A stretch of DNA of 64,000 bases from an uncultured bacterium (GCA_943788675.1 CALSRE010000002.1:73371-137370); one strand, 5' to 3'; shown: positions 1-64,000, counted from the first letter of the stretch. The notes: generated by a model not told the origin, from the sequence alone. Numbers and translations are program-made.

Positions 1-25
1 TTTTAAGATAAATAATGAAAATGTT

Positions 26-298
26 ATGAAAACAATAAAAATATTTTCATTTGCAAAATTTCAAGCAGTTCTTTTAGGGTGTTTAGGTTTCATCCCTGGA
101 ATATTATATTCATTTGGTGGGACTATCTATGATATTTTGACAACGGGTTCTGTCAATTTTGGAACGTTGCTTGCATACCTCGCTTTAATTATGATGCCAA
201 TTTATTTCGCAGTTTTTGGATTTATTCTAGGTATTCTTGAAGCTATCATATACAATTTATTTGCTAGAACATTGATTGATATTGATTTTTATGAATAA
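26..298 (+). CDS. small hydrophobic membrane protein, function unknown
   Basis: 90-aa ORF with hydrophobic stretches (AVLLGCLGFIPGILY; LLAYLALIMMPIYFAVFGFILGIL). No family motif recognised. Confidence 0.35.
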   Translation: MKTIKIFSFAKFQAVLLGCLGFIPGILYSFGGTIYDILTTGSVNFGTLLAYLALIMMPIYFAVFGFILGILEAIIYNLFARTLIDIDFYE

Positions 299-318
299 TA
301 AGAAACAATAAAGACGCC

Positions 319-355
319 TTACCCTATCCCACCTCTTTTCTTATAGGCTGAGAAT
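319..355. repeat. copy A of an imperfect ~38-nt C-rich/G-rich motif (ttaccctatcccacctc...aggctgagaat)
   Basis: Shares the blocks ttacccta / ccc / cct / agg / tgagaat, in the same order and orientation, with 1040-1078. Lies between two convergent small ORFs. Confidence 0.5.
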
Positions 356-357
356 GT

Positions 358-681
358 TTATTGGAAAAATTCCCAAACAGCACTATCTCCATCATAATAC
401 AATGTCACTTTTAATATGATATCTTTTAGATAAGTGGACTGACTATCAATATCTAAATCAATAACTCCTTTATACTCATTAGAAGATGTTTCAACTAATG
501 AGAAGTTAATGGATTGAATATCTTCAATTGGGAAATTGTAAAAATCCGCAATATCCTCAACAATATACTCTTCATAATATTGTGCAATCTCTGAAGAAGA
601 TAAAGGAGTAAAATAAAAGTAGACTTCCAAGATAAACCATGCTGAAAAAAATAAAATTAAAAATTTGCTATAATTGCTCAT
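358..681 (-). CDS. hypothetical protein with N-terminal membrane anchor
   Basis: 107-aa ORF. N-terminal hydrophobic segment FLILFFSAWFILEVYFYF followed by an acidic soluble part. No motif recognised. Confidence 0.4.
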   Translation of the reverse strand: MSNYSKFLILFFSAWFILEVYFYFTPLSSSEIAQYYEEYIVEDIADFYNFPIEDIQSINFSLVETSSNEYKGVIDLDIDSQSTYLKDIILKVTLYYDGDSAVWEFFQ

Positions 682-758
682 TAGAAAATATACAAAAAAT
701 TAGTTTAAATTGTATAAGAGAATTGTTCTTCCCCCTGTTATCCACAAGACTGAAACTA

Positions 759-965
759 TCATTTGCTTCTTTCCTTTTTCTTATCCATATCTTTAGTTAT
801 TCTTTCATTATAATCACCAAACTTGGATTTGATTGGATTTTTCTTTTCTTGTTCTCTCATTAGTTTTTCTCTTTTGACTAACTCATCTCTAAATTGAGTT
901 TCCGAATCTACCTCGTCTTTGTAATTCTCACTATCTCTTATAATTTCATTATATTTCTTACTCAT
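759..965 (-). CDS. small lysine/glutamate-rich hypothetical protein
   Basis: 68-aa ORF, highly charged. The overlapping plus-strand ORF 639-863 reads as the Phe/Leu-rich antisense shadow of this one. Confidence 0.3.
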   Translation of the reverse strand: MSKKYNEIIRDSENYKDEVDSETQFRDELVKREKLMREQEKKNPIKSKFGDYNERITKDMDKKKERSK

Positions 966-1039
966 ATTGTATCCAGTATAGTTTTAAGTTCTTAAAAATT
1001 ACAAAAAATTATTTTAGAATGTGTGTGTGAAATATACTA

Positions 1040-1078
1040 TTACCCTACCCCGCCTTGTTTTTGATTTAGGTTGAGAAT
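1040..1078. repeat. copy B of the imperfect ~38-nt motif (ttaccctaccccgcct...aggttgagaat)
   Basis: Conserved blocks shared with 319-355. Located about 75 nt upstream of the start of ORF 759-965 on the minus strand. Confidence 0.5.
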
Positions 1079-1109
1079 TTTGGTTGAGAATTTGTAGTCC
1101 ATTTGTAGT
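1069..1109. repeat. short tandem direct repeats (ggttgagaattt x2, then tttgtagt x2)
   Basis: ggttgagaattt occurs at 1069-1080 and 1082-1093. tttgtagt occurs at 1091-1098 and 1102-1109. The pattern looks like iterons. Confidence 0.55.
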
Positions 1110-1160
1110 ACCCTTTAATTGTCGTCTAATGTCGTTTTTATGGATAATCTATTGAATAAC

Positions 1161-1187
1161 AAAGGGCTACCGAAGTAGCCCTTTTTG
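1161..1187 (-). terminator. stem-loop with flanking T/A runs, probable (bidirectional) intrinsic terminator downstream of tRNA-Val
   Basis: aaagggctac-cgaa-gtagcccttt forms a perfect 10-bp stem. The minus strand gives a UUCG tetraloop followed by UUUGUUAUU. The plus strand gives a T5 run. Confidence 0.55.
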
Positions 1188-1215
1188 TCGTCGTCAATGA
1201 ACTTTATGTCTAATG

Positions 1216-1289
1216 TGGGCGATACTGGATTCGAACCAGTGACCCTCTGCGTGTCGAGCAGATACTCTAACCAACTGAGCTAATCGCCC
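1216..1289 (-). tRNA. tRNA-Val (anticodon GAC)
   Basis: Manual cloverleaf: acceptor GGGCGAT/ATCGCCC, D-arm GCTC-AGTTGGTTA-GAGT, anticodon stem TCTGC/GCAGA with loop TCGACAC, T-arm ACTGG-TTCGAAT-CCAGT, discriminator A. No encoded CCA. Position 33 reads C rather than U. Confidence 0.8.
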
Positions 1290-1307
1290 CAATTTTCAAA
1301 AATTAAA

Positions 1308-2174
1308 TTAACCTGTAACGTTTGAAATTAATTTATCAAACCATCTATCGGGTAATATACTTCTCATTGTCAAAAGTATCCAGCTATAAGCTCCTGCAGA
1401 ATACCTTGTTTTAGGATTTTTTGCATCAATGGCTTTATTGATCACTTTTGCAATAACAATTGGGTCTGAATAATCATCAAAACTATTATCTTCTGAATCG
1501 TCAGAATTATAGAAGTCTGCATAAACTGAATTTTTACTATATTTTTCAAAATATCTTGCAGAATAATTACCGATATTTGTTTTAATTAGACCTGGCTCAA
1601 TAATTACCACATCTATTCCAAATTGTTCAACTTCCAATCTAAGCACATCAGACCATCCTTCAAGAGCATGCTTAGATGACACATACCATCCATAAAGCGG
1701 ATTATATGCTTTACCTAGCACGGAGGAAATATTAATAATAGTCCCACTTCCCTGTGCGCGCATATGCGGTAAAGTTGCTTTAACTGTTCTACCAATACCA
1801 AATAAGTTTACTTCAAATTGATACAGCGCATCTTCCATAGAAACATCTTCTATAGCACTTCCAACAGCAATCCCAGCATTATTTACCAAAACATCTATTC
1901 TTCCTTGCTCTGCAATAACTTGATTGATAGCATTATCAACATGGTCTTGTTTTGTAACATCCATCACTAACGCTACTCCACCAATATCGTTGAGATATAA
2001 ATTCTCTTCAACTAAGATATCTCCGCCGTAAACAATATGCCCTTTTTCTATTAAGTATTGCGCGGTAGATTTTCCAATACCGTGAGCAGTACCAGTAATT
2101 AATACAACTTTTTGCTTATCAGTTGCAAAAACACTTCCAACTAACAACATTGATAAAATTAGTTTTTTAAACAT
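1308..2174 (-). CDS. short-chain dehydrogenase/reductase (classical SDR) with N-terminal signal/anchor
   Basis: 288 aa. Motifs TGTAHGIGK (TGxxxGIG), NNAG and the catalytic S...YVSSK (YxxxK). Hydrophobic N-terminus MFKKLILSMLLVGSVFA. Confidence 0.85.
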   Translation of the reverse strand: MFKKLILSMLLVGSVFATDKQKVVLITGTAHGIGKSTAQYLIEKGHIVYGGDILVEENLYLNDIGGVALVMDVTKQDHVDNAINQVIAEQGRIDVLVNNAGIAVGSAIEDVSMEDALYQFEVNLFGIGRTVKATLPHMRAQGSGTIINISSVLGKAYNPLYGWYVSSKHALEGWSDVLRLEVEQFGIDVVIIEPGLIKTNIGNYSARYFEKYSKNSVYADFYNSDDSEDNSFDDYSDPIVIAKVINKAIDAKNPKTRYSAGAYSWILLTMRSILPDRWFDKLISNVTG

Positions 2175-2194
2175 CTCTGTCTCCTTTTTTTAAA

Positions 2195-3061
2195 TCAGTT
2201 AATAAAAAGAATGAATCTATCAAACATTTTATCTGTCATAATTCTTCTTAAAAATATTCCCAGCTTACTATAAGCTCCAGCAGCATATCTTGTTTTTGGA
2301 TTACGGGCATTTATAGCTTTATTTATCACTTTTGCAATCACAATTGGTTCTGATTGATTTGAAAGTACTGAGTTTTCAGAATCTGTAACTGGCTCACCAT
2401 ACAAATGAACATAATCAGAGTCTTGTTTATATTTATCAAGATAGCTTCTAGAAACATTAAAAAAGTTAGTATTTATAGCTCCAGGCTGAACTATAACTAC
2501 ATCAATATCAAATTCCTTCAATTCTACTCTTAACGCATCTGACCAACCCTCTAAAGCATGCTTGGTGGATAAATACCACCCTGCTAAAGGACCATAGGTT
2601 TCTCCTAACACCGAACTGATGTTAATTATCGTTCCACTTTTTTGCTCTCTCATATGAGGCAGAACTGATTTTGTAACTCTAGCCACTCCAAACAAATTAA
2701 CATCGTATTGATAATATGCGTCCTCCATAGTGACTTCCTCAATAGCTCCATATATGCCTAAACCAGCATTATTAACTAGAACATCGATTCTTCCATGCTC
2801 ATTAATGATTTGCTGAACCGCTTGATCAATATGCTCTTGATTTGTGACATCCATTTCAAGTGCTACTCCACCAATATCATTTAAATATAAGTTCTCTTTA
2901 ACGAGAATATCTCCCCCATAAACAATATGACCTTTATCAATTAAGTATTCTGCAGTAGACTTTCCAATACCGAGCGCTGTTCCAGTAATTAAAATTACTT
3001 TGGGAGAATTCGCCATTAAAAAACCTAGAAACGAAAACACTATAAATATCTTTTTAAACAT
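2195..3061 (-). CDS. short-chain dehydrogenase/reductase, tandem paralogue of 1308-2174
   Basis: 288 aa, the same length as its neighbour. Motifs TGTALGIGK, NNAG and YLSTK. Long identical blocks are shared with the neighbour (KGHIVYGGDIL, NLYLNDIGGVAL, GRIDVLVNNAG, SGTIINISSVLG, PIVIAKVINKAI). Confidence 0.85.
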   Translation of the reverse strand: MFKKIFIVFSFLGFLMANSPKVILITGTALGIGKSTAEYLIDKGHIVYGGDILVKENLYLNDIGGVALEMDVTNQEHIDQAVQQIINEHGRIDVLVNNAGLGIYGAIEEVTMEDAYYQYDVNLFGVARVTKSVLPHMREQKSGTIINISSVLGETYGPLAGWYLSTKHALEGWSDALRVELKEFDIDVVIVQPGAINTNFFNVSRSYLDKYKQDSDYVHLYGEPVTDSENSVLSNQSEPIVIAKVINKAINARNPKTRYAAGAYSKLGIFLRRIMTDKMFDRFILFIN

Positions 3062-3136
3062 CAGTAACTCCTCTAATCATCTTTTGAATTAATAATAAAC
3101 CAAGCAAAAAATTGCATAACTTTATTTAGTATTTTT

Positions 3137-3508
3137 TCAAATATCTTTTGCATGCCAATAAGCTAAGCCAATAAAAAGATATTGAAAAGGCAATCTAGCC
3201 CATGCCAACTCCTTGCTAATACCCATCACTATACCATCTGATACAGCTAGGTATAAATTTGCTGGAAAAACTGTAATCATAATAAAAATAATTCCCCAAC
3301 CAGCTACAAAGCGAGTTCTTGGATTAATTAACATAAATCCAAATAATAGTTCAAAAAATCCACTTAAGTATACTGCCGCATAATGACTGGGAAACTGAGG
3401 AGGCATAATCTGCAAAAACCATTCTGGTTCAACAAAATGTTTTACTCCAACATTCATATAAAAACATGACATGATAAGAATTGTTATTAATTTTATTTTT
3501 GATGTCAT
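3137..3508 (-). CDS. small four-helix membrane protein (DoxX-like, weak)
   Basis: 123 aa with four hydrophobic segments. Overlaps the upstream ThDP-enzyme gene by 4 nt. The family assignment is by general resemblance only. Confidence 0.4.
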   Translation of the reverse strand: MTSKIKLITILIMSCFYMNVGVKHFVEPEWFLQIMPPQFPSHYAAVYLSGFFELLFGFMLINPRTRFVAGWGIIFIMITVFPANLYLAVSDGIVMGISKELAWARLPFQYLFIGLAYWHAKDI

Positions 3509-5235
3509 ACAGATATTGATCCTTTTCTAAAATCTGACTTTGAAAGCTTTACATTTACTAGAACGGGATATCCAAGCTTGGCATCTTCTTTCGCTTGCTT
3601 AAGGGTGTCAATTAAAGTATCCTGCTTTTCTACAAGATATCCTTTTCCTCCATAACCTTCGACAACTTTTTCATAAGAATTAAAAGCTAATTTTGTTCCA
3701 ATATTACTCCCTAGCATTTGCTTTTGTTCTCTAGCAATTTGCTGCCAAGATGCATCATTTCCAATAACAGCAATAACAGGAAGTTTATGTCTACAAAGAG
3801 TATCAAATTCAGCTAGACTGTAAGCACTAGCCCCATCTCCATATAGCACCCAAACCTCCTTATGTGGCAAAGAAGATTTTGCGCCAATGGCAAAACCGCC
3901 ACCAACGCCTAATGTTCCAAAAGGACCTGGGTCTAGCCATCCCAAAGCCTGCCTTGGCTTAATCGTATAAGACGCAGTACCAACAAAGTCTCCTCCATCT
4001 GCAACTAAAATACTTTCGTCGTCAATCAATTCATCAATCGATTTGCAGAGAAAAATAGGATTTACATTTTCAAATTTTTCTTCTGATAAAAGCTTAATTT
4101 CTTCTTCTCTTTCTTTTTCAAGAATCGTTAACTCATCTATCCAATCCTTGCAAGATGGCGCATTAATTATTTTTCCAATCTCATGCATAATTCTGGCTGG
4201 ATCACCATTAATCCCAATCTCTGGCTTTCTATTTTTTTTCAAATCATCTTTTGACTTATTTATTGCAATTAAGTCAGCCTCTTTATTAATTGAAAATCCA
4301 TAGCCCAATCTAAAATCTAATGGCACTCCCAAAGTAACAACAACATCTGCATTTTTAAGAGCATGTTTACGATTATGCTTAAAGAAAAAAGAATCTTCTT
4401 TTCCAAAACATCCTCTTGCCATTCCCGAAGTGAAAGTTGGAACATTTAACTTTTTAATACTTTTTAAAAACATTGATAAAAATTCCTTGTTTTGCGTGAC
4501 TTGATTACCAAGAACAAATACTGGTTTTTTTGCACGAACTATACTTAATGCTGCGCTATCAATTTTCTTTTGATTTAACTTAAAATCTTTCATTGGTTTT
4601 ACTTTGATTGAAGATTTTTTTGTTGAAAACAAGTCATCTAAATGTCTATTTACATACCAACTCATCAACTTTGCTAAAAGACCTGCTTTTGGAAGCTTAC
4701 TTATATGCTCTTTTCTAATATCATGTTCGGGATATAATAGATCTATTGGTAATTCAACGAATACGGGCCCAGGAACGCCTGAATTTGCAATATTAATGGC
4801 ATTTGCTAGTGTTGGTATCACATCTCTTGCTTTAGAAACGCTAATAGCTGATTTTACATATGTTTTAAGCAATGAAATTTGATCAATATCTTGAAGAGAT
4901 CCTCTTCCTTTTAAAAGAGTAGCTGCTGCTCCACCAATTAACAACAAAGGAGATTGGGCCATTTGGGCATTTTTAATTGCAGTTACTGTATTTGTAACTC
5001 CGGGTCCAGCTGTGACAACTGCAACGCCAATCGAATCAGTCAATCTTGATACTGCATCTGCAGCAAAAACTGAAGACACTTCATCTCTTACCTGAATAAC
5101 ATCAATATTTTCTTTTTCACACCCGACAAGAATTGGTGAAATATGTCCACCGCACAGTGTAAAAATTTTGGTTATATTTTTCTCCTTTAAGAACTTACCG
5201 ATATCTAGTCCAAGATGTCTCATTTCTGAGCTCAT
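3505..5235 (-). CDS. thiamine-diphosphate-dependent enzyme, acetolactate-synthase-like (ILVBL / 2-hydroxyacyl-CoA-lyase-like branch)
   Basis: 576 aa. Pyr-domain motif TAGPGVTNT. ThDP-binding motif [33 protein letters not shown]-terminal segment [17 protein letters not shown]...VFAADA. No small regulatory subunit lies adjacent. Confidence 0.8.
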
Positions 5236-5237
5236 AT

Positions 5238-6911
5238 CTAGTTATTGCTCAATGCAACTTCAGCTGATTCAGAATTAGATAGAATTGATAAATATTTTGA
5301 TTCGTCAGCGAAAAGCTCTAAAGCTTTTAAAACAACTTTGTCATCTTTTAAATATAGATTGTATCGGCCTTCATAACCATTGTAGTAAAATGCAAATTCA
5401 CCGTGAAGAACGCGCTGAATAAGCTTTTTTTCATCTTCGAACATGAGAGACTGTGTTTTTTGTATCTGCTTCTCAATCACGCTGAATGCGTTATTCATAA
5501 ACAGATTTTTTTCATCTTCATTGGCAAGTTTATCTTTAGCAAGTCTTAAATCTTCTTGTCCATCAACATAACCACTAATATCATTTTCAGTAACGAAAGT
5601 TTCAAATTTTAGCATCAAATCTGGGTCCGCTAAAACCTCATCTATTGATGTATATTTATCACTATTTTGTTGAACAAATTTAAAATATGCACCATTTCTT
5701 AAAATTGCAGCTGCTAAAGGATAAGATCCTTCATCTGTAACAACTATATCAGGGGAAATTCCTCCGCCGCCTTTCACAGTTCTTCCAGCTTTTGTTTGAA
5801 ATAAACTATCAGCAATAGCAGATGAGTTAGCAATTAGCTCATCATCAATAAACTCTCTTTTTTGTAACGATCTACCGCTTGGAATGTAATATTTAGAATT
5901 GGTAATTTTTAAAGCTGTATCTTGGTTGATACCAATCACAGTTTGAACCAAGCCTTTACCAAAAGATTGGCTTCCTAATACAACAGCCCTATCGTGATCT
6001 TGCAATACACCAGCAACAATCTCGCTAGCAGAAGCGCTACCACCATTAATAAGAACAGCTAAGTTAATACTTTCTGGTATAAGAGCATTATTTAACGTTT
6101 GGTAATTCTTGATGTTTTTTCCTTCTCTACCCTTTGTTGAAACAAGATCTAAATTTTTTGGTAGAATTAAATCTAATAAATCCAGCGATGATGATAATAA
6201 TCCTCCTGGATTATCTCTTAAATCTATAACAACGCTACCTGCACCTTCTTGCATTAAGCTGATTATCGCATCCTTGGTTTCAGTGGCAGTATTAATAGAA
6301 AAATTAGTAATTCTTAAATAGCCGACATTATCATCCACCATACCATAAAATGGGATATCTTTAATGGTAATAACATCTCTAACAATTGGATAATCTTGTA
6401 TTTCACCGGTTATTGGCTTTTTGATTGTTAAAATAACTTCTGTTCCAGCCTTACCTCTGATTTTACTTGTAGCATCTTTTAGCTCTAACCCTTCAGTTGC
6501 TACACCATCAATATTCATAATGGCATCACCAGTATATATTCCAGATCTAGAAGCAGGAGATCCCTCGATTGGGCTAACAACAGTCAATTGATCTTCATAC
6601 ATGTAAATCTCTAATCCTACACCGCTAAATTCACCTTCTGTTTTAACAGAAAGATCCTCAAGATCTTTTTGCTCATAATATTCTGTATAAGGATCAAAGT
6701 TTGAAAGCATTGAATCGATAATTCTAGTAGTAAGCTCCTGGACATCTAACTCATGAATATATTCAGTAAGAAGATATTTATATACTGTCATGATCTGTTG
6801 CTGTGATCGAGCAATTTCTCTATAAATATCCATTTGTTGACTTCGAACAAAGCCAAAAGAAATAACTGCTAATAAAAAGAATGCGTATAAAGAAGTTTTT
6901 AAAATCTTCAT
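5238..6911 (-). CDS. S41 family C-terminal processing peptidase with PDZ domain
   Basis: 557 aa with a signal peptide. PDZ-like segment GIYTGDAIMNIDG. Catalytic serine context NGGSASASEIVAG and lysine context SFGKGLVQT. Confidence 0.85.
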   Translation of the reverse strand: MKILKTSLYAFFLLAVISFGFVRSQQMDIYREIARSQQQIMTVYKYLLTEYIHELDVQELTTRIIDSMLSNFDPYTEYYEQKDLEDLSVKTEGEFSGVGLEIYMYEDQLTVVSPIEGSPASRSGIYTGDAIMNIDGVATEGLELKDATSKIRGKAGTEVILTIKKPITGEIQDYPIVRDVITIKDIPFYGMVDDNVGYLRITNFSINTATETKDAIISLMQEGAGSVVIDLRDNPGGLLSSSLDLLDLILPKNLDLVSTKGREGKNIKNYQTLNNALIPESINLAVLINGGSASASEIVAGVLQDHDRAVVLGSQSFGKGLVQTVIGINQDTALKITNSKYYIPSGRSLQKREFIDDELIANSSAIADSLFQTKAGRTVKGGGGISPDIVVTDEGSYPLAAAILRNGAYFKFVQQNSDKYTSIDEVLADPDLMLKFETFVTENDISGYVDGQEDLRLAKDKLANEDEKNLFMNNAFSVIEKQIQKTQSLMFEDEKKLIQRVLHGEFAFYYNGYEGRYNLYLKDDKVVLKALELFADESKYLSILSNSESAEVALSNN

Positions 6912-7537
6912 ATTTTAAATTTTTCCTTCATATGAGTCCAAATATCAGCTTTAATTTCATCAATAGATTTATCTCCATTTATAACGACAACCCTATCGGA
7001 ATCTTTTTCGCTGAGTTTTAAGTATTGATCTCTTACTCTTTGCTGAAAATCATTTCCCTCTTTCTCAATTCTATCTCTTTCTACTCGCATTCTAGAATTT
7101 GCAATATCAACAGATATATCTATAAAAAAAGTTAGGTCAGGCTTTAATGTATAAGTACCAAATTCATTAATCATATCTAATGAATTTACGCTCAATCCCC
7201 TTCCTCCGCCTTGATAGGCCAAAGTCGAATCAGCATACCTATCCGCAACAACCCATTTTCCATCTATAATCTGAGGAAGAATAACCTTGTCTGTAAGTTG
7301 AGCTCTGCTTGCAATCATAAGCAATGCTTCTGCTCTGTCAGACATAGATTCTTCAGCATGAAGCAATAATTTCCTGATAGATTCAGAAATAGGATCTCCG
7401 CCGGGCTCTCTAACAAGCTTTGCAGATAAACCCGCTTCTACTAATCCATCAATAATAAATTCAGCTTGGGTTGTTTTTCCGCAACCATCAATTCCTTCAA
7501 CAGTTATAAACTTTCCGCTAGAAATGGATTCTGTCAT
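6908..7537 (-). CDS. tmk: thymidylate kinase
   Basis: 209 aa. P-loop FITVEGIDGCGKTTQ and the DRY motif (VADRYADST). Confidence 0.9.
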   Translation of the reverse strand: MTESISSGKFITVEGIDGCGKTTQAEFIIDGLVEAGLSAKLVREPGGDPISESIRKLLLHAEESMSDRAEALLMIASRAQLTDKVILPQIIDGKWVVADRYADSTLAYQGGGRGLSVNSLDMINEFGTYTLKPDLTFFIDISVDIANSRMRVERDRIEKEGNDFQQRVRDQYLKLSEKDSDRVVVINGDKSIDEIKADIWTHMKEKFKI

Positions 7538-8210
7538 CTTTTTTTCCTATCATTATTACAATTTCACCTTTTACTTTTGATTTAGAAAAATACTCAAGTA
7601 CTTTTGATAAATTACCTCTAATAATTTCTTCATACAACTTAGTTAATTCTCTTCCAACAACGACAGAACGATCTCCTAGACTCTCTAGTAATTGTGTTAA
7701 TGTTTTTACCAGCCTATAAGGGCTTTCGAATAAAATAATTGTATTATCTATATGAGATAAGTCTTGAATTTTTTTTAATCTTCCTTTTTTTTGAGGAAGA
7801 AAGCCATGGAAAGTAAATGAATCTGAAGGTAGTCCAGAAGCGCTCATTGCTGCAGTAATTGCTGATACTCCTGGAATTGGAATGATTCTTATTTCATGCT
7901 TTATACACTCTCTTATAAGACCGTATCCAGGGTCGCTTATGGTTGGAGTTCCTGCATCTGAAATTAACGCTAAGTCACTTCCTTCTAAAAGCAGATCAAC
8001 TATTTTTTGAGATTCTTTCTCGCTACTATGCTCATGGTAACTCATCATTCTTGTTTGAATACCATGCGCAGAAAGTAATTTTTTTGAATTTCTAGTATCC
8101 TCAGCTAATATGATATTTACATCTTTAAGCGTAGAAATAGCACGCAAAGTTATATCTTCAAGATTGCCAATTGGAGTTCCAACGACAAATAAATGGCCTT
8201 TGTCAGACAT
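7518..8210 (-). CDS. rsmI: 16S rRNA (cytidine1402-2'-O)-methyltransferase
   Basis: 230 aa. N-terminus LFVVGTPIGNLEDITLRAISTLKDVNIILAEDTR is typical of RsmI tetrapyrrole-methylase-fold enzymes. Confidence 0.85.
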   Translation of the reverse strand: MSDKGHLFVVGTPIGNLEDITLRAISTLKDVNIILAEDTRNSKKLLSAHGIQTRMMSYHEHSSEKESQKIVDLLLEGSDLALISDAGTPTISDPGYGLIRECIKHEIRIIPIPGVSAITAAMSASGLPSDSFTFHGFLPQKKGRLKKIQDLSHIDNTIILFESPYRLVKTLTQLLESLGDRSVVVGRELTKLYEEIIRGNLSKVLEYFSKSKVKGEIVIMIGKKDDRIHF

Positions 8211-9559
8211 TATGATAGTTTATTAAGAGCTCTTCTAAAACAATCTATACCAAAGTTAATATCATCTTCAGTAACGTTTAAATGCGGTCTAAATCTTATA
8301 GAATAATTTCCAGAACCTAGCAAAATAGATCCCTCGTCTAATAATAAGCCAGCAAGCTTGTCTCTGTCATCACTAGATGGTAAATCAAATGCACAGTATA
8401 ATCCCTTTCCTCTAGAATTTGAAACCAATGAAGGAAATTCATTCTGTAGTTCATGAATACTTTTTAACAAATACTCACCAGACTTTGCTGCCTTGTCTAC
8501 TAAATTTTCTTTTTCAATCAATTCAAGGTAAATAGTTAGCCTAACCATATCGACCAAGCTACCGCCCCAGGTTGAATTGATTCTACTAGATTCGCGAAAA
8601 ACATTACCTTCAACTTCATCAAATCTGGTGCTTGCAGCAACTCCACAAACCTGAGTTTTCTTACCAAAAGAAATTATATCAGGCTTTGCAGAAAGGTCTG
8701 CTCCGCATGAGCAACCATTAGTGCAATTACTTGTTGCAAAATGTTGATGAGCCCACATCTTTCCTGTAACACCAACGCCAGTTTGTACTTCATCATAAAT
8801 TAAGATAATGTCGTTCTCATCAGCGATATTTCTTAACGATCGCATAAACTCACATCTAAAATGATTATCTCCACCCTCACCTTGAATAGGCTCAATAACT
8901 ATAGATGAAATATTATCTGGATTAGCACTAATAGCATCTTTTATCTCTTTGATAGCTTGATTTTCAAGTTCAATGATATGATCAATATTATCCTCAATAG
9001 GGAATGTAATTTTAGGATTAGTTACTCTAGGCCAATCAAATTTTGGAAAGTACATTGTTTTTCTTTTATCAGGAGAATCTGTTAAGGACATTGTGTAACC
9101 TGTTCTTCCATGAAAGCACTGTTTAAAGTGGATTACTTTTTCTCCTTTAGCAGAGCTTCCTTTAGCTAAATTCTTTCTTCTCTTCCAATCAAAAGCAGCC
9201 TTAAGCGCATTTTCTACTGCTAATCCACCACCCTCAATAAAAAATGATAATGGTAAATAGTCAGGTTGAGCAACTCTTTTGAATGTTTGAACAAATTCAG
9301 CCATTTCTTGAGAATAGACATCTGAATTTGTTGGCTTATTTATTGCAGCAATTCTTAACCTTTCTGACTGTTCAAGAACATAAGGATGATTATATCCTAC
9401 TGACAACGAAGCGAACATAGAAAATAAATCCAGGTACTCTTTTCCGCTTACCTTATCTACTAACCATGAACCATGTGATTTTTCAAGATCGATTATTGGA
9501 GACATTCCATCAGCTAAAATACTTTCACCGATGACGCTTCTTATTTCAGATTTTTTCAT
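8210..9559 (-). CDS. class-III PLP aminotransferase, L-lysine 6-transaminase-like
   Basis: 449 aa with the class-III aminotransferase layout. PLP-lysine context ISFGKKTQVCG. Overall resemblance to LAT-type enzymes, but the substrate cannot be proven from sequence. Confidence 0.65.
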   Translation of the reverse strand: MKKSEIRSVIGESILADGMSPIIDLEKSHGSWLVDKVSGKEYLDLFSMFASLSVGYNHPYVLEQSERLRIAAINKPTNSDVYSQEMAEFVQTFKRVAQPDYLPLSFFIEGGGLAVENALKAAFDWKRRKNLAKGSSAKGEKVIHFKQCFHGRTGYTMSLTDSPDKRKTMYFPKFDWPRVTNPKITFPIEDNIDHIIELENQAIKEIKDAISANPDNISSIVIEPIQGEGGDNHFRCEFMRSLRNIADENDIILIYDEVQTGVGVTGKMWAHQHFATSNCTNGCSCGADLSAKPDIISFGKKTQVCGVAASTRFDEVEGNVFRESSRINSTWGGSLVDMVRLTIYLELIEKENLVDKAAKSGEYLLKSIHELQNEFPSLVSNSRGKGLYCAFDLPSSDDRDKLAGLLLDEGSILLGSGNYSIRFRPHLNVTEDDINFGIDCFRRALNKLS

Positions 9560-9570
9560 TTAAGACACTC

Positions 9571-10338
9571 CTATTTTTCACGGTTTTTGAAGGACCAAAA
9601 ACCTAAAACGACAATAATAAATAATAATACATAAAAAGTTGCAAAATTGTAATCAGCAGATGAATAATCAATCAAGTCATTAAATCTTCCAATAAGCAAG
9701 GAGATTCTTCCCATAACTGCAAATCCAAACGAAGCTCCAAAACTAACCATTAGAAAATAAATACCTAGACGAGTAAATCTTCCAAAATTACCTGTTTGCT
9801 CTTTTGAAAAATAAAAATACATCAGAGAACTTATAGTACCAACTAAGAGAACAATATTGTTAAAAACACTATCTCCACCGAGGCTAAAAAATGGCAACGA
9901 TCCACTAAAAAGGTCTACTGAGCTTGCTTTTACTTGGTTTAAAACATTTGAGTTTAAATAGCCAAAAGCCTTTAGACCAGCAGCTATCGCAACTGTGTAA
10001 GCAATTCCCCACCTAGCCATCCAATTAAACTGCTGAAATACGCTTAATAACATCATTAAGCCTAAAATAAGTGGAAATAAATATAGGATATTAAATTCAT
10101 GATTAAAGTCAAATTCTAAACCAGTAAATGACAGAGGTCCATCTTTTGGAAATAGTCTTCCAAAAAGATTTGGATAAATCTGTGTCCAAAAACTTATCGC
10201 TGCAACATATGCAGCTGAAACACCCACAAAAACATTCTCAGCAATTTTATAGAATGGGTTATCCTTGTAAAGATAAGAAAATATACCCAACGTTAAAAAC
10301 GCTGCTATCCATGCTCCTAAAATTGCAGAAAAAGTCAT
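9571..10338 (-). CDS. cassette protein 7: polytopic membrane protein, unknown family
   Basis: 255 aa with about 7 hydrophobic helices by eye. Its start overlaps the stop of the upstream gene by 1 nt. Confidence 0.6.
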   Translation of the reverse strand: MTFSAILGAWIAAFLTLGIFSYLYKDNPFYKIAENVFVGVSAAYVAAISFWTQIYPNLFGRLFPKDGPLSFTGLEFDFNHEFNILYLFPLILGLMMLLSVFQQFNWMARWGIAYTVAIAAGLKAFGYLNSNVLNQVKASSVDLFSGSLPFFSLGGDSVFNNIVLLVGTISSLMYFYFSKEQTGNFGRFTRLGIYFLMVSFGASFGFAVMGRISLLIGRFNDLIDYSSADYNFATFYVLLFIIVVLGFWSFKNREK

Positions 10339-11204
10339 TAATACTTCCTATCTCTTCGTTGCTTAATAAAAAATGCTAAATTTCCAAATACAATAAATAT
10401 TACAATAACTATATGAGCAAATGATTGCGCTGCCATTCCTTGAATTGCTATCCCAGGAGAAGCTATTAATTTTTCATATTCTGCTGCTCCAGGCATTCCA
10501 GCCAACAAACCAATTAATTGTCCGGTTTGCACATAAGGAATAACTTCGTTTACTTGGACAGAAGTTGTTCCTGATGACATTGGAACTCCCGTAGGATCTC
10601 CGCCATATTTTACCCATTCAAATGTTCCAGGGTATCCAGCAGAACCGCTATAGATATAAGCAAAATCATTTAAATTTTTAATCTCGTCCATCATTTCAAT
10701 ATCATCGATAAATCTACCCTTGGCATCGACTGTATACACTTTACGTAAATCGCTCGCAAGCCCTTTAATAACAGCTTCAGCACCCGGTCTATAGCCTAAC
10801 AACACATAATCTTCATACTCTTTAATATCAAAGGTTGATTGATTATCAGGATTTACTTCATCTGTGATTTCTTCTAACGCATCTAAAGCCATATAAATAC
10901 CATCTGGCCATAAACATGAAATATAAATTTTATGTCCATTTCGAAGCATATGTCTTAAAACACCGACATTCATTGGGTGAATTTCTGGCATAGTACTTGG
11001 ACCATAATCAAATGAAACTAATACCTTAGAATTTTTTGGAATATTATCGATTCCTTCATAAAACTTAACAGTAGTTGGAGTTTCTCTAACAGGCAAACTA
11101 ATAGGAGTTAATAATGGTATAAGCACTGCTAAACCTATTAACAAGAAAATAATTCTTCTGTCAACAGCTCCAAGCTTCAATATAATATCTTCTAAATACT
11201 TCAC
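10338..11204 (-). CDS. cassette protein 6: bitopic protein with large central soluble domain, unknown family
   Basis: 288 aa. N-terminal helix IIFLLIGLAVLIPLL and C-terminal helix FAHIVIVIFIVFGNLAFFI flank a soluble domain of about 220 aa. 1-nt overlaps at both ends. Confidence 0.6.
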   Translation of the reverse strand: MKYLEDIILKLGAVDRRIIFLLIGLAVLIPLLTPISLPVRETPTTVKFYEGIDNIPKNSKVLVSFDYGPSTMPEIHPMNVGVLRHMLRNGHKIYISCLWPDGIYMALDALEEITDEVNPDNQSTFDIKEYEDYVLLGYRPGAEAVIKGLASDLRKVYTVDAKGRFIDDIEMMDEIKNLNDFAYIYSGSAGYPGTFEWVKYGGDPTGVPMSSGTTSVQVNEVIPYVQTGQLIGLLAGMPGAAEYEKLIASPGIAIQGMAAQSFAHIVIVIFIVFGNLAFFIKQRRDRKY

Positions 11205-12103
11205 TACTCTCCTAAATACGATTTTTCTAATCCAAAAATATATCTAAGACTTGTTGCGACAATTCCAAGTCCAATACCAATTAAAATTGCTCTTGATCCA
11301 GCTAAATTAGGAACCAAATAAATCCATTCCTGAAGTGCAGGTAGATAAAAAATAGCTGGCTGATCTACTGGCCAACCCATAGTAAATCCTAATCCGGTAA
11401 TTAAACCAAAGCTTCCTAATACCCATCCAAGAGCCATATTACGATTCCTAGTGTATGCATTGACTCCAAAACCAACTGAAAAAGCAATAATATACATAAT
11501 TACCCATGAAGAAATTAAACTTCCCACAGGAACTCTACCAAGCATGATAATAATTCCAGCGACTAGCAATAAGGATGCTTCGAGATTTCGAGCTCTAAAT
11601 GCTCTAAAAGAAGCTGATGCTACAAAAAATGCTAACAATGCAAACATAGTTGCAGATAGTGGTGAGAAGATATATTTAAACATCCATTGGAATAAACTTC
11701 CATCAGTTTGAACATGTGCTCCCCAATCAACTGGAACAATTTGTTCAGAAGAACCTAAAGATAAAATTGCCTCTTCTGCGGCTCCTTGACTAAAATATAC
11801 TTCTTCTCCAACAAAATATGCACCTCTTATAAAAAACCCAATAATGAATGCAAAAAAGAATGAGGTAATTGCAACAGCGCTATACTGCCAACCTGACTGC
11901 TGCTTAAGTACTTTAATAAATTGAAGTTTTAATAGATTCAGTGCTCCTAAGAAAACAGCAAATGCTGCGATTATATCGAAGAACTGGGTAGCATCATCAT
12001 TGGCAAACGTTTCTATGGTTTCATTATCAATAAACCATGCACTCAATGTAAGTGTTCCGAAAAATGCAACAATACCAATTGGGATATATCTTTTTAGTAA
12101 CAT
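11204..12103 (-). CDS. cassette protein 5: polytopic membrane protein, unknown family
   Basis: 299 aa with about 8 hydrophobic helices by eye. A 1-nt gap separates it from the upstream gene. Confidence 0.6.
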   Translation of the reverse strand: MLLKRYIPIGIVAFFGTLTLSAWFIDNETIETFANDDATQFFDIIAAFAVFLGALNLLKLQFIKVLKQQSGWQYSAVAITSFFFAFIIGFFIRGAYFVGEEVYFSQGAAEEAILSLGSSEQIVPVDWGAHVQTDGSLFQWMFKYIFSPLSATMFALLAFFVASASFRAFRARNLEASLLLVAGIIIMLGRVPVGSLISSWVIMYIIAFSVGFGVNAYTRNRNMALGWVLGSFGLITGLGFTMGWPVDQPAIFYLPALQEWIYLVPNLAGSRAILIGIGLGIVATSLRYIFGLEKSYLGE

Positions 12104-12104
12104 A

Positions 12105-12980
12105 TTATAAGTTTAAACAAGTAATAAGGTTAAAATCAGTTAAACCTAAATCAAAAAATGCTCTTGAAATTATAGAAAGCATAATAAATCCAATGAGTAA
12201 CACTTTGATAATATCCTGAGCTGTAATTCCCGCGATTAGTTCTGGCTCCTCCGACAAGTAAGCACTAGCAGCAAAAAACTCTTCTCCCATTAAGGTATAG
12301 TCGCATGCTGTAACAAAGAATGGAATTTGAGTTTGAGAACCAGTACCAGCTATTTGAATAGCACCAATACTATTACCAGTTTCAGCAAACAATAAAGATT
12401 CTGCAAAAAATTTACCCATATAAAGACATGCTGCAGGTTCATCTCTTTGCATAATACCATTTACAGCAGCTGCATAAGCAAACTGATCATCTGTTACATA
12501 GTGAACCATATCTTCATTATACATTTCAGGTCTACCTTGAGTCATATATGCTTCTTTGGCAACCTGTCTTGCAGATTGCATTACAATCGCTCTAGCAACA
12601 GGTACATCAAGTTCTGTTTCATACTGTGCAGTCATATTAGCAACATGGCCTAAAACAACAACACCAGCGACAGTTTCAACTTCATTCATATCCATAATAC
12701 CAGGAACATACAAAATAGGTCTGCCCATTTCTGTAGATCTTCCAACTGCTTCTTCAACTGCTTTTAGTCCAGGAATGGTTCTTAAAAAAGTTTTTTCAGA
12801 AGAATTTTTAGCAAGCCTCACTTCATATAACATAATCATAATAACAGTTAACGTAAAAGCGAACATTGCAGATTTTTCTTCTCTAAAAAAATTGAGAGAA
12901 TCAGGAAGAGATGACAGTGCAAAAGTAAGTAGTAAAATTCCTACTATTCCACCTGCATATACTTGATATTTATTATTCAT
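12105..12980 (-). CDS. cassette protein 4: membrane protein with central soluble domain, unknown family
   Basis: 291 aa with two N-terminal helices and one C-terminal helix. The central domain contains GRPILYVPGIMDMNEVETVAGVVVLGHVANM. Confidence 0.6.
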   Translation of the reverse strand: MNNKYQVYAGGIVGILLLTFALSSLPDSLNFFREEKSAMFAFTLTVIMIMLYEVRLAKNSSEKTFLRTIPGLKAVEEAVGRSTEMGRPILYVPGIMDMNEVETVAGVVVLGHVANMTAQYETELDVPVARAIVMQSARQVAKEAYMTQGRPEMYNEDMVHYVTDDQFAYAAAVNGIMQRDEPAACLYMGKFFAESLLFAETGNSIGAIQIAGTGSQTQIPFFVTACDYTLMGEEFFAASAYLSEEPELIAGITAQDIIKVLLIGFIMLSIISRAFFDLGLTDFNLITCLNL

Positions 12981-13263
12981 TTTTGTCTAATCTTTCTATC
13001 TCTTGAATTAAAAATTCTACACTGTGATGATTCTCAAAAATCTCAGCAGCCTTATAATAACTATCTGTTTTGACAAATGCACTAATTATTGGTCCAAAAA
13101 AAATCATTGCTTGACTTCCAACAAAATTTAACGGTTTCATCATTTCTAAAAAAAAGATTGACGGTGTAGTCAATCTTCGTGCTATTACTTCTTCAGCCAT
13201 TCTAGTTAGAAATACTTTATCGTCTATATTTAAAGATTTATTCATCTGTTTCAACCATCTCAA
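12973..13263 (-). CDS. cassette protein 3: small (96 aa) protein with one hydrophobic hairpin-like segment
   Basis: Overlaps both neighbours (26 nt and 8 nt). Hydrophobic core TPSIFFLEMMKPLNFVGSQAMIFFGPIISAF. The true start is uncertain. Confidence 0.45.
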   Translation of the reverse strand: MRWLKQMNKSLNIDDKVFLTRMAEEVIARRLTTPSIFFLEMMKPLNFVGSQAMIFFGPIISAFVKTDSYYKAAEIFENHHSVEFLIQEIERLDKNE

Positions 13264-14365
13264 GATTTGCTCTTGGAATTAAAAAATTTTCTCCAGCAAT
13301 ATTAATTTCAGCAACCCTAACCATTGTTTCAGATTCCATCTTATTAAGCTCAGATGGCAAAGATACTACTGTACCAATTTTACCAAAATTTGGTGAACGA
13401 ATAACCCTAACAGTACTTCCTTCCTGAATCCCTTTTGGCATTTTAGATTCACTATCGTTTTCAGAATTAGAACTATCAATAGGAATTACAATTTCTGGTC
13501 GAATAACACCTGCTCTAATTTGTGTAGCTCCATTAATTGAGGCTGCTTTACCAACATTATCTTTTAATAGAGAGTATGTAGCTTCACTCATTGGAATAGA
13601 TCCATAACCCTCAGTAACTATTAAGGCTGTATTTAATTTTTCTGTACCTGTAATAGCAACTCCAAGATTGTAACCTAAAACCGCTTTCAAATCATAATAA
13701 TTAAAACCTCCAACAACAATTCCAGCAACATTGACACTTAGCGCTTTTTTGTAAGCTTCAAGACTTAAAAAAGACCCACCAATCAGAATTCTACCTTTCA
13801 TATCAGCAGTAATTTGCTCTGCAGTCAATTCTTCGGAAGAACTAGAAGAAACTAAAACTAAATCTCCTCTTTTTTCGCCTGCTATACCAAAAATACCCTG
13901 AATAAATGCAGCATGAGACGAGAGAATGATACCTTCGTTTTCAATTACCTCATCTACTTTACCGCTAACATATGCATCTACTTCAACTGGCACAGGAGCT
14001 TCACGAACCACAATTCTACCAGTACTTTGAGAAACAGATTCAATAGTTCCATCTACAGGACTTTCAACAGATGATTTAAACATCCCAAATACACCAGCTG
14101 TTTCAGCTATGAGGTCACCTTTTTTAACAGCCTGTCCTTCTTTAACTTTAAGCGCCTCAACAACATCTTTTGGATCAATATTCAAAATGTTACTTACTTT
14201 TAACATTTGTACATTACCGGGCAAATTTGTTGATGCAACAATAGTGTCAGGATTTAAGACATCACCCTCTTTAACTAAAACATCTCCTTTTAAAGGAAGA
14301 ATTCTTTCTTTTTTAAAAATTGTTTTCTTTAAAACTTTTAAACCAGGAGTATATGAATGTGCCAT
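13238..14365 (-). CDS. cassette protein 2: soluble protein with barrel-sandwich-hybrid (lipoyl/biotinyl-like) N-region and KOW/SH3-like C-terminus
   Basis: 375 aa. Hybrid-motif-like VKEGQAVKKGDLIAE...SPVDGTIESV. Glycine-rich central segment GRILIGGSF...VAGIVVGGFNYYD. C-terminal GSTVRVIRSPNFGKIGTVVSL. Confidence 0.6.
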   Translation of the reverse strand: MAHSYTPGLKVLKKTIFKKERILPLKGDVLVKEGDVLNPDTIVASTNLPGNVQMLKVSNILNIDPKDVVEALKVKEGQAVKKGDLIAETAGVFGMFKSSVESPVDGTIESVSQSTGRIVVREAPVPVEVDAYVSGKVDEVIENEGIILSSHAAFIQGIFGIAGEKRGDLVLVSSSSSEELTAEQITADMKGRILIGGSFLSLEAYKKALSVNVAGIVVGGFNYYDLKAVLGYNLGVAITGTEKLNTALIVTEGYGSIPMSEATYSLLKDNVGKAASINGATQIRAGVIRPEIVIPIDSSNSENDSESKMPKGIQEGSTVRVIRSPNFGKIGTVVSLPSELNKMESETMVRVAEINIAGENFLIPRANLEMVETDE

Positions 14366-16191
14366 TAAAAAACTTCTCCCTTTGGATATTCATCTACAGC
14401 TTTGGACCAACTTAATAAGCTATCAATTCTTTTATTTGATTCTTTTGATAGTGTAATAGGACGATTTCTTCCGTCAAAAATTAATCCAACTACCCCTCCA
14501 TAAATTACAGAATCCAAGGCTTCACCTTTACCTGCACCAACATCTATTCCTCTTACTGGTTTTATTGAAATTTTAACTTCTTCATAAGGATACTCCATCA
14601 TTTCTAATGTTCCTTCATTAATTACAAGATCTTTAACAGTTCCATCATTAAAAGTTAAAGTTATATCAGCCATTTTAGAATTAGGCTTTATGCTTCCAAC
14701 TGGAGTAACACAGGTTCCTAGTCGAATTAAGCAGTCATTATCAAAAACTTCTAACGCTGCCTGACTAGCATCGTCTTTTAATTCTTCTTTATCTATATTG
14801 GCTAATACTCCTAATTGTGGCATCATAAATATAGAATCAACAGCTAATTGGGTTATACCCTCTGGCATAAATGAGTCTATTAACATTCTAGCGGACTGCT
14901 GCCTTCTTGGGGCATGAGAAAGAACTCCTCCAGACCCAACTAAAAGATCTAATTCCATCATATTTACAAGAGATTGTCCACTTGAAGATTGCTCAAATGC
15001 ATCTGAAATCGTTCTTTCAGATTGAACACCTTTTAAGCTTGTAGCAAACTCTTTATGTTGAATAAAAGACAATCTTAAAGCTTCTCTAGCAATAGCCTGT
15101 TCAATAACTAGCTCCTCAAGAGATTGAGGAACTGTAGTTGGTCGAATCATTTTATTACCAATTCTATTAGTTAGTTCACTCCTATCAATATCAAAAGGAA
15201 CCCATCTTAAAACATTGTCTAAACCTGACTCAGCAAGTACATTACATATTGAATAACTCATACCTAAATTAGCACTTACGGTTCTATTAAATTTTCCTTC
15301 AAAAACAGAAAAAATATCTGTTGTAGCGCCACCAATATCTACTCCTACAACAGAGATATTCTCTTTTTTAGCAATCATTTCGATTAAAGATCCTACAGCT
15401 CCTGGTGTAGGCATAATTGGTGCATCGGTCCAAGACATAAGTTTTTTATATCCTGGTGCTTGTGCCATAACATGCTCCATAAATAAATCATGTATTTTAT
15501 CTCTTGAAGGTTCAAGATTTTCTTGTTCTAAAACAGGTCGAATATTATCAACAATGTCTAAATCTGATATTTCTCCAAGTGTCTTTTTAATTGAATCTTG
15601 CGCTTTATTATTTCCTGCATAAATAACAGGCAACTTATAATTTTGTCCTAATCTTGGACGCGGATTTGCAGCAGCTAGAATTTCTGCCAACTCCATAACG
15701 TGAGTAGTTGTTCCTCCATCTGTACCACCAGATAATAAAATCATATCTGGACGTAATTGTCTAATTCTTGTTATTTTTTCATGCGGGAGCCTTCCATCAT
15801 TTGAAGCTAGAACGTCCATAACAATCGACCCTGCTCCAAGCGCTGCTCTTTCTGCGCTTTCACCAGACATAGACTTAACAACACCTGCAACCATCATTTG
15901 CAAGCCTCCGCCAGCTGAACTAGTGGAAACATAAATATCTACACCGCTTGTTCCATTATCAGGAGTGATAATTTTATCACCATCGAGTATAGTTCTTCCA
16001 GAAAGTTCTTCTACCTCCATTACAGCATTTAAAACCCCTTTGGTTACATCTTCAAAAGGTGCCTCCACTGTAGTTGGGGCCTCACCTCTAAACGTCAACT
16101 TGTACCTGTCTTCTTTCCATTCTATGAGAACAGCTTTGGTGGTAGTACTACCGCAGTCGGTAGCCAAAATTGATTTGATTTTCTTACTCAT
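14365..16191 (-). CDS. cassette protein 1: ASKHA-superfamily ATPase of the GlmL/MutL (glutamate-mutase accessory) type with extra C-terminal beta-rich domain
   Basis: 608 aa. Two phosphate-binding motifs, ILATDCGSTTTKAVL and VVGVDIGGATTDIFS, plus LLSGGTDGG. Overlaps cdsA by 4 nt upstream and the next gene by 1 nt downstream. Confidence 0.7.
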   Translation of the reverse strand: MSKKIKSILATDCGSTTTKAVLIEWKEDRYKLTFRGEAPTTVEAPFEDVTKGVLNAVMEVEELSGRTILDGDKIITPDNGTSGVDIYVSTSSAGGGLQMMVAGVVKSMSGESAERAALGAGSIVMDVLASNDGRLPHEKITRIRQLRPDMILLSGGTDGGTTTHVMELAEILAAANPRPRLGQNYKLPVIYAGNNKAQDSIKKTLGEISDLDIVDNIRPVLEQENLEPSRDKIHDLFMEHVMAQAPGYKKLMSWTDAPIMPTPGAVGSLIEMIAKKENISVVGVDIGGATTDIFSVFEGKFNRTVSANLGMSYSICNVLAESGLDNVLRWVPFDIDRSELTNRIGNKMIRPTTVPQSLEELVIEQAIAREALRLSFIQHKEFATSLKGVQSERTISDAFEQSSSGQSLVNMMELDLLVGSGGVLSHAPRRQQSARMLIDSFMPEGITQLAVDSIFMMPQLGVLANIDKEELKDDASQAALEVFDNDCLIRLGTCVTPVGSIKPNSKMADITLTFNDGTVKDLVINEGTLEMMEYPYEEVKISIKPVRGIDVGAGKGEALDSVIYGGVVGLIFDGRNRPITLSKESNKRIDSLLSWSKAVDEYPKGEVF

Positions 16192-16850
16192 AAATAATAA
16201 GCAATAACATAAAACATTGTTACTGGTGTTGTCAATATTAAAGAGTCTAATCGATCTAACATTCCTCCATGCCCTAAAAGAAGACTAGATGAATCTTTAA
16301 TTTTAGCCTTTCTTTTAAGAAAAGATTCAAAGCCATCTCCAATAAATCCGACAATATTAAATACAAAAAGTAAAAAAACTTTATCTCTAAAATTCAGAGA
16401 AAAATTATCAAAGCTACTTAAGAAAAAATTATCAGCTAAATATATGAAAATAATGGAACCTGCAAGTCCTCCAAATAAACCTGAATACGTTTTTTTAGGT
16501 GATATTTTTGGTAAAATTTTTGGCCCTCCTAATAGTTTTCCTACAATAAAAGCCATTGAATCATTTACCATCACTCCTGCAAATAAAAGAAATGTAAATG
16601 GAGAACCGACGATTTCAATATTTCTTAAAAATATCAAAGACGCAAAACTACCGAAAATATATATTACTCCAAAAACTATCCAAAAAGCGTTATTTGAAAA
16701 ACTTTTAATAATTTTTAAATACTCGTTAAATGCAAGAACAAAACAAACGGAAACTAAAAGATTAAATAAAAGAATATGGTTAATAATGATATAGATTACC
16801 GACGGAAAACCTATTAATCCAATCAAAATTCTAGATTGTAATGACGACAT
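16188..16850 (-). CDS. cdsA: phosphatidate cytidylyltransferase (CDP-diglyceride synthase)
   Basis: 220 aa, polytopic. C-terminal signature SFLKRKAKIKDSSSLLLGHGGMLDRLDS. Confidence 0.85.
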   Translation of the reverse strand: MSSLQSRILIGLIGFPSVIYIIINHILLFNLLVSVCFVLAFNEYLKIIKSFSNNAFWIVFGVIYIFGSFASLIFLRNIEIVGSPFTFLLFAGVMVNDSMAFIVGKLLGGPKILPKISPKKTYSGLFGGLAGSIIFIYLADNFFLSSFDNFSLNFRDKVFLLFVFNIVGFIGDGFESFLKRKAKIKDSSSLLLGHGGMLDRLDSLILTTPVTMFYVIAYYL

Positions 16851-16873
16851 TTGTCAAAATAGGAATTATTTGT

Positions 16874-17764
16874 TTATATCAAAAGACTAATTGCTTCAGG
16901 AATAACTTTTACATAAGCATTCCTACTTTTAACAATGTCTCCATCTATATTATAAAAACTCATTTTTGAAGGATTTATAGAAAAATTATCAACCTGGATA
17001 GTTTCTACAAAGGGCAACTCAATATGTGTACCTTTATAGACTTTCTTAAAAACATCGGCAATCTGTAATCTGGTAACATCGTCTTTTACAATCACAAGTT
17101 CAATCTTCCTATCAAAAAATCCTCCATTAGGAGCAACCATCATTCCCTTTCCAGTATAAACACTATTACATCCAACAATAAAAGCACATGTTAAAGATTT
17201 GCTAGTCCCATCCATGGTAATCTCTGCAGTATGCATTTTTTTCTCAAGAAGAGTTATTATAGAAGCAACATCATATCTTATTGGACCAAGAAACCTTAAT
17301 TTTTCAGCTCGGATATTTCCAAATGAAAACATTCCCCAGCCTAAAACACTGACACTAAGTTGAGAGAAATTATCAAAATCAACCTCGTTAACATCCATTT
17401 TTGCTACATTATTTCCAGCACATATTCTAATTGCATCATCTAAGTCTAATGCATTTATATCGTGAGCTACCGAATTCCCTGATCCAGTTGGAATAATTCC
17501 AATATCAAAAATATGTAATTTATTTGAATAATAAAGTCCATTAACTACTTCATTTATTGTGCCATCGCCGCCAAAAATTATAATTCTATCAAAAGAATTT
17601 TTATCGATTGTTGAGGTGAATTCTTTGATATGATTTTGGTATTCAGAAACAAATAACGTAACTTCAAACTGTGAATTTTCTAGAACTTTTTTATATTGAT
17701 AAAATACTTTAAGTGATTTCTTTAAACCACTAACTGGATTTACTATACAGCAAACCTTTTTCAT
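16874..17764 (-). CDS. diacylglycerol-kinase-family lipid kinase (YegS/BmrU-like)
   Basis: 296 aa. N-terminus CCIVNPVSG and the catalytic-domain motif IIFGGDGTINEV. Confidence 0.8.
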   Translation of the reverse strand: MKKVCCIVNPVSGLKKSLKVFYQYKKVLENSQFEVTLFVSEYQNHIKEFTSTIDKNSFDRIIIFGGDGTINEVVNGLYYSNKLHIFDIGIIPTGSGNSVAHDINALDLDDAIRICAGNNVAKMDVNEVDFDNFSQLSVSVLGWGMFSFGNIRAEKLRFLGPIRYDVASIITLLEKKMHTAEITMDGTSKSLTCAFIVGCNSVYTGKGMMVAPNGGFFDRKIELVIVKDDVTRLQIADVFKKVYKGTHIELPFVETIQVDNFSINPSKMSFYNIDGDIVKSRNAYVKVIPEAISLLI

Positions 17765-18204
17765 TTGTAATACTTGTTATCGCCAAGCCTTAGGACATCA
17801 ATTCTAACCTTAACTGTACCTTGATTTACAAAGCCTAATTTTCTAGCAGCTTTGTAAGACAAATCGATTATTCTTCCGCTGACAAATGGCCCTCTATCGT
17901 TTATTACCAACTTCAACGATTTTCCATTTTCAAGATTAGTAACTCTTACTTTTGTTCCAAGAGGATATGATTTATGCGCTGCGCTCACTTTATACATATT
18001 AAAAATTTCACCATTAGCAGTTCTTTTCTTTTGAAACTTCTTTCCGTAATAAGAAGCAATACCTATTTGAGTTTTAGGATGATTTTTTATTGATTCAATT
18101 TGCTTGCGAGACATTCCTGTCGTATTAACATAATCTCCATAAGCTATGCTAGAACCGCATGATATAAGGAGGAATATGATTGAAAGAAGAATTTTTTTAT
18201 TCAT
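17761..18204 (-). CDS. rlpA: septal ring lytic transglycosylase RlpA-family lipoprotein
   Basis: 147 aa. Lipobox LLISC. DPBB domain motifs IASYYGKKFQKKRTANGE, AAHKSYPLGT and INDRGPFVSGRIIDLS. Confidence 0.85.
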   Translation of the reverse strand: MNKKILLSIIFLLISCGSSIAYGDYVNTTGMSRKQIESIKNHPKTQIGIASYYGKKFQKKRTANGEIFNMYKVSAAHKSYPLGTKVRVTNLENGKSLKLVINDRGPFVSGRIIDLSYKAARKLGFVNQGTVKVRIDVLRLGDNKYYK

Positions 18205-19258
18205 TAGAAAGCCTTTGATTTATTTGAGGAATTAATAGTGGATCTGTTACTAACAAGGTTGCCATTCCAGTTAAGGTGGCACCATTATCTAAAAGTTGTT
18301 TTACTTGCTCATAAGAACAAACTCCACCAGTAGCAACGATTGGAATAGAGTATTTTGAAGAAATCAACTGGACCATCTTCAATGTATTTTTGTAAAGATA
18401 TTTTCCGCTTAGACCTCCTCCTTCTTTAGAGAAAGTTTTTTGCGTTAAACCTACATTGCTTGCTCTGACATATTTTGAGTTACCAACATTAATGACCGTC
18501 TTTTCAATTTTAGATAAAATATTGCATATTGAAAGAATGTCATCAACTGAACTATCTGGGGAAACTTTTACAAAAATTACTCTAGAAGAAACATTTCTAA
18601 ATTTTTCTAGTAGTTTTTTTAGACTATCTAAATCATCGCTTAAGCATTTACCATCCTCTGTATTAGGACAACTTATATTTATCTCATAAAAAAATTGATC
18701 ATAATCAACAGAATTCAAATACCTATCTATTGAATTAAAAACTTCAAAATATTCCTTATCAGAATTTCCTCCAATGCTAACCCCAATTGGACGATTAAAA
18801 TTTATCAGCTTCTTGTTGGGTATAGATAATTTAAATTTTTCAACCCCTTTGTTTGGCAAACCTAACGAATTAAGTATTCCATACTCTCCCTGATATCTTA
18901 TTTCCTGTATTCTAGGCCTTAAATTGCCCTTTGAAGGCTTTTTCAGAACTGTTTTATAAGTTATACCGCCTATTCCCAATAACTGCCACTGAAGCAATGA
19001 ACTAACGTCGTCTTTGAATGAAGCTGAAATCAAAGGCGAAGCAAAGCTTAAATCATAAAGATTGGTTTGAATATCTTTTGGAACTTTAAATTTAAAAAAA
19101 TATCTGAATGGTGAAATCATTAGAAAATGATTTAAGGTGTCTCCAAAAATTATTGCTCTTTCTAAGTCTCTCGGTATTTTTGCTAGAACAGTAATAACAA
19201 ATCGCCTAATAGCCCTAAATTTAATGGAAAGAAGTTTTGCTCTGAACTTACTTAACAT
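18197..19258 (-). CDS. dihydroorotate dehydrogenase family protein
   Basis: 353 aa. TIM-barrel flavoenzyme motifs NSLGLPNKG, the cysteine-type active-site loop NISCPNT, GGLSG and VATGGV. A long N-terminal extension is present. Confidence 0.7.
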   Translation of the reverse strand: MLSKFRAKLLSIKFRAIRRFVITVLAKIPRDLERAIIFGDTLNHFLMISPFRYFFKFKVPKDIQTNLYDLSFASPLISASFKDDVSSLLQWQLLGIGGITYKTVLKKPSKGNLRPRIQEIRYQGEYGILNSLGLPNKGVEKFKLSIPNKKLINFNRPIGVSIGGNSDKEYFEVFNSIDRYLNSVDYDQFFYEINISCPNTEDGKCLSDDLDSLKKLLEKFRNVSSRVIFVKVSPDSSVDDILSICNILSKIEKTVINVGNSKYVRASNVGLTQKTFSKEGGGLSGKYLYKNTLKMVQLISSKYSIPIVATGGVCSYEQVKQLLDNGATLTGMATLLVTDPLLIPQINQRLSNE

Positions 19259-20858
19259 CCATTGCCTCCAATCTTTTTTTAGCTATTATAGCTTGTTGGC
19301 TAAAGGGATATTTATTAACAAGAAAATCGTAATAATATTTAGCACTATCAATTTCAGAAATTTCATAATCATAATATTGTCCTAAAAAGTAAGCCGCTAC
19401 CTTAGAAGATTCATTAGAATTATCAACTTTCAATACATCTTTATAAAGCGAAATTGAACTTGAGTATTTTTCTTTCATAACTAATTCCGCTTTTTTAAGC
19501 GCTTCAGAAGAATGATGAACAACTATTAAACCCTCTTTATCAATGATATATTTTGCAAAATCAGAATTACTAAAATCAGTTAATATGATAGATTTATACT
19601 TATTTCTTTCTATAGCAACATCCTCTAAAAGATACATTGAAAATAAAGATCTTAAATAATAATTCCCCTCATTATGATAATCGATAATCTTTTTAAAGTA
19701 ATACTTACCCGCATCCTCTTTATTTAATCTAAAAGATAATATTTCTCCTGTACGAAAAAGATTTTTATCAACCTTAACCCCCCGATCAATCTCATTACTA
19801 TATTTTATAAGCTTTGTCAGGTTATATTTATTTCTTTCTGCGAAATATTTAAATTCAGATTGTACTTCTTGAGATATTATTTCGTTTAAAAAAAATTTTG
19901 CTTTTTCAAAATCTTGGTATTCTTGCATTAAATAAATATTTGAAAGCATAAAATTTGCTTCTGCGGCAATTAAATCACCTCGATACTCTTGACCTATTCT
20001 GTCTAAATTATCAATAGCATATGATATTTTATTTCTATCAATTTCTATTTTTATAAGTTCTAATTCTAAATTTGCTTTAATATCATCAAAATTTTCGTCA
20101 AGTAATAATTCTTTAACTTTAATGGATGCCATATCAAATTTTTTACTCCTCCTAAAAATCTCAATTATTCTTAAATTTGATTCATAGATTTTTGATTTTT
20201 TCGATGACAAGCTCAAAAAATTTTGATAATTGCTAAGTGATACATCGTAATCTCCTTTTTCAAATGAAGAATTAGCTATAGAAAAATAAATTTTTTCCTT
20301 TATAAGTCTATCGCTAGTCAAATCTATCCCCCTATTAAGAAAGTCGTAAGCCTTAGAATAATTATTAATGCTTATATATATTTCTCCTAAGGAAAGAGCT
20401 ATTCTTGATTTTAAGTCTTTGTCTGTTGTTAAAATAAATAGTTCTTCAAGCTCTTTAATAGCTATAACAGGCTGTAAATTTTTCCACTTGATTAAAGATA
20501 GCCAATATAATGATTCATCTTTCAATTGTCTTTTATCGTTAGATATTATGTCTGAAAAAATAATTCTAGACTGATTAAGCTCACCCAAATAAAATAATGA
20601 CTTAGCTTTTATGAAAGTAGCATCTAAAACAAAGCGACTTTCAGGATATTCACGAATAAGTTTTTCGGCTTTTTCTAGCGCTTTTTGGTATTCTTTTAAA
20701 TATAATAAATCTTCTTTTTCTTCACTCTTTCTTCTTAAATCTTCAGCTCTTTTATAAATGTTTTCGGTATTATAAAAAGTATTAAAATATGCACAACTAT
20801 TTAAAAAAAGTAAAAGACATAAGTATTTTATTAATTTTAAGTTAAATTTATGCATCAC
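19248..20858 (-). CDS. TPR-repeat lipoprotein
   Basis: 536 aa. Signal plus lipobox LLFLNSC. Repeated A/Y/L-rich helical-hairpin pattern throughout. Confidence 0.6.
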   Translation of the reverse strand: MMHKFNLKLIKYLCLLLFLNSCAYFNTFYNTENIYKRAEDLRRKSEEKEDLLYLKEYQKALEKAEKLIREYPESRFVLDATFIKAKSLFYLGELNQSRIIFSDIISNDKRQLKDESLYWLSLIKWKNLQPVIAIKELEELFILTTDKDLKSRIALSLGEIYISINNYSKAYDFLNRGIDLTSDRLIKEKIYFSIANSSFEKGDYDVSLSNYQNFLSLSSKKSKIYESNLRIIEIFRRSKKFDMASIKVKELLLDENFDDIKANLELELIKIEIDRNKISYAIDNLDRIGQEYRGDLIAAEANFMLSNIYLMQEYQDFEKAKFFLNEIISQEVQSEFKYFAERNKYNLTKLIKYSNEIDRGVKVDKNLFRTGEILSFRLNKEDAGKYYFKKIIDYHNEGNYYLRSLFSMYLLEDVAIERNKYKSIILTDFSNSDFAKYIIDKEGLIVVHHSSEALKKAELVMKEKYSSSISLYKDVLKVDNSNESSKVAAYFLGQYYDYEISEIDSAKYYYDFLVNKYPFSQQAIIAKKRLEAMDVK

Positions 20859-20872
20859 ATTATTAATTTACT

Positions 20873-21160
20873 ATGAAGCTTGAAAAATTACAGAATATAA
20901 TTTCTAAAAAAATATCTGATGTCATTTCAGTAGATTTCATAAACGTTTATGATTACACTGCTCAGCATGAAAATCATGCTACCTTTGAGGGGAATTATCA
21001 TTTAAGCATGACATTAGTAAGTCCTGATTTTGATGAAATGAGCTTGATTGAGAGACATCAATTAGTATATAAGGCGCTTGACGAATATATGCATGGAGAA
21101 ATTCATGCACTCACAATGAAGACCCTTACTCCACAAGAGTACAAAAACAGTCAGAAATAA
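20873..21160 (+). CDS. bolA: BolA family protein
   Basis: 95 aa with the BolA layout. C-terminal ERHQLVYKALDEYMHGEIHALTMKTLTPQE carries the conserved His residues. Confidence 0.7.
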   Translation: MKLEKLQNIISKKISDVISVDFINVYDYTAQHENHATFEGNYHLSMTLVSPDFDEMSLIERHQLVYKALDEYMHGEIHALTMKTLTPQEYKNSQK

Positions 21161-22639
21161 ATGAATTCATTGCTGATTGTTTTAGGAAATCAATTATTTG
21201 ATAAAAAGCATCATCCCGATGAAGCAACAGATATCTTTATGTGTGAAAATTTTGACCTCTGTAGCTATAGAACACATCACAAAAAAAAAGTATCATTATT
21301 CTTATCTTCAATGAGAGAATATAAAGACGAAATGTCTTCTAGTTACAATATGCATTATAATGATTTTGATGGAGGATTTGAAAAATCATTCAAAACAAAA
21401 CTTGAGCAAACAATTTTAGATCTTAAGCCAAATAAGATTTTTGTTTACGAAGTGGAAGATAAAGATGTTGAATCTATGCTCTTTTCCTCTATTGATAGGC
21501 ATACTACTGAATTTGAAATCCTTCAATCTCCAATGTTTATGTTCTCTAGAAGTTATTTTGATGAATATCAAGAAGGTAAAAAGAATTTATTGCTTGAAAA
21601 TTTTTACAGAAAAACACGAAAAGAATTAAACATATTGATGGATAATGGCAAGCCTATTGGTGGACAATGGAACTATGATGAGTTAAATAGAAAAAAAATC
21701 CCAAAAGGACTTGAAATTCCTGAATCTAAAATCTATGCAAGCGAACACCTAAAACAAGTAAATGAGCTTATTGATAATGAATTTGCCGATAGTCCTGGCA
21801 CTACCTCAGAAAAATTCTGGATTCCTTTTAAAAGAAAAGATGCTTTAAATTATCTTAATGATTTTTTTAAAGTAAAATTTGAATTATTTGGACCTTACGA
21901 GGATGCAATTTATGAAGATCATAACTTTTTGTTTCATTCTGCAATAAGTCCACTGTTAAATATTGGCCTTTTAACACCAGGCGAGGTAATTGAAAAAGCT
22001 ATTATCTTTAGCAACAAAAATAATACTTCCCTTAATTCAGTTGAAGGTTTTGTTAGGCAAATAATGGGTTGGCGAGAATTTATAAGAGGAGTTTACCATA
22101 CAAGAGGCCATAAACAAATAGGTCAAAATTTCTTTAAAAATGAGCGAAAATTAACAAAAGATTGGTATGATGGTACTACTGGTATAGATCCGCTCGATAA
22201 CGCTATCAAGCTTACATTAGAGTATGGATACACTCATCACATAAATAGATTGATGGTAATTTCTAATATTATGAATCTTTCAGGAATTCATCCTGATGAA
22301 ATATATAGATGGTTTATGGAAATGTTTGCTGATTCTTCTGAATGGGTAATGGTACCAAATGTTTATGGCATGGGAACGTATGCAGATGGTGGAGTTTTTT
22401 CAACAAAGCCATACATTTGCGGTTCAAGCTATATAATGAAAATGAGCAATTTTAAAAAAGGACCTTGGTGCGATATTGTTGATGGGCTTTATTGGTCATT
22501 TATCAAAAATAATTTAGACTACTTTAAAACTAATCCTCGCCTAGCTGTTATGCCTAGAGCACTTGAAAGACTAAAACCCGAAAGAACTCAACTTATTTTT
22601 AGCGCTGCAAATAGATTTATTGAACATAAAACAAGATAG
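21161..22639 (+). CDS. cryptochrome/photolyase-related protein (CryB / bacterial (6-4)-photolyase-like, COG3046-type)
   Basis: 492 aa. N-terminus LIVLGNQLF, GWREFIRGVY, HINRLMVISN, and C-terminal KPYICGSSYIMKMSNF. Starts directly after the bolA stop. Confidence 0.75.
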   Translation: MNSLLIVLGNQLFDKKHHPDEATDIFMCENFDLCSYRTHHKKKVSLFLSSMREYKDEMSSSYNMHYNDFDGGFEKSFKTKLEQTILDLKPNKIFVYEVEDKDVESMLFSSIDRHTTEFEILQSPMFMFSRSYFDEYQEGKKNLLLENFYRKTRKELNILMDNGKPIGGQWNYDELNRKKIPKGLEIPESKIYASEHLKQVNELIDNEFADSPGTTSEKFWIPFKRKDALNYLNDFFKVKFELFGPYEDAIYEDHNFLFHSAISPLLNIGLLTPGEVIEKAIIFSNKNNTSLNSVEGFVRQIMGWREFIRGVYHTRGHKQIGQNFFKNERKLTKDWYDGTTGIDPLDNAIKLTLEYGYTHHINRLMVISNIMNLSGIHPDEIYRWFMEMFADSSEWVMVPNVYGMGTYADGGVFSTKPYICGSSYIMKMSNFKKGPWCDIVDGLYWSFIKNNLDYFKTNPRLAVMPRALERLKPERTQLIFSAANRFIEHKTR

Positions 22640-22651
22640 ACTTAAATATAT

Positions 22652-22852
22652 TTATTTTGAAAATGTCTTAAAAATGTGGACAAAAACAATCGCCGCATTT
22701 ACAAACAATAAACTCAAACTCCCTTGTATAATTGCATAAAACATCCATGCCAGACATCCCAATCCATTAATAAATCTCATTTTTAATCCATCAAAGAAGA
22801 AAGAAATAATAACGAGCGTGGAGCCTAACCAACCAACTAATTCAATATTCAT
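22652..22852 (-). CDS. small two/three-helix membrane protein
   Basis: 66-aa hydrophobic ORF. Its ATG overlaps the stop of an upstream 46-codon ORF (ATGA). Confidence 0.45.
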   Translation of the reverse strand: MNIELVGWLGSTLVIISFFFDGLKMRFINGLGCLAWMFYAIIQGSLSLLFVNAAIVFVHIFKTFSK

Positions 22853-22989
22853 ACTTTTCTTTTCTTTAGTTCTTTGATGATATTTCTTAATAATTCATTT
22901 GTTTCTTCTTGCCTAGTGACATAAAAATATAATGGATAAATACCTAAAGTAACCAAAGAAAGTAGGAGAAATTTTATGAAGTGCAGCAT
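22849..22989 (-). CDS. possible 46-aa single-pass membrane peptide (not in the ORF track)
   Basis: Hand translation gives MLHFIKFLLLSLVTLGIYPLYFYVTRQEETNELLRNIIKELKKRKV. It starts 2 nt after the stop of 22992-23561, and its TGA overlaps the next ATG. Confidence 0.4.
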   Translation of the reverse strand: MLHFIKFLLLSLVTLGIYPLYFYVTRQEETNELLRNIIKELKKRKV

Positions 22990-22991
22990 GA

Positions 22992-23561
22992 TTAGTTTTC
23001 ACTATAATTTGGTACAGGTGGTATACCTAATGAAATTTCAAACAAATCACTCTCTAATGATGAAATTTCTGATGATGGAGATTCAACAATCCTTCCAACC
23101 TCAGCATCTCCTATTTTAACAATTAAAGTTGGTACGTAACGAATATCTTTTCCTTCCTGTTCATTTTCAGGACTTATTTTTTCTCTATCGACTGTGACTA
23201 TCTTAACTTTGTCAAAATCAATTCCAAGATTATTAAATATCTTTTCTATTCTTGGAACTTCTCTCCTACTGTCGCCACACCATGTACCTAGAAATAGTTC
23301 AAAATTATATTGAAGAGGATTAGATATTGCAGCTAATAGTTCTTTGTCAACCTCATAGCCATCAAATTCAACAGGATACCAATCATTAAAAGGATATTGC
23401 TTTAACTCATCAATAACAATTTCACCTAACAGCATTGCCTCCCCAGTATTAGGATCTTCAAACATCCCATCCGGGATGTTTGAAGTCAAAAGCAACTTAT
23501 AAGATAATGCTAAACAAGCAATTGCTAAGCATAATGAAATATTTTTATTATTGATTATCAT
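22992..23561 (-). CDS. thioredoxin-fold protein with CxxS motif, membrane-anchored/secreted
   Basis: 189 aa with an N-terminal hydrophobic segment. LFLGTWCGDSRREVP (WCGDS) sits at the thioredoxin active-site position. Confidence 0.65.
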   Translation of the reverse strand: MIINNKNISLCLAIACLALSYKLLLTSNIPDGMFEDPNTGEAMLLGEIVIDELKQYPFNDWYPVEFDGYEVDKELLAAISNPLQYNFELFLGTWCGDSRREVPRIEKIFNNLGIDFDKVKIVTVDREKISPENEQEGKDIRYVPTLIVKIGDAEVGRIVESPSSEISSLESDLFEISLGIPPVPNYSEN

Positions 23562-24438
23562 TGTAGTACTTATATATTAAATAAGTACAAATAATAGTAC
23601 AAGACAAAGTAATTACCGAACCTTCAATTCCAAAAGTTCCGCCAGATACTATATCAGGAACATTTCCAGTATTTTCATGACTAATTATTTTCCATGAATC
23701 AACATTAATTCCACTTATTTCAAATCCAAATAATCCTTGAAAAAAATTCCATCCAAAATGGAAGAATGTTGGAAACCATAAATTTTTAGTGAAAGTATAA
23801 CTAATACCCAAAATAAACCCAGCAGCAAACAATTCAGTCATAGGAACCCATGTGCTCCAAACGTTAGGGTTTCCAGAATGTAATAATGCAAATAATACTG
23901 AAGATCCAGCAAGAGCAATCCATCTATTTTTTGTTGAATCCATCATACTATTTAAGATATATCCTCTAAATATAAGCTCTTCATCAAATGCTGCTAAAAA
24001 TAACATCATACTAACAACAAACACGCCAGGTTTAAATCCAACAAAACCAGTAACAGTGATTGCACCCATTATCCATAAAATTGCAAAAAGTCCGCCAATA
24101 AATGCTAAAGCAAAAGCAAGGCCAATTAGCATTTCATTAGTCTTATCTTTGATTGACAATCCAATAGACATTAAAGGTTTACGATCAATAAATTTGGTTG
24201 CTATCCAAAGTGATAAAAAACTTCCTGCAACCTGAAAAACTGTCATTAAAAGCATAACTGGAGAGTCAAAGCTCATATTAGCGAATAGAGCTTCTGCAGA
24301 TTCAGGATTTGCCATATCAACACCTGAAAGTAACATTACTAATATTGATCCAATAGTTACAACAAAACCCATTGTAATCATCCATAGTGGCATAAAAATA
24401 ATTGCTCTTAAAAATCCATTTTGTATTCTTGGTTCCAT
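23548..24438 (-). CDS. CPBP family intramembrane glutamic endopeptidase (CAAX-protease-like)
   Basis: 296 aa, polytopic. Motifs EELIFRGY, FALLH and FFHFGWN are spaced as in the CPBP/Abi family. Confidence 0.8.
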   Translation of the reverse strand: MEPRIQNGFLRAIIFMPLWMITMGFVVTIGSILVMLLSGVDMANPESAEALFANMSFDSPVMLLMTVFQVAGSFLSLWIATKFIDRKPLMSIGLSIKDKTNEMLIGLAFALAFIGGLFAILWIMGAITVTGFVGFKPGVFVVSMMLFLAAFDEELIFRGYILNSMMDSTKNRWIALAGSSVLFALLHSGNPNVWSTWVPMTELFAAGFILGISYTFTKNLWFPTFFHFGWNFFQGLFGFEISGINVDSWKIISHENTGNVPDIVSGGTFGIEGSVITLSCTIICTYLIYKYYNDNQ

Positions 24439-24451
24439 TTTATTTACCTTC

Positions 24452-24763
24452 CTATTTTTTTTCTTCTTTTTTAGTTTTCTCTGAAGCCTTTATTTTATTT
24501 TTAAGACTTTTATCAAAATTGTCTGAAATTTTTAACGAAGGATTATTATCCATTGTAGCAATAGCATCTTGCACTGACGTAATAAAAATTTCTTCTAAAT
24601 GTTTCTTAAAAAATCGAGTGATTTTAATTGTTAACCTCAGAGAAGGATCAAACTTGCCTGTTTCAATAGCATTTATTGTCTGTCTACTTACTTGCAAATT
24701 ATCTGCCAATTGTTGCTGGCTAATTTTTTTTTCGGTTCTTAGCTTTTTAATATTATTTTTCAT
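24452..24763 (-). CDS. XRE-family helix-turn-helix transcriptional regulator
   Basis: 103 aa. N-terminal HTH ISQQQLADNLQVSRQTINAIETGKFDPSL. The C-terminal tail is lysine-rich. Confidence 0.8.
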   Translation of the reverse strand: MKNNIKKLRTEKKISQQQLADNLQVSRQTINAIETGKFDPSLRLTIKITRFFKKHLEEIFITSVQDAIATMDNNPSLKISDNFDKSLKNKIKASEKTKKEEKK

Positions 24764-24812
24764 TCTTCGTAGAATTTTTTATAAAAATACATTTGACCAA
24801 TTACCATTCCAA

Positions 24813-25205
24813 TTATTGAGCAGAAAAAAAATCCATAAATTTTGGTTGGTAATCAACATAAATAGATAAATAACTTAGTAATAAACCAAAAATAGCAAAG
24901 CCCATAAAACCTGACATTAATGAAAAATCATGATATTTTTTATATAATTCATCTTGATTTTGATACAGTTCAAAAGAGTATTTTATTGTAAATATGCCAG
25001 CAATAGATGTAAGAGCTGGTAGAATATAGAATAGGTAAGGATGAAATATTTCTGACCACATTAAAAGGGATTGTTTATCAAGAGAAAGCCCTACAAAAAA
25101 ACCACAAAGGATAGCTGAAAATAAAACTTTTTTGGTAATATTTTTATCTTCTTTAATTAGTGAGGAATATTTAAACCATAATCCTTTATGTGTTATTTTA
25201 GTCAT
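24813..25205 (-). CDS. membrane protein co-transcribed with the XRE regulator
   Basis: 130 aa with about 4 hydrophobic helices. It is the first gene of a two-gene unit downstream of a divergent intergenic region. Confidence 0.5.
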   Translation of the reverse strand: MTKITHKGLWFKYSSLIKEDKNITKKVLFSAILCGFFVGLSLDKQSLLMWSEIFHPYLFYILPALTSIAGIFTIKYSFELYQNQDELYKKYHDFSLMSGFMGFAIFGLLLSYLSIYVDYQPKFMDFFSAQ

Positions 25206-25239
25206 TATTTGTCCTTAATTTATTATAATTTAGTATTTA

Positions 25240-25259
25240 ATGTAAAGTAAGCTTTACAT
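25240..25259. promoter_or_regulatory. 20-bp perfect palindrome, candidate operator
   Basis: atgtaaag-taag-ctttacat has 8-bp arms and a 4-nt spacer. It lies in the 80-nt divergent region between the membrane/XRE unit and the amidase gene. Confidence 0.35.
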
Positions 25260-25285
25260 ATGAAAATGTCAAGCCAGCTTCACTC

Positions 25286-26698
25286 ATGAGGAAAACAATG
25301 AAAAAAACTTTAATTATTTTAATTTTATTAATTATTTATGGATGTAATAAGTCTTTAGAATTGTCGTCAAAAGATATTGAAAAAAAATACAATATTTATA
25401 TCAGTAAACTTTCCAATGAACAAATTCAAGAGAATTTAAATAAAGGACTAAAGCCTATTGCTATTAAAGACAATATTGATGTTCAAGGATTTGCCAATAC
25501 AGCTGGATCTATTGCATTAAAAAATAACTTTCCAGATAACAACGCTTATTTAATCCAGAAATTAGTGGATAATGGTTATTTCGTTATTGGAAAAACAAAT
25601 CTTTCAGAATGGGCTAATTTCCGTTCCTCCTCCTCAACAAGCGGATGGTCTAGCATGGGAGGTCAAACCATCAATCCCTATGGAGAGATGCGTACTCCAT
25701 GCGGTTCTAGTTCAGGCTCAGGAGTAGTTGTTGCTACTGGACTAGTAGATGTTGCAATTGGTACTGAAACTAACGGATCAGTAAGCTGCCCTTCTTCCGT
25801 TAATGGTATTGTTGGTATTAAGCCAACGGTGGGACTTGTTAGTAGATCTGGAATTATTCCAATATCGCATACTCAAGATACAGCTGGACCAATGGCTGAT
25901 TCAGTTATAAATGCTGCTTCTATTTTAGAGATCATTGCAGGTAAAGATGAAAATGATCCTGCTACGCTCACTATTCCTCAAGACTTTGATTTTAACTTCA
26001 CTTCAAACTTAAATCAATCTGCTTTACAAGGTAAACGATTTGGACTATTACCTACAGGTAGTCAAAACACTGATGGAAAACTTATGTTGAAAAAAATGAG
26101 AATTATGTTCGAAGAAGCTGGAGCAATTGTTATAGATATTGAGGATACAAGAGAATATCCAGGTTCAGAAGAATTGCTTGTATTGTTATACGAATTCAAG
26201 GTTGGACTGGAGCAATTTCTAGCTAAGTCAAACTCTGAACTTAAAACGCTTGAGGAGCTAATAGCTTTCAATGAAGAAAATAAAGATGAAGTTTTAAAGC
26301 ATTTTGATCAAAGTCATTTTTATGACAGCAATGAAACATCCTCCCAAAAAGCAGAATATCTGTTAGCCTTAGAGCGTGTTTTACAAACTAGAGAAGAAAT
26401 TGATAACTTTATTAAAAAATATAATATAGAAGCTTTAATAGGATTATCTTGGAGTCCAGCATGGGCCATTAATCATGATGGCGGTGACGATCAAGCCATT
26501 GCAGAGTACAAATTTTGGGTTAATGGAAGCTTTGCTGCAATGGCAGGCTATCCTCATGTGACAATTCCGTTTGATTACATAGATAAACTTCCAATTGGAA
26601 TGTCATTTATTGGTTCAAAATGGGATGATAAAAAATTAATTGAGCTAGCTTATGCAGCAGAACAACTTATTCAATTCAAACCAACACCAAACATCTAA
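25286..26698 (+). CDS. amidase-signature family amidase, probable lipoprotein
   Basis: 470 aa. Lipobox LIIYGC. AS-family motifs KDNIDV and the glycine/serine-rich CGSSSGSGVVVA...GTETNGS. Confidence 0.85.
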   Translation: MRKTMKKTLIILILLIIYGCNKSLELSSKDIEKKYNIYISKLSNEQIQENLNKGLKPIAIKDNIDVQGFANTAGSIALKNNFPDNNAYLIQKLVDNGYFVIGKTNLSEWANFRSSSSTSGWSSMGGQTINPYGEMRTPCGSSSGSGVVVATGLVDVAIGTETNGSVSCPSSVNGIVGIKPTVGLVSRSGIIPISHTQDTAGPMADSVINAASILEIIAGKDENDPATLTIPQDFDFNFTSNLNQSALQGKRFGLLPTGSQNTDGKLMLKKMRIMFEEAGAIVIDIEDTREYPGSEELLVLLYEFKVGLEQFLAKSNSELKTLEELIAFNEENKDEVLKHFDQSHFYDSNETSSQKAEYLLALERVLQTREEIDNFIKKYNIEALIGLSWSPAWAINHDGGDDQAIAEYKFWVNGSFAAMAGYPHVTIPFDYIDKLPIGMSFIGSKWDDKKLIELAYAAEQLIQFKPTPNI

Positions 26699-26814
26699 TG
26701 ACTCAATATATAGAGATTGTTTTAATTGCAATAATGGCTTTTTTTATACTGTCTATTATTTTTATAATAATTAGAGATATAATTAGGGGAATAATGGATT
26801 GGTTTAAGAAGTAA
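26698..26814 (+). CDS. possible 38-aa single-pass membrane peptide (not in the ORF track)
   Basis: Hand translation gives MTQYIEIVLIAIMAFFILSIIFIIIRDIIRGIMDWFKK. Its ATG overlaps the amidase stop (TAATG), and it ends 1 nt before the convergent gene. Confidence 0.35.
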   Translation: MTQYIEIVLIAIMAFFILSIIFIIIRDIIRGIMDWFKK

Positions 26815-27366
26815 TTACTTCCATTTAATATTGCAGCCCGTTGATGGTTGCTGATCGAATGATACGCTTTTACCATTTAGTAGAGTTATCATAGCTTTTC
26901 TTAGATCTTTTGCAGAAGCATTAATATTATTCCTAGGAGAAGAATCGTCCATCCTCCCTCTATAAACCAACATATCATTATTATCATAAAGATAAAACTC
27001 AGGAGTGCATTCTGCTTGTAACTCTCTAGCAATCTCTTGTGTTTCATCCAATAAGTAAGGGAATGACAATTTAAGATTATGGAATAATGCTTTCATTTCA
27101 GCTGGTCCATCCTGCGGATAAGATATTATATCATTAGAACTAATAGCTACAAAATCTATTTTGTGACCAAAATCATTAGCCAGTTTTTTTATTTCGTCAT
27201 GATAATGAATCACGTAAGGACAATGATTGCATATAACCATTATTAATGAGGGTTTAGCGTTCATTAAAGTCGAAGAGGTATATAGTTTGTCGTCTAATGC
27301 ATTTTTAAGCTGAAAATCAGGCATTTTTGTACCTAGAGGCAACATTGTAGAATAAGTTAGTGCCAT
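26815..27366 (-). CDS. thioredoxin-fold, peroxiredoxin-like protein
   Basis: 183 aa. CNHCPYV (CxxC) lies after a beta-strand (SLIMVI), as in TlpA/AhpC-like redoxins. Confidence 0.7.
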   Translation of the reverse strand: MALTYSTMLPLGTKMPDFQLKNALDDKLYTSSTLMNAKPSLIMVICNHCPYVIHYHDEIKKLANDFGHKIDFVAISSNDIISYPQDGPAEMKALFHNLKLSFPYLLDETQEIARELQAECTPEFYLYDNNDMLVYRGRMDDSSPRNNINASAKDLRKAMITLLNGKSVSFDQQPSTGCNIKWK

Positions 27367-27377
27367 TAGATATACAC

Positions 27378-27644
27378 CTAAAAGGCTATGAAAAATGAAA
27401 TTAGCATTACATAAACTGACATTAGGACAAAAAGCACTGCTATTACATTAAAAATAAAATCTATTTTTGATTCCATAAATTCAAGCAGGCCTACAAAAAT
27501 ACTATAAGGGTTATGAATAGCCGATCTAGTAATTGGAGGGATTCGATTAAATAATCTAAAAGGTAGTCCAATTATAAAAATAGCAATGAGAATTGGAATA
27601 GTAAGAATGACATAGATAGTTTTTTTTATTAATGATAATATCAT
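27378..27644 (-). CDS. small membrane protein, unknown function
   Basis: 88 aa with two or three hydrophobic helices. Confidence 0.4.
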   Translation of the reverse strand: MILSLIKKTIYVILTIPILIAIFIIGLPFRLFNRIPPITRSAIHNPYSIFVGLLEFMESKIDFIFNVIAVLFVLMSVYVMLISFFIAF

Positions 27645-27665
27645 AGCTATTTCCTTTAAAAATTG

Positions 27666-27752
27666 CGGAGAGAGAGGGATTCGAACCCTCGATACCCTTA
27701 CGAGTATAACACCTTAGCAGGGTGCCGCTTTCAGCCACTCAGCCACCTCTCC
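27666..27752 (-). tRNA. tRNA-Ser (anticodon GCT)
   Basis: Manual fold, 87 nt: acceptor GGAGAGG/TCTCTCC, anticodon loop CTGCTAA, long variable arm (tatactcgtaagggtatc), T-arm GAGGG-TTCGAAT-CCCTC, discriminator G. Confidence 0.85.
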
Positions 27753-27781
27753 AAGCTATCAAATTTACACTAGGAATACTA

Positions 27782-28753
27782 TTAAGCCGACAGAAAAGAT
27801 ACAAGCTTATCTTTTAAAGAATTCAAGCCAGTATTTGAAACGGATGATATATCAATGAATTCTTCAGAAAAAGAACTCCATCGTTCATCTACATCTTCTG
27901 AGATAGTATCAATTTTCGTTCTGACAACAATTCTATCTTTATCAAGTAAATCTTTATTAAAATTTACAAGCTCATCCAATAATTGGTTATAAACCTCGTT
28001 TGGATTTTTTTCTTCTACGTCAATTAAAAAAAGTAAAATTTTATTACGTTCTATATGTTTTAAAAATTGATGACCCAAACCTTTCCCCTTGCTTGCTCCT
28101 TCGATTAATCCAGGAATGTCTGCCATAACAAAAGATTGATATTCGCCATATTTTACAATACCTAAATGAGGTTGTAAGGTAGTAAATGGATAGTCAGCAA
28201 TTTTAGGTTTTGCTGTAGTCATTACAGATAATAAAGTAGACTTCCCAGCATTAGGAAGACCAACTAGCCCAACGTCCGCTAATACTTTTAACTCTAATTC
28301 GATTGAAAGTTTTTGTCCTTTTACCCCTTCTTGAGCAAAACGTGGAGTTTGTTGCGTGGAAGATTTGAAATGAAAATTACCCTTACCTCCTATTCCGCCC
28401 TTACAAATAACATGAGACTCATCTTCTTTTACTAAATCTTTTATAATTGATTTTGACTCAATGCTCTTGATTATAGTACCGCATGGTACTTGAATGATTA
28501 GATCTTCACCAGACTTACCTGTACGTTTATTAGAACCGCCTGATTGTCCATTTTTTGCCTTATACATTCTTTTATAACGAATGTCTTGCAATGTATGAAG
28601 GTTGGTGTTTGTTTGAAATACGATATTGCCTCCGCGACCACCGTCGCCTCCACTAGGACCACCTTTATCGATATACTTTTCTCTGTGAAAAGCTACAGCG
28701 CCATTGCCACCGTTGCCAGCTTGCAACTCAATTTTTGCATAATCGATAAACAT
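27782..28753 (-). CDS. obg: GTPase Obg/CgtA
   Basis: 323 aa. Glycine-rich Obg fold (GNGGNGAVAFHREKY, GGDGGRGG). G-domain motifs GLPNAGKSTLL and DIPGLIEGAS. Confidence 0.9.
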   Translation of the reverse strand: MFIDYAKIELQAGNGGNGAVAFHREKYIDKGGPSGGDGGRGGNIVFQTNTNLHTLQDIRYKRMYKAKNGQSGGSNKRTGKSGEDLIIQVPCGTIIKSIESKSIIKDLVKEDESHVICKGGIGGKGNFHFKSSTQQTPRFAQEGVKGQKLSIELELKVLADVGLVGLPNAGKSTLLSVMTTAKPKIADYPFTTLQPHLGIVKYGEYQSFVMADIPGLIEGASKGKGLGHQFLKHIERNKILLFLIDVEEKNPNEVYNQLLDELVNFNKDLLDKDRIVVRTKIDTISEDVDERWSSFSEEFIDISSVSNTGLNSLKDKLVSFLSA

Positions 28754-28762
28754 AATAAAAAA

Positions 28763-30025
28763 TTAAAATTTGCTAATAATTTCATCACCAAATTCTGAGC
28801 ATTTTAGTAACGTGGCATTTTCCATTAAACGATGGAAATCGTAAGTTACTTTTTTATTAAAAATGGCTTTTTCAATACCAGATTCAATTAAATCGGCAGC
28901 CTCTGTCCAACCCAAATAGTTCAACATCATCGCTCCTGATAAAATTACAGATGAGGGGTTCACTTTATCTTGACCAGCATATTTTGGTGCTGTTCCGTGC
29001 GTAGCTTCAAAAATAGCATGTCCGGATTTATAATTGATATTTGCTCCAGGGGCAATCCCAATTCCTCCAACTGCAGCTGCAGCAGAATCAGATAAATAAT
29101 CTCCATTAAGATTCATTGTAGCAATAACATCGTACTCATCTGGTCTAAGAAGAATTTGTTGTAAAAATGCATCTGCTATAACATCTTTAATAATAATCTT
29201 TCCTTCTTCTAAAGCCTTGTTTTGAGCTGCATTAGCTGCTTCAGTGCCATTTTCTTCTTGAATTCTATCGTACTGTGCCCAAGTAAACACTCTATCAGAA
29301 TAATGCTCTTCTGCGTGTGCATAAGTCCATTTTTTAAAATACCCTTCAGTAAATTTCATAATATTACCCTTATGAACAATAGTAACTGATCTTCTATTGT
29401 TTTCAAGAGCATATTTTAAAGCAGCATCAAACAATCTAATTGAACCTTCTTTAGATATTGGTTTTAAACCAAATGAACTTGATTCTGGAAACCTAATCTT
29501 CTTAGCTTCCCCAAATTTTTCCATCAATTCAATAATTTGCTTAGATTGATCGCTACCATTTTCAAACTCAATACCCGCATAAACATCCTCAGTATTTTCT
29601 CTAAACAATACAAAATCTACCCTCTTAGGATCAAGAATGGCTGCAGGGGTGCCTTTAAACCATCTTACTGGACGAACACATGCATACAAATCTAACTCTT
29701 TTCTAAGAGCAACATTTAAAGATCTGATTCCTCCCCCAATTGGTGTTGTTAAGGGGCCTTTAATTCCAACTAAGTGAGATTTTAAAGTTTCTAATGTTTT
29801 TGCTGGAAGCCATTCTCCGCTATCTTTAAACGATTTTTCTCCACAAAGAACTTCTAACCATTCAATTTTTCTTGAACCGTTATATGCATGTTCAACAGCT
29901 GCATCAATAACTCTCTGAGATGCTGCCCAAATATCAGGACCAATTCCATCCCCTTCTATAAAAGGAATTATTGGGTTATCGGTTACAATAAGTTTATTAT
30001 CTTTAATTTGAATTTTATCTGCCAT
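28763..30025 (-). CDS. icd: NADP-dependent isocitrate dehydrogenase
   Basis: 420 aa. Motifs [29 protein letters not shown] and [12 protein letters not shown]. Confidence 0.9.
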
Positions 30026-30519
30026 TACTTTCCTTTAAATTTTTCTATTAATCTATCTTCAACGCTTTTTGGAACAAATTTAGATAAATCTGTTTTATAT
30101 TCAGCCAGCTCTCTAATAATGCTGGAATTTAAGTGCAGAAATCTTTCATTTGAAACCATTAAAATAGTTGATATTTCAGGATTGATTCCATGATTAACAT
30201 TTGCCATCTGAAACTCTAGCTCAAAATCACTCACATGCCTTAAACCGCGAATTATTGCAACTGCATCCTTACTATCCGCAAAATTAACAACTAAATTATT
30301 TGGGTTTGAATAGGCGGATACATTATCAAGATCGCTAGTACATTCTTCAATCATTTCTACTCTTTCTTTATGACTAAAAAGAGGATTTTTATGCTGGTTA
30401 TCTGAAACGCAAATATAGACCTCATCAAATAACCTAGATGCTCGTCTAGCTATATCTATGTGACCGTAATGAATTGGGTCGAAAGTTCCTGGATATATTA
30501 TTCTTTTCATACTTTCCAA
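30025..30519 (-). CDS. coaD: phosphopantetheine adenylyltransferase
   Basis: 164 aa. Motif [15 protein letters not shown] (T/HxGH) and the later ISSS-type segment (NSSIIREL). Confidence 0.9.
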
Positions 30520-31013
30520 TAAGCTAAATTTGTCTCCCCGAATTTAGCAATTTTATCGTATCCTTCAAGCGATTCCTTTGCTGAGCATTCAACCACAAGA
30601 AATCCACCTTTATTAATTTTTTTAAGTGCATTTTGAACAAAAAGATTCAAATTATATATATTGTATGGAGGATCTGCAAAAATTATATCATAGTTATCAC
30701 ATTTTTTAATAAAACGCTGAGCATCTCTTCTCAAAAAGGTAAAGTTATTGTAATCTAATTTTTTAGAATTTTCTATAATTTGATTAAGATATTTTTTATT
30801 CATTTCTACAAAAGATACTTGTTGAGCACCTCTACTCGCAGCTTCAAAGCCAATCATACCTGAACCTGAAAAAACATCTAAAAATGATTTGCTTTCTAGG
30901 GAGCAGATTGTATCAAAAACACTTTTTCTGCAGATAGCTGTGGTTGGTCTAAAATGGGAATTCTTTTGGATATTTAAAGAAGTATTTTTGAAAACTCCTG
31001 AATTAATCTTCAT
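30507..31013 (-). CDS. rsmD: 16S rRNA (guanine966-N2)-methyltransferase
   Basis: 168 aa. SAM motif LDVFSGSGMIGFEAASRGA and the catalytic FADPPY. Confidence 0.85.
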   Translation of the reverse strand: MKINSGVFKNTSLNIQKNSHFRPTTAICRKSVFDTICSLESKSFLDVFSGSGMIGFEAASRGAQQVSFVEMNKKYLNQIIENSKKLDYNNFTFLRRDAQRFIKKCDNYDIIFADPPYNIYNLNLFVQNALKKINKGGFLVVECSAKESLEGYDKIAKFGETNLAYWKV

Positions 31014-32446
31014 GATTCAATAATAGTAACATATAAATGTAAGCTTTCTTCTTTACTAAAACTTACCTTTTTAACGAACATATTATTAAAACTTTCAATC
31101 TCATTAACAATATCTAGAATACTATCACTCTTTTCAAACCTAAGTACAAGATTTATAGCATTTTTATTGTCAAACTTTGAATTAAATACTTTGAATTTTA
31201 AGTTACTATCTATTTCAAATAATTTGATTAACAGTTCACCATAACTTGCACTAGTATTGCTTTTAGTTACAGTAAACGAATTATTATCAAATTCAATTTT
31301 TTGTTCATTCACATTGAAAACATTATCAGAAACAACAAAACTATTTAATTGACTATCACTATTCATTGCAATCTTTAATTTATTTACAACTCCATAAGAA
31401 GCTCTTAATGCGACTTCTCTTGGTGTTAGGTTTTTTTCAACTTCTTTAACTTTTTCAACTCCAATCTCTTGCTCTGTATCTAAAAATTTATATTCTGAAA
31501 AGAAAGAAATTATAAGAGTTAAAAATAGAATTGAAATTATACCAGAAGAAAAATTTCTAATGAGATTTTGATAATCAAAATTATTATTTGATACATTAAA
31601 TGTTTTTTTAATGGAATGAATTTCTCCGCCAATGATCTGAGCTCTATTAGTATCTGCAAAATTCAATAATGGTACATCCTTTAATATAAAATTGTCTAAA
31701 TATTCAACTATCTTCAACCTATTGAAAAAAATAAATTTTAAATTACTTTTTTCTAACTCTCTAAGCTGTATTTTTGGAAGATCTAGTAAGCCTATAATTT
31801 TTTCAAAGCTTTTTTTTGTTCCGGAGAAATTGGCTTTAAAAAACATAAATCCTTTCTTGGTATCACCAAAAAATGTGAATTTCTTACCATTTTTAATCGT
31901 TGCAAATTGAGTAGACTTTAGCCCAGTAGTTACAACCGAAGAAAGAGGAATTAAATAATTAATATTCATTCCAAAATTGTTAAAGTTTAGCTTAATTTTT
32001 TCTCTTAAAAAATGATGGATAGCAATAGAATGATATACATTTTTAGGAAACTTTTTTTCCTCAGATATAAAATATAGATTATCTACAATCTTACCCCACT
32101 TCAAAGAAGCTTCCTTTTTAAGTTGTTCATCTATTGTTTTATATTTCTTTGACTTCATAACGACTGAATGACTTAAAAGACTATCATCAATTACAATAGA
32201 AGTTCTATGATTTGTTAAGGATACTTTTTCGCTAAGCTCATCTAAAGATCTTGCAATTACTGAATTAAGTTTTTTAGAATTATTTAGAACTTTTAATAAT
32301 GGAATATGGAATTTTACTTTATCAGCTAAAGCAAGACTCTGCTTATTTTTTGAATGATTGTAAACAGATAGTGAAGTATTATCTATTAAGAAGTAAAGCA
32401 ACCAACTAATTATCCCAACTTCTGGATCCATCAATAATATATCCAT
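31010..32446 (-). CDS. hypothetical protein: possible degenerate actin-fold (PilM/DUF3822-like) N-region, one TM helix, C-terminal domain
   Basis: 478 aa with a single internal hydrophobic helix, GIISILFLTLIISFF. No nucleotide-binding motifs are seen. The start is uncertain because of a 41-nt overlap upstream. The family idea rests on architecture and the rsmD neighbourhood only. Confidence 0.35.
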   Translation of the reverse strand: MDILLMDPEVGIISWLLYFLIDNTSLSVYNHSKNKQSLALADKVKFHIPLLKVLNNSKKLNSVIARSLDELSEKVSLTNHRTSIVIDDSLLSHSVVMKSKKYKTIDEQLKKEASLKWGKIVDNLYFISEEKKFPKNVYHSIAIHHFLREKIKLNFNNFGMNINYLIPLSSVVTTGLKSTQFATIKNGKKFTFFGDTKKGFMFFKANFSGTKKSFEKIIGLLDLPKIQLRELEKSNLKFIFFNRLKIVEYLDNFILKDVPLLNFADTNRAQIIGGEIHSIKKTFNVSNNNFDYQNLIRNFSSGIISILFLTLIISFFSEYKFLDTEQEIGVEKVKEVEKNLTPREVALRASYGVVNKLKIAMNSDSQLNSFVVSDNVFNVNEQKIEFDNNSFTVTKSNTSASYGELLIKLFEIDSNLKFKVFNSKFDNKNAINLVLRFEKSDSILDIVNEIESFNNMFVKKVSFSKEESLHLYVTIIES

Positions 32447-33203
32447 GACTTCTTGTTTTTAGTGCAAAAAAGCCATATCTATTGTCACGATAAGAACGAA
32501 TAGGGCTTGATACTCTTACAGAATTTCCTTCATCGTTGATTTCAATAATATATGGATCGCCAGTTAGTGGACAATAAAATTGGGTGTCATCAGGAAGAAA
32601 AGCAAAGTTGTAAGGACTAGTTTCTTTCCTAAAACTTCTATCAAAGTAAGATACTGTTTCAACTCTTTCAAATGTATTTTCAGTAACAACTCCCATAAAA
32701 AGCGGGTCTTGCTTTACATCAAAAAGATTTTTCTTTTGAACATAAACTGTATCTTCCATACCTGTTTCTTCTGACATCATTAATACTGTAACAGTTGTAT
32801 CAACTATTGTTTCTTTAGAAACTCTTCTTAAACCAAAAGTGGTATCATATTCAACATCAAATCCTTTAGGAACATCTACTAAGAAAGCTTCGCCATTTAA
32901 TTTCAAAGTTTGCTCTCCAAGGAATGTAGAGTCTGCCATCACTGAATCTCTAACAGCATTAACCAATGTTACTGCTTTTTTTCCATCAGGTTCATAGCTA
33001 CCAGTTAAAATATTATAGAAATTTTCTACATTATAAACGGTTTGCATTCGATAGCGACTTTCATTTTTATACATATCCTCTTCTTTCCAAATAAGACTAG
33101 GAATAAAAATAACAAGAAGTGTAAGAATAAAAACAAAGAAGGTTGTGACTTCAAGATAATCGTTAAAAAATTTTTGTTTTGCTTTATCCATTTTTGACTC
33201 CAC
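32406..33203 (-). CDS. hypothetical N-terminally anchored protein
   Basis: 265 aa. N-terminal helix TTFFVFILTLLVIFIPSLIW followed by a beta-rich soluble domain. No motif recognised. Confidence 0.4.
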   Translation of the reverse strand: MESKMDKAKQKFFNDYLEVTTFFVFILTLLVIFIPSLIWKEEDMYKNESRYRMQTVYNVENFYNILTGSYEPDGKKAVTLVNAVRDSVMADSTFLGEQTLKLNGEAFLVDVPKGFDVEYDTTFGLRRVSKETIVDTTVTVLMMSEETGMEDTVYVQKKNLFDVKQDPLFMGVVTENTFERVETVSYFDRSFRKETSPYNFAFLPDDTQFYCPLTGDPYIIEINDEGNSVRVSSPIRSYRDNRYGFFALKTRSHGYIIDGSRSWDN

Positions 33204-33237
33204 CGAATTTACAATAATTCATCGTTATAGCAATATA

Positions 33238-34317
33238 TTAATCCTCAAATCTTTGAAATTTAATTTCTTTATTTTTTTGAATTTTTAATAGTTTTTCTAT
33301 TGATTTTTTTTCATCTCTATTCATTTTCGAAGGAACGTCGATTTGAATCTTTACCAATTGATCCCCTCTTCTGGAACTTCCCATCATAGGGAAACCTTTA
33401 CCTTTTACTCTTAAAATTTGACCTGGTTGAATACCTGAAGGAACTTTAAGCTTCGCAGTACCATCTATAGTAGGAATATCAATTTTATCGCCAAAAACAG
33501 CTTGAGAATACCCTAATACAATTTGCAGCAAAACATCATTTCCATACCTAGAAAAATGTTCATGGTTCTCCTCTTCAAAGAACACATATAAATCTCCAGC
33601 TTTACCATTTAGGTCTTCGCTACCCTGACCATCTAAAGTCATATAATTGCCATCTTCAACTCCTGATGGAATTTTGATTTTCAACGTTTCTTCTACTGAA
33701 ATCATTCCATCTTTGTTGGCACCACTAGGAATACTTTTAGGTTGCTTTCCATATCCTTTGCATTGGGGACATATAGATGAAGATCTCATTTGCCCAAGAA
33801 AAGAATTTGTTACTTTAGTTACTTGACCTGCTCCTCCACACATTGAACATGTGATAAATGTTAATCCATCAGCAGGCTTCATTTTTTTAATTTTAATTTT
33901 CTTTTCACCGCCATTTACTATTTCTTTATAAGAAACATTGATTTTGACTTTTAGATCTGCTCCTGCTCTAGACCTAGCAGAGGCTCTTCCTCCTCCAAAG
34001 AAAGATTCAAAAGGATTATTTCCTCCAAAAATATCACCAAATTGATTAAAGATATCATCCATATTCATTGAATTAAAACCAGATTGTCCACCCATATTAT
34101 TATATGCCGAATGTCCAAACTGATCATACTGCCTCTTTTTGCTATCATCGCTCAAAACAGAATAAGCTTCAGCTGCTTCTTTAAATTTCTTTTCAGCTTC
34201 TTTATTGTCTGGATTTCTGTCTGGATGAAATTTCATAGCAATCTTACGATAAGCTCTTTTTATTTCATTAGCGCTAGCGGATTTGGATACACCCAATATG
34301 TCGTAAAAATCAGCCAT
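33238..34317 (-). CDS. dnaJ: molecular chaperone DnaJ (reduced zinc-finger region)
   Basis: 359 aa. J-domain DFYDILGV...HPDRNP and a G/F-rich linker. Only two CxxCxGxG motifs are present ([16 protein letters not shown]). Confidence 0.9.
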
Positions 34318-34810
34318 GCTTGTTTACCACAACTTTTGCATGTCTAATAATTAAATCTTTATATTTATAGCCAGATTGATAAACTTCAACAATTGTATCA
34401 TCCTCAACCTTGGCATCATTTGTTGTTGTTAAAGCTTCATGTAGCTCAGGATCAAAACTTTCTCCTACTTCGCCAAAAGGTTTTACATGATTTGATTCTA
34501 ATTTTTTAAGGAAATCATCCCTTACTAAACCCAAAGCTTTTTTTGATTCTTCATCCTTGTAGGATTCAATTCCTCTAGAAATATTATCTAAAACTGATAA
34601 AAAGTCTAAAATGAAATTTTTACCCTCATATTTTAATAACGAAGAAACTTCAGCTTCTTTTCTTTTTCTAAAATTATCGAACTCAGCTTTCAAACGTAGC
34701 TGCTTATCTTCAAAACTTGCTATAGCAAGCTCTAAATCTTTCTTGGTAGGCTTCTTATTAGATGAGGCTTTTTTAGGAGCTTCTACCCCATTTTTATTTT
34801 TTTTATTCAT
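34310..34810 (-). CDS. grpE: nucleotide exchange factor GrpE
   Basis: 166 aa. Coiled-coil N-region [13 protein letters not shown] and a C-terminal beta-domain [23 protein letters not shown]. Confidence 0.9.
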
Positions 34811-35663
34811 TTAAATTTCTTTTCATTGATTGACTGGATGAATATAGGCCGATAAATATTGAAAATCCAATAATCCAAATCCATAAAAATTCATCCAACT
34901 TTACATTAACACCAAAATAAGAATTAAATCCTGTAAATAAATATTTAACAAAAATAAAAGCTAACAATCCGCCAAAAATTGAGTGCAAAAAACTTTCAAT
35001 ATAAAAAGGTACTTTTACAAAGAAACGAGAAGCGCCATTATACTTCAAAATATCTATAAAATCTTTTCTATTAGACATAGAAAGTTTAACTGTATTAGAG
35101 ATAATTTGAATTGATAGAAAAATAATAGCAATTACAAAAATAAGGAAAATAAAAATTGCAAGATTGATTCTATCTTCCACTTGATTTATATATTTTCCTC
35201 TGTATTCTATCTCATCTACAAAATCGATACTTTCAATAGAGAAAATTAACGAATCTACTTTTTCAAATTCAAAATCTTTTTCACTTAGAAAAACTTTAAT
35301 GGAAACTGGCAATGGGTTATATCCAAGCATTTCTACAACGTTTTCGCCAAACTCTTCTTCAAAAATCTTAGCAGATTCTTCCTTATCAATTAGCTTAATA
35401 TTGGATATGATTTCATCTGTACTTAGCTCCTTTATAAAAGATTCATATGAACTAGATTTCGTATCATTTTCTAGAAAAATTTCAAATGTGTACTTAGATC
35501 TAAAAAAATCAATTAAAGAATTAGTATTAAAACCAATTACAAATAGAAATCCTAATATTGAAAAGTTGATAAAAATAGTAATAATACATAAAAAACTAGC
35601 CAATTTATTTCTAAAAAAAATTTTAAAACCCTCTGAAATTAAAAATGCAAATTGATCAATCAT
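34803..35663 (-). CDS. ftsX: cell division ABC-type permease-like protein FtsX
   Basis: 286 aa. One TM helix, then a periplasmic domain, then three C-terminal TM helices. Overlaps ftsE. Confidence 0.8.
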   Translation of the reverse strand: MIDQFAFLISEGFKIFFRNKLASFLCIITIFINFSILGFLFVIGFNTNSLIDFFRSKYTFEIFLENDTKSSSYESFIKELSTDEIISNIKLIDKEESAKIFEEEFGENVVEMLGYNPLPVSIKVFLSEKDFEFEKVDSLIFSIESIDFVDEIEYRGKYINQVEDRINLAIFIFLIFVIAIIFLSIQIISNTVKLSMSNRKDFIDILKYNGASRFFVKVPFYIESFLHSIFGGLLAFIFVKYLFTGFNSYFGVNVKLDEFLWIWIIGFSIFIGLYSSSQSMKRNLNE

Positions 35664-36313
35664 CCGCTAATCAACCTTCCGTTCTTTAACTCAATTATGC
35701 GATAATCTTTCTCAGCTATTAATTTATAGTTGTGAGTTGCCATAACCACAGAAGTACCCTCTTTATTTATCTGTTCTAGAATTTTTAAAATCTTATGAGC
35801 TGCTGTAGGATCGAGATTTCCAGTTGGTTCATCTGCTAAGATTATCTCTGGATTTTTTACAATAGCTCTTGCGATACATACTCTTTGTTGCTCTCCGCCA
35901 GATAATTGAAAAGGGTATTTGCCCTGAAAATCATTAAGGTCAGTCAATTTAAGTGCTTCGCTAACATTTTCTTTAATTTTCTTTCTTCCTATTCCATTTA
36001 TGTGCAAAGGAAGGGCAATGTTTTCGTAAACAGTTCTTTGTTGAAGAAGCTTATAGTCTTGAAAAATTACTCCGATTTTTTTTCTTAATTTATGTACGTT
36101 TTTTTTCTTTGTTTTTTTTGAATTAAATCCGAGTATATCAATCTCTCCTTTAGAAGGAATAATATCAAAGTACATTAATTTTAATAAGCTAGTTTTACCT
36201 GAGCCTGTAGGCCCTACAAGAAAACAAAACTCATTTTCATTAATACTTAAATCAATATTATAAACACCAGATTGTTTAGAGTAGTTAAATGAGATGTTGT
36301 TAAACTCAACCAT
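35660..36313 (-). CDS. ftsE: cell division ATP-binding protein FtsE
   Basis: 217 aa. Walker A GPTGSGKTSLL, signature LSGGEQQR, Walker B ILADEPTGNLD. Confidence 0.9.
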   Translation of the reverse strand: MVEFNNISFNYSKQSGVYNIDLSINENEFCFLVGPTGSGKTSLLKLMYFDIIPSKGEIDILGFNSKKTKKKNVHKLRKKIGVIFQDYKLLQQRTVYENIALPLHINGIGRKKIKENVSEALKLTDLNDFQGKYPFQLSGGEQQRVCIARAIVKNPEIILADEPTGNLDPTAAHKILKILEQINKEGTSVVMATHNYKLIAEKDYRIIELKNGRLISG

Positions 36314-37235
36314 AAAACTGCAAATATAGGAAAGTTATATATCCAATAAACAGAAAAGCGGCTGTTATTTTATTTAAGCCATTATACAAGTAAATAAATA
36401 ACATTAAAGATAATAAAAAAACAACTCCAAGCAATAATTCAAAAATTACATTCGATGCTTGAACAGGAGTTAAAAGCGCTATTGTGGCGAGGACAAAGAG
36501 TATATTAAAAATATTAGAACCAATAATATTTCCCAATGAAATTCCCACCTCTTTCTTAGAAAGAGCCATCAATGTTACAAAAAGCTCTGGCAAAGATGTT
36601 CCGACAGCAACGACTGTCATTCCTATGGCTTTTTCAGAAAAACCAAAGACTTCGACAAGGGGAATTGCTCCATTATCCACAAACAACAATGAACCATAAT
36701 ACAGCATAACAGATCCAACAACAATTCTTCCAACTGCTTTTTTTAAACATAGCTCTTTTTCATTCTCAAGCTCTCCATCGCACGATGTGATATTTGGCCT
36801 CAAAAAACTTGCTATAATATACACAAAGAACACTAGGAGTAAAGCTTGTGCTTCTACAAAAGAAATTAAATTGTCTTGTAAAAAAATATACAACATAACA
36901 CATGCTAGTAAGTTGTATACAAATGGAGCTGTTGCCCCCTTCAAATTGAAGTCAATTTTATAAAAAAATGCAGGCAAACCGATAGCTAGTCCAATATTTG
37001 CTATATTTGAACCTAAAACATTTCCAACAACAAAATCTGTATACCCTTGAAAAGCGCTAATTAAACCTACCACAAGCTCAGGAAATGATGTTCCAATCGA
37101 TACAATAGTCAGCCCAATAACCAGATCTGAAACTTTAAATTTTTTTGCTAAAGCCTTTGCTCCATCTATCAGCCATTCGGATCCAAAATAGAGACCTAAT
37201 GAGCCTAATATTAAAAAAAATAAACTACTTAACAT
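36306..37235 (-). CDS. calcium/cation antiporter (CaCA family, YrbG-like)
   Basis: 309 aa. Two alpha-repeats, GNVLGSNIANIGL and GNIIGSNIFNILF. Confidence 0.85.
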   Translation of the reverse strand: MLSSLFFLILGSLGLYFGSEWLIDGAKALAKKFKVSDLVIGLTIVSIGTSFPELVVGLISAFQGYTDFVVGNVLGSNIANIGLAIGLPAFFYKIDFNLKGATAPFVYNLLACVMLYIFLQDNLISFVEAQALLLVFFVYIIASFLRPNITSCDGELENEKELCLKKAVGRIVVGSVMLYYGSLLFVDNGAIPLVEVFGFSEKAIGMTVVAVGTSLPELFVTLMALSKKEVGISLGNIIGSNIFNILFVLATIALLTPVQASNVIFELLLGVVFLLSLMLFIYLYNGLNKITAAFLFIGYITFLYLQFYG

Positions 37236-37816
37236 TAGTATAACCCATCTTTATTGATATAGTCCCAAACTTCTTTTGTTACCATATATCTAATTGTTTT
37301 TCCATCTCTCCATCTTGCTCTAATATTGGTTGAAGAAATTTCAAACTGAGGAATGTTTGCAAAATGGACTCTGTCTAGCACCCATTGTGGGATATTGCTT
37401 GGAGTAAAGCCAGGTCTAGTTGCGACTACTATATTACATAGATCTAGGATTTCTTTAGGCTCTTTCCAGTTATGAAAATCCATCAATGTATCACTTCCCA
37501 TCAAAAAATAAAGATCTTTTTTGTCAATATTTAATTCATCACGAAAATACTTGATTGAATCAATTGTATAACTAATATCTTCTTTTTTTATTTCAAAGTC
37601 TGATATTTCAAAATTATCATTATTTAAAAGTGCCATATTTAACATTTTAAGTCTTTTTTCTGGAGGTGAAATTTTTCTTCCTTGCTTTATAGGTGATAAA
37701 AAAGCAGGTAAAAAAATGAGTCTCTCGAAATTTTCTGATTCAATAATAGTTTGAGCTATTAAAAGATGGCCAATATGAGGTGGATCAAATGTTCCGCCAA
37801 ATATACATGTTTTCAT
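37235..37816 (-). CDS. nadD: nicotinate-nucleotide adenylyltransferase
   Basis: 193 aa. Motif GGTFDPPHIGH and the C-terminal ISSTNIR. Confidence 0.9.
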   Translation of the reverse strand: MKTCIFGGTFDPPHIGHLLIAQTIIESENFERLIFLPAFLSPIKQGRKISPPEKRLKMLNMALLNNDNFEISDFEIKKEDISYTIDSIKYFRDELNIDKKDLYFLMGSDTLMDFHNWKEPKEILDLCNIVVATRPGFTPSNIPQWVLDRVHFANIPQFEISSTNIRARWRDGKTIRYMVTKEVWDYINKDGLY

Positions 37817-37829
37817 TTTAATCTCCCTT

Positions 37830-38573
37830 TTAGGAACTTAGACCTATGATATTTAAAGCCTCTTCTTTAAAAGAATCAGTTAAAACTGACTTATCACTCT
37901 TTTCAAGATTTAAAAAAAATGTCCTAGCATTATCTTTTTGCCCTAATAACATATAACATCTAATGATTTCTAAATTTGCATTCTTAAAAAAAACTGTATC
38001 ATAATACTGATTAATAACATTTTTATAGGATAAAATTGCAGAATCGTATGCTTTTAACTTAACGTATAATTTTCCAGTTTCCATATCCTTCCTTGCTAAT
38101 CTTTCTCTTAGGCTACTTAACAATAAACCAGCATCTTTTGAAAACTCCGATGAAGGAAAATCATCTATAAATTCTTGAATTTGAGATAAAGCCTTCAGAC
38201 TGGACCCTTGATCATGGTAATAATTTGGAGAAAGAAGGGTCAATGATTCACATATTCTCCATCGAGACTTTTCAATGTATGGACTAAAGCCCATTCTTGA
38301 AACAAGCTTTTCATATTCTATTAATGCCAAATCATAATCTTTGTTTTTAAAATATGATTCTGCTAAGAAAAAAAGTGCATCATCGCCTAAATCTGTATGA
38401 GATGCTCTTTGAACAATTATATTAAACTGCTGTGAAGATTTAACATATTTCTTTTCTTCAAAGAATCTTAATCCCTCGTCAAATCTATCTTTATAAGAAA
38501 CTTTATCATTAAATGGATTTGACATTCCACATCCAGTGATAATAAATAGTGCAATTATTCTAATGAAACTCAT
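37830..38573 (-). CDS. bamD: outer membrane protein assembly factor BamD-like TPR lipoprotein
   Basis: 247 aa. Lipobox FIITGC. TPR pattern with DDALFFLAESYFKNKDYDLALIEYEKL, as in BamD/YfiO. Confidence 0.65.
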   Translation of the reverse strand: MSFIRIIALFIITGCGMSNPFNDKVSYKDRFDEGLRFFEEKKYVKSSQQFNIIVQRASHTDLGDDALFFLAESYFKNKDYDLALIEYEKLVSRMGFSPYIEKSRWRICESLTLLSPNYYHDQGSSLKALSQIQEFIDDFPSSEFSKDAGLLLSSLRERLARKDMETGKLYVKLKAYDSAILSYKNVINQYYDTVFFKNANLEIIRCYMLLGQKDNARTFFLNLEKSDKSVLTDSFKEEALNIIGLSS

Positions 38574-38602
38574 CTGAAATTATAAATTAATATTTTGCTT
38601 TT

Positions 38603-39538
38603 TTAAAAAGAACCGCTCAAAGAAAACTTTAACATATCTGAATGAGGATCAAATTCATCTGCTAATAAATAACTTAAATCAAAACCTATTGTTTCAAGAT
38701 TAAATCCAAAACCCAAAGATGAGTAGTTAACCTCTCCAGTAGAGTTGCTTACTAACCCTGCTCTTAAAAAAATTTGATCTGAAACTGAATATTCAAAACC
38801 AAGATTAGTAATCATTGATTTATCATTAATTTCATAATTTAAATCAAGGGCAGCTATACCTTTTCCTTCAAATAATAAGAGAGATGATCCTAATCCAAAT
38901 TTAGTGGGCAACGGATCCTCTTCTCCATCCCCAAAAGATACTCCTGGTCCAATATTTGTTAAAACTAAACCAATTTTTAGGTCGGGATTATCAAAAGCAT
39001 TGTGCCTAAAATAACCGATATCAATAGCAAAGTTCGAACTCGAAGCATCAAAATCACCAGTTACTGCAAGTTCTTGGAAAAAATATTTACCATTAAGTCC
39101 CCAAGAAGATTGCTCATCAATTTTTTGTGCATAGGATAAATTAAAAGCATACATATAACTTGAAAATGTACCTAAAGTTGTATTGTTTGCATCTGTTGAA
39201 GTCTGGTCGCCTAAGTTTAAATATGTAAAATGTCCACCAATTGCACTACCTTCTCTAAAAGGCATACCAAAAGTTAAAAAATCATAAGACATATCATCCA
39301 CTAGATTAGGTAAATAACTAGTATGCATAAATGAAAATTCTTTATTTGACAAATTGGTTAGACCGGCAGGGTTATAGTAGGTAGCATATGAATCATTTGC
39401 AATACCAATATTAGCTTCACCCATACCGCTAGATTTTGCACCAGGGTTAACTGATAGAAATAATGAACCAGCTGTACCTTGAGCAAATACAAACTGTGAA
39501 AATAAAATTAAAGTTAATACTGTACTTTTTCTTTTCAT
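38603..39538 (-). CDS. PorV/PorQ-family (FadL-like) outer-membrane beta-barrel
   Basis: 311 aa with a signal peptide. N-terminal family motif GAKSSGMGEANIGIANDSYATYYNPAGL. Alternating beta-strand pattern and a C-terminal aromatic residue (SGSF). Confidence 0.65.
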   Translation of the reverse strand: MKRKSTVLTLILFSQFVFAQGTAGSLFLSVNPGAKSSGMGEANIGIANDSYATYYNPAGLTNLSNKEFSFMHTSYLPNLVDDMSYDFLTFGMPFREGSAIGGHFTYLNLGDQTSTDANNTTLGTFSSYMYAFNLSYAQKIDEQSSWGLNGKYFFQELAVTGDFDASSSNFAIDIGYFRHNAFDNPDLKIGLVLTNIGPGVSFGDGEEDPLPTKFGLGSSLLLFEGKGIAALDLNYEINDKSMITNLGFEYSVSDQIFLRAGLVSNSTGEVNYSSLGFGFNLETIGFDLSYLLADEFDPHSDMLKFSLSGSF

Positions 39539-39557
39539 GCAAAAAAGTAGTCATAAT

Positions 39558-41354
39558 TTAGTAAAAGAACAAAGGAATATATGTAATTGAAAATACCCCA
39601 AATAATCTTAATAAAAAGAAAGGTAAAGTAGCGCTATAAATAGTAGGCATATCTTTTTCAAATCTATAAGAGGATAAATATAAATTCATTCCTACTGGAG
39701 GAGTAATATAACCTAGTTCTAAATTAGCAATAAAGATTATTGCTAGGTGAAATGGATCTATTCCAAAATATATTGCCAAAGGAGCTATTAAGGGAACTAC
39801 AACAATTATTGCTGAAAAAATATCCATTAAGCAACCGACTATCAACAATAAGATGTTTAAAGCAAATAAAAATATAATTTTTGAAGTTATTGTACTTTGA
39901 ACAAAATTTAAAATTTTCAAGGGTATTTGTGCATCTACAAGATATCCTGTGAATCCCATGGCAAAACCAAGGATAATTAATACTCCTCCTACTAAAGTTG
40001 AACAATTAATAATAATTTTAGGAATATCATTAAAGCTGATATCTTTAAAGATGACTACTTCAACCATTAAAACATATAAAACCAGCAGAGCTGCACTTTC
40101 GACTAATGTTGCAAAACCTGTAAAAATACTCAAAATGATTAAGAGAGGAACTGCTATTTCCCATTTAGCAATTTTGCCAGTCAATATTGCATCTTTTAAA
40201 ATAAATTTTTGCTTGATATCAGTTTTAGGCTTTTTGTAAAGGCCATAAAAAAACATAATACTCATTAAAAAAATAGCTGGTACAAGCGCTTGTCTAAAAA
40301 GTTCTAAGGGATTAATTCCAGCAGTCACAGAATAGATTATAGCTGGTAAGCTAGGAGGAAATAATAACCCTAATGAACCTGCTGTTGTTATAATGCCTAA
40401 AGAAAATCTCTCTGTGTAACCATCATGAATCAAAATAGGATATAAAATAGCTCCTAAAGCCAATATTGTTACGCCCGAACCTCCAGTCAAAGCAGTAAAA
40501 AAAGCACATAACAAAACTACAATCAAAACTGAAGAACCTGGTAGCCAACCGACGCTGGCTTTAAAAAAATTAATTAACCTCTCGGATATATTGCTTTCAG
40601 CAAGAATATATCCTGCCAAAGTAAAAATTGGAATTGCAGCTAAAGTAGGTGAAACAACAATTCTATATGCACTATCGCTAATAGTAGAAATTAAATCAAA
40701 ATTAGTTGCCCAATCAGTTGGTTCAGATAAAAAGAAAAATACAGATAGCGAAGCAAGAAAAACAAAAATTGGCAATCCAAATGCAACCAGAGCTAGAGCA
40801 GAAATAACCTTAGTCCACAACAAGAATGAATTTGCTAAAGGAAATTGCCAATAATAAAGAGTGATAGCGGGAACAATAGAAACAATCACTAGTAAAATTC
40901 TATACTTTAAATTTGTACTGCTAGTAATAATCATTTGATACCAAATCAACATCAATCCTAATGGTATAATAGATTGAGCAAACCAAGTGGTTACATACGG
41001 TGCAATATACTCCGGATATTGAATACCTATCTGAATCATTTTGAGGTAAGAAATTGATAAAATAAAAACCATTGCAACAGAAAAAGCATGTACTAAGAAA
41101 TGAGGCAATGAATTTGAATCTGAAGATCTAAAAACTGGCTCCCTTACAATCGAAAGAAGTTTATTTGATCTTGTAGCAATTATAGCGCCCACAAAACCAA
41201 TCCAAAGCGTCATATGTTGAACAATTTGTTGTGAAGCAGGAATAGAAAAGAAATCTATGTACCTGCTAAGAATTTGAAAAATTGGAAAAGAAATAAGAAT
41301 TAAAAATAAAAATAAACAAAGCTTATCAATTGCCTTATTTATAAAATCATTCAT
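39558..41354 (-). CDS. TRAP transporter fused small/large permease (DctQ-DctM type)
   Basis: 598 aa, highly hydrophobic. About 4 helices form a DctQ-like N-part and a DctM-like body follows. Overlaps the upstream binding-protein gene by 8 nt. Confidence 0.8.
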   Translation of the reverse strand: MNDFINKAIDKLCLFLFLILISFPIFQILSRYIDFFSIPASQQIVQHMTLWIGFVGAIIATRSNKLLSIVREPVFRSSDSNSLPHFLVHAFSVAMVFILSISYLKMIQIGIQYPEYIAPYVTTWFAQSIIPLGLMLIWYQMIITSSTNLKYRILLVIVSIVPAITLYYWQFPLANSFLLWTKVISALALVAFGLPIFVFLASLSVFFFLSEPTDWATNFDLISTISDSAYRIVVSPTLAAIPIFTLAGYILAESNISERLINFFKASVGWLPGSSVLIVVLLCAFFTALTGGSGVTILALGAILYPILIHDGYTERFSLGIITTAGSLGLLFPPSLPAIIYSVTAGINPLELFRQALVPAIFLMSIMFFYGLYKKPKTDIKQKFILKDAILTGKIAKWEIAVPLLIILSIFTGFATLVESAALLVLYVLMVEVVIFKDISFNDIPKIIINCSTLVGGVLIILGFAMGFTGYLVDAQIPLKILNFVQSTITSKIIFLFALNILLLIVGCLMDIFSAIIVVVPLIAPLAIYFGIDPFHLAIIFIANLELGYITPPVGMNLYLSSYRFEKDMPTIYSATLPFFLLRLFGVFSITYIPLFFY

Positions 41355-42324
41355 TTATAGCGGAGGTAACTTTTTCGTAAATTTCGTTAGTTAGATAAGT
41401 ATCTATAACATCAGGAGTAATCTCATCTTTAAAATCATTCCAAATGGCAATTTCTTTATCAGATGGCTTCTTAATTTTCATGCCATACTGTTGCATAACA
41501 TCAATAGCTTTTTTTTCCATCTCTCTTCCACTTTTTTGATACTTTTTTCCAATATCTTGTGCAATGTCCATCATAATTTTTTGATGTTCAGGTTTAATTT
41601 TTTTCCATACTCTTTCATCAACAATAACAGCGCCCACAAAAGCGCCCCATTTTAAGTCTAGCATATTTGGCATTAAAGCTGACCATCCAGAACTCAATGA
41701 TAGAATAGGGACTGTTTGCATACTATTTATCATTCCGGTTTGCAATGATGTTAATATATCTGTTTCAGATACAGGAATAGCATTAAAACCAAACTTTTTA
41801 AAAAGTTCAACAGTAACGTAATCTCCGCCAGTGGTATAAATTTTAGCATCCATCAAATCTTGAGGAACAGAAATTTCTTCCGTTGAAAACCAGTAAACCC
41901 ATCCAATATCAACAAGAAAAAGGAGTTTGAAACCACTTTGAGACAATCCTTCAGAAATATCTCCAAACATTACATTTTTAACGCGATCAATTTCTTCATA
42001 ATTTTTAAAACCCATTGGTAAAGTAAATGCTTGAATTTGATCAGTCAATTCAGCTAATCCAATTGATGACATTGCTGAAGCTTGAATTTGACCTACTCGC
42101 ATTTTTCTTATAGTATCACTTTCTCCCCCAACTACTCCGTTTGGATAAATTCTCAATTGAATCTGGCCATTAGTTTCTTGTTGCCATCTTTGACCCATCT
42201 CAAAAAGTAAATTATAGTATTCTGTACCTTCCGGTGCAACGGTAGCTAACTTAATAATTATTGGTCTTGAAAAGATTGTGCTTACTAAAAGCAGAAAGAT
42301 TAAAGTTTTTTTGAAGTAATGCAT
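41347..42324 (-). CDS. TRAP transporter substrate-binding protein (DctP/TatP-like)
   Basis: 325 aa with a signal peptide. The DctP-family layout includes IQLRIYPNGVVGGE and the TTGG... region. Confidence 0.8.
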   Translation of the reverse strand: MHYFKKTLIFLLLVSTIFSRPIIIKLATVAPEGTEYYNLLFEMGQRWQQETNGQIQLRIYPNGVVGGESDTIRKMRVGQIQASAMSSIGLAELTDQIQAFTLPMGFKNYEEIDRVKNVMFGDISEGLSQSGFKLLFLVDIGWVYWFSTEEISVPQDLMDAKIYTTGGDYVTVELFKKFGFNAIPVSETDILTSLQTGMINSMQTVPILSLSSGWSALMPNMLDLKWGAFVGAVIVDERVWKKIKPEHQKIMMDIAQDIGKKYQKSGREMEKKAIDVMQQYGMKIKKPSDKEIAIWNDFKDEITPDVIDTYLTNEIYEKVTSAINE

Positions 42325-42333
42325 TAAAATAAT

Positions 42334-43224
42334 TTACATATAAAATAAATCATCTACTCTTGATTTTAACCATTTTGCTCTAGATTGTGACAATTTATTT
42401 GACTGCTTTAAGCTTTTATCTTTATTAATATCAATTTGCAATGCTTTATCAAGGAGTTCGATATACATTTTTTTGTCCTGCTTTGATACTGCATAGCTCT
42501 CTGCTAATGTAACATAGATTGAAGCATTTTGACCATTTGATTGTTTTTCAGCTAGTCGGAAATAAGTTAATGCATTTTTTTCTGAATTTTTATCTCCGCT
42601 TAAATCATTTAAATAAATACTCATCATAGCAGCACTTAGAGCACCTCCCTCCCAATCAGGATCTACTTTAATAGCACTTTCAATCAGCCACCTAATTGAT
42701 GATAAATCAGCAAGATATTGTGGATCCGCTTGGCTAGCCTGAATTGAACCAGCCATTGATCCGCTCAACCAATAAAGATAATCAATATCATTTTTTTCAA
42801 AAACAATTTGACTTCTATCTATCATAGCTTTAGAAAAATTTTCGTGCTTTAGTTCAAGAGCTTTAAGAAGATAATTTCTAGATGCAACAAAAAGATCTAA
42901 TGATTTAGTATAATACTCTCGAGATTTATAATAATCAGTATACATCAATCTATCAGCTTTTTCCATTAAAATTCCATATGCATATGTTATTCTACTTTTT
43001 GATGCATTAAGATAAAAAAGTTGATTATTTGGATATTTTTGAATTTTACTTTTTTGAGATTCGAAAGAAAGTGGTATTGCTATTTCTGCAATTTGTGAAC
43101 CAGTCATCATAGTATTATTGACTGCACAATTGTTAAGAATTAAAATATAAACAATTACAAAAAACCTTTTAGATAAAAATTTAACTATCTTTCTCATAGA
43201 TTGGGAAAGTTGAGCATAGCTCAT
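42334..43224 (-). CDS. TatT-like TPR component of a TPR-protein-associated TRAP transporter
   Basis: 296 aa. Lipobox-like ILNNC, TPR-like helices, and C-terminal [13 protein letters not shown]. Lies immediately upstream of the DctP-like gene. The true start is probably an internal Met (MRKIV...). Confidence 0.6.
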
Positions 43225-44476
43225 TTACGGAAGAACGAACAGTATTAATTTTATCTTTATTATCATGATTCATAATAACCTGATCGATTAAATCTACAAC
43301 AATCTTTACTTCATCTACCCCCATACCTCTTGTGGTCATAGCTGGAGAACCAATACGAATACCACTGGTGATAAAAGGACTTTTTGGATCAAAAGGAACC
43401 ATATTTTTGTTAACAGTTATTCCCGCGCAATCAAGAGCAATTTCAGCAGCTTTTCCTGAAATATTTTTATTTTGAAGATCAATCAATACTAGATGAGTAT
43501 CGGTTCCATCTGAAACCAAATTATACCCTTTATTTTTAAATTCATCCGCAAAGCATTGTGCATTATCCAAAACATTTTTTATATAAGATTTAAATGAAGG
43601 CTCTAAGGCTTCTTTAAACGCTACAGCTTTAGCTGCAATAATATGCATCAGTGGACCGCCTTGAATTCCAGGCATTACTGCGCTATCAATTAATTCTGAC
43701 ATCATTTTTACTCTACCAGATTTAGGAGCAACTTTTCCTAAAGTATTTTCATAATCTTCTCCAAGGAGAATAATTCCACCTCTAGGACCTCTGAGTGATT
43801 TATGCGTACTAGTTGACACAACATGACAATATGGAAATGGTGAAGGATGCATCTCTGCAGCAATTATACCCGAATTATGACAAATATCTCCATGTAACAC
43901 TGCTCCAACTTTATCAGCAACCTCTCTAAACTTTTCGAATTCAACTGTTCTTGGGTAAGCACTAGCGCCACATATAATAATTTTAGGTTTAAACTCCTTT
44001 GCTTTTTGAAGTAAGTCATCAAAATCGACTAAACCAGAATCTTTCTTTACTTCAAAAGTAATAGCAGTATAAATCTGCCCAGAAAAGCTTACCTTAGAAC
44101 CATGCGTTAAATGACCTCCATGACTTAAATCAAGGCCCATGATACAATCTCCAGGCTCAAGATAAGCCATATATACACCCATATTAGCTGATGAACCAGA
44201 ATGAGGTTGTACATTGGCATATTTTGCATTAAATAACTTCTTAGCTCTTTCAATCGCCAAATTTTCTGCTTCATCAACGTGAATACATCCTCCGTAATAT
44301 CTTTTTCCGGGATAACCTTCGGCGTATTTATTTGTTAAAACTGATCCAGCAACCTCAAGAACTGCTTTGCTAGTAAAATTTTCTGATGCAATTAACTCCA
44401 AGTAATCATTTTGACGATTAAACTCAGATTCAATAATGTCAAAAATTTTCTTGTCTTGCTTCTTTAAGACAGACAT
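43181..44476 (-). CDS. glyA: serine hydroxymethyltransferase
   Basis: 431 aa. Motif SHGGHLTHG and the PLP-lysine context [14 protein letters not shown]. Confidence 0.95.
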
Positions 44477-44479
44477 TAG

Positions 44480-45820
44480 CTACCAATCAGATTGTTTAGC
44501 TAAAGATTCAGAAACCCAATCATAACATCTTCCCACGGGAGATACTTTTCCAGTTGCCTGAATATCTTTATCGGTCATAAACCAGTCAGAATATGCAAAT
44601 AGAACTTCGTTTTCTTCTAGCCAACTTTTTTGCTTATAATATTTTGAATTACCTTTTTTTTCAGCTTTAACAAAATATTCATAAGCTAAAGATGCAACTA
44701 TCTTGTCAGATCTAGAAAAAGCATCTTCCCTGCAAGATTGCATAGCTTTGTAATAAAGATTTCCCATATGAGCTAATGATTCAGCATTATTTTTGGAAAT
44801 TTTCATAGATTTTTTAGCCCACTCAAATGCATCTTCAAAATTATCCATTTCTATGCTGTTAACTGAAATCTGCATTGTAACTCTAAAATTATTTTTATCT
44901 AACTTAAATAAGTCTTCAAGAATGTCTACAGCATCATCAAAATCAGAATTTTCATTATAGGCTTTTGCGAGAGTCATATAAATTATACTGTTATCTCTGT
45001 TGTAACTGAGAGTATTTTCCAAGACATCAATTGCATCATCAGTGTCTCCATTCGACATTAATTTGTCAGCATATTCCAATGCATAAGATGCATTTTTAGG
45101 ATTTTCTTCAAATCTTGCTTTAAAAATTTCTAGTGGATCTTCTCCAGAATCTTCATATGCTCTGGCTAACTCAGATTGAATAGTAGAATCACTTGGATTT
45201 ATTTTTAAAATTTTCTTAAGAACAGATATCTGCTCATCAACTCTTCCTTGTTTAGCATATGCTTTAGCCAAATCTTTTAATGAATCGGTATCTCTAGATC
45301 CAGCATCCATTAATCGCTCATACTCGATAATCATTTCATCAATCTTATCTTGTTTTTTATAAGCGTAAGCAAGTCTTGTAATCAGAGATTCGTTACCTGG
45401 AAGCTCCTCAAGACCTTTTATTAAAACTGATTCAGATTCTTCAAAATTACCAAGATTTTGTAAAGCTATTGACCAGTAGAGATAAACATCATCTACATTA
45501 ACCCAATCAGGATTCCATTGATCGCATCTTAGTTGTATTAATTCTGCATACGACTGAGCACTGAGCTCCCAATTACTACTTCTATAATATTCAGCGGAGC
45601 TACTAGAAAGCTGTGGACATCTATCATCTTGTTCGTATTCAACAGAATAAGGATACCACCCTTCATTGTAGATTAAGCGAGTAGCTTCTCGGCAATCCAC
45701 CACCTTAATCTCAACATCATTGGTAATTCTTAACTGCTCCCCTCTTTTACATTGAGCATCAACGCTGCACAAAAGGAAAAGAGTTAAAGTTAAAAAGTAA
45801 ATTAATTTTTTCATTAGCAC
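44480..45820 (-). CDS. secreted TPR-repeat protein
   Basis: 446 aa with a signal peptide. Multiple TPR-like hairpins (LAKAYAKQGRVDEQI, LARAYEDSGE, LAKAYNENSDFDDAV). Confidence 0.6.
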   Translation of the reverse strand: MLMKKLIYFLTLTLFLLCSVDAQCKRGEQLRITNDVEIKVVDCREATRLIYNEGWYPYSVEYEQDDRCPQLSSSSAEYYRSSNWELSAQSYAELIQLRCDQWNPDWVNVDDVYLYWSIALQNLGNFEESESVLIKGLEELPGNESLITRLAYAYKKQDKIDEMIIEYERLMDAGSRDTDSLKDLAKAYAKQGRVDEQISVLKKILKINPSDSTIQSELARAYEDSGEDPLEIFKARFEENPKNASYALEYADKLMSNGDTDDAIDVLENTLSYNRDNSIIYMTLAKAYNENSDFDDAVDILEDLFKLDKNNFRVTMQISVNSIEMDNFEDAFEWAKKSMKISKNNAESLAHMGNLYYKAMQSCREDAFSRSDKIVASLAYEYFVKAEKKGNSKYYKQKSWLEENEVLFAYSDWFMTDKDIQATGKVSPVGRCYDWVSESLAKQSDW

Positions 45821-45824
45821 CTAC

Positions 45825-47066
45825 CTATGTTTCTCTTCTTTTAACAAACCATAAATCGCCGATAGTTAAACCAATAGAAAAATTTGTGATGATTTCCTCA
45901 TCAATCAAATAAATACCATTTCTTTTAGAAACATTAAATCCAATATCAATTTGGTTTCCAACTACTCCAAAAGCAATTCCTAAACCTAAACCTAAACCAA
46001 CTTCGTTAACATTTTCAAGATTTTTTATTAAATAATCTTTTAAAAAAATGGAACTTCTAAAGCTATATCTATCTTTTGAAAGAGGTTTTGCAAACTTAGC
46101 ATAAGAAATACTTAATTTTTCTGAAGATTTGATATATGATGGAAAAATTGAACTATTATGTCTGTGTTTACCGCTATCTTTGATACTATCAAATTGTAAT
46201 TGAAAGTGTCTTCTAGGACTAAACTGATAATCTAAACCCATGTTTAGTGAATTTATTTTTATTTCATCATTAAATTTTTGAATAATTGGAAGCAATGCTT
46301 GACCAATATCAGGAAAATCATTGGTATCATGATAATTATTATTATTTGAATCTAGAAATGCTTGATAAGATTCATTTTCTATATTAATTCCTGATAATGG
46401 TATTTGAATTCCCATTGAAAAAATTAAAGGTTTTTCTCTTAACTTTAATCTTGATGACAAAAAATATAAATCTAAGATTGAGCCTGTAAATAAATCTCTT
46501 GATTGAAGTAAATGTGATCTATTATCAACAATCAAATTTTTTGAATATCTTGAAGATCCAAAAACAAAACCTAAACTTGATCCAAGACTTTCGCTTTGAT
46601 TTAATTTAAAACCATTTGAAAATTTAATTAAAGATGGCCCTCCAGACGATTTATTCTCTCTATAATATTCAATAGCACCATTGGATAAAAAAGTTGATAA
46701 TGTATTGTCTGACATGGTTAATTTTCTTGAAAAATATGGTTCAACAGAAATACCAAAGGACATTTTTTGCTTCCATGGAATGATTAGCTTAAAATTTGAT
46801 AAATCAAAATTAACACTACTATTTGAATCAAACCTTGATTCTTGCACATTTACAGATGTGCTTAGGTAAGTAAAATAAAGGTTATGCCAAGATGCAGGAT
46901 TAGATAAAGATACATTATTTTTAAAAGAAGGTAGTAAGCTATTTGACAAACCTGAAGACATTGGAGAACTATGGTCGTTACTGGATCCATAACCGTAACC
47001 GCTCATTGCATTTTGGGCAAGTGAAAATGAAAAAAATAGGATAAAGATTAATTTACGGCTCGACAT
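45825..47066 (-). CDS. probable outer-membrane beta-barrel protein, unknown family
   Basis: 413 aa with a signal peptide (FSFSLAQNA). Alternating hydrophobic beta-strand pattern and Ser/Asn-rich loops. Confidence 0.45.
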   Translation of the reverse strand: MSSRKLIFILFFSFSLAQNAMSGYGYGSSNDHSSPMSSGLSNSLLPSFKNNVSLSNPASWHNLYFTYLSTSVNVQESRFDSNSSVNFDLSNFKLIIPWKQKMSFGISVEPYFSRKLTMSDNTLSTFLSNGAIEYYRENKSSGGPSLIKFSNGFKLNQSESLGSSLGFVFGSSRYSKNLIVDNRSHLLQSRDLFTGSILDLYFLSSRLKLREKPLIFSMGIQIPLSGINIENESYQAFLDSNNNNYHDTNDFPDIGQALLPIIQKFNDEIKINSLNMGLDYQFSPRRHFQLQFDSIKDSGKHRHNSSIFPSYIKSSEKLSISYAKFAKPLSKDRYSFRSSIFLKDYLIKNLENVNEVGLGLGLGIAFGVVGNQIDIGFNVSKRNGIYLIDEEIITNFSIGLTIGDLWFVKRRET

Positions 47067-48291
47067 AAGTTACCTCAATAGAGTTAAAGTTTAGACTTAC
47101 TTTATCAAAAGGAGAATTTGAAGTACTGCTGAATAGAATAAGCTCGCTATTTTCAAAAAGGCCATTTTTATATGCTTGCAAAAATAATCTAATTGGAATT
47201 ACTAATTTGTTATCCTCTATCTTGCTTGATAATAAAAAATTTGAATTTATAATATAATCTTCTTGGCTTTCATTGTTAAAGAAAGAAGTAAAATTCCAGT
47301 TTAAAACAGAATCTTGCAATGCACTGACTATGACATAAAAATTATCGTTATCTATTAAATTAGAATTTTCAACATCAAGTAGTAAATTTGCATCAATTAT
47401 TAGTTTATTTCTGCTAAGTTCATCTATGTTGGATAAGTCATACTTTAAAATAGACTTTAATCCTGAAGCGCTATTTAAAGTTATCAAGTTTTTTTCATTA
47501 TCTTCAATATTTGGGGGATTAAATATCGAAATATCTTTTGTAGAAAAGAATGTTGCAAAAGTATCACTAACAACTTCTTCATTTTCTATAATTTTATACC
47601 AAACTTTCATTTTTGGTGAATTTCCTGAATCATAACTCTGAACAGTAAATAATTCATCAAGAATTTCGTCAGCTTTTAACATAAATGTTCTTGCAGGATA
47701 AGTTTCTGTATCAAAAAAATTTGTCATTAAATTGCTGAGATCGTTATCTTTGAACATAAATTTCAATGTATCAAATCCTGTAGAGTCTGGTTCAATATCA
47801 TTCAAAGACAAGCTTGATAAAAACAACGAATTGCTTTCATAATCAATGAATTGATTTAAATTATAAAAATTAGTTGAATCAGAGCTAAAAATATCACTTT
47901 CGCTTGAAATAATACTATACAATGAAAGATTTGATGAAGAGTTTAAAGTATCAGCAGTTTGAAAAAAAACTAGAGCGCTATCAACTTGAACAGAATCTGC
48001 TAGCATATCTAATAGACCAATTGGTGGAATATTTCCGGAAAAAAGGGTCATTTCTATTAAAGAAAATAAATTTTTGGATTCTTTAACTGAACCGAAGTAC
48101 AATCTTGGACTTGAACCCAAAGATGGAAAATCTTGAAAAACTTTTTTTTCACTTAATGGTAATGTAATACTTCCAATAGTTCCATCAGGATCTTCAATCT
48201 CGCCATAAGTAATTGTTTCTTGATTACAGGAAGACAAAAAAATTAATAAAAATATGATAAGAATTTTAAATTTTAAAAGATAATTTTTCAT
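47053..48291 (-). CDS. lipoprotein, unknown function (possibly DUF4270-like)
   Basis: 412 aa. Lipobox FLSSC. Ser/Asn/Asp-rich and beta-rich. Sits just downstream of a short GlgA-like gene, an arrangement I recall from Bacteroidetes. The family call is untested. Confidence 0.4.
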   Translation of the reverse strand: MKNYLLKFKILIIFLLIFLSSCNQETITYGEIEDPDGTIGSITLPLSEKKVFQDFPSLGSSPRLYFGSVKESKNLFSLIEMTLFSGNIPPIGLLDMLADSVQVDSALVFFQTADTLNSSSNLSLYSIISSESDIFSSDSTNFYNLNQFIDYESNSLFLSSLSLNDIEPDSTGFDTLKFMFKDNDLSNLMTNFFDTETYPARTFMLKADEILDELFTVQSYDSGNSPKMKVWYKIIENEEVVSDTFATFFSTKDISIFNPPNIEDNEKNLITLNSASGLKSILKYDLSNIDELSRNKLIIDANLLLDVENSNLIDNDNFYVIVSALQDSVLNWNFTSFFNNESQEDYIINSNFLLSSKIEDNKLVIPIRLFLQAYKNGLFENSELILFSSTSNSPFDKVSLNFNSIEVTYVEP

Positions 48292-48297
48292 TACTTC

Positions 48298-49116
48298 TTA
48301 TAGGGTTTTTATAATTCTTGCAATTTCATTTAACAGCTCTGAGGAATCACCTTCAGACTTACTCAAATCAATAGATGAGCAATTTTTAGAATCTTTAAAA
48401 ATTTTAGTTTTCATAATCTTTGCTGAAACCTTTTCTGTATCGTCAATAACAATAGTAGCATCTGCATTTGCACATCCTATCTCATTTAAATTTAACGCTT
48501 TAAGTTCATCTAAAGTTTCTGAATTAAAAGGAAGATTATTTGTATCAAAAATAATATCCTCATTTAATGAATTTGCTAAGTAAATAGTCTTAATTTTAGA
48601 AAGGTCTTTATCTGATTTTGCTAACTTTTTAAGCAAAAAAGGTACTAAAGCTGATGTCCAGCCATTGCAAATAATTACATTAGGAAACCAAAATAAATTT
48701 GGAAGCATTTTTATTGTAGCAAGAGAATAGAAAGCAAATCTGATATCATTATCAGTTAAATATCTTCCATTCTTAGCCTTGAAAAGTAAATTATTTAAGT
48801 CACCAAATTGATTTTCATTCTCTAAAAAATAAACTTGAAGGCGAGATTTTGGCAAAAAAGCACTTTTTGCAGAACATTCATAACTGCTGTCTTCATAATC
48901 AAAAAGGATTTCTTTTAAACGAATAACCTCTCTTAAAATGTACTTTCTTTCGCTTATAAAGCCATATTTAGGCATCAAACAGCGAACATCATTTCCTTTC
49001 TCCTGTAAACCTAAGGGAATATCAACTGAAAGGTTCCCTTGATTTGAAACAGATGCAAATGGCTCCATTTCGCTATTAATATAAAAGAGTTTTTTTACCA
49101 TGATAATGAGCAACAA
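48298..49116 (-). CDS. short glycogen/starch-synthase-like protein (GT5 N-terminal domain only)
   Basis: 272 aa. SEMEPFASV...GLQEKGNDVRCLMPKYG resembles the GlgA N-terminal domain. No C-terminal GT-B half is present. The true start is probably MVKK at 49098. Confidence 0.6.
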   Translation of the reverse strand: MLLIIMVKKLFYINSEMEPFASVSNQGNLSVDIPLGLQEKGNDVRCLMPKYGFISERKYILREVIRLKEILFDYEDSSYECSAKSAFLPKSRLQVYFLENENQFGDLNNLLFKAKNGRYLTDNDIRFAFYSLATIKMLPNLFWFPNVIICNGWTSALVPFLLKKLAKSDKDLSKIKTIYLANSLNEDIIFDTNNLPFNSETLDELKALNLNEIGCANADATIVIDDTEKVSAKIMKTKIFKDSKNCSSIDLSKSEGDSSELLNEIARIIKTL

Positions 49117-49158
49117 AAGTTAACTAAACACATTCAAAACCACAACTGAGAATAATAA

Positions 49159-50373
49159 TTAATTTTTTGATAAAATTGAGACCAAAGAAAGGATAATAAA
49201 ACATAGCAACATAAACGAACCTCCAGCAGAAATAAAAGGTGTTGGTAGTCCTTTTACTGGCATTAATCCAATGGTCATTGCTGAATTAACAAAAATATGA
49301 GAAAACATAATTGAAGTTAAACCAATTATAACAAGGCTTGAAAAATAATCTGTAACCTTAAAAGCCAAATCAAGAAAAGTCTTAATTAACATAAAAAATA
49401 AAATCATTATAATGGATATACCAAAAAATCCAAATTCTTCTGCAATGACTGATAAAATAAAATCAGACTCTTGGACTGGAAGGAATTTTAATTGAGTTTG
49501 TGAACCCTGCCCCCAACCTTTACCAAAGAGGCCGCCTGAACCAATAGCTGTAATGCTCTGAATAATATGATATGAAGACCCCATTGGATCTAAATCTGGA
49601 TTTAAAAAATCAAGAAATCTTTGTCTTTGATATCCATTTAAAAAATCATTCCAAAATAAAGGGAATAAAAGTCCAGTAAAAATATTGGCGAAGTATAAAA
49701 CAATTCGCCTTAATAAGCTTCCTTGAAAAATCATAAAAATAATAAACATAATGACTGCCCAAATATTGAATATCATAAAATTTGATGCTGCTAAGATTGT
49801 TAAAAGTGGAGCAATCAAAAGAAAAATGGTAAACGTGTTTACCCCTGCCCAAAGAAGCATCGGTAAAACCGGGGCAAAAATTATTACAGCAGTACCTAAA
49901 TCTGGCTGATTCAATACTATAAAAGCAGACAACATTGCTATAGCTAGTGGAATGATAATAATATAGTTTTCTTTAACTTCAAGTTGATGATTTGATAAAT
50001 ACTTAGCTATTACAATAATTGTAGCACATTTTAAATATTCTCCAGGCTGAATGTAGAAAAAACCTAAATCTATCCATCTAAAGGTATTTTCAACTGGTGG
50101 AAGAAAAAATGGTATAAAACATAAAAAAAATGACCCTAAATAAATTAAAGTCGAATTATCGTGAATTGTTTTCACATTCATTCGCTGAATTACGAAAAAC
50201 ACAAAAAAAGAAAAAATGATAAAAATGATTTGTCTAAAGAATGTACTGCTTAAAGATGTAGGATCATTTGAAATGCTATAAAGAGTGATTAGACCGAAAG
50301 ATAATAAAGATAATACAATTAAATATAACCTTCCAAGATATTCATTTGACCCACTTAAATAATTATTGAACAA
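49159..50373 (-). CDS. rodA: rod shape-determining protein RodA (SEDS family)
   Basis: 404 aa, polytopic. FtsW/RodA motifs IQPGEYLK and DLGTA. Located downstream of mrdA. Confidence 0.9.
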   Translation of the reverse strand: MFNNYLSGSNEYLGRLYLIVLSLLSFGLITLYSISNDPTSLSSTFFRQIIFIIFSFFVFFVIQRMNVKTIHDNSTLIYLGSFFLCFIPFFLPPVENTFRWIDLGFFYIQPGEYLKCATIIVIAKYLSNHQLEVKENYIIIIPLAIAMLSAFIVLNQPDLGTAVIIFAPVLPMLLWAGVNTFTIFLLIAPLLTILAASNFMIFNIWAVIMFIIFMIFQGSLLRRIVLYFANIFTGLLFPLFWNDFLNGYQRQRFLDFLNPDLDPMGSSYHIIQSITAIGSGGLFGKGWGQGSQTQLKFLPVQESDFILSVIAEEFGFFGISIIMILFFMLIKTFLDLAFKVTDYFSSLVIIGLTSIMFSHIFVNSAMTIGLMPVKGLPTPFISAGGSFMLLCFIILSLVSILSKN

Positions 50374-52144
50374 CTTTACTCACAATCTCTACTGAATTTT
50401 TTGTAATAAATGACACAATTTTTCCTGCAATTGGAGATGCGACAGCACCGCCGCCTCCGCCATTTTCAACAAGAACCACAATAGAAAACTTTTGATTATT
50501 CAATTCAAAAAAACCATTAAACCATGCGTGTGGATCTCCGTGGGGATTTTCAGCTGTACTAGTTTTTCCAAATAATTTAATATCAGAGTTTTGGCGAGCT
50601 CTCCATCCGCTTCCACCATCTGAATTGACAACATCAAATAAGCCGTTAAATACTCTATCCCAAGTTTGATTTGATAGTTCAATATCATGGTAAAAATCTA
50701 CTTCTTTATTCAAATTTAATTTTAACTTTGCTGTTTTCTTTCCTTTTGAGGCAATATGATTAATGTATCTCAAGGTTTGTAAAGGAGTTACTAAAATATC
50801 TCCCTGCCCTAAAGTCAGGTTTAATAACATGCCTCTCTCTGACCATCCCCATCTTCCATAGGTTTTTATAAAAAATTCTTTATCTGGAATTTGACCAATT
50901 AGTTCATTTGGAAGGTCAATTTCTGTCTCTTCATTAAAACCAAAAATTTTTGCTGTTTTAGTCCAGTCTTTTAAGTTGGTTAATTGTACTGTTTCGTAAA
51001 AGTATACGTTGCAGGATTGAGCTATAGCCTTATTTAAATCTACAAGCCCATGACCATCCTCTTTCCAGCATTTGAAAGTTCTAGAACTTCCGGGTGGAGT
51101 ATATGATCCATCGCACATCAAATTATCCTCAGGATCTAATAATCCATTCTCAATTAAATTAAATGCTGTTATCAATTTGAAAGATGAACCAGGAGGATAT
51201 AATCCTGAAATTGTTCTGTTGATAATAGGCTTGCTAGAATCGCTCAGAAGATTTTTCCATTCTTTTTCGTTTGTTTCTCCTCTGTAGATATCCATACTAT
51301 AGGAAGGATTGCTAACCATTGATAAAATTTCTCCGGTGTCAACATTAGAAACTAAAATAACACCTTTTTGATCATTCAAAAGACTTTTAGAGTATTCTTG
51401 AAGTCTTGCATCAATTGTAATAAATAAATCATTACCAGGAAAAGCAGGAACGCTGTTGTCATTTATTCTACTTATTTCTCTTCCGTAAGTATCAACCTCA
51501 ATATATTCGATACCTTTTGAGTACCTTAGTTCATTTTCATATTGCTTTTCTAACCCTTGCCAACCTACTAGTTCACCAGCTCTGTAAAATTTTGATTTAT
51601 CTAAAGAAGATAAAGACTCTCTGTCTATCTCTCTTAAATATCCAAGAATATGAGCATCATCAAGCGCATCTCTATAGAATCTTTCATCAAACCTTTTATA
51701 TTGAAAACCTGAAAGCTCTAATCTTCTTTCTTCGATCTGAGATATTTCTGAAAATGTTAAATTTTTAGCAATAATCGTTGGAAGAAATCTTCCTTGATAA
51801 AATTTTTCATATCGCTGATTAATATTTTCAAGAGGGATATTGGTTATATCGGAAATTATGCTAAACTCTTCTTCCTTACTATCAAGTTGATAGGGAGTTA
51901 CAGTCAAAATATAAGTTGGATAATTTTCAACTAATACTTCTCCATTTCTATCCAAAATTAGCCCTCTGGGCGCATAGGTTGCTTGAGCTTTAACGCTGTT
52001 CACCTGAGATTTAGAAAAATATCTTTCATGTTCAATAATTTGAAGAAAAAAATATCTAGATAAAAGAGTACAAATTGAAACAAAAAGAACGAATAATAAA
52101 GTTCTGTAGTGAAAAATATCAGCCTTATTATCAATTTTAAGCAC
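50363..52144 (-). CDS. mrdA: penicillin-binding protein 2 (elongation transpeptidase)
   Basis: 593 aa with an N-terminal anchor. Transpeptidase motifs SxxK (PPGSSFK), SxN (QSCN) and a KTG-like motif (GKTSTA). Confidence 0.9.
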   Translation of the reverse strand: MLKIDNKADIFHYRTLLFVLFVSICTLLSRYFFLQIIEHERYFSKSQVNSVKAQATYAPRGLILDRNGEVLVENYPTYILTVTPYQLDSKEEEFSIISDITNIPLENINQRYEKFYQGRFLPTIIAKNLTFSEISQIEERRLELSGFQYKRFDERFYRDALDDAHILGYLREIDRESLSSLDKSKFYRAGELVGWQGLEKQYENELRYSKGIEYIEVDTYGREISRINDNSVPAFPGNDLFITIDARLQEYSKSLLNDQKGVILVSNVDTGEILSMVSNPSYSMDIYRGETNEKEWKNLLSDSSKPIINRTISGLYPPGSSFKLITAFNLIENGLLDPEDNLMCDGSYTPPGSSRTFKCWKEDGHGLVDLNKAIAQSCNVYFYETVQLTNLKDWTKTAKIFGFNEETEIDLPNELIGQIPDKEFFIKTYGRWGWSERGMLLNLTLGQGDILVTPLQTLRYINHIASKGKKTAKLKLNLNKEVDFYHDIELSNQTWDRVFNGLFDVVNSDGGSGWRARQNSDIKLFGKTSTAENPHGDPHAWFNGFFELNNQKFSIVVLVENGGGGGAVASPIAGKIVSFITKNSVEIVSKVVQ

Positions 52145-52616
52145 TGAGAATTGCCTCTTTCAATGAAAATATTCTTATCAATATAAAACCAACAAAACAA
52201 GTGAAATATGTTACAAAAAAACAATTAGAAAGGAAAAGCAGGAAATCATTAAAGAAGAAATAATCATATCTAAATAATGAATATATCACTATACCCAAAT
52301 GCACAAAAGCAATCCAGTACAAATCAAAATTTCTAAAAGCAAAATTATGACTGACTTTAGATGCCCAAAATCCACATATAGAAAACACTAAACTTGAAAC
52401 ACCTATATAGACTCCGCTAAAAAGGACAAAATCAGTAAAAATACCAACCAGAAAACCATTTATGGTTGACTGGGAGGCGTTGTTATCTGATGGCATTGAA
52501 GACAAAATAACATACAAAAGCATGATATTTGCTTGATAACCATTGAATGTCAGTAATTCAGAGAATAAAAGCTGAAGAAAAACTGCAAAAGGAAAAAGCT
52601 TTAAGAAAAAACTCAT
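52137..52616 (-). CDS. mreD: rod shape-determining protein MreD
   Basis: 159 aa, hydrophobic. Positioned between mreC and mrdA. Confidence 0.75.
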   Translation of the reverse strand: MSFFLKLFPFAVFLQLLFSELLTFNGYQANIMLLYVILSSMPSDNNASQSTINGFLVGIFTDFVLFSGVYIGVSSLVFSICGFWASKVSHNFAFRNFDLYWIAFVHLGIVIYSLFRYDYFFFNDFLLFLSNCFFVTYFTCFVGFILIRIFSLKEAILSA

Positions 52617-53407
52617 AACTCATCACCTCTTTGAACAACAAATAATTGATTTATAGTTGATAAATCGGAATATAATTTCATTTTAACTATTCTGTTTGAA
52701 CTATCAGATTTTTCAAAAATACTTATCACCTCCCCAACCGGTAGATTGGGAGGGAAATAAATGCTTAGATTTGAAGTGAGAACAACATCGCCTATTTCAA
52801 TATCAGAAATTTTCTTTAATTCTGCAATTTCACAAATATCATCTCCAATCCATCGTAAAATTCCTTCAACATTATCGGGCACAATTTTAACACTCAATCT
52901 GAAATTTACGTCGCTAATTAACTGCACTTCAGCAGTAGATTTTGAAGTAGAAATAATTTTTCCAACTACACCTTTTGAAGTCAATACAGGATCGTTTATG
53001 CTTACTCTATCTTCTTGACCTCTGTCGATCAATATGGATGACATATTTGCTGATACACCTTTAGATATTACATCTGCTCCCAAAAAGTTATAACTATCTC
53101 TTTTTTTAAAATTTAGAAATTCCCTAAATCTAATATTTTCATCTTCATGAACCTTAAGTACTTGATTTTCAAGATTTAATTTTAAATTTTCTGATGACAA
53201 AACTTCAAGTTTCTTGTTTAAAAATAATTGATTATCAAGCCAGTTGAATGGAGCAAATAAAAAAGAAAAAGTATCTAATGAATTAATTTTTGATTTTTTT
53301 ATAACAGTTGTATCGTTATTAAATATCAATAAAAAAGAAATAAATATACAGGAAACTAAAGAAAATCTTTCTTGATAGTCTTTGAAGATGATTCGCAGTT
53401 TAGACAT
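52613..53407 (-). CDS. mreC: rod shape-determining protein MreC
   Basis: 264 aa. N-terminal anchor, coiled coil, then beta-barrel segments (DPVLTSKGVVGKI, LPVGEV). Confidence 0.85.
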   Translation of the reverse strand: MSKLRIIFKDYQERFSLVSCIFISFLLIFNNDTTVIKKSKINSLDTFSFLFAPFNWLDNQLFLNKKLEVLSSENLKLNLENQVLKVHEDENIRFREFLNFKKRDSYNFLGADVISKGVSANMSSILIDRGQEDRVSINDPVLTSKGVVGKIISTSKSTAEVQLISDVNFRLSVKIVPDNVEGILRWIGDDICEIAELKKISDIEIGDVVLTSNLSIYFPPNLPVGEVISIFEKSDSSNRIVKMKLYSDLSTINQLFVVQRGDEL

Positions 53408-53409
53408 TC

Positions 53410-54450
53410 TTAGAGAAGAACGTGCTTATATTTTTCCAAATCTTCAATTACGGCACCGCAGCCTTTCACAATAGCTAAGTGAGGCTCATCTGCAACGTTT
53501 ACTGGAACGCCTGTTTTTTCTCTCAAAACTTGATCTAAACCTCTCAATTGAGACCCACCTCCAGCAAGCACAATTCCCCTATCAATAATATCGGATGAAA
53601 GCTCTGCGGGAGTTGCTTCGAGAGCATCTTTTATTACATCTAAAATTCTTTTAACAGGATCTTTTAAAGCCTGTCTAATTTCATCTGTTTTAATATCAAT
53701 TGTTTTTGGAATACCTGATACTAAATCTCTACCCTTTACAAGGATGTTTCTAGATTTTGTTCTCATTGCAGAGCCAACAGAAATTTTAATTTGTTCCGCG
53801 GTTTGAGCTCCAATTTCTAGCTTGTGCTCATTTCTAAACCAGTGTTGGATTGCATCATCCATTTCATCGCCTGCAACTCTAATAGCTTTTTTTGTAACAA
53901 CACCGTTTAATGAAATTACAGCAACCTCAGTTGTTCCACCGCCAATATCAACGATAATATTTCCTACAGGCTTACTAATGTCAAGACCTATACCTATTGC
54001 AGCAGCAACAGGTTCATCAACTAGAAAAACTTCTCTAGCTGCTTGCTTTTCTCCAGAATCTCTGACAGCTCGTCTTTCTACTTCAGTTACACCTGATGGA
54101 ACACAAATAACCATTCTAGGCCTTGTCAATCTGTTAAGATTAACTTTTCTAATAAATCCTTGTAACATTTCATCTACAGCAGTGAAATCAGCAATAACTC
54201 CATCTCTTAATGGACGAATTGTTTCAATGCCTTCATGTGTCTTTCCTAACATCTCTTTAGCATCATCGCCAACAGCTAAGACTGCTCCAGTTTTGGTTGA
54301 TCTTGCAATAATTGATGGCTCATTGATAATAATTCCTTTACCAGAAAGCCATATCAATGTATTTGCTGTTCCAAGATCAATAGCAATATCGCCACTAACC
54401 CAGTTAAAACTATCAGATACTGAATTTTTTATTGAACTAAAGAAACTCAT
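53410..54450 (-). CDS. mreB: rod shape-determining protein MreB
   Basis: 346 aa. Actin-fold motifs IAIDLGTANTL, DIGGGTTEVAVIS and LAGGGSQLRGLD. Confidence 0.95.
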   Translation of the reverse strand: MSFFSSIKNSVSDSFNWVSGDIAIDLGTANTLIWLSGKGIIINEPSIIARSTKTGAVLAVGDDAKEMLGKTHEGIETIRPLRDGVIADFTAVDEMLQGFIRKVNLNRLTRPRMVICVPSGVTEVERRAVRDSGEKQAAREVFLVDEPVAAAIGIGLDISKPVGNIIVDIGGGTTEVAVISLNGVVTKKAIRVAGDEMDDAIQHWFRNEHKLEIGAQTAEQIKISVGSAMRTKSRNILVKGRDLVSGIPKTIDIKTDEIRQALKDPVKRILDVIKDALEATPAELSSDIIDRGIVLAGGGSQLRGLDQVLREKTGVPVNVADEPHLAIVKGCGAVIEDLEKYKHVLL

Positions 54451-54477
54451 AGCTCGTAATTTATGAAATATTTAATA

Positions 54478-55011
54478 TTAAACATTAGTTTTTTCTTTTG
54501 TCAGCCCTTCTTTGCTTAGCTCGTCTGCTTCAGAATTCTTATCTCTCATTACATGATACAGATTCCAAGAATCTAATTTTGAAAGCTGAACATGTGCTTG
54601 TTTGTACAAAATAGCCATTCTTTCATTTTTTACCTTATACTCTCCATTTACTTGCTTTACAATCAATTCACTATCAGCATAAATAGATACAATATTTATA
54701 TCATGTTCCAGGCAAAGCTTTATACCCTTTATTAGTGCTAGATACTCAGACTCGTTATTAGTTTTAATTCCAACATTTTCAGCAAAAGAGTCTATAACAA
54801 TACTATTTTTTTTAATTAAACCGCCGATACCAGCATTTATTGGCTTATAATGACTATCAAACTCACAAGCGCCATCTGTAAAAAGTGAAAAGTTATTGTC
54901 TGAATTGCTAACATTTGAAAATAAAGATTTTATTTTAGAAAAGTCTTTATCTGAAAAAGAAGATTTATATTTTTCAATAATTTTTAAAATTTGTTTTTCT
55001 TTATTTTTCAT
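54478..55011 (-). CDS. RNase H-fold protein (ribonuclease HI family, archaeal-type/RVT3-like)
   Basis: 177 aa. DEDD-type positions FTDGAC, NNESEYLALIKG, ADSELIV and the C-terminal NSEADELSK. Confidence 0.7.
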   Translation of the reverse strand: MKNKEKQILKIIEKYKSSFSDKDFSKIKSLFSNVSNSDNNFSLFTDGACEFDSHYKPINAGIGGLIKKNSIVIDSFAENVGIKTNNESEYLALIKGIKLCLEHDINIVSIYADSELIVKQVNGEYKVKNERMAILYKQAHVQLSKLDSWNLYHVMRDKNSEADELSKEGLTKEKTNV

Positions 55012-55014
55012 AAA

Positions 55015-56235
55015 CTAATTTAAAAATTGAGTTCTTAAGCGAAAATTTCCAAAACCATACTCATCTATAAAAACAAATTCTTCATTAATTTGAAAATAAT
55101 ACCAGGTTTCAAAATTATAGCTTTGCTGTGGGTTCATTGATTTAACAATATCATCAGGCTTACCAAAAAGTATATATATCATACCCATATCTGATCGCCA
55201 TCCTTGCGAAGAACCTCTAGAAAAATTTTCTTCAGAAAAATTTACTCTTCTATAATATTCTTCCATTAATTCGTTTTCTTTTGTTGTTAAATCAGGATCT
55301 CTTTTGGCCCAAACTTTTTTGAAAAAATTTTCCTTTTCTGAATTTTTTAAATTTCTAAGTTCCTTCTTCTCATCTGAATCAAGGATGTAATTCATCTGAT
55401 TTAAAGCCTTAGAAATATTAGATTTATTTGAAAAAATTAGCGTGTCATTTTTTAGCTTTATTGGAAAAGATTTTGAAATAACATTGTTATCTTTGGAGAT
55501 ATCTACTTTTATTTTAAGATTTGAAGTTTCAATTCCTTTTAAAGGCGCTTTAATCAGTTTTTCAATATTATTGCTAGTTACTTTCTCAATAAAAGACTTT
55601 TCCCATTTACCATCTTCTGAAACCAAGGAAATATTTATTAAATATTCCCCTTTTTCCTCAAAATAAATATATTGATAGAATTCGATAAAACCATCTTTTG
55701 AAGCAATTTTGTTAAGGTTTAACGGATACCTATCTAGCCCAAAATTCCAATCACCGTCTTTATGAATAACAAAAATTGGCTCAAAAATTTTAATATGCCT
55801 ATTTGAAGGTAAATTTTTACTGGGAACTTTAGTCTGTTTTTTTCCTACAAGCTTAGTATCTAAATCTTTTAACGAGAAATTTATGTCAAATTCACCATAT
55901 GGAATTAAAAATTTATTGACAATAATTCTTGGTTTTGACATTTTAACAGTTTCGGAAAAATTTTTAACATTAATTGAATCAGAAAACGTTGTTTTAAATA
56001 ATTTATTGCTGTCTTTAGATAATAATGATACAGTTACTTCAAATGAAGATTCAAAACCTTCTTTCACTTTAATAAATTGTAAATTCCGATTAAAAACCTC
56101 TACAAATGTGATAACCTCGATGTCGTCATTGACTGGCCTTACCACTACATTGGTATTATAAGAATTGACATTTGAGACAGTGTCTTTAGCAGTTACAAAA
56201 GCTGATAATAAAATTATTAATAGTAAATTTTTCAT
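55015..56235 (-). CDS. GWxTD domain-containing secreted protein
   Basis: 406 aa with a signal peptide. C-terminal GWRSDMGMIYILFGKPDDI is a GWxTD variant with Ser in place of Thr. Confidence 0.65.
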   Translation of the reverse strand: MKNLLLIILLSAFVTAKDTVSNVNSYNTNVVVRPVNDDIEVITFVEVFNRNLQFIKVKEGFESSFEVTVSLLSKDSNKLFKTTFSDSINVKNFSETVKMSKPRIIVNKFLIPYGEFDINFSLKDLDTKLVGKKQTKVPSKNLPSNRHIKIFEPIFVIHKDGDWNFGLDRYPLNLNKIASKDGFIEFYQYIYFEEKGEYLINISLVSEDGKWEKSFIEKVTSNNIEKLIKAPLKGIETSNLKIKVDISKDNNVISKSFPIKLKNDTLIFSNKSNISKALNQMNYILDSDEKKELRNLKNSEKENFFKKVWAKRDPDLTTKENELMEEYYRRVNFSEENFSRGSSQGWRSDMGMIYILFGKPDDIVKSMNPQQSYNFETWYYFQINEEFVFIDEYGFGNFRLRTQFLN

Positions 56236-57869
56236 AATTGTAGATTTAATTTAATTAAACCAGAGTTCGAAAGTAATACCAAATATTTACCTATTTGTTC
56301 CATATCATAAATATTTTCTAAAAACGAAAAATTATAAAAATCATTTAACCGGTTATATTTACTATTATAAACAATCAAACCTTTATTTGTACCAATAAAT
56401 ATATAATCTTTAAATTCAACTATATCATTAATTTGATAGTTAAAATAAAGACTTGAGGGGATAATAGAATCATTTTCGCTATTGATAATCCCTCTATCAG
56501 TAACAAAATATTTAATTTCATTGCTTACAAAAACAGAAATAAATTTGAATTCCTCATTTAACTTAGAAAAATTGATATTTTCATCCATATCAATTTGATA
56601 TAATTTATTATTACTAATTAAATATATATTATCTTTATCCGTCCCTAAATCATCAATATAAGTATTATTTTTTCTGACAAAATTTGATATGATTGAATTG
56701 ACTCTCTTTTTTGTTGATTTATCTATAATAACCAAATCTTTTTTTGAACCGATTAGTATTTTATTTCTTAAATTTTCAATGAAATAAATTCTACCAACAG
56801 GTATATCTTTTTCATAGCCAAGTGTTCTAAAAAAATCTTTTTCTTTGTTATATATCAAAACTGCTCCTGTCGAACCGAACCAAGCCTCATTATCAATAAT
56901 CTTACTTGAAAAGAAATCACCGTTAAAAAAGTTTGAATAATTTAATTCACTAAAATTTCTTATTTCATTGAAATCTTCAGAAATTGAAGCAACTGAACTT
57001 AATTTTTTATCACGTATGCCAGCTAACCAAACTTCTTTTTTAAAAGAAATTGTAAGTGGGATAGCAGTATCAAATCCAAAATTTATTGGATTAATAGTTT
57101 TGCTGAAATTATCAACTAGCATAATATATCCATTTGTTAACCCAATCCAGGAATGACCATTTTCTGTTTTGAGTAAAGATATATATTTTGCTGAAATACC
57201 ATTTGAATCTATTGCAAAATTTTGTGACAAAAGCCATCCTTTTTCAACAAAATAGTTTGCAAAATCAATTTCTTTAAAAAATATATCATATTTGAAGTTA
57301 GAATCGCCCCAAAAAATTTTTTTCTCATCTGGAAATAAAAATATACCCAAGAAAGATCCGTTTATGTGGTCTAGCTTTATATAGCTTGATGAAGTTTTTA
57401 TCCAGATAAAATTTAATGAAGAACCAATATCAATAATATCATTATATGAATTTAAAGATAATTTAGAATAATTAACATTGTTCCAATTTCCTTCTCTAGA
57501 GCTCGTAAATTCAAGACTTTTATCACCAACAGACCACAGAATACCAGTAAATTTATCAAAATATACATGTTTGATTTTTTTTGACTTTATACCCTGACCT
57601 AAATAAAGACTTTGATCAAATTTTCTAGAAAATTTGTTAAATCTTAAAATTCCATTACCATTAGTGGCAAAAAAAATATATTGATATCCCTCTGAAATGG
57701 AATTAATAGAGCCATTATTTCCAATAATTTCCCAATCAAATATACCAAACCTCTGATCTACTTGGGCGTGAAGAATATTTATTAAAAATAAACTAAGGGA
57801 AAAAAACTTATTTATTTTTGCGTACTGAATTTCTTTTAAATCCTTTTCTAACTTTTGAAACATGTCCAT
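56232..57869 (-). CDS. beta-propeller repeat protein (two-component-regulator-propeller-like blades)
   Basis: 545 aa with an N-terminal signal/anchor. Recurrent blade motifs (HSWIGLTNGYIMLV, EAWFGSTGAVLIYN, YIFIGTNKGLIVYN, LVLLSNSGLIKL). Confidence 0.5.
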   Translation of the reverse strand: MDMFQKLEKDLKEIQYAKINKFFSLSLFLINILHAQVDQRFGIFDWEIIGNNGSINSISEGYQYIFFATNGNGILRFNKFSRKFDQSLYLGQGIKSKKIKHVYFDKFTGILWSVGDKSLEFTSSREGNWNNVNYSKLSLNSYNDIIDIGSSLNFIWIKTSSSYIKLDHINGSFLGIFLFPDEKKIFWGDSNFKYDIFFKEIDFANYFVEKGWLLSQNFAIDSNGISAKYISLLKTENGHSWIGLTNGYIMLVDNFSKTINPINFGFDTAIPLTISFKKEVWLAGIRDKKLSSVASISEDFNEIRNFSELNYSNFFNGDFFSSKIIDNEAWFGSTGAVLIYNKEKDFFRTLGYEKDIPVGRIYFIENLRNKILIGSKKDLVIIDKSTKKRVNSIISNFVRKNNTYIDDLGTDKDNIYLISNNKLYQIDMDENINFSKLNEEFKFISVFVSNEIKYFVTDRGIINSENDSIIPSSLYFNYQINDIVEFKDYIFIGTNKGLIVYNSKYNRLNDFYNFSFLENIYDMEQIGKYLVLLSNSGLIKLNLQL

Positions 57870-58506
57870 TATCTAGATAAATTATTACACTCGCAAATTG
57901 TTTCAAAAAATAATCGCTATGAGATGAAAGTATTACAGTCGTTCCTAGAATATTATTCATCTTAGTTATTTTTTTTCTCAAAATCATTTCTGTTCTTGGG
58001 TCAAGAGAAAGACCATAATCATCTATCAAGAGAACCCTAGGATCTTTTTCAACACCTAAAACAGTTTTAAGCCAATGCTTTTCTCCGCCCGAAATTAAAT
58101 TTACTGGAGTTTTCCAAAGAGCTTCCATCTGAAAACCTGTAAAATGCCTTGATTTAATTTGCTGCGTTTTTGATGGAAAATTTTTTTTAATTAATTGGCC
58201 AACTGTTCGGGATGTATTAACAGAGTTGATATCTAGATAATTAATATCTTTATGGTCTTTTATTTTACCAAAAATATTCCTCTTAAAAGGGCTTCCTTGA
58301 TACAATAATGAACCGCTAGTTTGTTTAGTTTCTCCTGAGAGCACTTTAAGAAGAGAGGTTTTTCCCGATCCAAAGTTTCCACATATGCCATAGATTAGGC
58401 CATTGTGAAATTTTAAAGTTTTGATTTCTAAAGCTTTTTTATCTTTAAACCTAAGCTTAAGGTTGTTTACATCATAAATCTGTTTAAGTTCCATTGCTTC
58501 CTCCAA
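57808..58506 (-). CDS. ABC-type ATP-binding protein, orphan, with non-canonical Walker B
   Basis: 232 aa. Walker A GNFGSGKTSLLK, signature ISGGEKHW, Walker B VLLIDDYG (Asp where the catalytic Glu is expected), H-loop SSHS. No permease lies adjacent. Confidence 0.75.
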   Translation of the reverse strand: MEEAMELKQIYDVNNLKLRFKDKKALEIKTLKFHNGLIYGICGNFGSGKTSLLKVLSGETKQTSGSLLYQGSPFKRNIFGKIKDHKDINYLDINSVNTSRTVGQLIKKNFPSKTQQIKSRHFTGFQMEALWKTPVNLISGGEKHWLKTVLGVEKDPRVLLIDDYGLSLDPRTEMILRKKITKMNNILGTTVILSSHSDYFLKQFASVIIYLDNGHVSKVRKGFKRNSVRKNK

Positions 58507-58519
58507 AAGGACAGCAAAA

Positions 58520-59506
58520 CTATTCGTTAATATTATCTTCTAAGTACTTTTCAGCATCAATTGCAGCCATACATCCAGAGCCAGCCGCTGTAATTGCTTG
58601 TCGGTAGTGATCATCTTGAACGTCTCCACATGCAAAAATTCCAGGAATGTTGGTTAAAGATGAATCTGGTTTGGTGATAATATATCCATTTTCATTTAAA
58701 TCTATTATACCGTCAAATTGCGAAGTGTTTGGTGTGTGACCAATTCCATAAAATACACCTTCACAATCAAAATCAGATTCTTCCCCTGTCAAGGAATCAA
58801 CTAGTAAAATACTAGTAATACCATCTTTTTGAGAGCCGTTAATTGATTTTATACTTTTGTTCATTAAGATATCTATAGATGGATTATTCTCAGCTCTATC
58901 AAGCATTATTTTAGATGCCTTAAATGTTTCGCTTCGATGAATAATTGTAACTTTCTTAGCAAATTTTGTCAAGAAAGATGCTTCCTCCATAGCGGAGTCT
59001 CCTCCACCGACAACAACAATGTTTTTTTCTTTAAAGAAATAACCATCACATGTTGCGCATGTACTTATTCCGTAACCCATCAATTCTTCTTCCTCTTTTA
59101 AACCCAACATTCTGGCAGAAGCTCCAGTAGAAATGATTACAGTCTCTGATAAATATTCTTCTTCTCCAACAAACAATTTATAAGGCTTAGCACTAAAATC
59201 CACCTTTGTAACATGCTTAAAAAAGCATTTCGCACCAAATTTTTTAGCTTGATCTCTAAATAAATCCATCATCTCTGGACCCATAATCCCATCTGGAAAA
59301 CCGGGGAAGTTTTCGACATCAGTAGTTATAGTCAACTGTCCTCCAGGTTGATTTCCCTCAAAAACTATAGGTTTAAGATTTGCTCTTCCGGCATAAATAG
59401 CAGCAGTTAGACCGGCTGGTCCTGAGCCAATTATAATTGTTTTATGAATAGTTTTATCTGTCATTAAATTAATATAGTTAACTAACGATTTGGTTAACGC
59501 TATCAA
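58520..59506 (-). CDS. trxB: thioredoxin-disulfide reductase
   Basis: 328 aa. FAD motif GSGPAGLTAAIYA, redox centre CATCDG, NADPH motif GGGDSAMEEA. Confidence 0.95.
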   Translation of the reverse strand: MIALTKSLVNYINLMTDKTIHKTIIIGSGPAGLTAAIYAGRANLKPIVFEGNQPGGQLTITTDVENFPGFPDGIMGPEMMDLFRDQAKKFGAKCFFKHVTKVDFSAKPYKLFVGEEEYLSETVIISTGASARMLGLKEEEELMGYGISTCATCDGYFFKEKNIVVVGGGDSAMEEASFLTKFAKKVTIIHRSETFKASKIMLDRAENNPSIDILMNKSIKSINGSQKDGITSILLVDSLTGEESDFDCEGVFYGIGHTPNTSQFDGIIDLNENGYIITKPDSSLTNIPGIFACGDVQDDHYRQAITAAGSGCMAAIDAEKYLEDNINE

Positions 59507-59807
59507 TTAATGCCTGTTCTGACTGTAACCCAACTTCCTGCTTTACAATTTCACCTTTATGAAAAAATAGCAGGGTTGGAATGCTTCTAATTCCGTATTT
59601 CACGGGAGTTTGCTTTACTTCATCGACATTTACCTTACCTACAAGGATTTTATCGCCAAATTGTTCGCAAATTTTATCTAGAATAGGTGCTATAGCTTTA
59701 CATGGACCGCACCACTCAGCCCAAAAATCAACAATTACGAGCTTTTCAGAATTAATAACCAGCTCATCGAAGTTTTCATCAGTAATTTTTACAGTTTTGT
59801 CAGACAT
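59478..59807 (-). CDS. trxA: thioredoxin
   Basis: 109 aa. Active site DFWAEWCGPCK. Confidence 0.95.
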   Translation of the reverse strand: MSDKTVKITDENFDELVINSEKLVIVDFWAEWCGPCKAIAPILDKICEQFGDKILVGKVNVDEVKQTPVKYGIRSIPTLLFFHKGEIVKQEVGLQSEQALIDSVNQIVS

Positions 59808-59884
59808 AAATTTCCAAATCGTTAAATTATAAACTTCTGAATTTATATGATTTATTTAAATTGAGTAACAAAAAAAATTAATAT

Positions 59885-61096
59885 CTAAGAAACAATTCTT
59901 AGAAATCTTCTTTTTCCTACTTTAACAATGACATCTTCATCTGAAGGTGAAATAGTCTGGTTTATATCACCGCAAACCTTTCCATCAACTTTGACAGCGT
60001 TTTGATTAATCAACCTTTTTCCTTCACCCTTGCTAGCTATAAGCTTTTCGCTCAATAAAATATCAACAAGATTTATTTCGGAAGAAAGATTATACGAAGG
60101 CATGTTGTCAGGGTTATCTTTTTTAACAAAAATTTGGTCAAATGCAGCTTCAGCTAATTTAGATTTCTCTTGTGAATAGTATCTTTCAACCAAATCTTTA
60201 GCAAGACTTCTTTTAATATCTCGGGGATTATTTGAATTATCTTCTAATAGTAGCTTAACAGATTCAATTCTATCTCTATCCGCAAAAACAGCTAATTTAT
60301 AGTACTTGAGAATCATTAAATCATTAATTGACATAATTTTTCCGTACATATCTTCTGGACTATCGTCAATAGCTATGTAGTTATCATAAGATTTTGACAT
60401 CTTTTCTATGCCATCCGTACCCTCTAAGAGCGGTAAAGTGATAATTGATTGGGGTTCTTGGCCATATTCCCTTTGTAAATCTCTCCCGACAAGTAAATTG
60501 AATTTCTGGTCTGTGCCGCCCAATTCAACATCGGCATTAATTTCAACTGAATCCATTGCTTGTGCTAATGGATACAAAAATTCATGCATTGAGATCGGGA
60601 TTTCAGATTCAAATCTTTTTGTAAAATCATCCCTTTCAATCATTCTTGCAACTGTATATTTACTACTCATTTTAATTACATCCTCAAAGTTCATTTTATT
60701 AAGCCAAGTACTATTAAATATAACTTTAAGTGTTTTTACATCAAGTATTACTTTAGATTGTTCAATATACGATTCAGCATTGGCTTTAGCCTCTTCTAAT
60801 GTTAGCTGCGGTCGTGTTTTATTTCGTTCAGATGGATCGCCAATCATTGCAGTAAAATCTCCAATTACCAGAACTGCTTGATGACCTAAATCTTGAAAAT
60901 CTCTAAGCTTTTGAAGAACTACGCTGTGCCCTATATGCAAATCTGGTCTACTTGGATCACAACCAAGTTTTATTGTTAAAGGCTTATTATCTTTGATTGA
61001 TTTTTCAAGCTTTTTTCTTAAATCTTTTAGAGGGATAACTTCTTCAGTTCCTCGAGAAATTAATTCTAATTGCTTATCAACAGGAAGAAATGCCAT
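59885..61096 (-). CDS. tyrS: tyrosine--tRNA ligase
   Basis: 403 aa. HIGH-type motif (PDLHIGH), KMSKS, and a C-terminal S4-like domain. Confidence 0.95.
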   Translation of the reverse strand: MAFLPVDKQLELISRGTEEVIPLKDLRKKLEKSIKDNKPLTIKLGCDPSRPDLHIGHSVVLQKLRDFQDLGHQAVLVIGDFTAMIGDPSERNKTRPQLTLEEAKANAESYIEQSKVILDVKTLKVIFNSTWLNKMNFEDVIKMSSKYTVARMIERDDFTKRFESEIPISMHEFLYPLAQAMDSVEINADVELGGTDQKFNLLVGRDLQREYGQEPQSIITLPLLEGTDGIEKMSKSYDNYIAIDDSPEDMYGKIMSINDLMILKYYKLAVFADRDRIESVKLLLEDNSNNPRDIKRSLAKDLVERYYSQEKSKLAEAAFDQIFVKKDNPDNMPSYNLSSEINLVDILLSEKLIASKGEGKRLINQNAVKVDGKVCGDINQTISPSDEDVIVKVGKRRFLRIVS

Positions 61097-61551
61097 TATC
61101 TTCTTCTCATTTCTCTACTAGCTTCTCTATCAAGGTCTTTAATTTTGAGAGCTTCTTTTTTCTGATACATTTTTTTTCCTTTAGCAGTTGCAAATTCAAT
61201 TTTAGCAATTCCCCTCTTAAAATATGCTTTTAAAGGTACAATAGTAAGTCCTTTTTGAGCAACTACATTCTTGAGCTTTATAATTTCTTTTTTATGCAAC
61301 AAGAGCTCTCTATTGCGAACAGGATCATGTCCGCCAATACCAGTATGCGAGTAAGGACTGATATGTGCATTAACTAAGAAAAATCTATCTTTCTTCATTG
61401 TAACAAAGCTGTCTTTCAAGGTTAATTTTTTTTCTCTCAAGCTCTTAACTTCGCTGCCCAAAAGAATTAGTCCTGCTTCGTATTTATCAATAATTGTGTA
61501 GCTATAAAAGGCCTTACGATTCTTGCTTATTATTTCTATTTTATCTTTCAT
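61096..61551 (-). CDS. smpB: SsrA-binding protein
   Basis: 151 aa. N-terminus ISKNRKAFYSY...EAGLILLGSEVKSLR and a basic C-terminal tail. Confidence 0.95.
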   Translation of the reverse strand: MKDKIEIISKNRKAFYSYTIIDKYEAGLILLGSEVKSLREKKLTLKDSFVTMKKDRFFLVNAHISPYSHTGIGGHDPVRNRELLLHKKEIIKLKNVVAQKGLTIVPLKAYFKRGIAKIEFATAKGKKMYQKKEALKIKDLDREASREMRRR

Positions 61552-61697
61552 AAAAAAAAGTTTTTGTTATAAACTCATATTTCTCTAAATTAATATATTA
61601 TTATACTTAAAAAGTTATTAACAAACTGTGTATAATAATTGTGTGTTATATTAATATATCATTATTATTACTAGTAAATTAAGGATAATTTTCTATT

Positions 61698-62180
61698 ATG
61701 AGTAGCATTTATAAACGCAAAAGAAATGGCAAAGAAGATGGATATGTGATGTATTCAACGTATGCATATGATCCGCTAAAAAACAAAAAAAGATATTTCA
61801 ATATTACAATTGGAAAGCTCGGCCCTTCCCTTTCATGGGATGATTGCAAAAAACAAAAAAAAGAATTAGATAGAATGTTTAAATCAAAAGAAGCTGGTAA
61901 AAGTGAAATGAATTTGAAAACAGCCATCAATACCTATTATAAGTTCAAATTATCTAAAAATAAAAAAATGAAGGAAACTTCAAGAAAATTAACTGAGTAT
62001 CATTTGAATAAATTTAACACTACTATATCAAAAAGGTATGGAAGTGGAATTATGGTAAAACATATAGATATCAAAATCTTGGCATGGTACTATGCCCTTA
62101 GAACTAAGGAATTAAAGGAAAGCTCAATGAATGTCCACAGAAGAATAATAGATAGTTTCTTAAAATGGACTAAGAATTGA
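61698..62180 (+). pseudogene. tyrosine-recombinase (phage-type integrase) N-terminal fragment: arm-binding plus SAM-like core-binding region, catalytic domain absent
   Basis: 160 aa, against 350-400 aa for intact enzymes. Basic N-terminal arm-type segment and a core-binding-like segment (LKTAINTYYKFK...ILAWYYALR...SMNVHRRIIDSFLKW). No R..HxxR..Y catalytic region. The stop codon TGA ends on the base opposite the tRNA-Gly discriminator. Confidence 0.55.
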
Positions 62181-62252
62181 GCGAGTGACGCGATTCGAAC
62201 GCGCGACCCCAACCTTGGCAAGGTTGTGCTCTACCAGCTGAGCTACACTCGC
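62180..62252 (-). tRNA. tRNA-Gly (anticodon GCC)
   Basis: Manual fold, 73 nt: acceptor GCGAGTG/CACTCGC, D-arm GCTC-AGCTGGTA-GAGC, anticodon stem CAACC/GGTTG with loop TTGCCAA, T-arm GCGCG-TTCGAAT-CGCGT, discriminator U. Confidence 0.9.
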
Positions 62253-62305
62253 GTAGCATATCATAATAAAACAATTTTAAATTATAAAAAAGAAAAAAAA
62301 TAAAG

Positions 62306-63451
62306 TTAGTTTTTGAAGGGAAAATCTGCTTTATCAGCAATATCTTGAATGAATGCAGCAACATCTTTATCGTCTGGTATAGATGGAGAAAGAGGGATAC
62401 TAAAAAAAGTACTTCTATTTTGATACCCTGCCAAAGAAATACCAAGCTCAGTAGCCTCTTTTTGATATTTTTCAACCAATGAAAGTACATTAGGTTGATT
62501 TGCATATAATTCTTCTAGGCTGATTGAAGGATCTTTAGCTTGTAATCTTTTTAAGCGATAATCTATCTCTTGAAGGCGATTAAATGGAGCAGAAACGTCA
62601 ATAATGGCCTCATTTGGAGCTTTTATTCGAATATCTAAAATACTCAAATGCTTTCCTTGAATACCTCCCCCGTAAACCAAAGCTCCAGAATCAGACTGTT
62701 TAGTTCTAGGTTCTGTTCTTTTGGTTGAGCCACTTACAAAAATATAGTTAGCACCAGGAAAAGAATTTGATAGTGTTGAAAATGAAAGGGAAACATCTCG
62801 AATATTTTTATTATTATTTTTATCAATCAACAATATAATTATATCTACCTTATCTTTAAGATTAACAATATATCTATTTCCCTCTTCGATAAAATTCTTA
62901 TTTATTATTGAATTTGACTTAGCTGATTCACTTAATCCTATAAAGGCTATTTTAGCTCCGTCCTTTTCAAGAATATGATAGGGTTTAAACAGTAGTTCAT
63001 TTGAAGATTTATCATAAAGATTTGCAGAAATAAAATTAACTGATGAATCTTTAGTAATATTAATTAAAAAATCAACCCCACCCTTAAAATCATTGGATCC
63101 AATATTCACAATATCTTGTCCTAAAAATTCTAAAGTTTTAACAAAATTTCTAGCTTTATATCTTTTATTTTCAATAGATAAATTATCAGGATTTATTTCA
63201 TTACTATCAAAAAGAGCGTTTCCAGCATCAATTAATATAGTATTTCTATTAGGCATCAAATTATTTAAAAAATATTTTTTTCTAGCAAGACCTCCTAATG
63301 GAGCTTTTGGACAACCGCAGTCGTAATATTCAGAAAAAACATTTGATGTAGAAACAATAGAAACATCATTTATTTCATTATATTCCAAATTCTGAGATAC
63401 AACAACATTTGATAATAAAAATAATAATGCTAAATATTTAATTTTACTCAT
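62306..63451 (-). CDS. secreted 5'-nucleotidase/metallophosphoesterase-like protein with degenerate metal-binding motifs
   Basis: 381 aa with a signal peptide. Layout resembles UshA-type enzymes (GGLARKKYFL, ILIDAGNALF, IVNIGSNDF, AFIGLS). The usual D-x-H, GD and GNHE residues are replaced. Confidence 0.4.
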   Translation of the reverse strand: MSKIKYLALLFLLSNVVVSQNLEYNEINDVSIVSTSNVFSEYYDCGCPKAPLGGLARKKYFLNNLMPNRNTILIDAGNALFDSNEINPDNLSIENKRYKARNFVKTLEFLGQDIVNIGSNDFKGGVDFLINITKDSSVNFISANLYDKSSNELLFKPYHILEKDGAKIAFIGLSESAKSNSIINKNFIEEGNRYIVNLKDKVDIIILLIDKNNNKNIRDVSLSFSTLSNSFPGANYIFVSGSTKRTEPRTKQSDSGALVYGGGIQGKHLSILDIRIKAPNEAIIDVSAPFNRLQEIDYRLKRLQAKDPSISLEELYANQPNVLSLVEKYQKEATELGISLAGYQNRSTFFSIPLSPSIPDDKDVAAFIQDIADKADFPFKN

Positions 63452-64000
63452 GACTGATCTCCAATATAATTTCTAGTTCATTCATCAGAAAGTTCATTTT
63501 TCTTGACACGGCTTCAAAAGGTTCAGATGTTGTCATGTCAACTCCAGCAAGATTTAACAACTCAACCGGATAATCAGAACTCCCGCTAGATAAAAATGTA
63601 ATAAAATCATCAATACCCTCTTGACCATCTTTTTGCACTCTCTCTGAAATTTTTTCTCCAGCAGCAAAAGATGTGGCATAAGCATACATATAATAATTGT
63701 AATAAAAATGAGGTATACGAGACCATGAGTATGCTTCTTCATCTGTAATTTCCATGCTAGGACCCCAATATCTACTGTACATTTCACCAAATTGAGTTGT
63801 AAGGAAATCTTCTGTTAGAATTTGTCCACTTTCAGCAGCTTCATGCATTAAAAGCTCAAATTCAGCAAATCTGGTTTGCCTATAATACGTAGAACCAATA
63901 TTTTGAATATAATTTTGCAATAATACTGCTTTTTCCTCATCGCTTTCAACATTTGCAAGGAGGTAATCCATTAATAATGATTCTGTAGTTACCGAAGCAA
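63444..64000 (-). CDS. M3B oligoendopeptidase F-like, C-terminal part (gene continues beyond the window)
   Basis: The frame stays open to position 64000 upstream of the listed Met. C-terminal-domain motifs YSRYWGP, WSRIPHFYYNYYMYAYATSFAAG. The HExxH region would lie outside the window. Confidence 0.7.
   Translation of the reverse strand, partial: ASVTTESLLMDYLLANVESDEEKAVLLQNYIQNIGSTYYRQTRFAEFELLMHEAAESGQILTEDFLTTQFGEMYSRYWGPSMEITDEEAYSWSRIPHFYYNYYMYAYATSFAAGEKISERVQKDGQEGIDDFITFLSSGSSDYPVELLNLAGVDMTTSEPFEAVSRKMNFLMNELEIILEISHE

What the first reader, a model, noticed from the sequence alone, without database searches (positions are those of the whole stretch)
9571..16191. Translationally coupled seven-gene cassette: GlmL/MutL-type ASKHA ATPase, hybrid-barrel/KOW protein and five membrane-associated proteins, with no mutase partner
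Seven consecutive minus-strand ORFs are joined by start/stop overlaps of 1-26 nt or a 1-nt gap. The junctions are 14365/14365, 13263/13238, 12980/12973, 12105/12103, 11204/11204 and 10338/10338. This is the pattern expected for subunits made in fixed stoichiometry.

Protein 1 (608 aa) has two ASKHA phosphate-binding motifs, ILATDCGSTTTKAVL and VVGVDIGGATTDIFS. Overall it resembles the GlmL/MutL accessory proteins of B12-dependent mutase operons. No mutase S/E subunit or other radical/B12 enzyme is recognisable anywhere in the 64 kb.

Protein 2 (375 aa) joins a lipoyl/biotinyl-like barrel-sandwich hybrid segment (VKEGQAVKKGDLIAE...SPVDGTIESV, without a biotin/lipoyl attachment context) to a C-terminal KOW/SH3-like segment (GSTVRVIRSPNFGKIGTVVSL).

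The other five are a 96-aa protein and four membrane proteins with roughly 3, 8, 2 and 7 helices by eye. Two of them carry large soluble domains. I cannot place any of the five in a known transporter, respiratory, secretion or lipid-enzyme family.

An ATPase, a hybrid-barrel adaptor and polytopic membrane subunits together follow the design logic of an energised membrane machine. This particular combination is not one I know as a described system.
Basis: partly seen in the sequence, partly recalled or inferred. Interest (0 to 1): 0.8.

Follow-up and report, generated by a model that had tools for sequence, protein, structure and literature searches.

The report
Undescribed ATPase-linked membrane complex gene cluster
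Seven neighbouring genes in this small marine bacterial (Marinimicrobia) genome encode an actin/Hsp70-type ATPase, a partner protein and a four-subunit membrane complex; the set stays together across several bacterial phyla but matches no described system, so it is probably an unstudied cell-envelope machine.

Summary
The start/stop overlaps are not evidence of a unit: 28 of 53 other gene junctions in the window also overlap, including cdsA into P1.

The evidence for a unit is synteny. P4-P5-P6-P7 is a strictly colinear module in 70-77 of 80 genome loci, from Marinimicrobia, Zixibacteria, Planctomycetes, Ignavibacteria, WOR-3 and others. In many Zixibacteria- and Ignavibacteria-labelled loci it forms ordered arrays of two or three paralogous modules. 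P1 sits directly upstream of P2 in 44 of 48 P2-anchored loci, and one contig encodes them as a single fused ORF. The flanking genes are conserved only within Marinimicrobia.

P1 is a long member of Pfam MutL. It has intact ATPase motifs, scores below every GlmL cut-off and has no mutase nearby. P2 is cytoplasmic: a hybrid barrel, an alpha/beta domain and a KOW domain. P4 is DUF6754, a cytoplasmic Rossmann-like domain between membrane helices. P3, P5, P6 and P7 match no Pfam, NCBIfam or PDB family.

Best guess: an ATP-serviced inner-membrane machine acting on the envelope. This mechanism is inferred, not shown. No paper in the library mentions it.

The parts
14365..16191 (-). P1, 608 aa. ASKHA-fold ATPase of Pfam family MutL (GlmL-like core, residues 8-470) plus a conserved beta-rich C-terminal extension of about 140 aa.
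   Evidence: PF13941 at E=7e-125. It scores below the NCBIfam cut-offs for GlmL (224 vs 475), Or-4 (211 vs 600) and TIGR01319 (161 vs 204). The motifs ATDCGSTTTK, VDIGGATTD and SGGVLSHAPR are invariant, and mean column identity across phyla is 64%. No PDB sequence relative was found even at E<=10.
13238..14365 (-). P2, 375 aa. Cytoplasmic three-part protein: barrel-sandwich-hybrid and beta domains (about residues 11-171), an alpha/beta middle domain with invariant glycine-rich loops (about 180-295), and a C-terminal KOW domain (316-370).
   Evidence: Sub-threshold BSH and KOW Pfam hits. AlphaFold model with pLDDT 80.6. Foldseek found only domain-level matches: Spt5/NusG KOW and a weak PA-domain match. 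Mean column identity is 55%, with invariant YTPGL, QGIFGxGGE and NGATQIRAGVxRPE and no conserved hairpin lysine. P1 is directly upstream in 44 of 48 loci. A P1-P2 fusion ORF occurs in L066.
12973..13263 (-). P3, 96 aa at most (start uncertain: TTG at 13263 or ATG at 13245). Small protein with one conserved hydrophobic hairpin, followed by an acidic helix.
   Evidence: No family hit. Conserved motif PAxFFLExxKPLxFxGSQxMxFFxP. Hydrophobic segment at residues 44-64. Present in 34-35 of 80 loci. Outside Marinimicrobia it lies upstream of P1, next to a membrane protein with a bacterial PH domain.
12105..12980 (-). P4, 291 aa, DUF6754. Two N-terminal membrane helices, a cytoplasmic six-strand Rossmann-like domain (about residues 70-243) and a long C-terminal membrane helix.
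   Evidence: PF20539 at E=1e-107. AlphaFold model with pLDDT 79 and pTM 0.72. No PDB fold match at E<=1e-3, only generic Rossmann folds with TM 0.38 or less. About 55 invariant residues, with many at or just after the predicted strand ends. Homologues carry FN3 or beta-propeller domains N-terminal to the helix that precedes DUF6754. The family has 2028 clusters at 50% identity.
11204..12103 (-). P5, 299 aa, polytopic membrane subunit with about 8 helices here. The family core is shorter (median ORF 228 aa), and the Marinimicrobia copies carry extra hydrophobic segments.
   Evidence: No Pfam, NCBIfam or PDB family. Conserved motifs FFVASASYRAFRA and AGQRAIMIGIALG. Always follows P4. One paralogue carries FG-GAP repeats in a loop predicted to be periplasmic.
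10338..11204 (-). P6, 288 aa (GTG start), bitopic. N-terminal helix, a soluble domain of about 210-225 aa predicted to be periplasmic, and a C-terminal helix with conserved Q260, H264 and N275.
   Evidence: No family in Pfam, NCBIfam or PDB, even when 48 members were scanned. Topology follows from the positive-inside rule. Invariant residues are listed. Always follows P5.
9571..10338 (-). P7, 255 aa, polytopic membrane subunit with about 7 helices here.
   Evidence: No family in Pfam, NCBIfam or PDB. Unrelated to P5. Conserved motifs LYKDNPFYKxAE, YFFFSKEHKG and FGASFGYTVMxRISLLIGR. Always follows P6.

Best explanation
The cassette encodes one conserved, so far undescribed multi-protein system of the cell envelope. 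It has two parts.

(1) An inner-membrane complex of four different subunits, P4-P7. P4 exposes a Rossmann-like domain, with a highly conserved pocket-like surface, to the cytoplasm. P6 exposes a domain of about 210-225 aa to the periplasm. P5 and P7 supply about 15 membrane helices.

(2) A cytoplasmic pair. P1 is an Hsp70/actin-fold ATPase and P2 is a hybrid-barrel, alpha/beta and KOW protein. The small hairpin protein P3 is probably at the membrane surface.

Most likely mechanism: P1 binds and hydrolyses ATP. P2, which travels with P1 and is once fused to it, couples P1 to the cytoplasmic face of the membrane complex, most plausibly P4's domain. The resulting conformational work is passed through the P4-P7 helix bundle to the periplasmic side, where a component of the envelope is moved, inserted or assembled. 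In other phyla the periplasmic side is decorated with FN3, beta-propeller or FG-GAP binding modules.

What is shown: the genes, their topology, the domain folds, the intact ATPase motifs, the cross-phylum synteny, the modular architecture and the lack of any characterised relative. What is inferred: that the proteins touch each other, that ATP drives the membrane part, and that the target is extracytoplasmic.

The confidence of 0.4 is for the whole statement. That the genes form a real functional unit I put at about 0.9.
For: Unit:
- P4-P5-P6-P7 is colinear in 77, 76, 72 and 70 of 80 genome loci from at least eight phylum-level groups.
- Clustering of all locus ORFs finds no other family conserved across the phyla sampled; jackhmmer and HMM searches later found one small extra gene, P0, in 10 of the 80 loci.
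- In the reciprocal scan anchored on P2, P1 is directly upstream in 44 of 48 loci and a P4 module is present in 35 of 47.
- L066 encodes P1 and P2 as one ORF.
- One P1-P2 pair precedes two or three tandem P4-P7 modules. Modules at the first, second and third positions of triple arrays fall largely into separate clades, so the triplication is old and its order is kept.

ATPase:
- The phosphate-1, phosphate-2 and adenosine motifs are invariant. The window protein is 58% identical to Planctomycete P1.

Topology:
- Hydropathy and the positive-inside rule and the AlphaFold model of P4.
- FN3 and PQQ-like propeller domains lie before the helix that precedes DUF6754. FG-GAP repeats sit in a P5 loop. 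This places the accessory binding modules outside the cytoplasm and the DUF6754 domain inside.

Ligand or partner site:
- Many of P4's invariant polar residues lie at or just after the predicted strand ends.

Importance:
- The cluster is retained in a genome whose largest contig is about 1.0 Mb. In some lineages its genes are dispersed among housekeeping genes.
Against: - No direct evidence of physical contact between the cytoplasmic pair and the membrane module. No complex model could be run.
- About a quarter of P2-anchored loci have no P4-P7 within the available flank. Several P4-P7 modules have no P1-P2 within 10 kb. So the two parts are separable in the genome, and it is unknown whether those genomes encode the missing part elsewhere.
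- No known transporter or motor uses an ASKHA ATPase as its engine. The named relatives of P1 (GlmL, EutA) are thought to be chaperone-like reactivases, not motors (my own knowledge).
- The conserved sites in P2 and P4 would fit an enzyme as well as a coupling surface.
- Nothing identifies a substrate.
Confidence: 0.4

Rival explanations
1. Membrane-bound enzyme with a dedicated repair or assembly chaperone. P4, possibly with P2, carries the catalytic site. P1 acts like the GlmL/EutA/DdrA class, as an ATP-dependent chaperone that loads, exchanges or reactivates a cofactor or subunit of the membrane enzyme. It would not be a motor.
For: - P1 is homologous along its full length to GlmL-type accessory proteins and hits EutA weakly.
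- P4's invariant polar and acidic residues lie at or near the strand ends of its Rossmann-like domain. By general knowledge, that edge is the classic active-site position in such folds.
- P2's middle domain has invariant glycine-rich loops.
- One P1-P2 pair serves up to three membrane modules, as a shared chaperone would.
Against: - No cofactor-binding signature was seen: no B12 motif and no CxxxCxxC motif in any window ORF, including the seven, and no cofactor-binding or enzyme family among the profile hits.
- P4's fold search gave only generic Rossmann matches with TM 0.38 or less.
- P1 is more conserved than I would expect for an accessory factor, at 64% column identity across phyla.
- The periplasmic add-on domains are not explained by a cytoplasmic enzyme.
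Confidence: 0.25
2. Membrane-anchored cytoskeletal system. P1 polymerises like other actin-fold proteins (MreB, FtsA, PilM-type). P2 and P3 regulate or tether it. P4-P7 connect the filament to periplasmic or cell-wall partners, giving a positioning or shape function.
For: - P1 has the actin/Hsp70 fold family assignment and very high cross-phylum conservation.
- It hits the actin-like morphology protein FcmB very weakly, at E=0.025.
- The membrane partners include bitopic proteins and periplasmic adhesion-type domains.
Against: - No member of the MutL/GlmL family is known to polymerise (my own knowledge; not testable here).
- The FcmB hit is far below its cut-off (13.5 vs 300 bits).
- The window appears to carry an MreB-type shape-gene cluster next to PBP2; only PBP2 was checked by profile. 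A further shape system is therefore not obviously needed.
Confidence: 0.12
3. Ion-translocating redox complex built on the Nqr/Rnf plan. P2 would be the NqrA/RnfC-like peripheral subunit. P5 and P7 would be the polytopic ion-conducting subunits. P6 and P4 would be the bitopic subunits with periplasmic and cytoplasmic cofactor domains.
For: - P2's barrel hits RnfC_N and NQRA_N repeatedly. One homologue reaches the RnfC_N cut-off, 25.7 vs 25.6 bits.
- The subunit plan is superficially parallel to Nqr (my own knowledge): one peripheral protein, two polytopic subunits, and two bitopic subunits with soluble domains on opposite faces.
Against: - None of P4-P7 hits any Nqr or Rnf family.
- No CxxxCxxC motif in any window ORF and no redox-cofactor family among the profile hits.
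- NqrA and RnfC structures are not among the top 50 fold matches of P2.
- The presence of an ATPase has no counterpart in Nqr or Rnf.
Confidence: 0.05
4. P1 is an ordinary GlmL serving a B12-dependent mutase encoded elsewhere, and its adjacency to the other six genes is an accident of genome streamlining.
For: - P1 hits the GlmL and Or-4 models at E values of 1e-62 to 1e-66.
- Gene overlaps are common throughout this genome.
Against: - P1 scores far below every GlmL-family cut-off and carries a 140-aa extension.
- P1-P2 adjacency holds in 44 of 48 loci, and the whole set is syntenic in several phyla.
- No mutase family appears among the conserved neighbours.
- No B12 or radical-SAM signature was found in the window.
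Confidence: 0.03

Closest known systems
GlmL/MutL accessory proteins of glutamate mutase and the Or-4 protein of ornithine degradation (Pfam PF13941, TIGR01319)
   Same: P1 aligns over the whole GlmL core, residues 8-470, and has the same ASKHA phosphate and adenosine motifs.
   Different: - Scores are below all curated cut-offs.
- P1 has an extra conserved C-terminal domain of about 140 aa.
- No mutase is adjacent in any locus examined.
- P1 is instead linked to P2 and to a membrane module.
- GlmL itself has no established mechanism (my own knowledge), and no solved structure was found for any detectable relative of P1.
ASKHA reactivases and chaperones (EutA, diol-dehydratase reactivase, Hsp70)
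   Same: The fold superfamily and the ATP-binding motifs. P1 hits EutA weakly.
   Different: The hits cover only the phosphate-2 region, about 40 residues. The clients of those proteins are soluble B12 enzymes, whereas here the conserved partners are P2 and membrane proteins.
Na+-NQR / Rnf complexes (NqrA/RnfC with polytopic and bitopic subunits)
   Same: P2's hybrid barrel is nearest to the RnfC_N/NQRA_N type. The overall plan is similar: a peripheral cytoplasmic subunit, polytopic subunits, and bitopic subunits with soluble domains.
   Different: There is no homology in any membrane subunit, no redox-cofactor motif and no fold match of P2 to NqrA or RnfC. An ATPase is present.
Actin-fold proteins docked on bitopic membrane proteins (PilM-PilN/O, FtsA, GspL)
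   Same: A cytoplasmic actin-fold protein encoded next to bitopic membrane proteins that have periplasmic domains. This is an analogy of logic only.
   Different: No sequence relationship was detected. Those systems lack a P2-like partner and lack polytopic subunits of this kind.
Periplasmic hybrid-barrel adaptors of tripartite pumps (HlyD/AcrA, TIGR01730)
   Same: A short hybrid-barrel hairpin motif, scoring 22.7 bits against RND_mfp.
   Different: The score is far below the cut-off of 94.9. P2 has no signal peptide or membrane anchor and no alpha-hairpin, and it ends in a KOW domain. It is cytoplasmic.
NusG/Spt5
   Same: A C-terminal KOW fold. Some databases label P2 homologues as NusG.
   Different: P2 has no NGN domain. 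The match to T. maritima NusG has TM 0.14 overall. The database name is a mis-annotation.

Membership tests
GlmL/MutL mutase accessory protein | Match to Pfam MutL (PF13941) above the gathering score | tested here: met
   417.7 bits against a cut-off of 27, over residues 8-470.
GlmL/MutL mutase accessory protein | Score at or above the NCBIfam cut-offs for GlmL, Or-4 or the TIGR01319 subfamily | tested here: not met
   224 vs 475, 211 vs 600 and 161 vs 204 bits.
GlmL/MutL mutase accessory protein | Encoded beside the S and E subunits of a B12-dependent mutase | tested here: not met
   No mutase family appears among the conserved neighbours in 80 plus 80 loci. No window ORF has a B12-binding or radical-SAM signature. 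The largest other window ORFs are unrelated. The rest of the genome was not available.
ASKHA (actin/Hsp70/sugar-kinase) ATPases | Phosphate-1 (DxGxT), phosphate-2 (DxGGxT) and adenosine (GGG-type) motifs | tested here: met
   ATDCGSTTTK, VDIGGATTD and SGGVLSHAPR are invariant in 22 sequences from four phylum-level groups.
ASKHA (actin/Hsp70/sugar-kinase) ATPases | ATP hydrolysis | not testable with these tools
   Needs a biochemical assay.
Biotinyl/lipoyl carrier domains | Conserved modifiable lysine at the tip of the barrel hairpin, and a Pfam score above the cut-off | tested here: not met
   The hairpin position varies (K, S, T, G, R) across 28 homologues. Biotin_lipoyl scores 20.1 vs 22.1 and Biotin_lipoyl_2 scores 28.6 vs 29.8.
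HlyD/AcrA membrane-fusion adaptors | Periplasmic location (signal peptide or anchor) and an alpha-helical hairpin | tested here: not met
   No hydrophobic segment in P2. The model has no long helical hairpin. RND_mfp scores 22.7 vs 94.9.
Nqr/Rnf ion-translocating oxidoreductases | Membrane subunits of the NqrB/D/E or RnfA/D/E families, and cofactor motifs | tested here: not met
   No such hit for P4-P7 or for 42-48 homologues of each of P5, P6 and P7. P2's RnfC_N and NQRA_N hits are below the cut-off in the window protein. No NqrA or RnfC structure is among the top fold matches.
DUF6754 (PF20539) | Match above the gathering score | tested here: met
   P4 scores 359.6 bits against a cut-off of 27. 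The family has no known function.
NusG/Spt5 | NGN domain followed by KOW | tested here: not met
   Only the KOW fold is present.
ABC or other known transporter families | A profile hit to a known permease or ATP-binding cassette | tested here: not met
   No hit in Pfam or NCBIfam. The only recurring hit is a weak TMD0_ABC match (best E about 1e-3) in 12 of 42 P5 homologues, which is probably hydrophobic noise.
Anti-phage defence systems | A match to any PADLOC model | tested here: not met
   No hit for any of the seven proteins.

The most novel reading that the evidence does not exclude
This is the first example of a membrane machine powered by an actin/Hsp70-fold (GlmL-type) ATPase. It would be a new class of envelope-spanning apparatus, housekeeping in much of the FCB and PVC superphyla. 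Interchangeable four-subunit membrane modules, in up to three ordered paralogues, would share one cytoplasmic engine made of P1 and P2. This reading would also imply that the GlmL proteins of B12-mutase operons are a specialised offshoot of a much larger family of membrane-associated ATPases.
Probability: 0.3. Interest if true: 0.9.

Novelty: categorically new. Interest (0 to 1): 0.75.

Why it matters
- Six of the seven proteins have no functional annotation anywhere. Yet the set is conserved at 40-64% column identity from streamlined ocean Marinimicrobia (SAR406) to Planctomycetes and Zixibacteria. It is also kept in a genome whose largest contig is about 1 Mb. That pattern is typical of core machinery, not of an accessory trait.
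- If the system is an ATP-driven envelope machine with an ASKHA engine, it adds a new type of energy coupling to those known for bacterial membranes: ABC, P-type, AAA+, and proton-driven stators.
- It would also give a testable function to the long-enigmatic GlmL/MutL family.
- It supplies a concrete target for structural work and for genetics in culturable Planctomycetes or Ignavibacteria, and for interpreting abundant 'hypothetical' transcripts and peptides in ocean surveys.

Tried and rejected
- **Overlaps as evidence of coupling.** Rejected, because 28 of 53 other junctions also overlap.
- **Profile searches.** Pfam, NCBIfam and PADLOC gave nothing on the seven proteins beyond MutL, DUF6754 and weak barrel/KOW hits. 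Scanning 42-48 homologues each of P5, P6 and P7 gave no consistent family.
- **PDB sequence searches.** Single sequences and profiles of P1, P2, P4, P5, P6 and P7 gave no significant hit.
- **Profile-profile comparisons.** P5 vs P7, P1 vs P2 and P4 vs P6 showed no relationship.
- **Fusion search.** A search among 582 collected proteins found no fusions. The only fusion seen is L066.
- **Literature.** Searches for DUF6754, PF13941, TIGR01319, GlmL with ASKHA, and related terms found nothing relevant.
- **Promoter and terminator scan.** Counts were at chance level.
- **Motif ideas considered and dropped.**
  - HAD-like, DxD or Toprim readings of P4's DMD motif: the second Asp is Asn in the window protein and the spacing does not fit.
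  - A flavinylation-site reading of P2's NGAT: it lacks the conserved S/T and D positions, and P2 is cytoplasmic.
  - A PEP-utiliser or RraA-like swivel domain in P2: only E=0.38.

Full report
**Observation**

The junctions are as stated, with overlaps of 1, 26, 8, 1 and 1 nt and one 1-nt gap. The quoted peptide motifs are in the translations.

The window has about 31% G+C and is almost entirely minus-strand genes. Named homologues identify the organism as a Marinimicrobia (SAR406) bacterium. The same proteins occur on a contig of about 1.0 Mb.

Overlapping junctions are the rule in this genome. Of 53 junctions outside the cassette, 28 overlap. cdsA also overlaps P1 by 4 nt. So the overlaps are real but carry no information about a unit.

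**What each protein is**

- **P1** matches Pfam MutL (PF13941) at E=7e-125 over residues 8-470 and has a further ~140 aa.
  - It falls well below the NCBIfam cut-offs for GlmL, Or-4 and TIGR01319.
  - In 22 homologues from Marinimicrobia, Zixibacteria, Ignavibacteria-like bacteria and Planctomycetes, the three ASKHA nucleotide motifs are invariant. Mean column identity is 64%, and the C-terminal extension is conserved.
  - No PDB chain is detectably related, even with a profile.
- **P2** gives only sub-threshold hybrid-barrel and KOW hits.
  - Its AlphaFold model (pLDDT 80.6) shows a beta-rich N-terminal half, an alpha/beta middle domain and a KOW domain.
  - Foldseek finds only domain-level matches.
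  - It has no hydrophobic segment and no conserved hairpin lysine. It is therefore a cytoplasmic protein, not a biotin or lipoyl carrier and not a periplasmic adaptor.
- **P4** is DUF6754.
  - Its model (pLDDT 79, pTM 0.72) has two N-terminal helices, a six-strand Rossmann-like domain and a long C-terminal helix.
  - No PDB structure matches at E<=1e-3.
  - Many of its roughly 55 invariant residues lie at or just after the predicted strand ends.
- **P3, P5, P6 and P7** match nothing in Pfam, NCBIfam, PADLOC or the PDB. This holds even when 42-48 homologues of each of P5, P6 and P7 are scanned.
- **Topology.** Hydropathy gives 3, 8, 2 and 7 helices for P4-P7. The charge bias places P6's ~210-aa domain in the periplasm and P4's domain in the cytoplasm.

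**Synteny**

An exhaustive search found 2028 DUF6754 clusters at 50% identity. Many have long N-terminal extensions that carry FN3 or PQQ-type beta-propeller domains.

A scan of one genome per species returned 80 loci. They come from Marinimicrobia, Zixibacteria, Planctomycetes, Ignavibacteria, Eisenbacteria, Coatesbacteria, WOR-3, Stahlbacteria, Lentisphaeria and others.

- P4, P5, P6 and P7 homologues are present, always in that order, in 77, 76, 72 and 70 of these loci.
- P1 and P2 are present in 36-37 loci and P3 in about 35.
- cdsA, the lipid-kinase-like gene, lysine 6-transaminase and rsmI are neighbours only within Marinimicrobia.
- Clustering all locus ORFs revealed no other conserved family, apart from antisense shadow ORFs.

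Gene orders, writing each protein by its number, are:

- 1-2-3-4-5-6-7 in Marinimicrobia;
- 3-1-2-4-5-6-7 in Planctomycetes;
- 3-1-2 followed by two or three 4-5-6-7 modules in many Zixibacteria- and Ignavibacteria-labelled loci;
- in some lineages, 4-5-6-7 alone, or preceded only by P3.

A neighbour-joining tree of the DUF6754 domains places the first, second and third modules of triple arrays largely in three separate clades. The triplication is therefore old and its order is preserved.

A reciprocal scan anchored on P2 in metagenome contigs gave these counts:

- P1 is directly upstream in 44 of 48 loci that have enough upstream sequence.
- A P4 module is present in 35 of 47 loci that have enough downstream sequence.
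- A few loci have P2 alone, among housekeeping genes.

One contig (L066) encodes P1 and P2 as a single ORF.

Outside Marinimicrobia, an eighth gene sits directly upstream of P3. It encodes a protein of about 150 aa with a hydrophobic N-terminal region (about two predicted helices) and a bacterial PH domain. It is missing from the window.

**Interpretation**

The data establish a conserved system with two parts:

- a four-subunit inner-membrane module, P4-P7;
- a cytoplasmic pair, P1-P2, together with P3 and, elsewhere, the PH-domain protein.

The evidence bearing on mechanism is as follows.

- P1's invariant ATPase motifs and its extreme conservation argue that nucleotide turnover is central.
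- The P1-P2 adjacency and the single fusion argue that the two act together.
- The single P1-P2 pair before several membrane modules suggests a shared cytoplasmic component.
- The FN3, propeller and FG-GAP domains on the extracytoplasmic side of P4 and P5 suggest that the business end faces the envelope.

I therefore favour an ATP-serviced membrane machine that moves or assembles an envelope component, with about 0.4 confidence in the whole statement.

The main rival, at 0.25, is a membrane enzyme with P1 as a GlmL/EutA-style chaperone. It fits the family history of P1 and the active-site-like conservation in P4 and P2. It does not explain the periplasmic decorations.

The other readings are weaker.

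- A cytoskeletal role: 0.12.
- An Nqr/Rnf-like redox pump: 0.05.
- Chance adjacency of an ordinary GlmL: 0.03. This last reading is contradicted by the synteny.

**Known or new**

Databases name the members 'hypothetical protein', 'uncharacterized protein (TIGR01319 family)', 'DUF6754 domain-containing' or 'fibronectin type III domain-containing'. P2 is sometimes wrongly named NusG. No paper in the searchable library mentions DUF6754, PF13941 or TIGR01319, or links GlmL-type proteins to membrane partners.

**Limits**

- Only P4 and P2 were modelled, and the P2 alignment was shallow in diversity.
- Genome-wide co-occurrence could not be tested, because only 10-kb flanks were available.
- The absence of a mutase was checked by motif for all window ORFs of 90 aa or more, but by profile for only some of them.
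- The NJ tree is a quick distance tree without support values.
- The P1-P2 fusion is a single observation on a metagenome-assembled contig.

Noticed in passing
L063:4929-5384, L044:158-742, L048:2615-3067, L025:8734-9174, L082:5575-6039, L084:9032-9562: An eighth conserved gene lies directly upstream of P3 in Planctomycetes, Zixibacteria and others. It encodes about 150 aa with a hydrophobic N-terminal region (about two predicted helices) and a bacterial PH domain; one copy scores above the bPH_6 cut-off. It has no homologue in the window or in the Marinimicrobia loci.
   Followed up: partly
L066:14-2626: A single 870-aa ORF joins P1 (N-terminus cut by the contig end) to a full-length P2 through a linker of about 25 aa. 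It looks like a natural fusion, but it was seen only once, on a MAG contig.
   Followed up: partly
L032, L033, L038, L039, L048, L053, L058, L063, L065, L067, L081: The P4-P7 module is repeated two or three times in tandem. The paralogues group by their position in the array, so the triplication is ancient and ordered. The third-module P5 of L038 (14761-16533) carries FG-GAP repeats.
   Followed up: yes
L081:4259-4878 and L082:11357-13873: Foreign genes are inserted inside the cluster. In one contig a nucleotidyltransferase/HepT toxin-antitoxin pair lies between P1 and P2. In another, an M4 peptidase with a weak match to the Por_Secre_tail (type IX secretion sorting) domain lies between P2 and the first module.
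   Followed up: no
window 8210-9559: The gene just downstream of the cassette scores above the curated cut-off for L-lysine 6-transaminase (614 vs 521 bits). It is a neighbour of the cassette, adjacent or within a few kb, only within Marinimicrobia.
   Followed up: partly
window 56232-57869 and 31010-32446: Two large ORFs (545 and 478 aa) have no Pfam family at E<=1e-5.
   Followed up: no
window 50363-54450: A PBP2-type transpeptidase (confirmed by Pfam) is preceded by three ORFs of 159, 264 and 346 aa. Their sizes and order suggest mreD, mreC and mreB, but these three were not checked by profile.
   Followed up: no
window 39558-41354: A single 598-aa ORF combines the DctQ-like and DctM components of a TRAP transporter, making a fused small and large permease.
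   Followed up: no
L133:10001-11125, L134, L149:10001-11119: Here P2 homologues stand alone, with no P1 or P4-P7 within 10 kb. Their neighbours are housekeeping genes (RF-1, PrmC-like methyltransferase, DHDPS, FolP, AccD, PurL). The system's genes can therefore be dispersed.
   Followed up: partly
homologues of window 13238-14365 (P0472, P0474, P0477 and others): Several P2 homologues are labelled 'transcription antitermination factor NusG' by one source. This is probably a mis-annotation caused by the KOW domain.
   Followed up: partly
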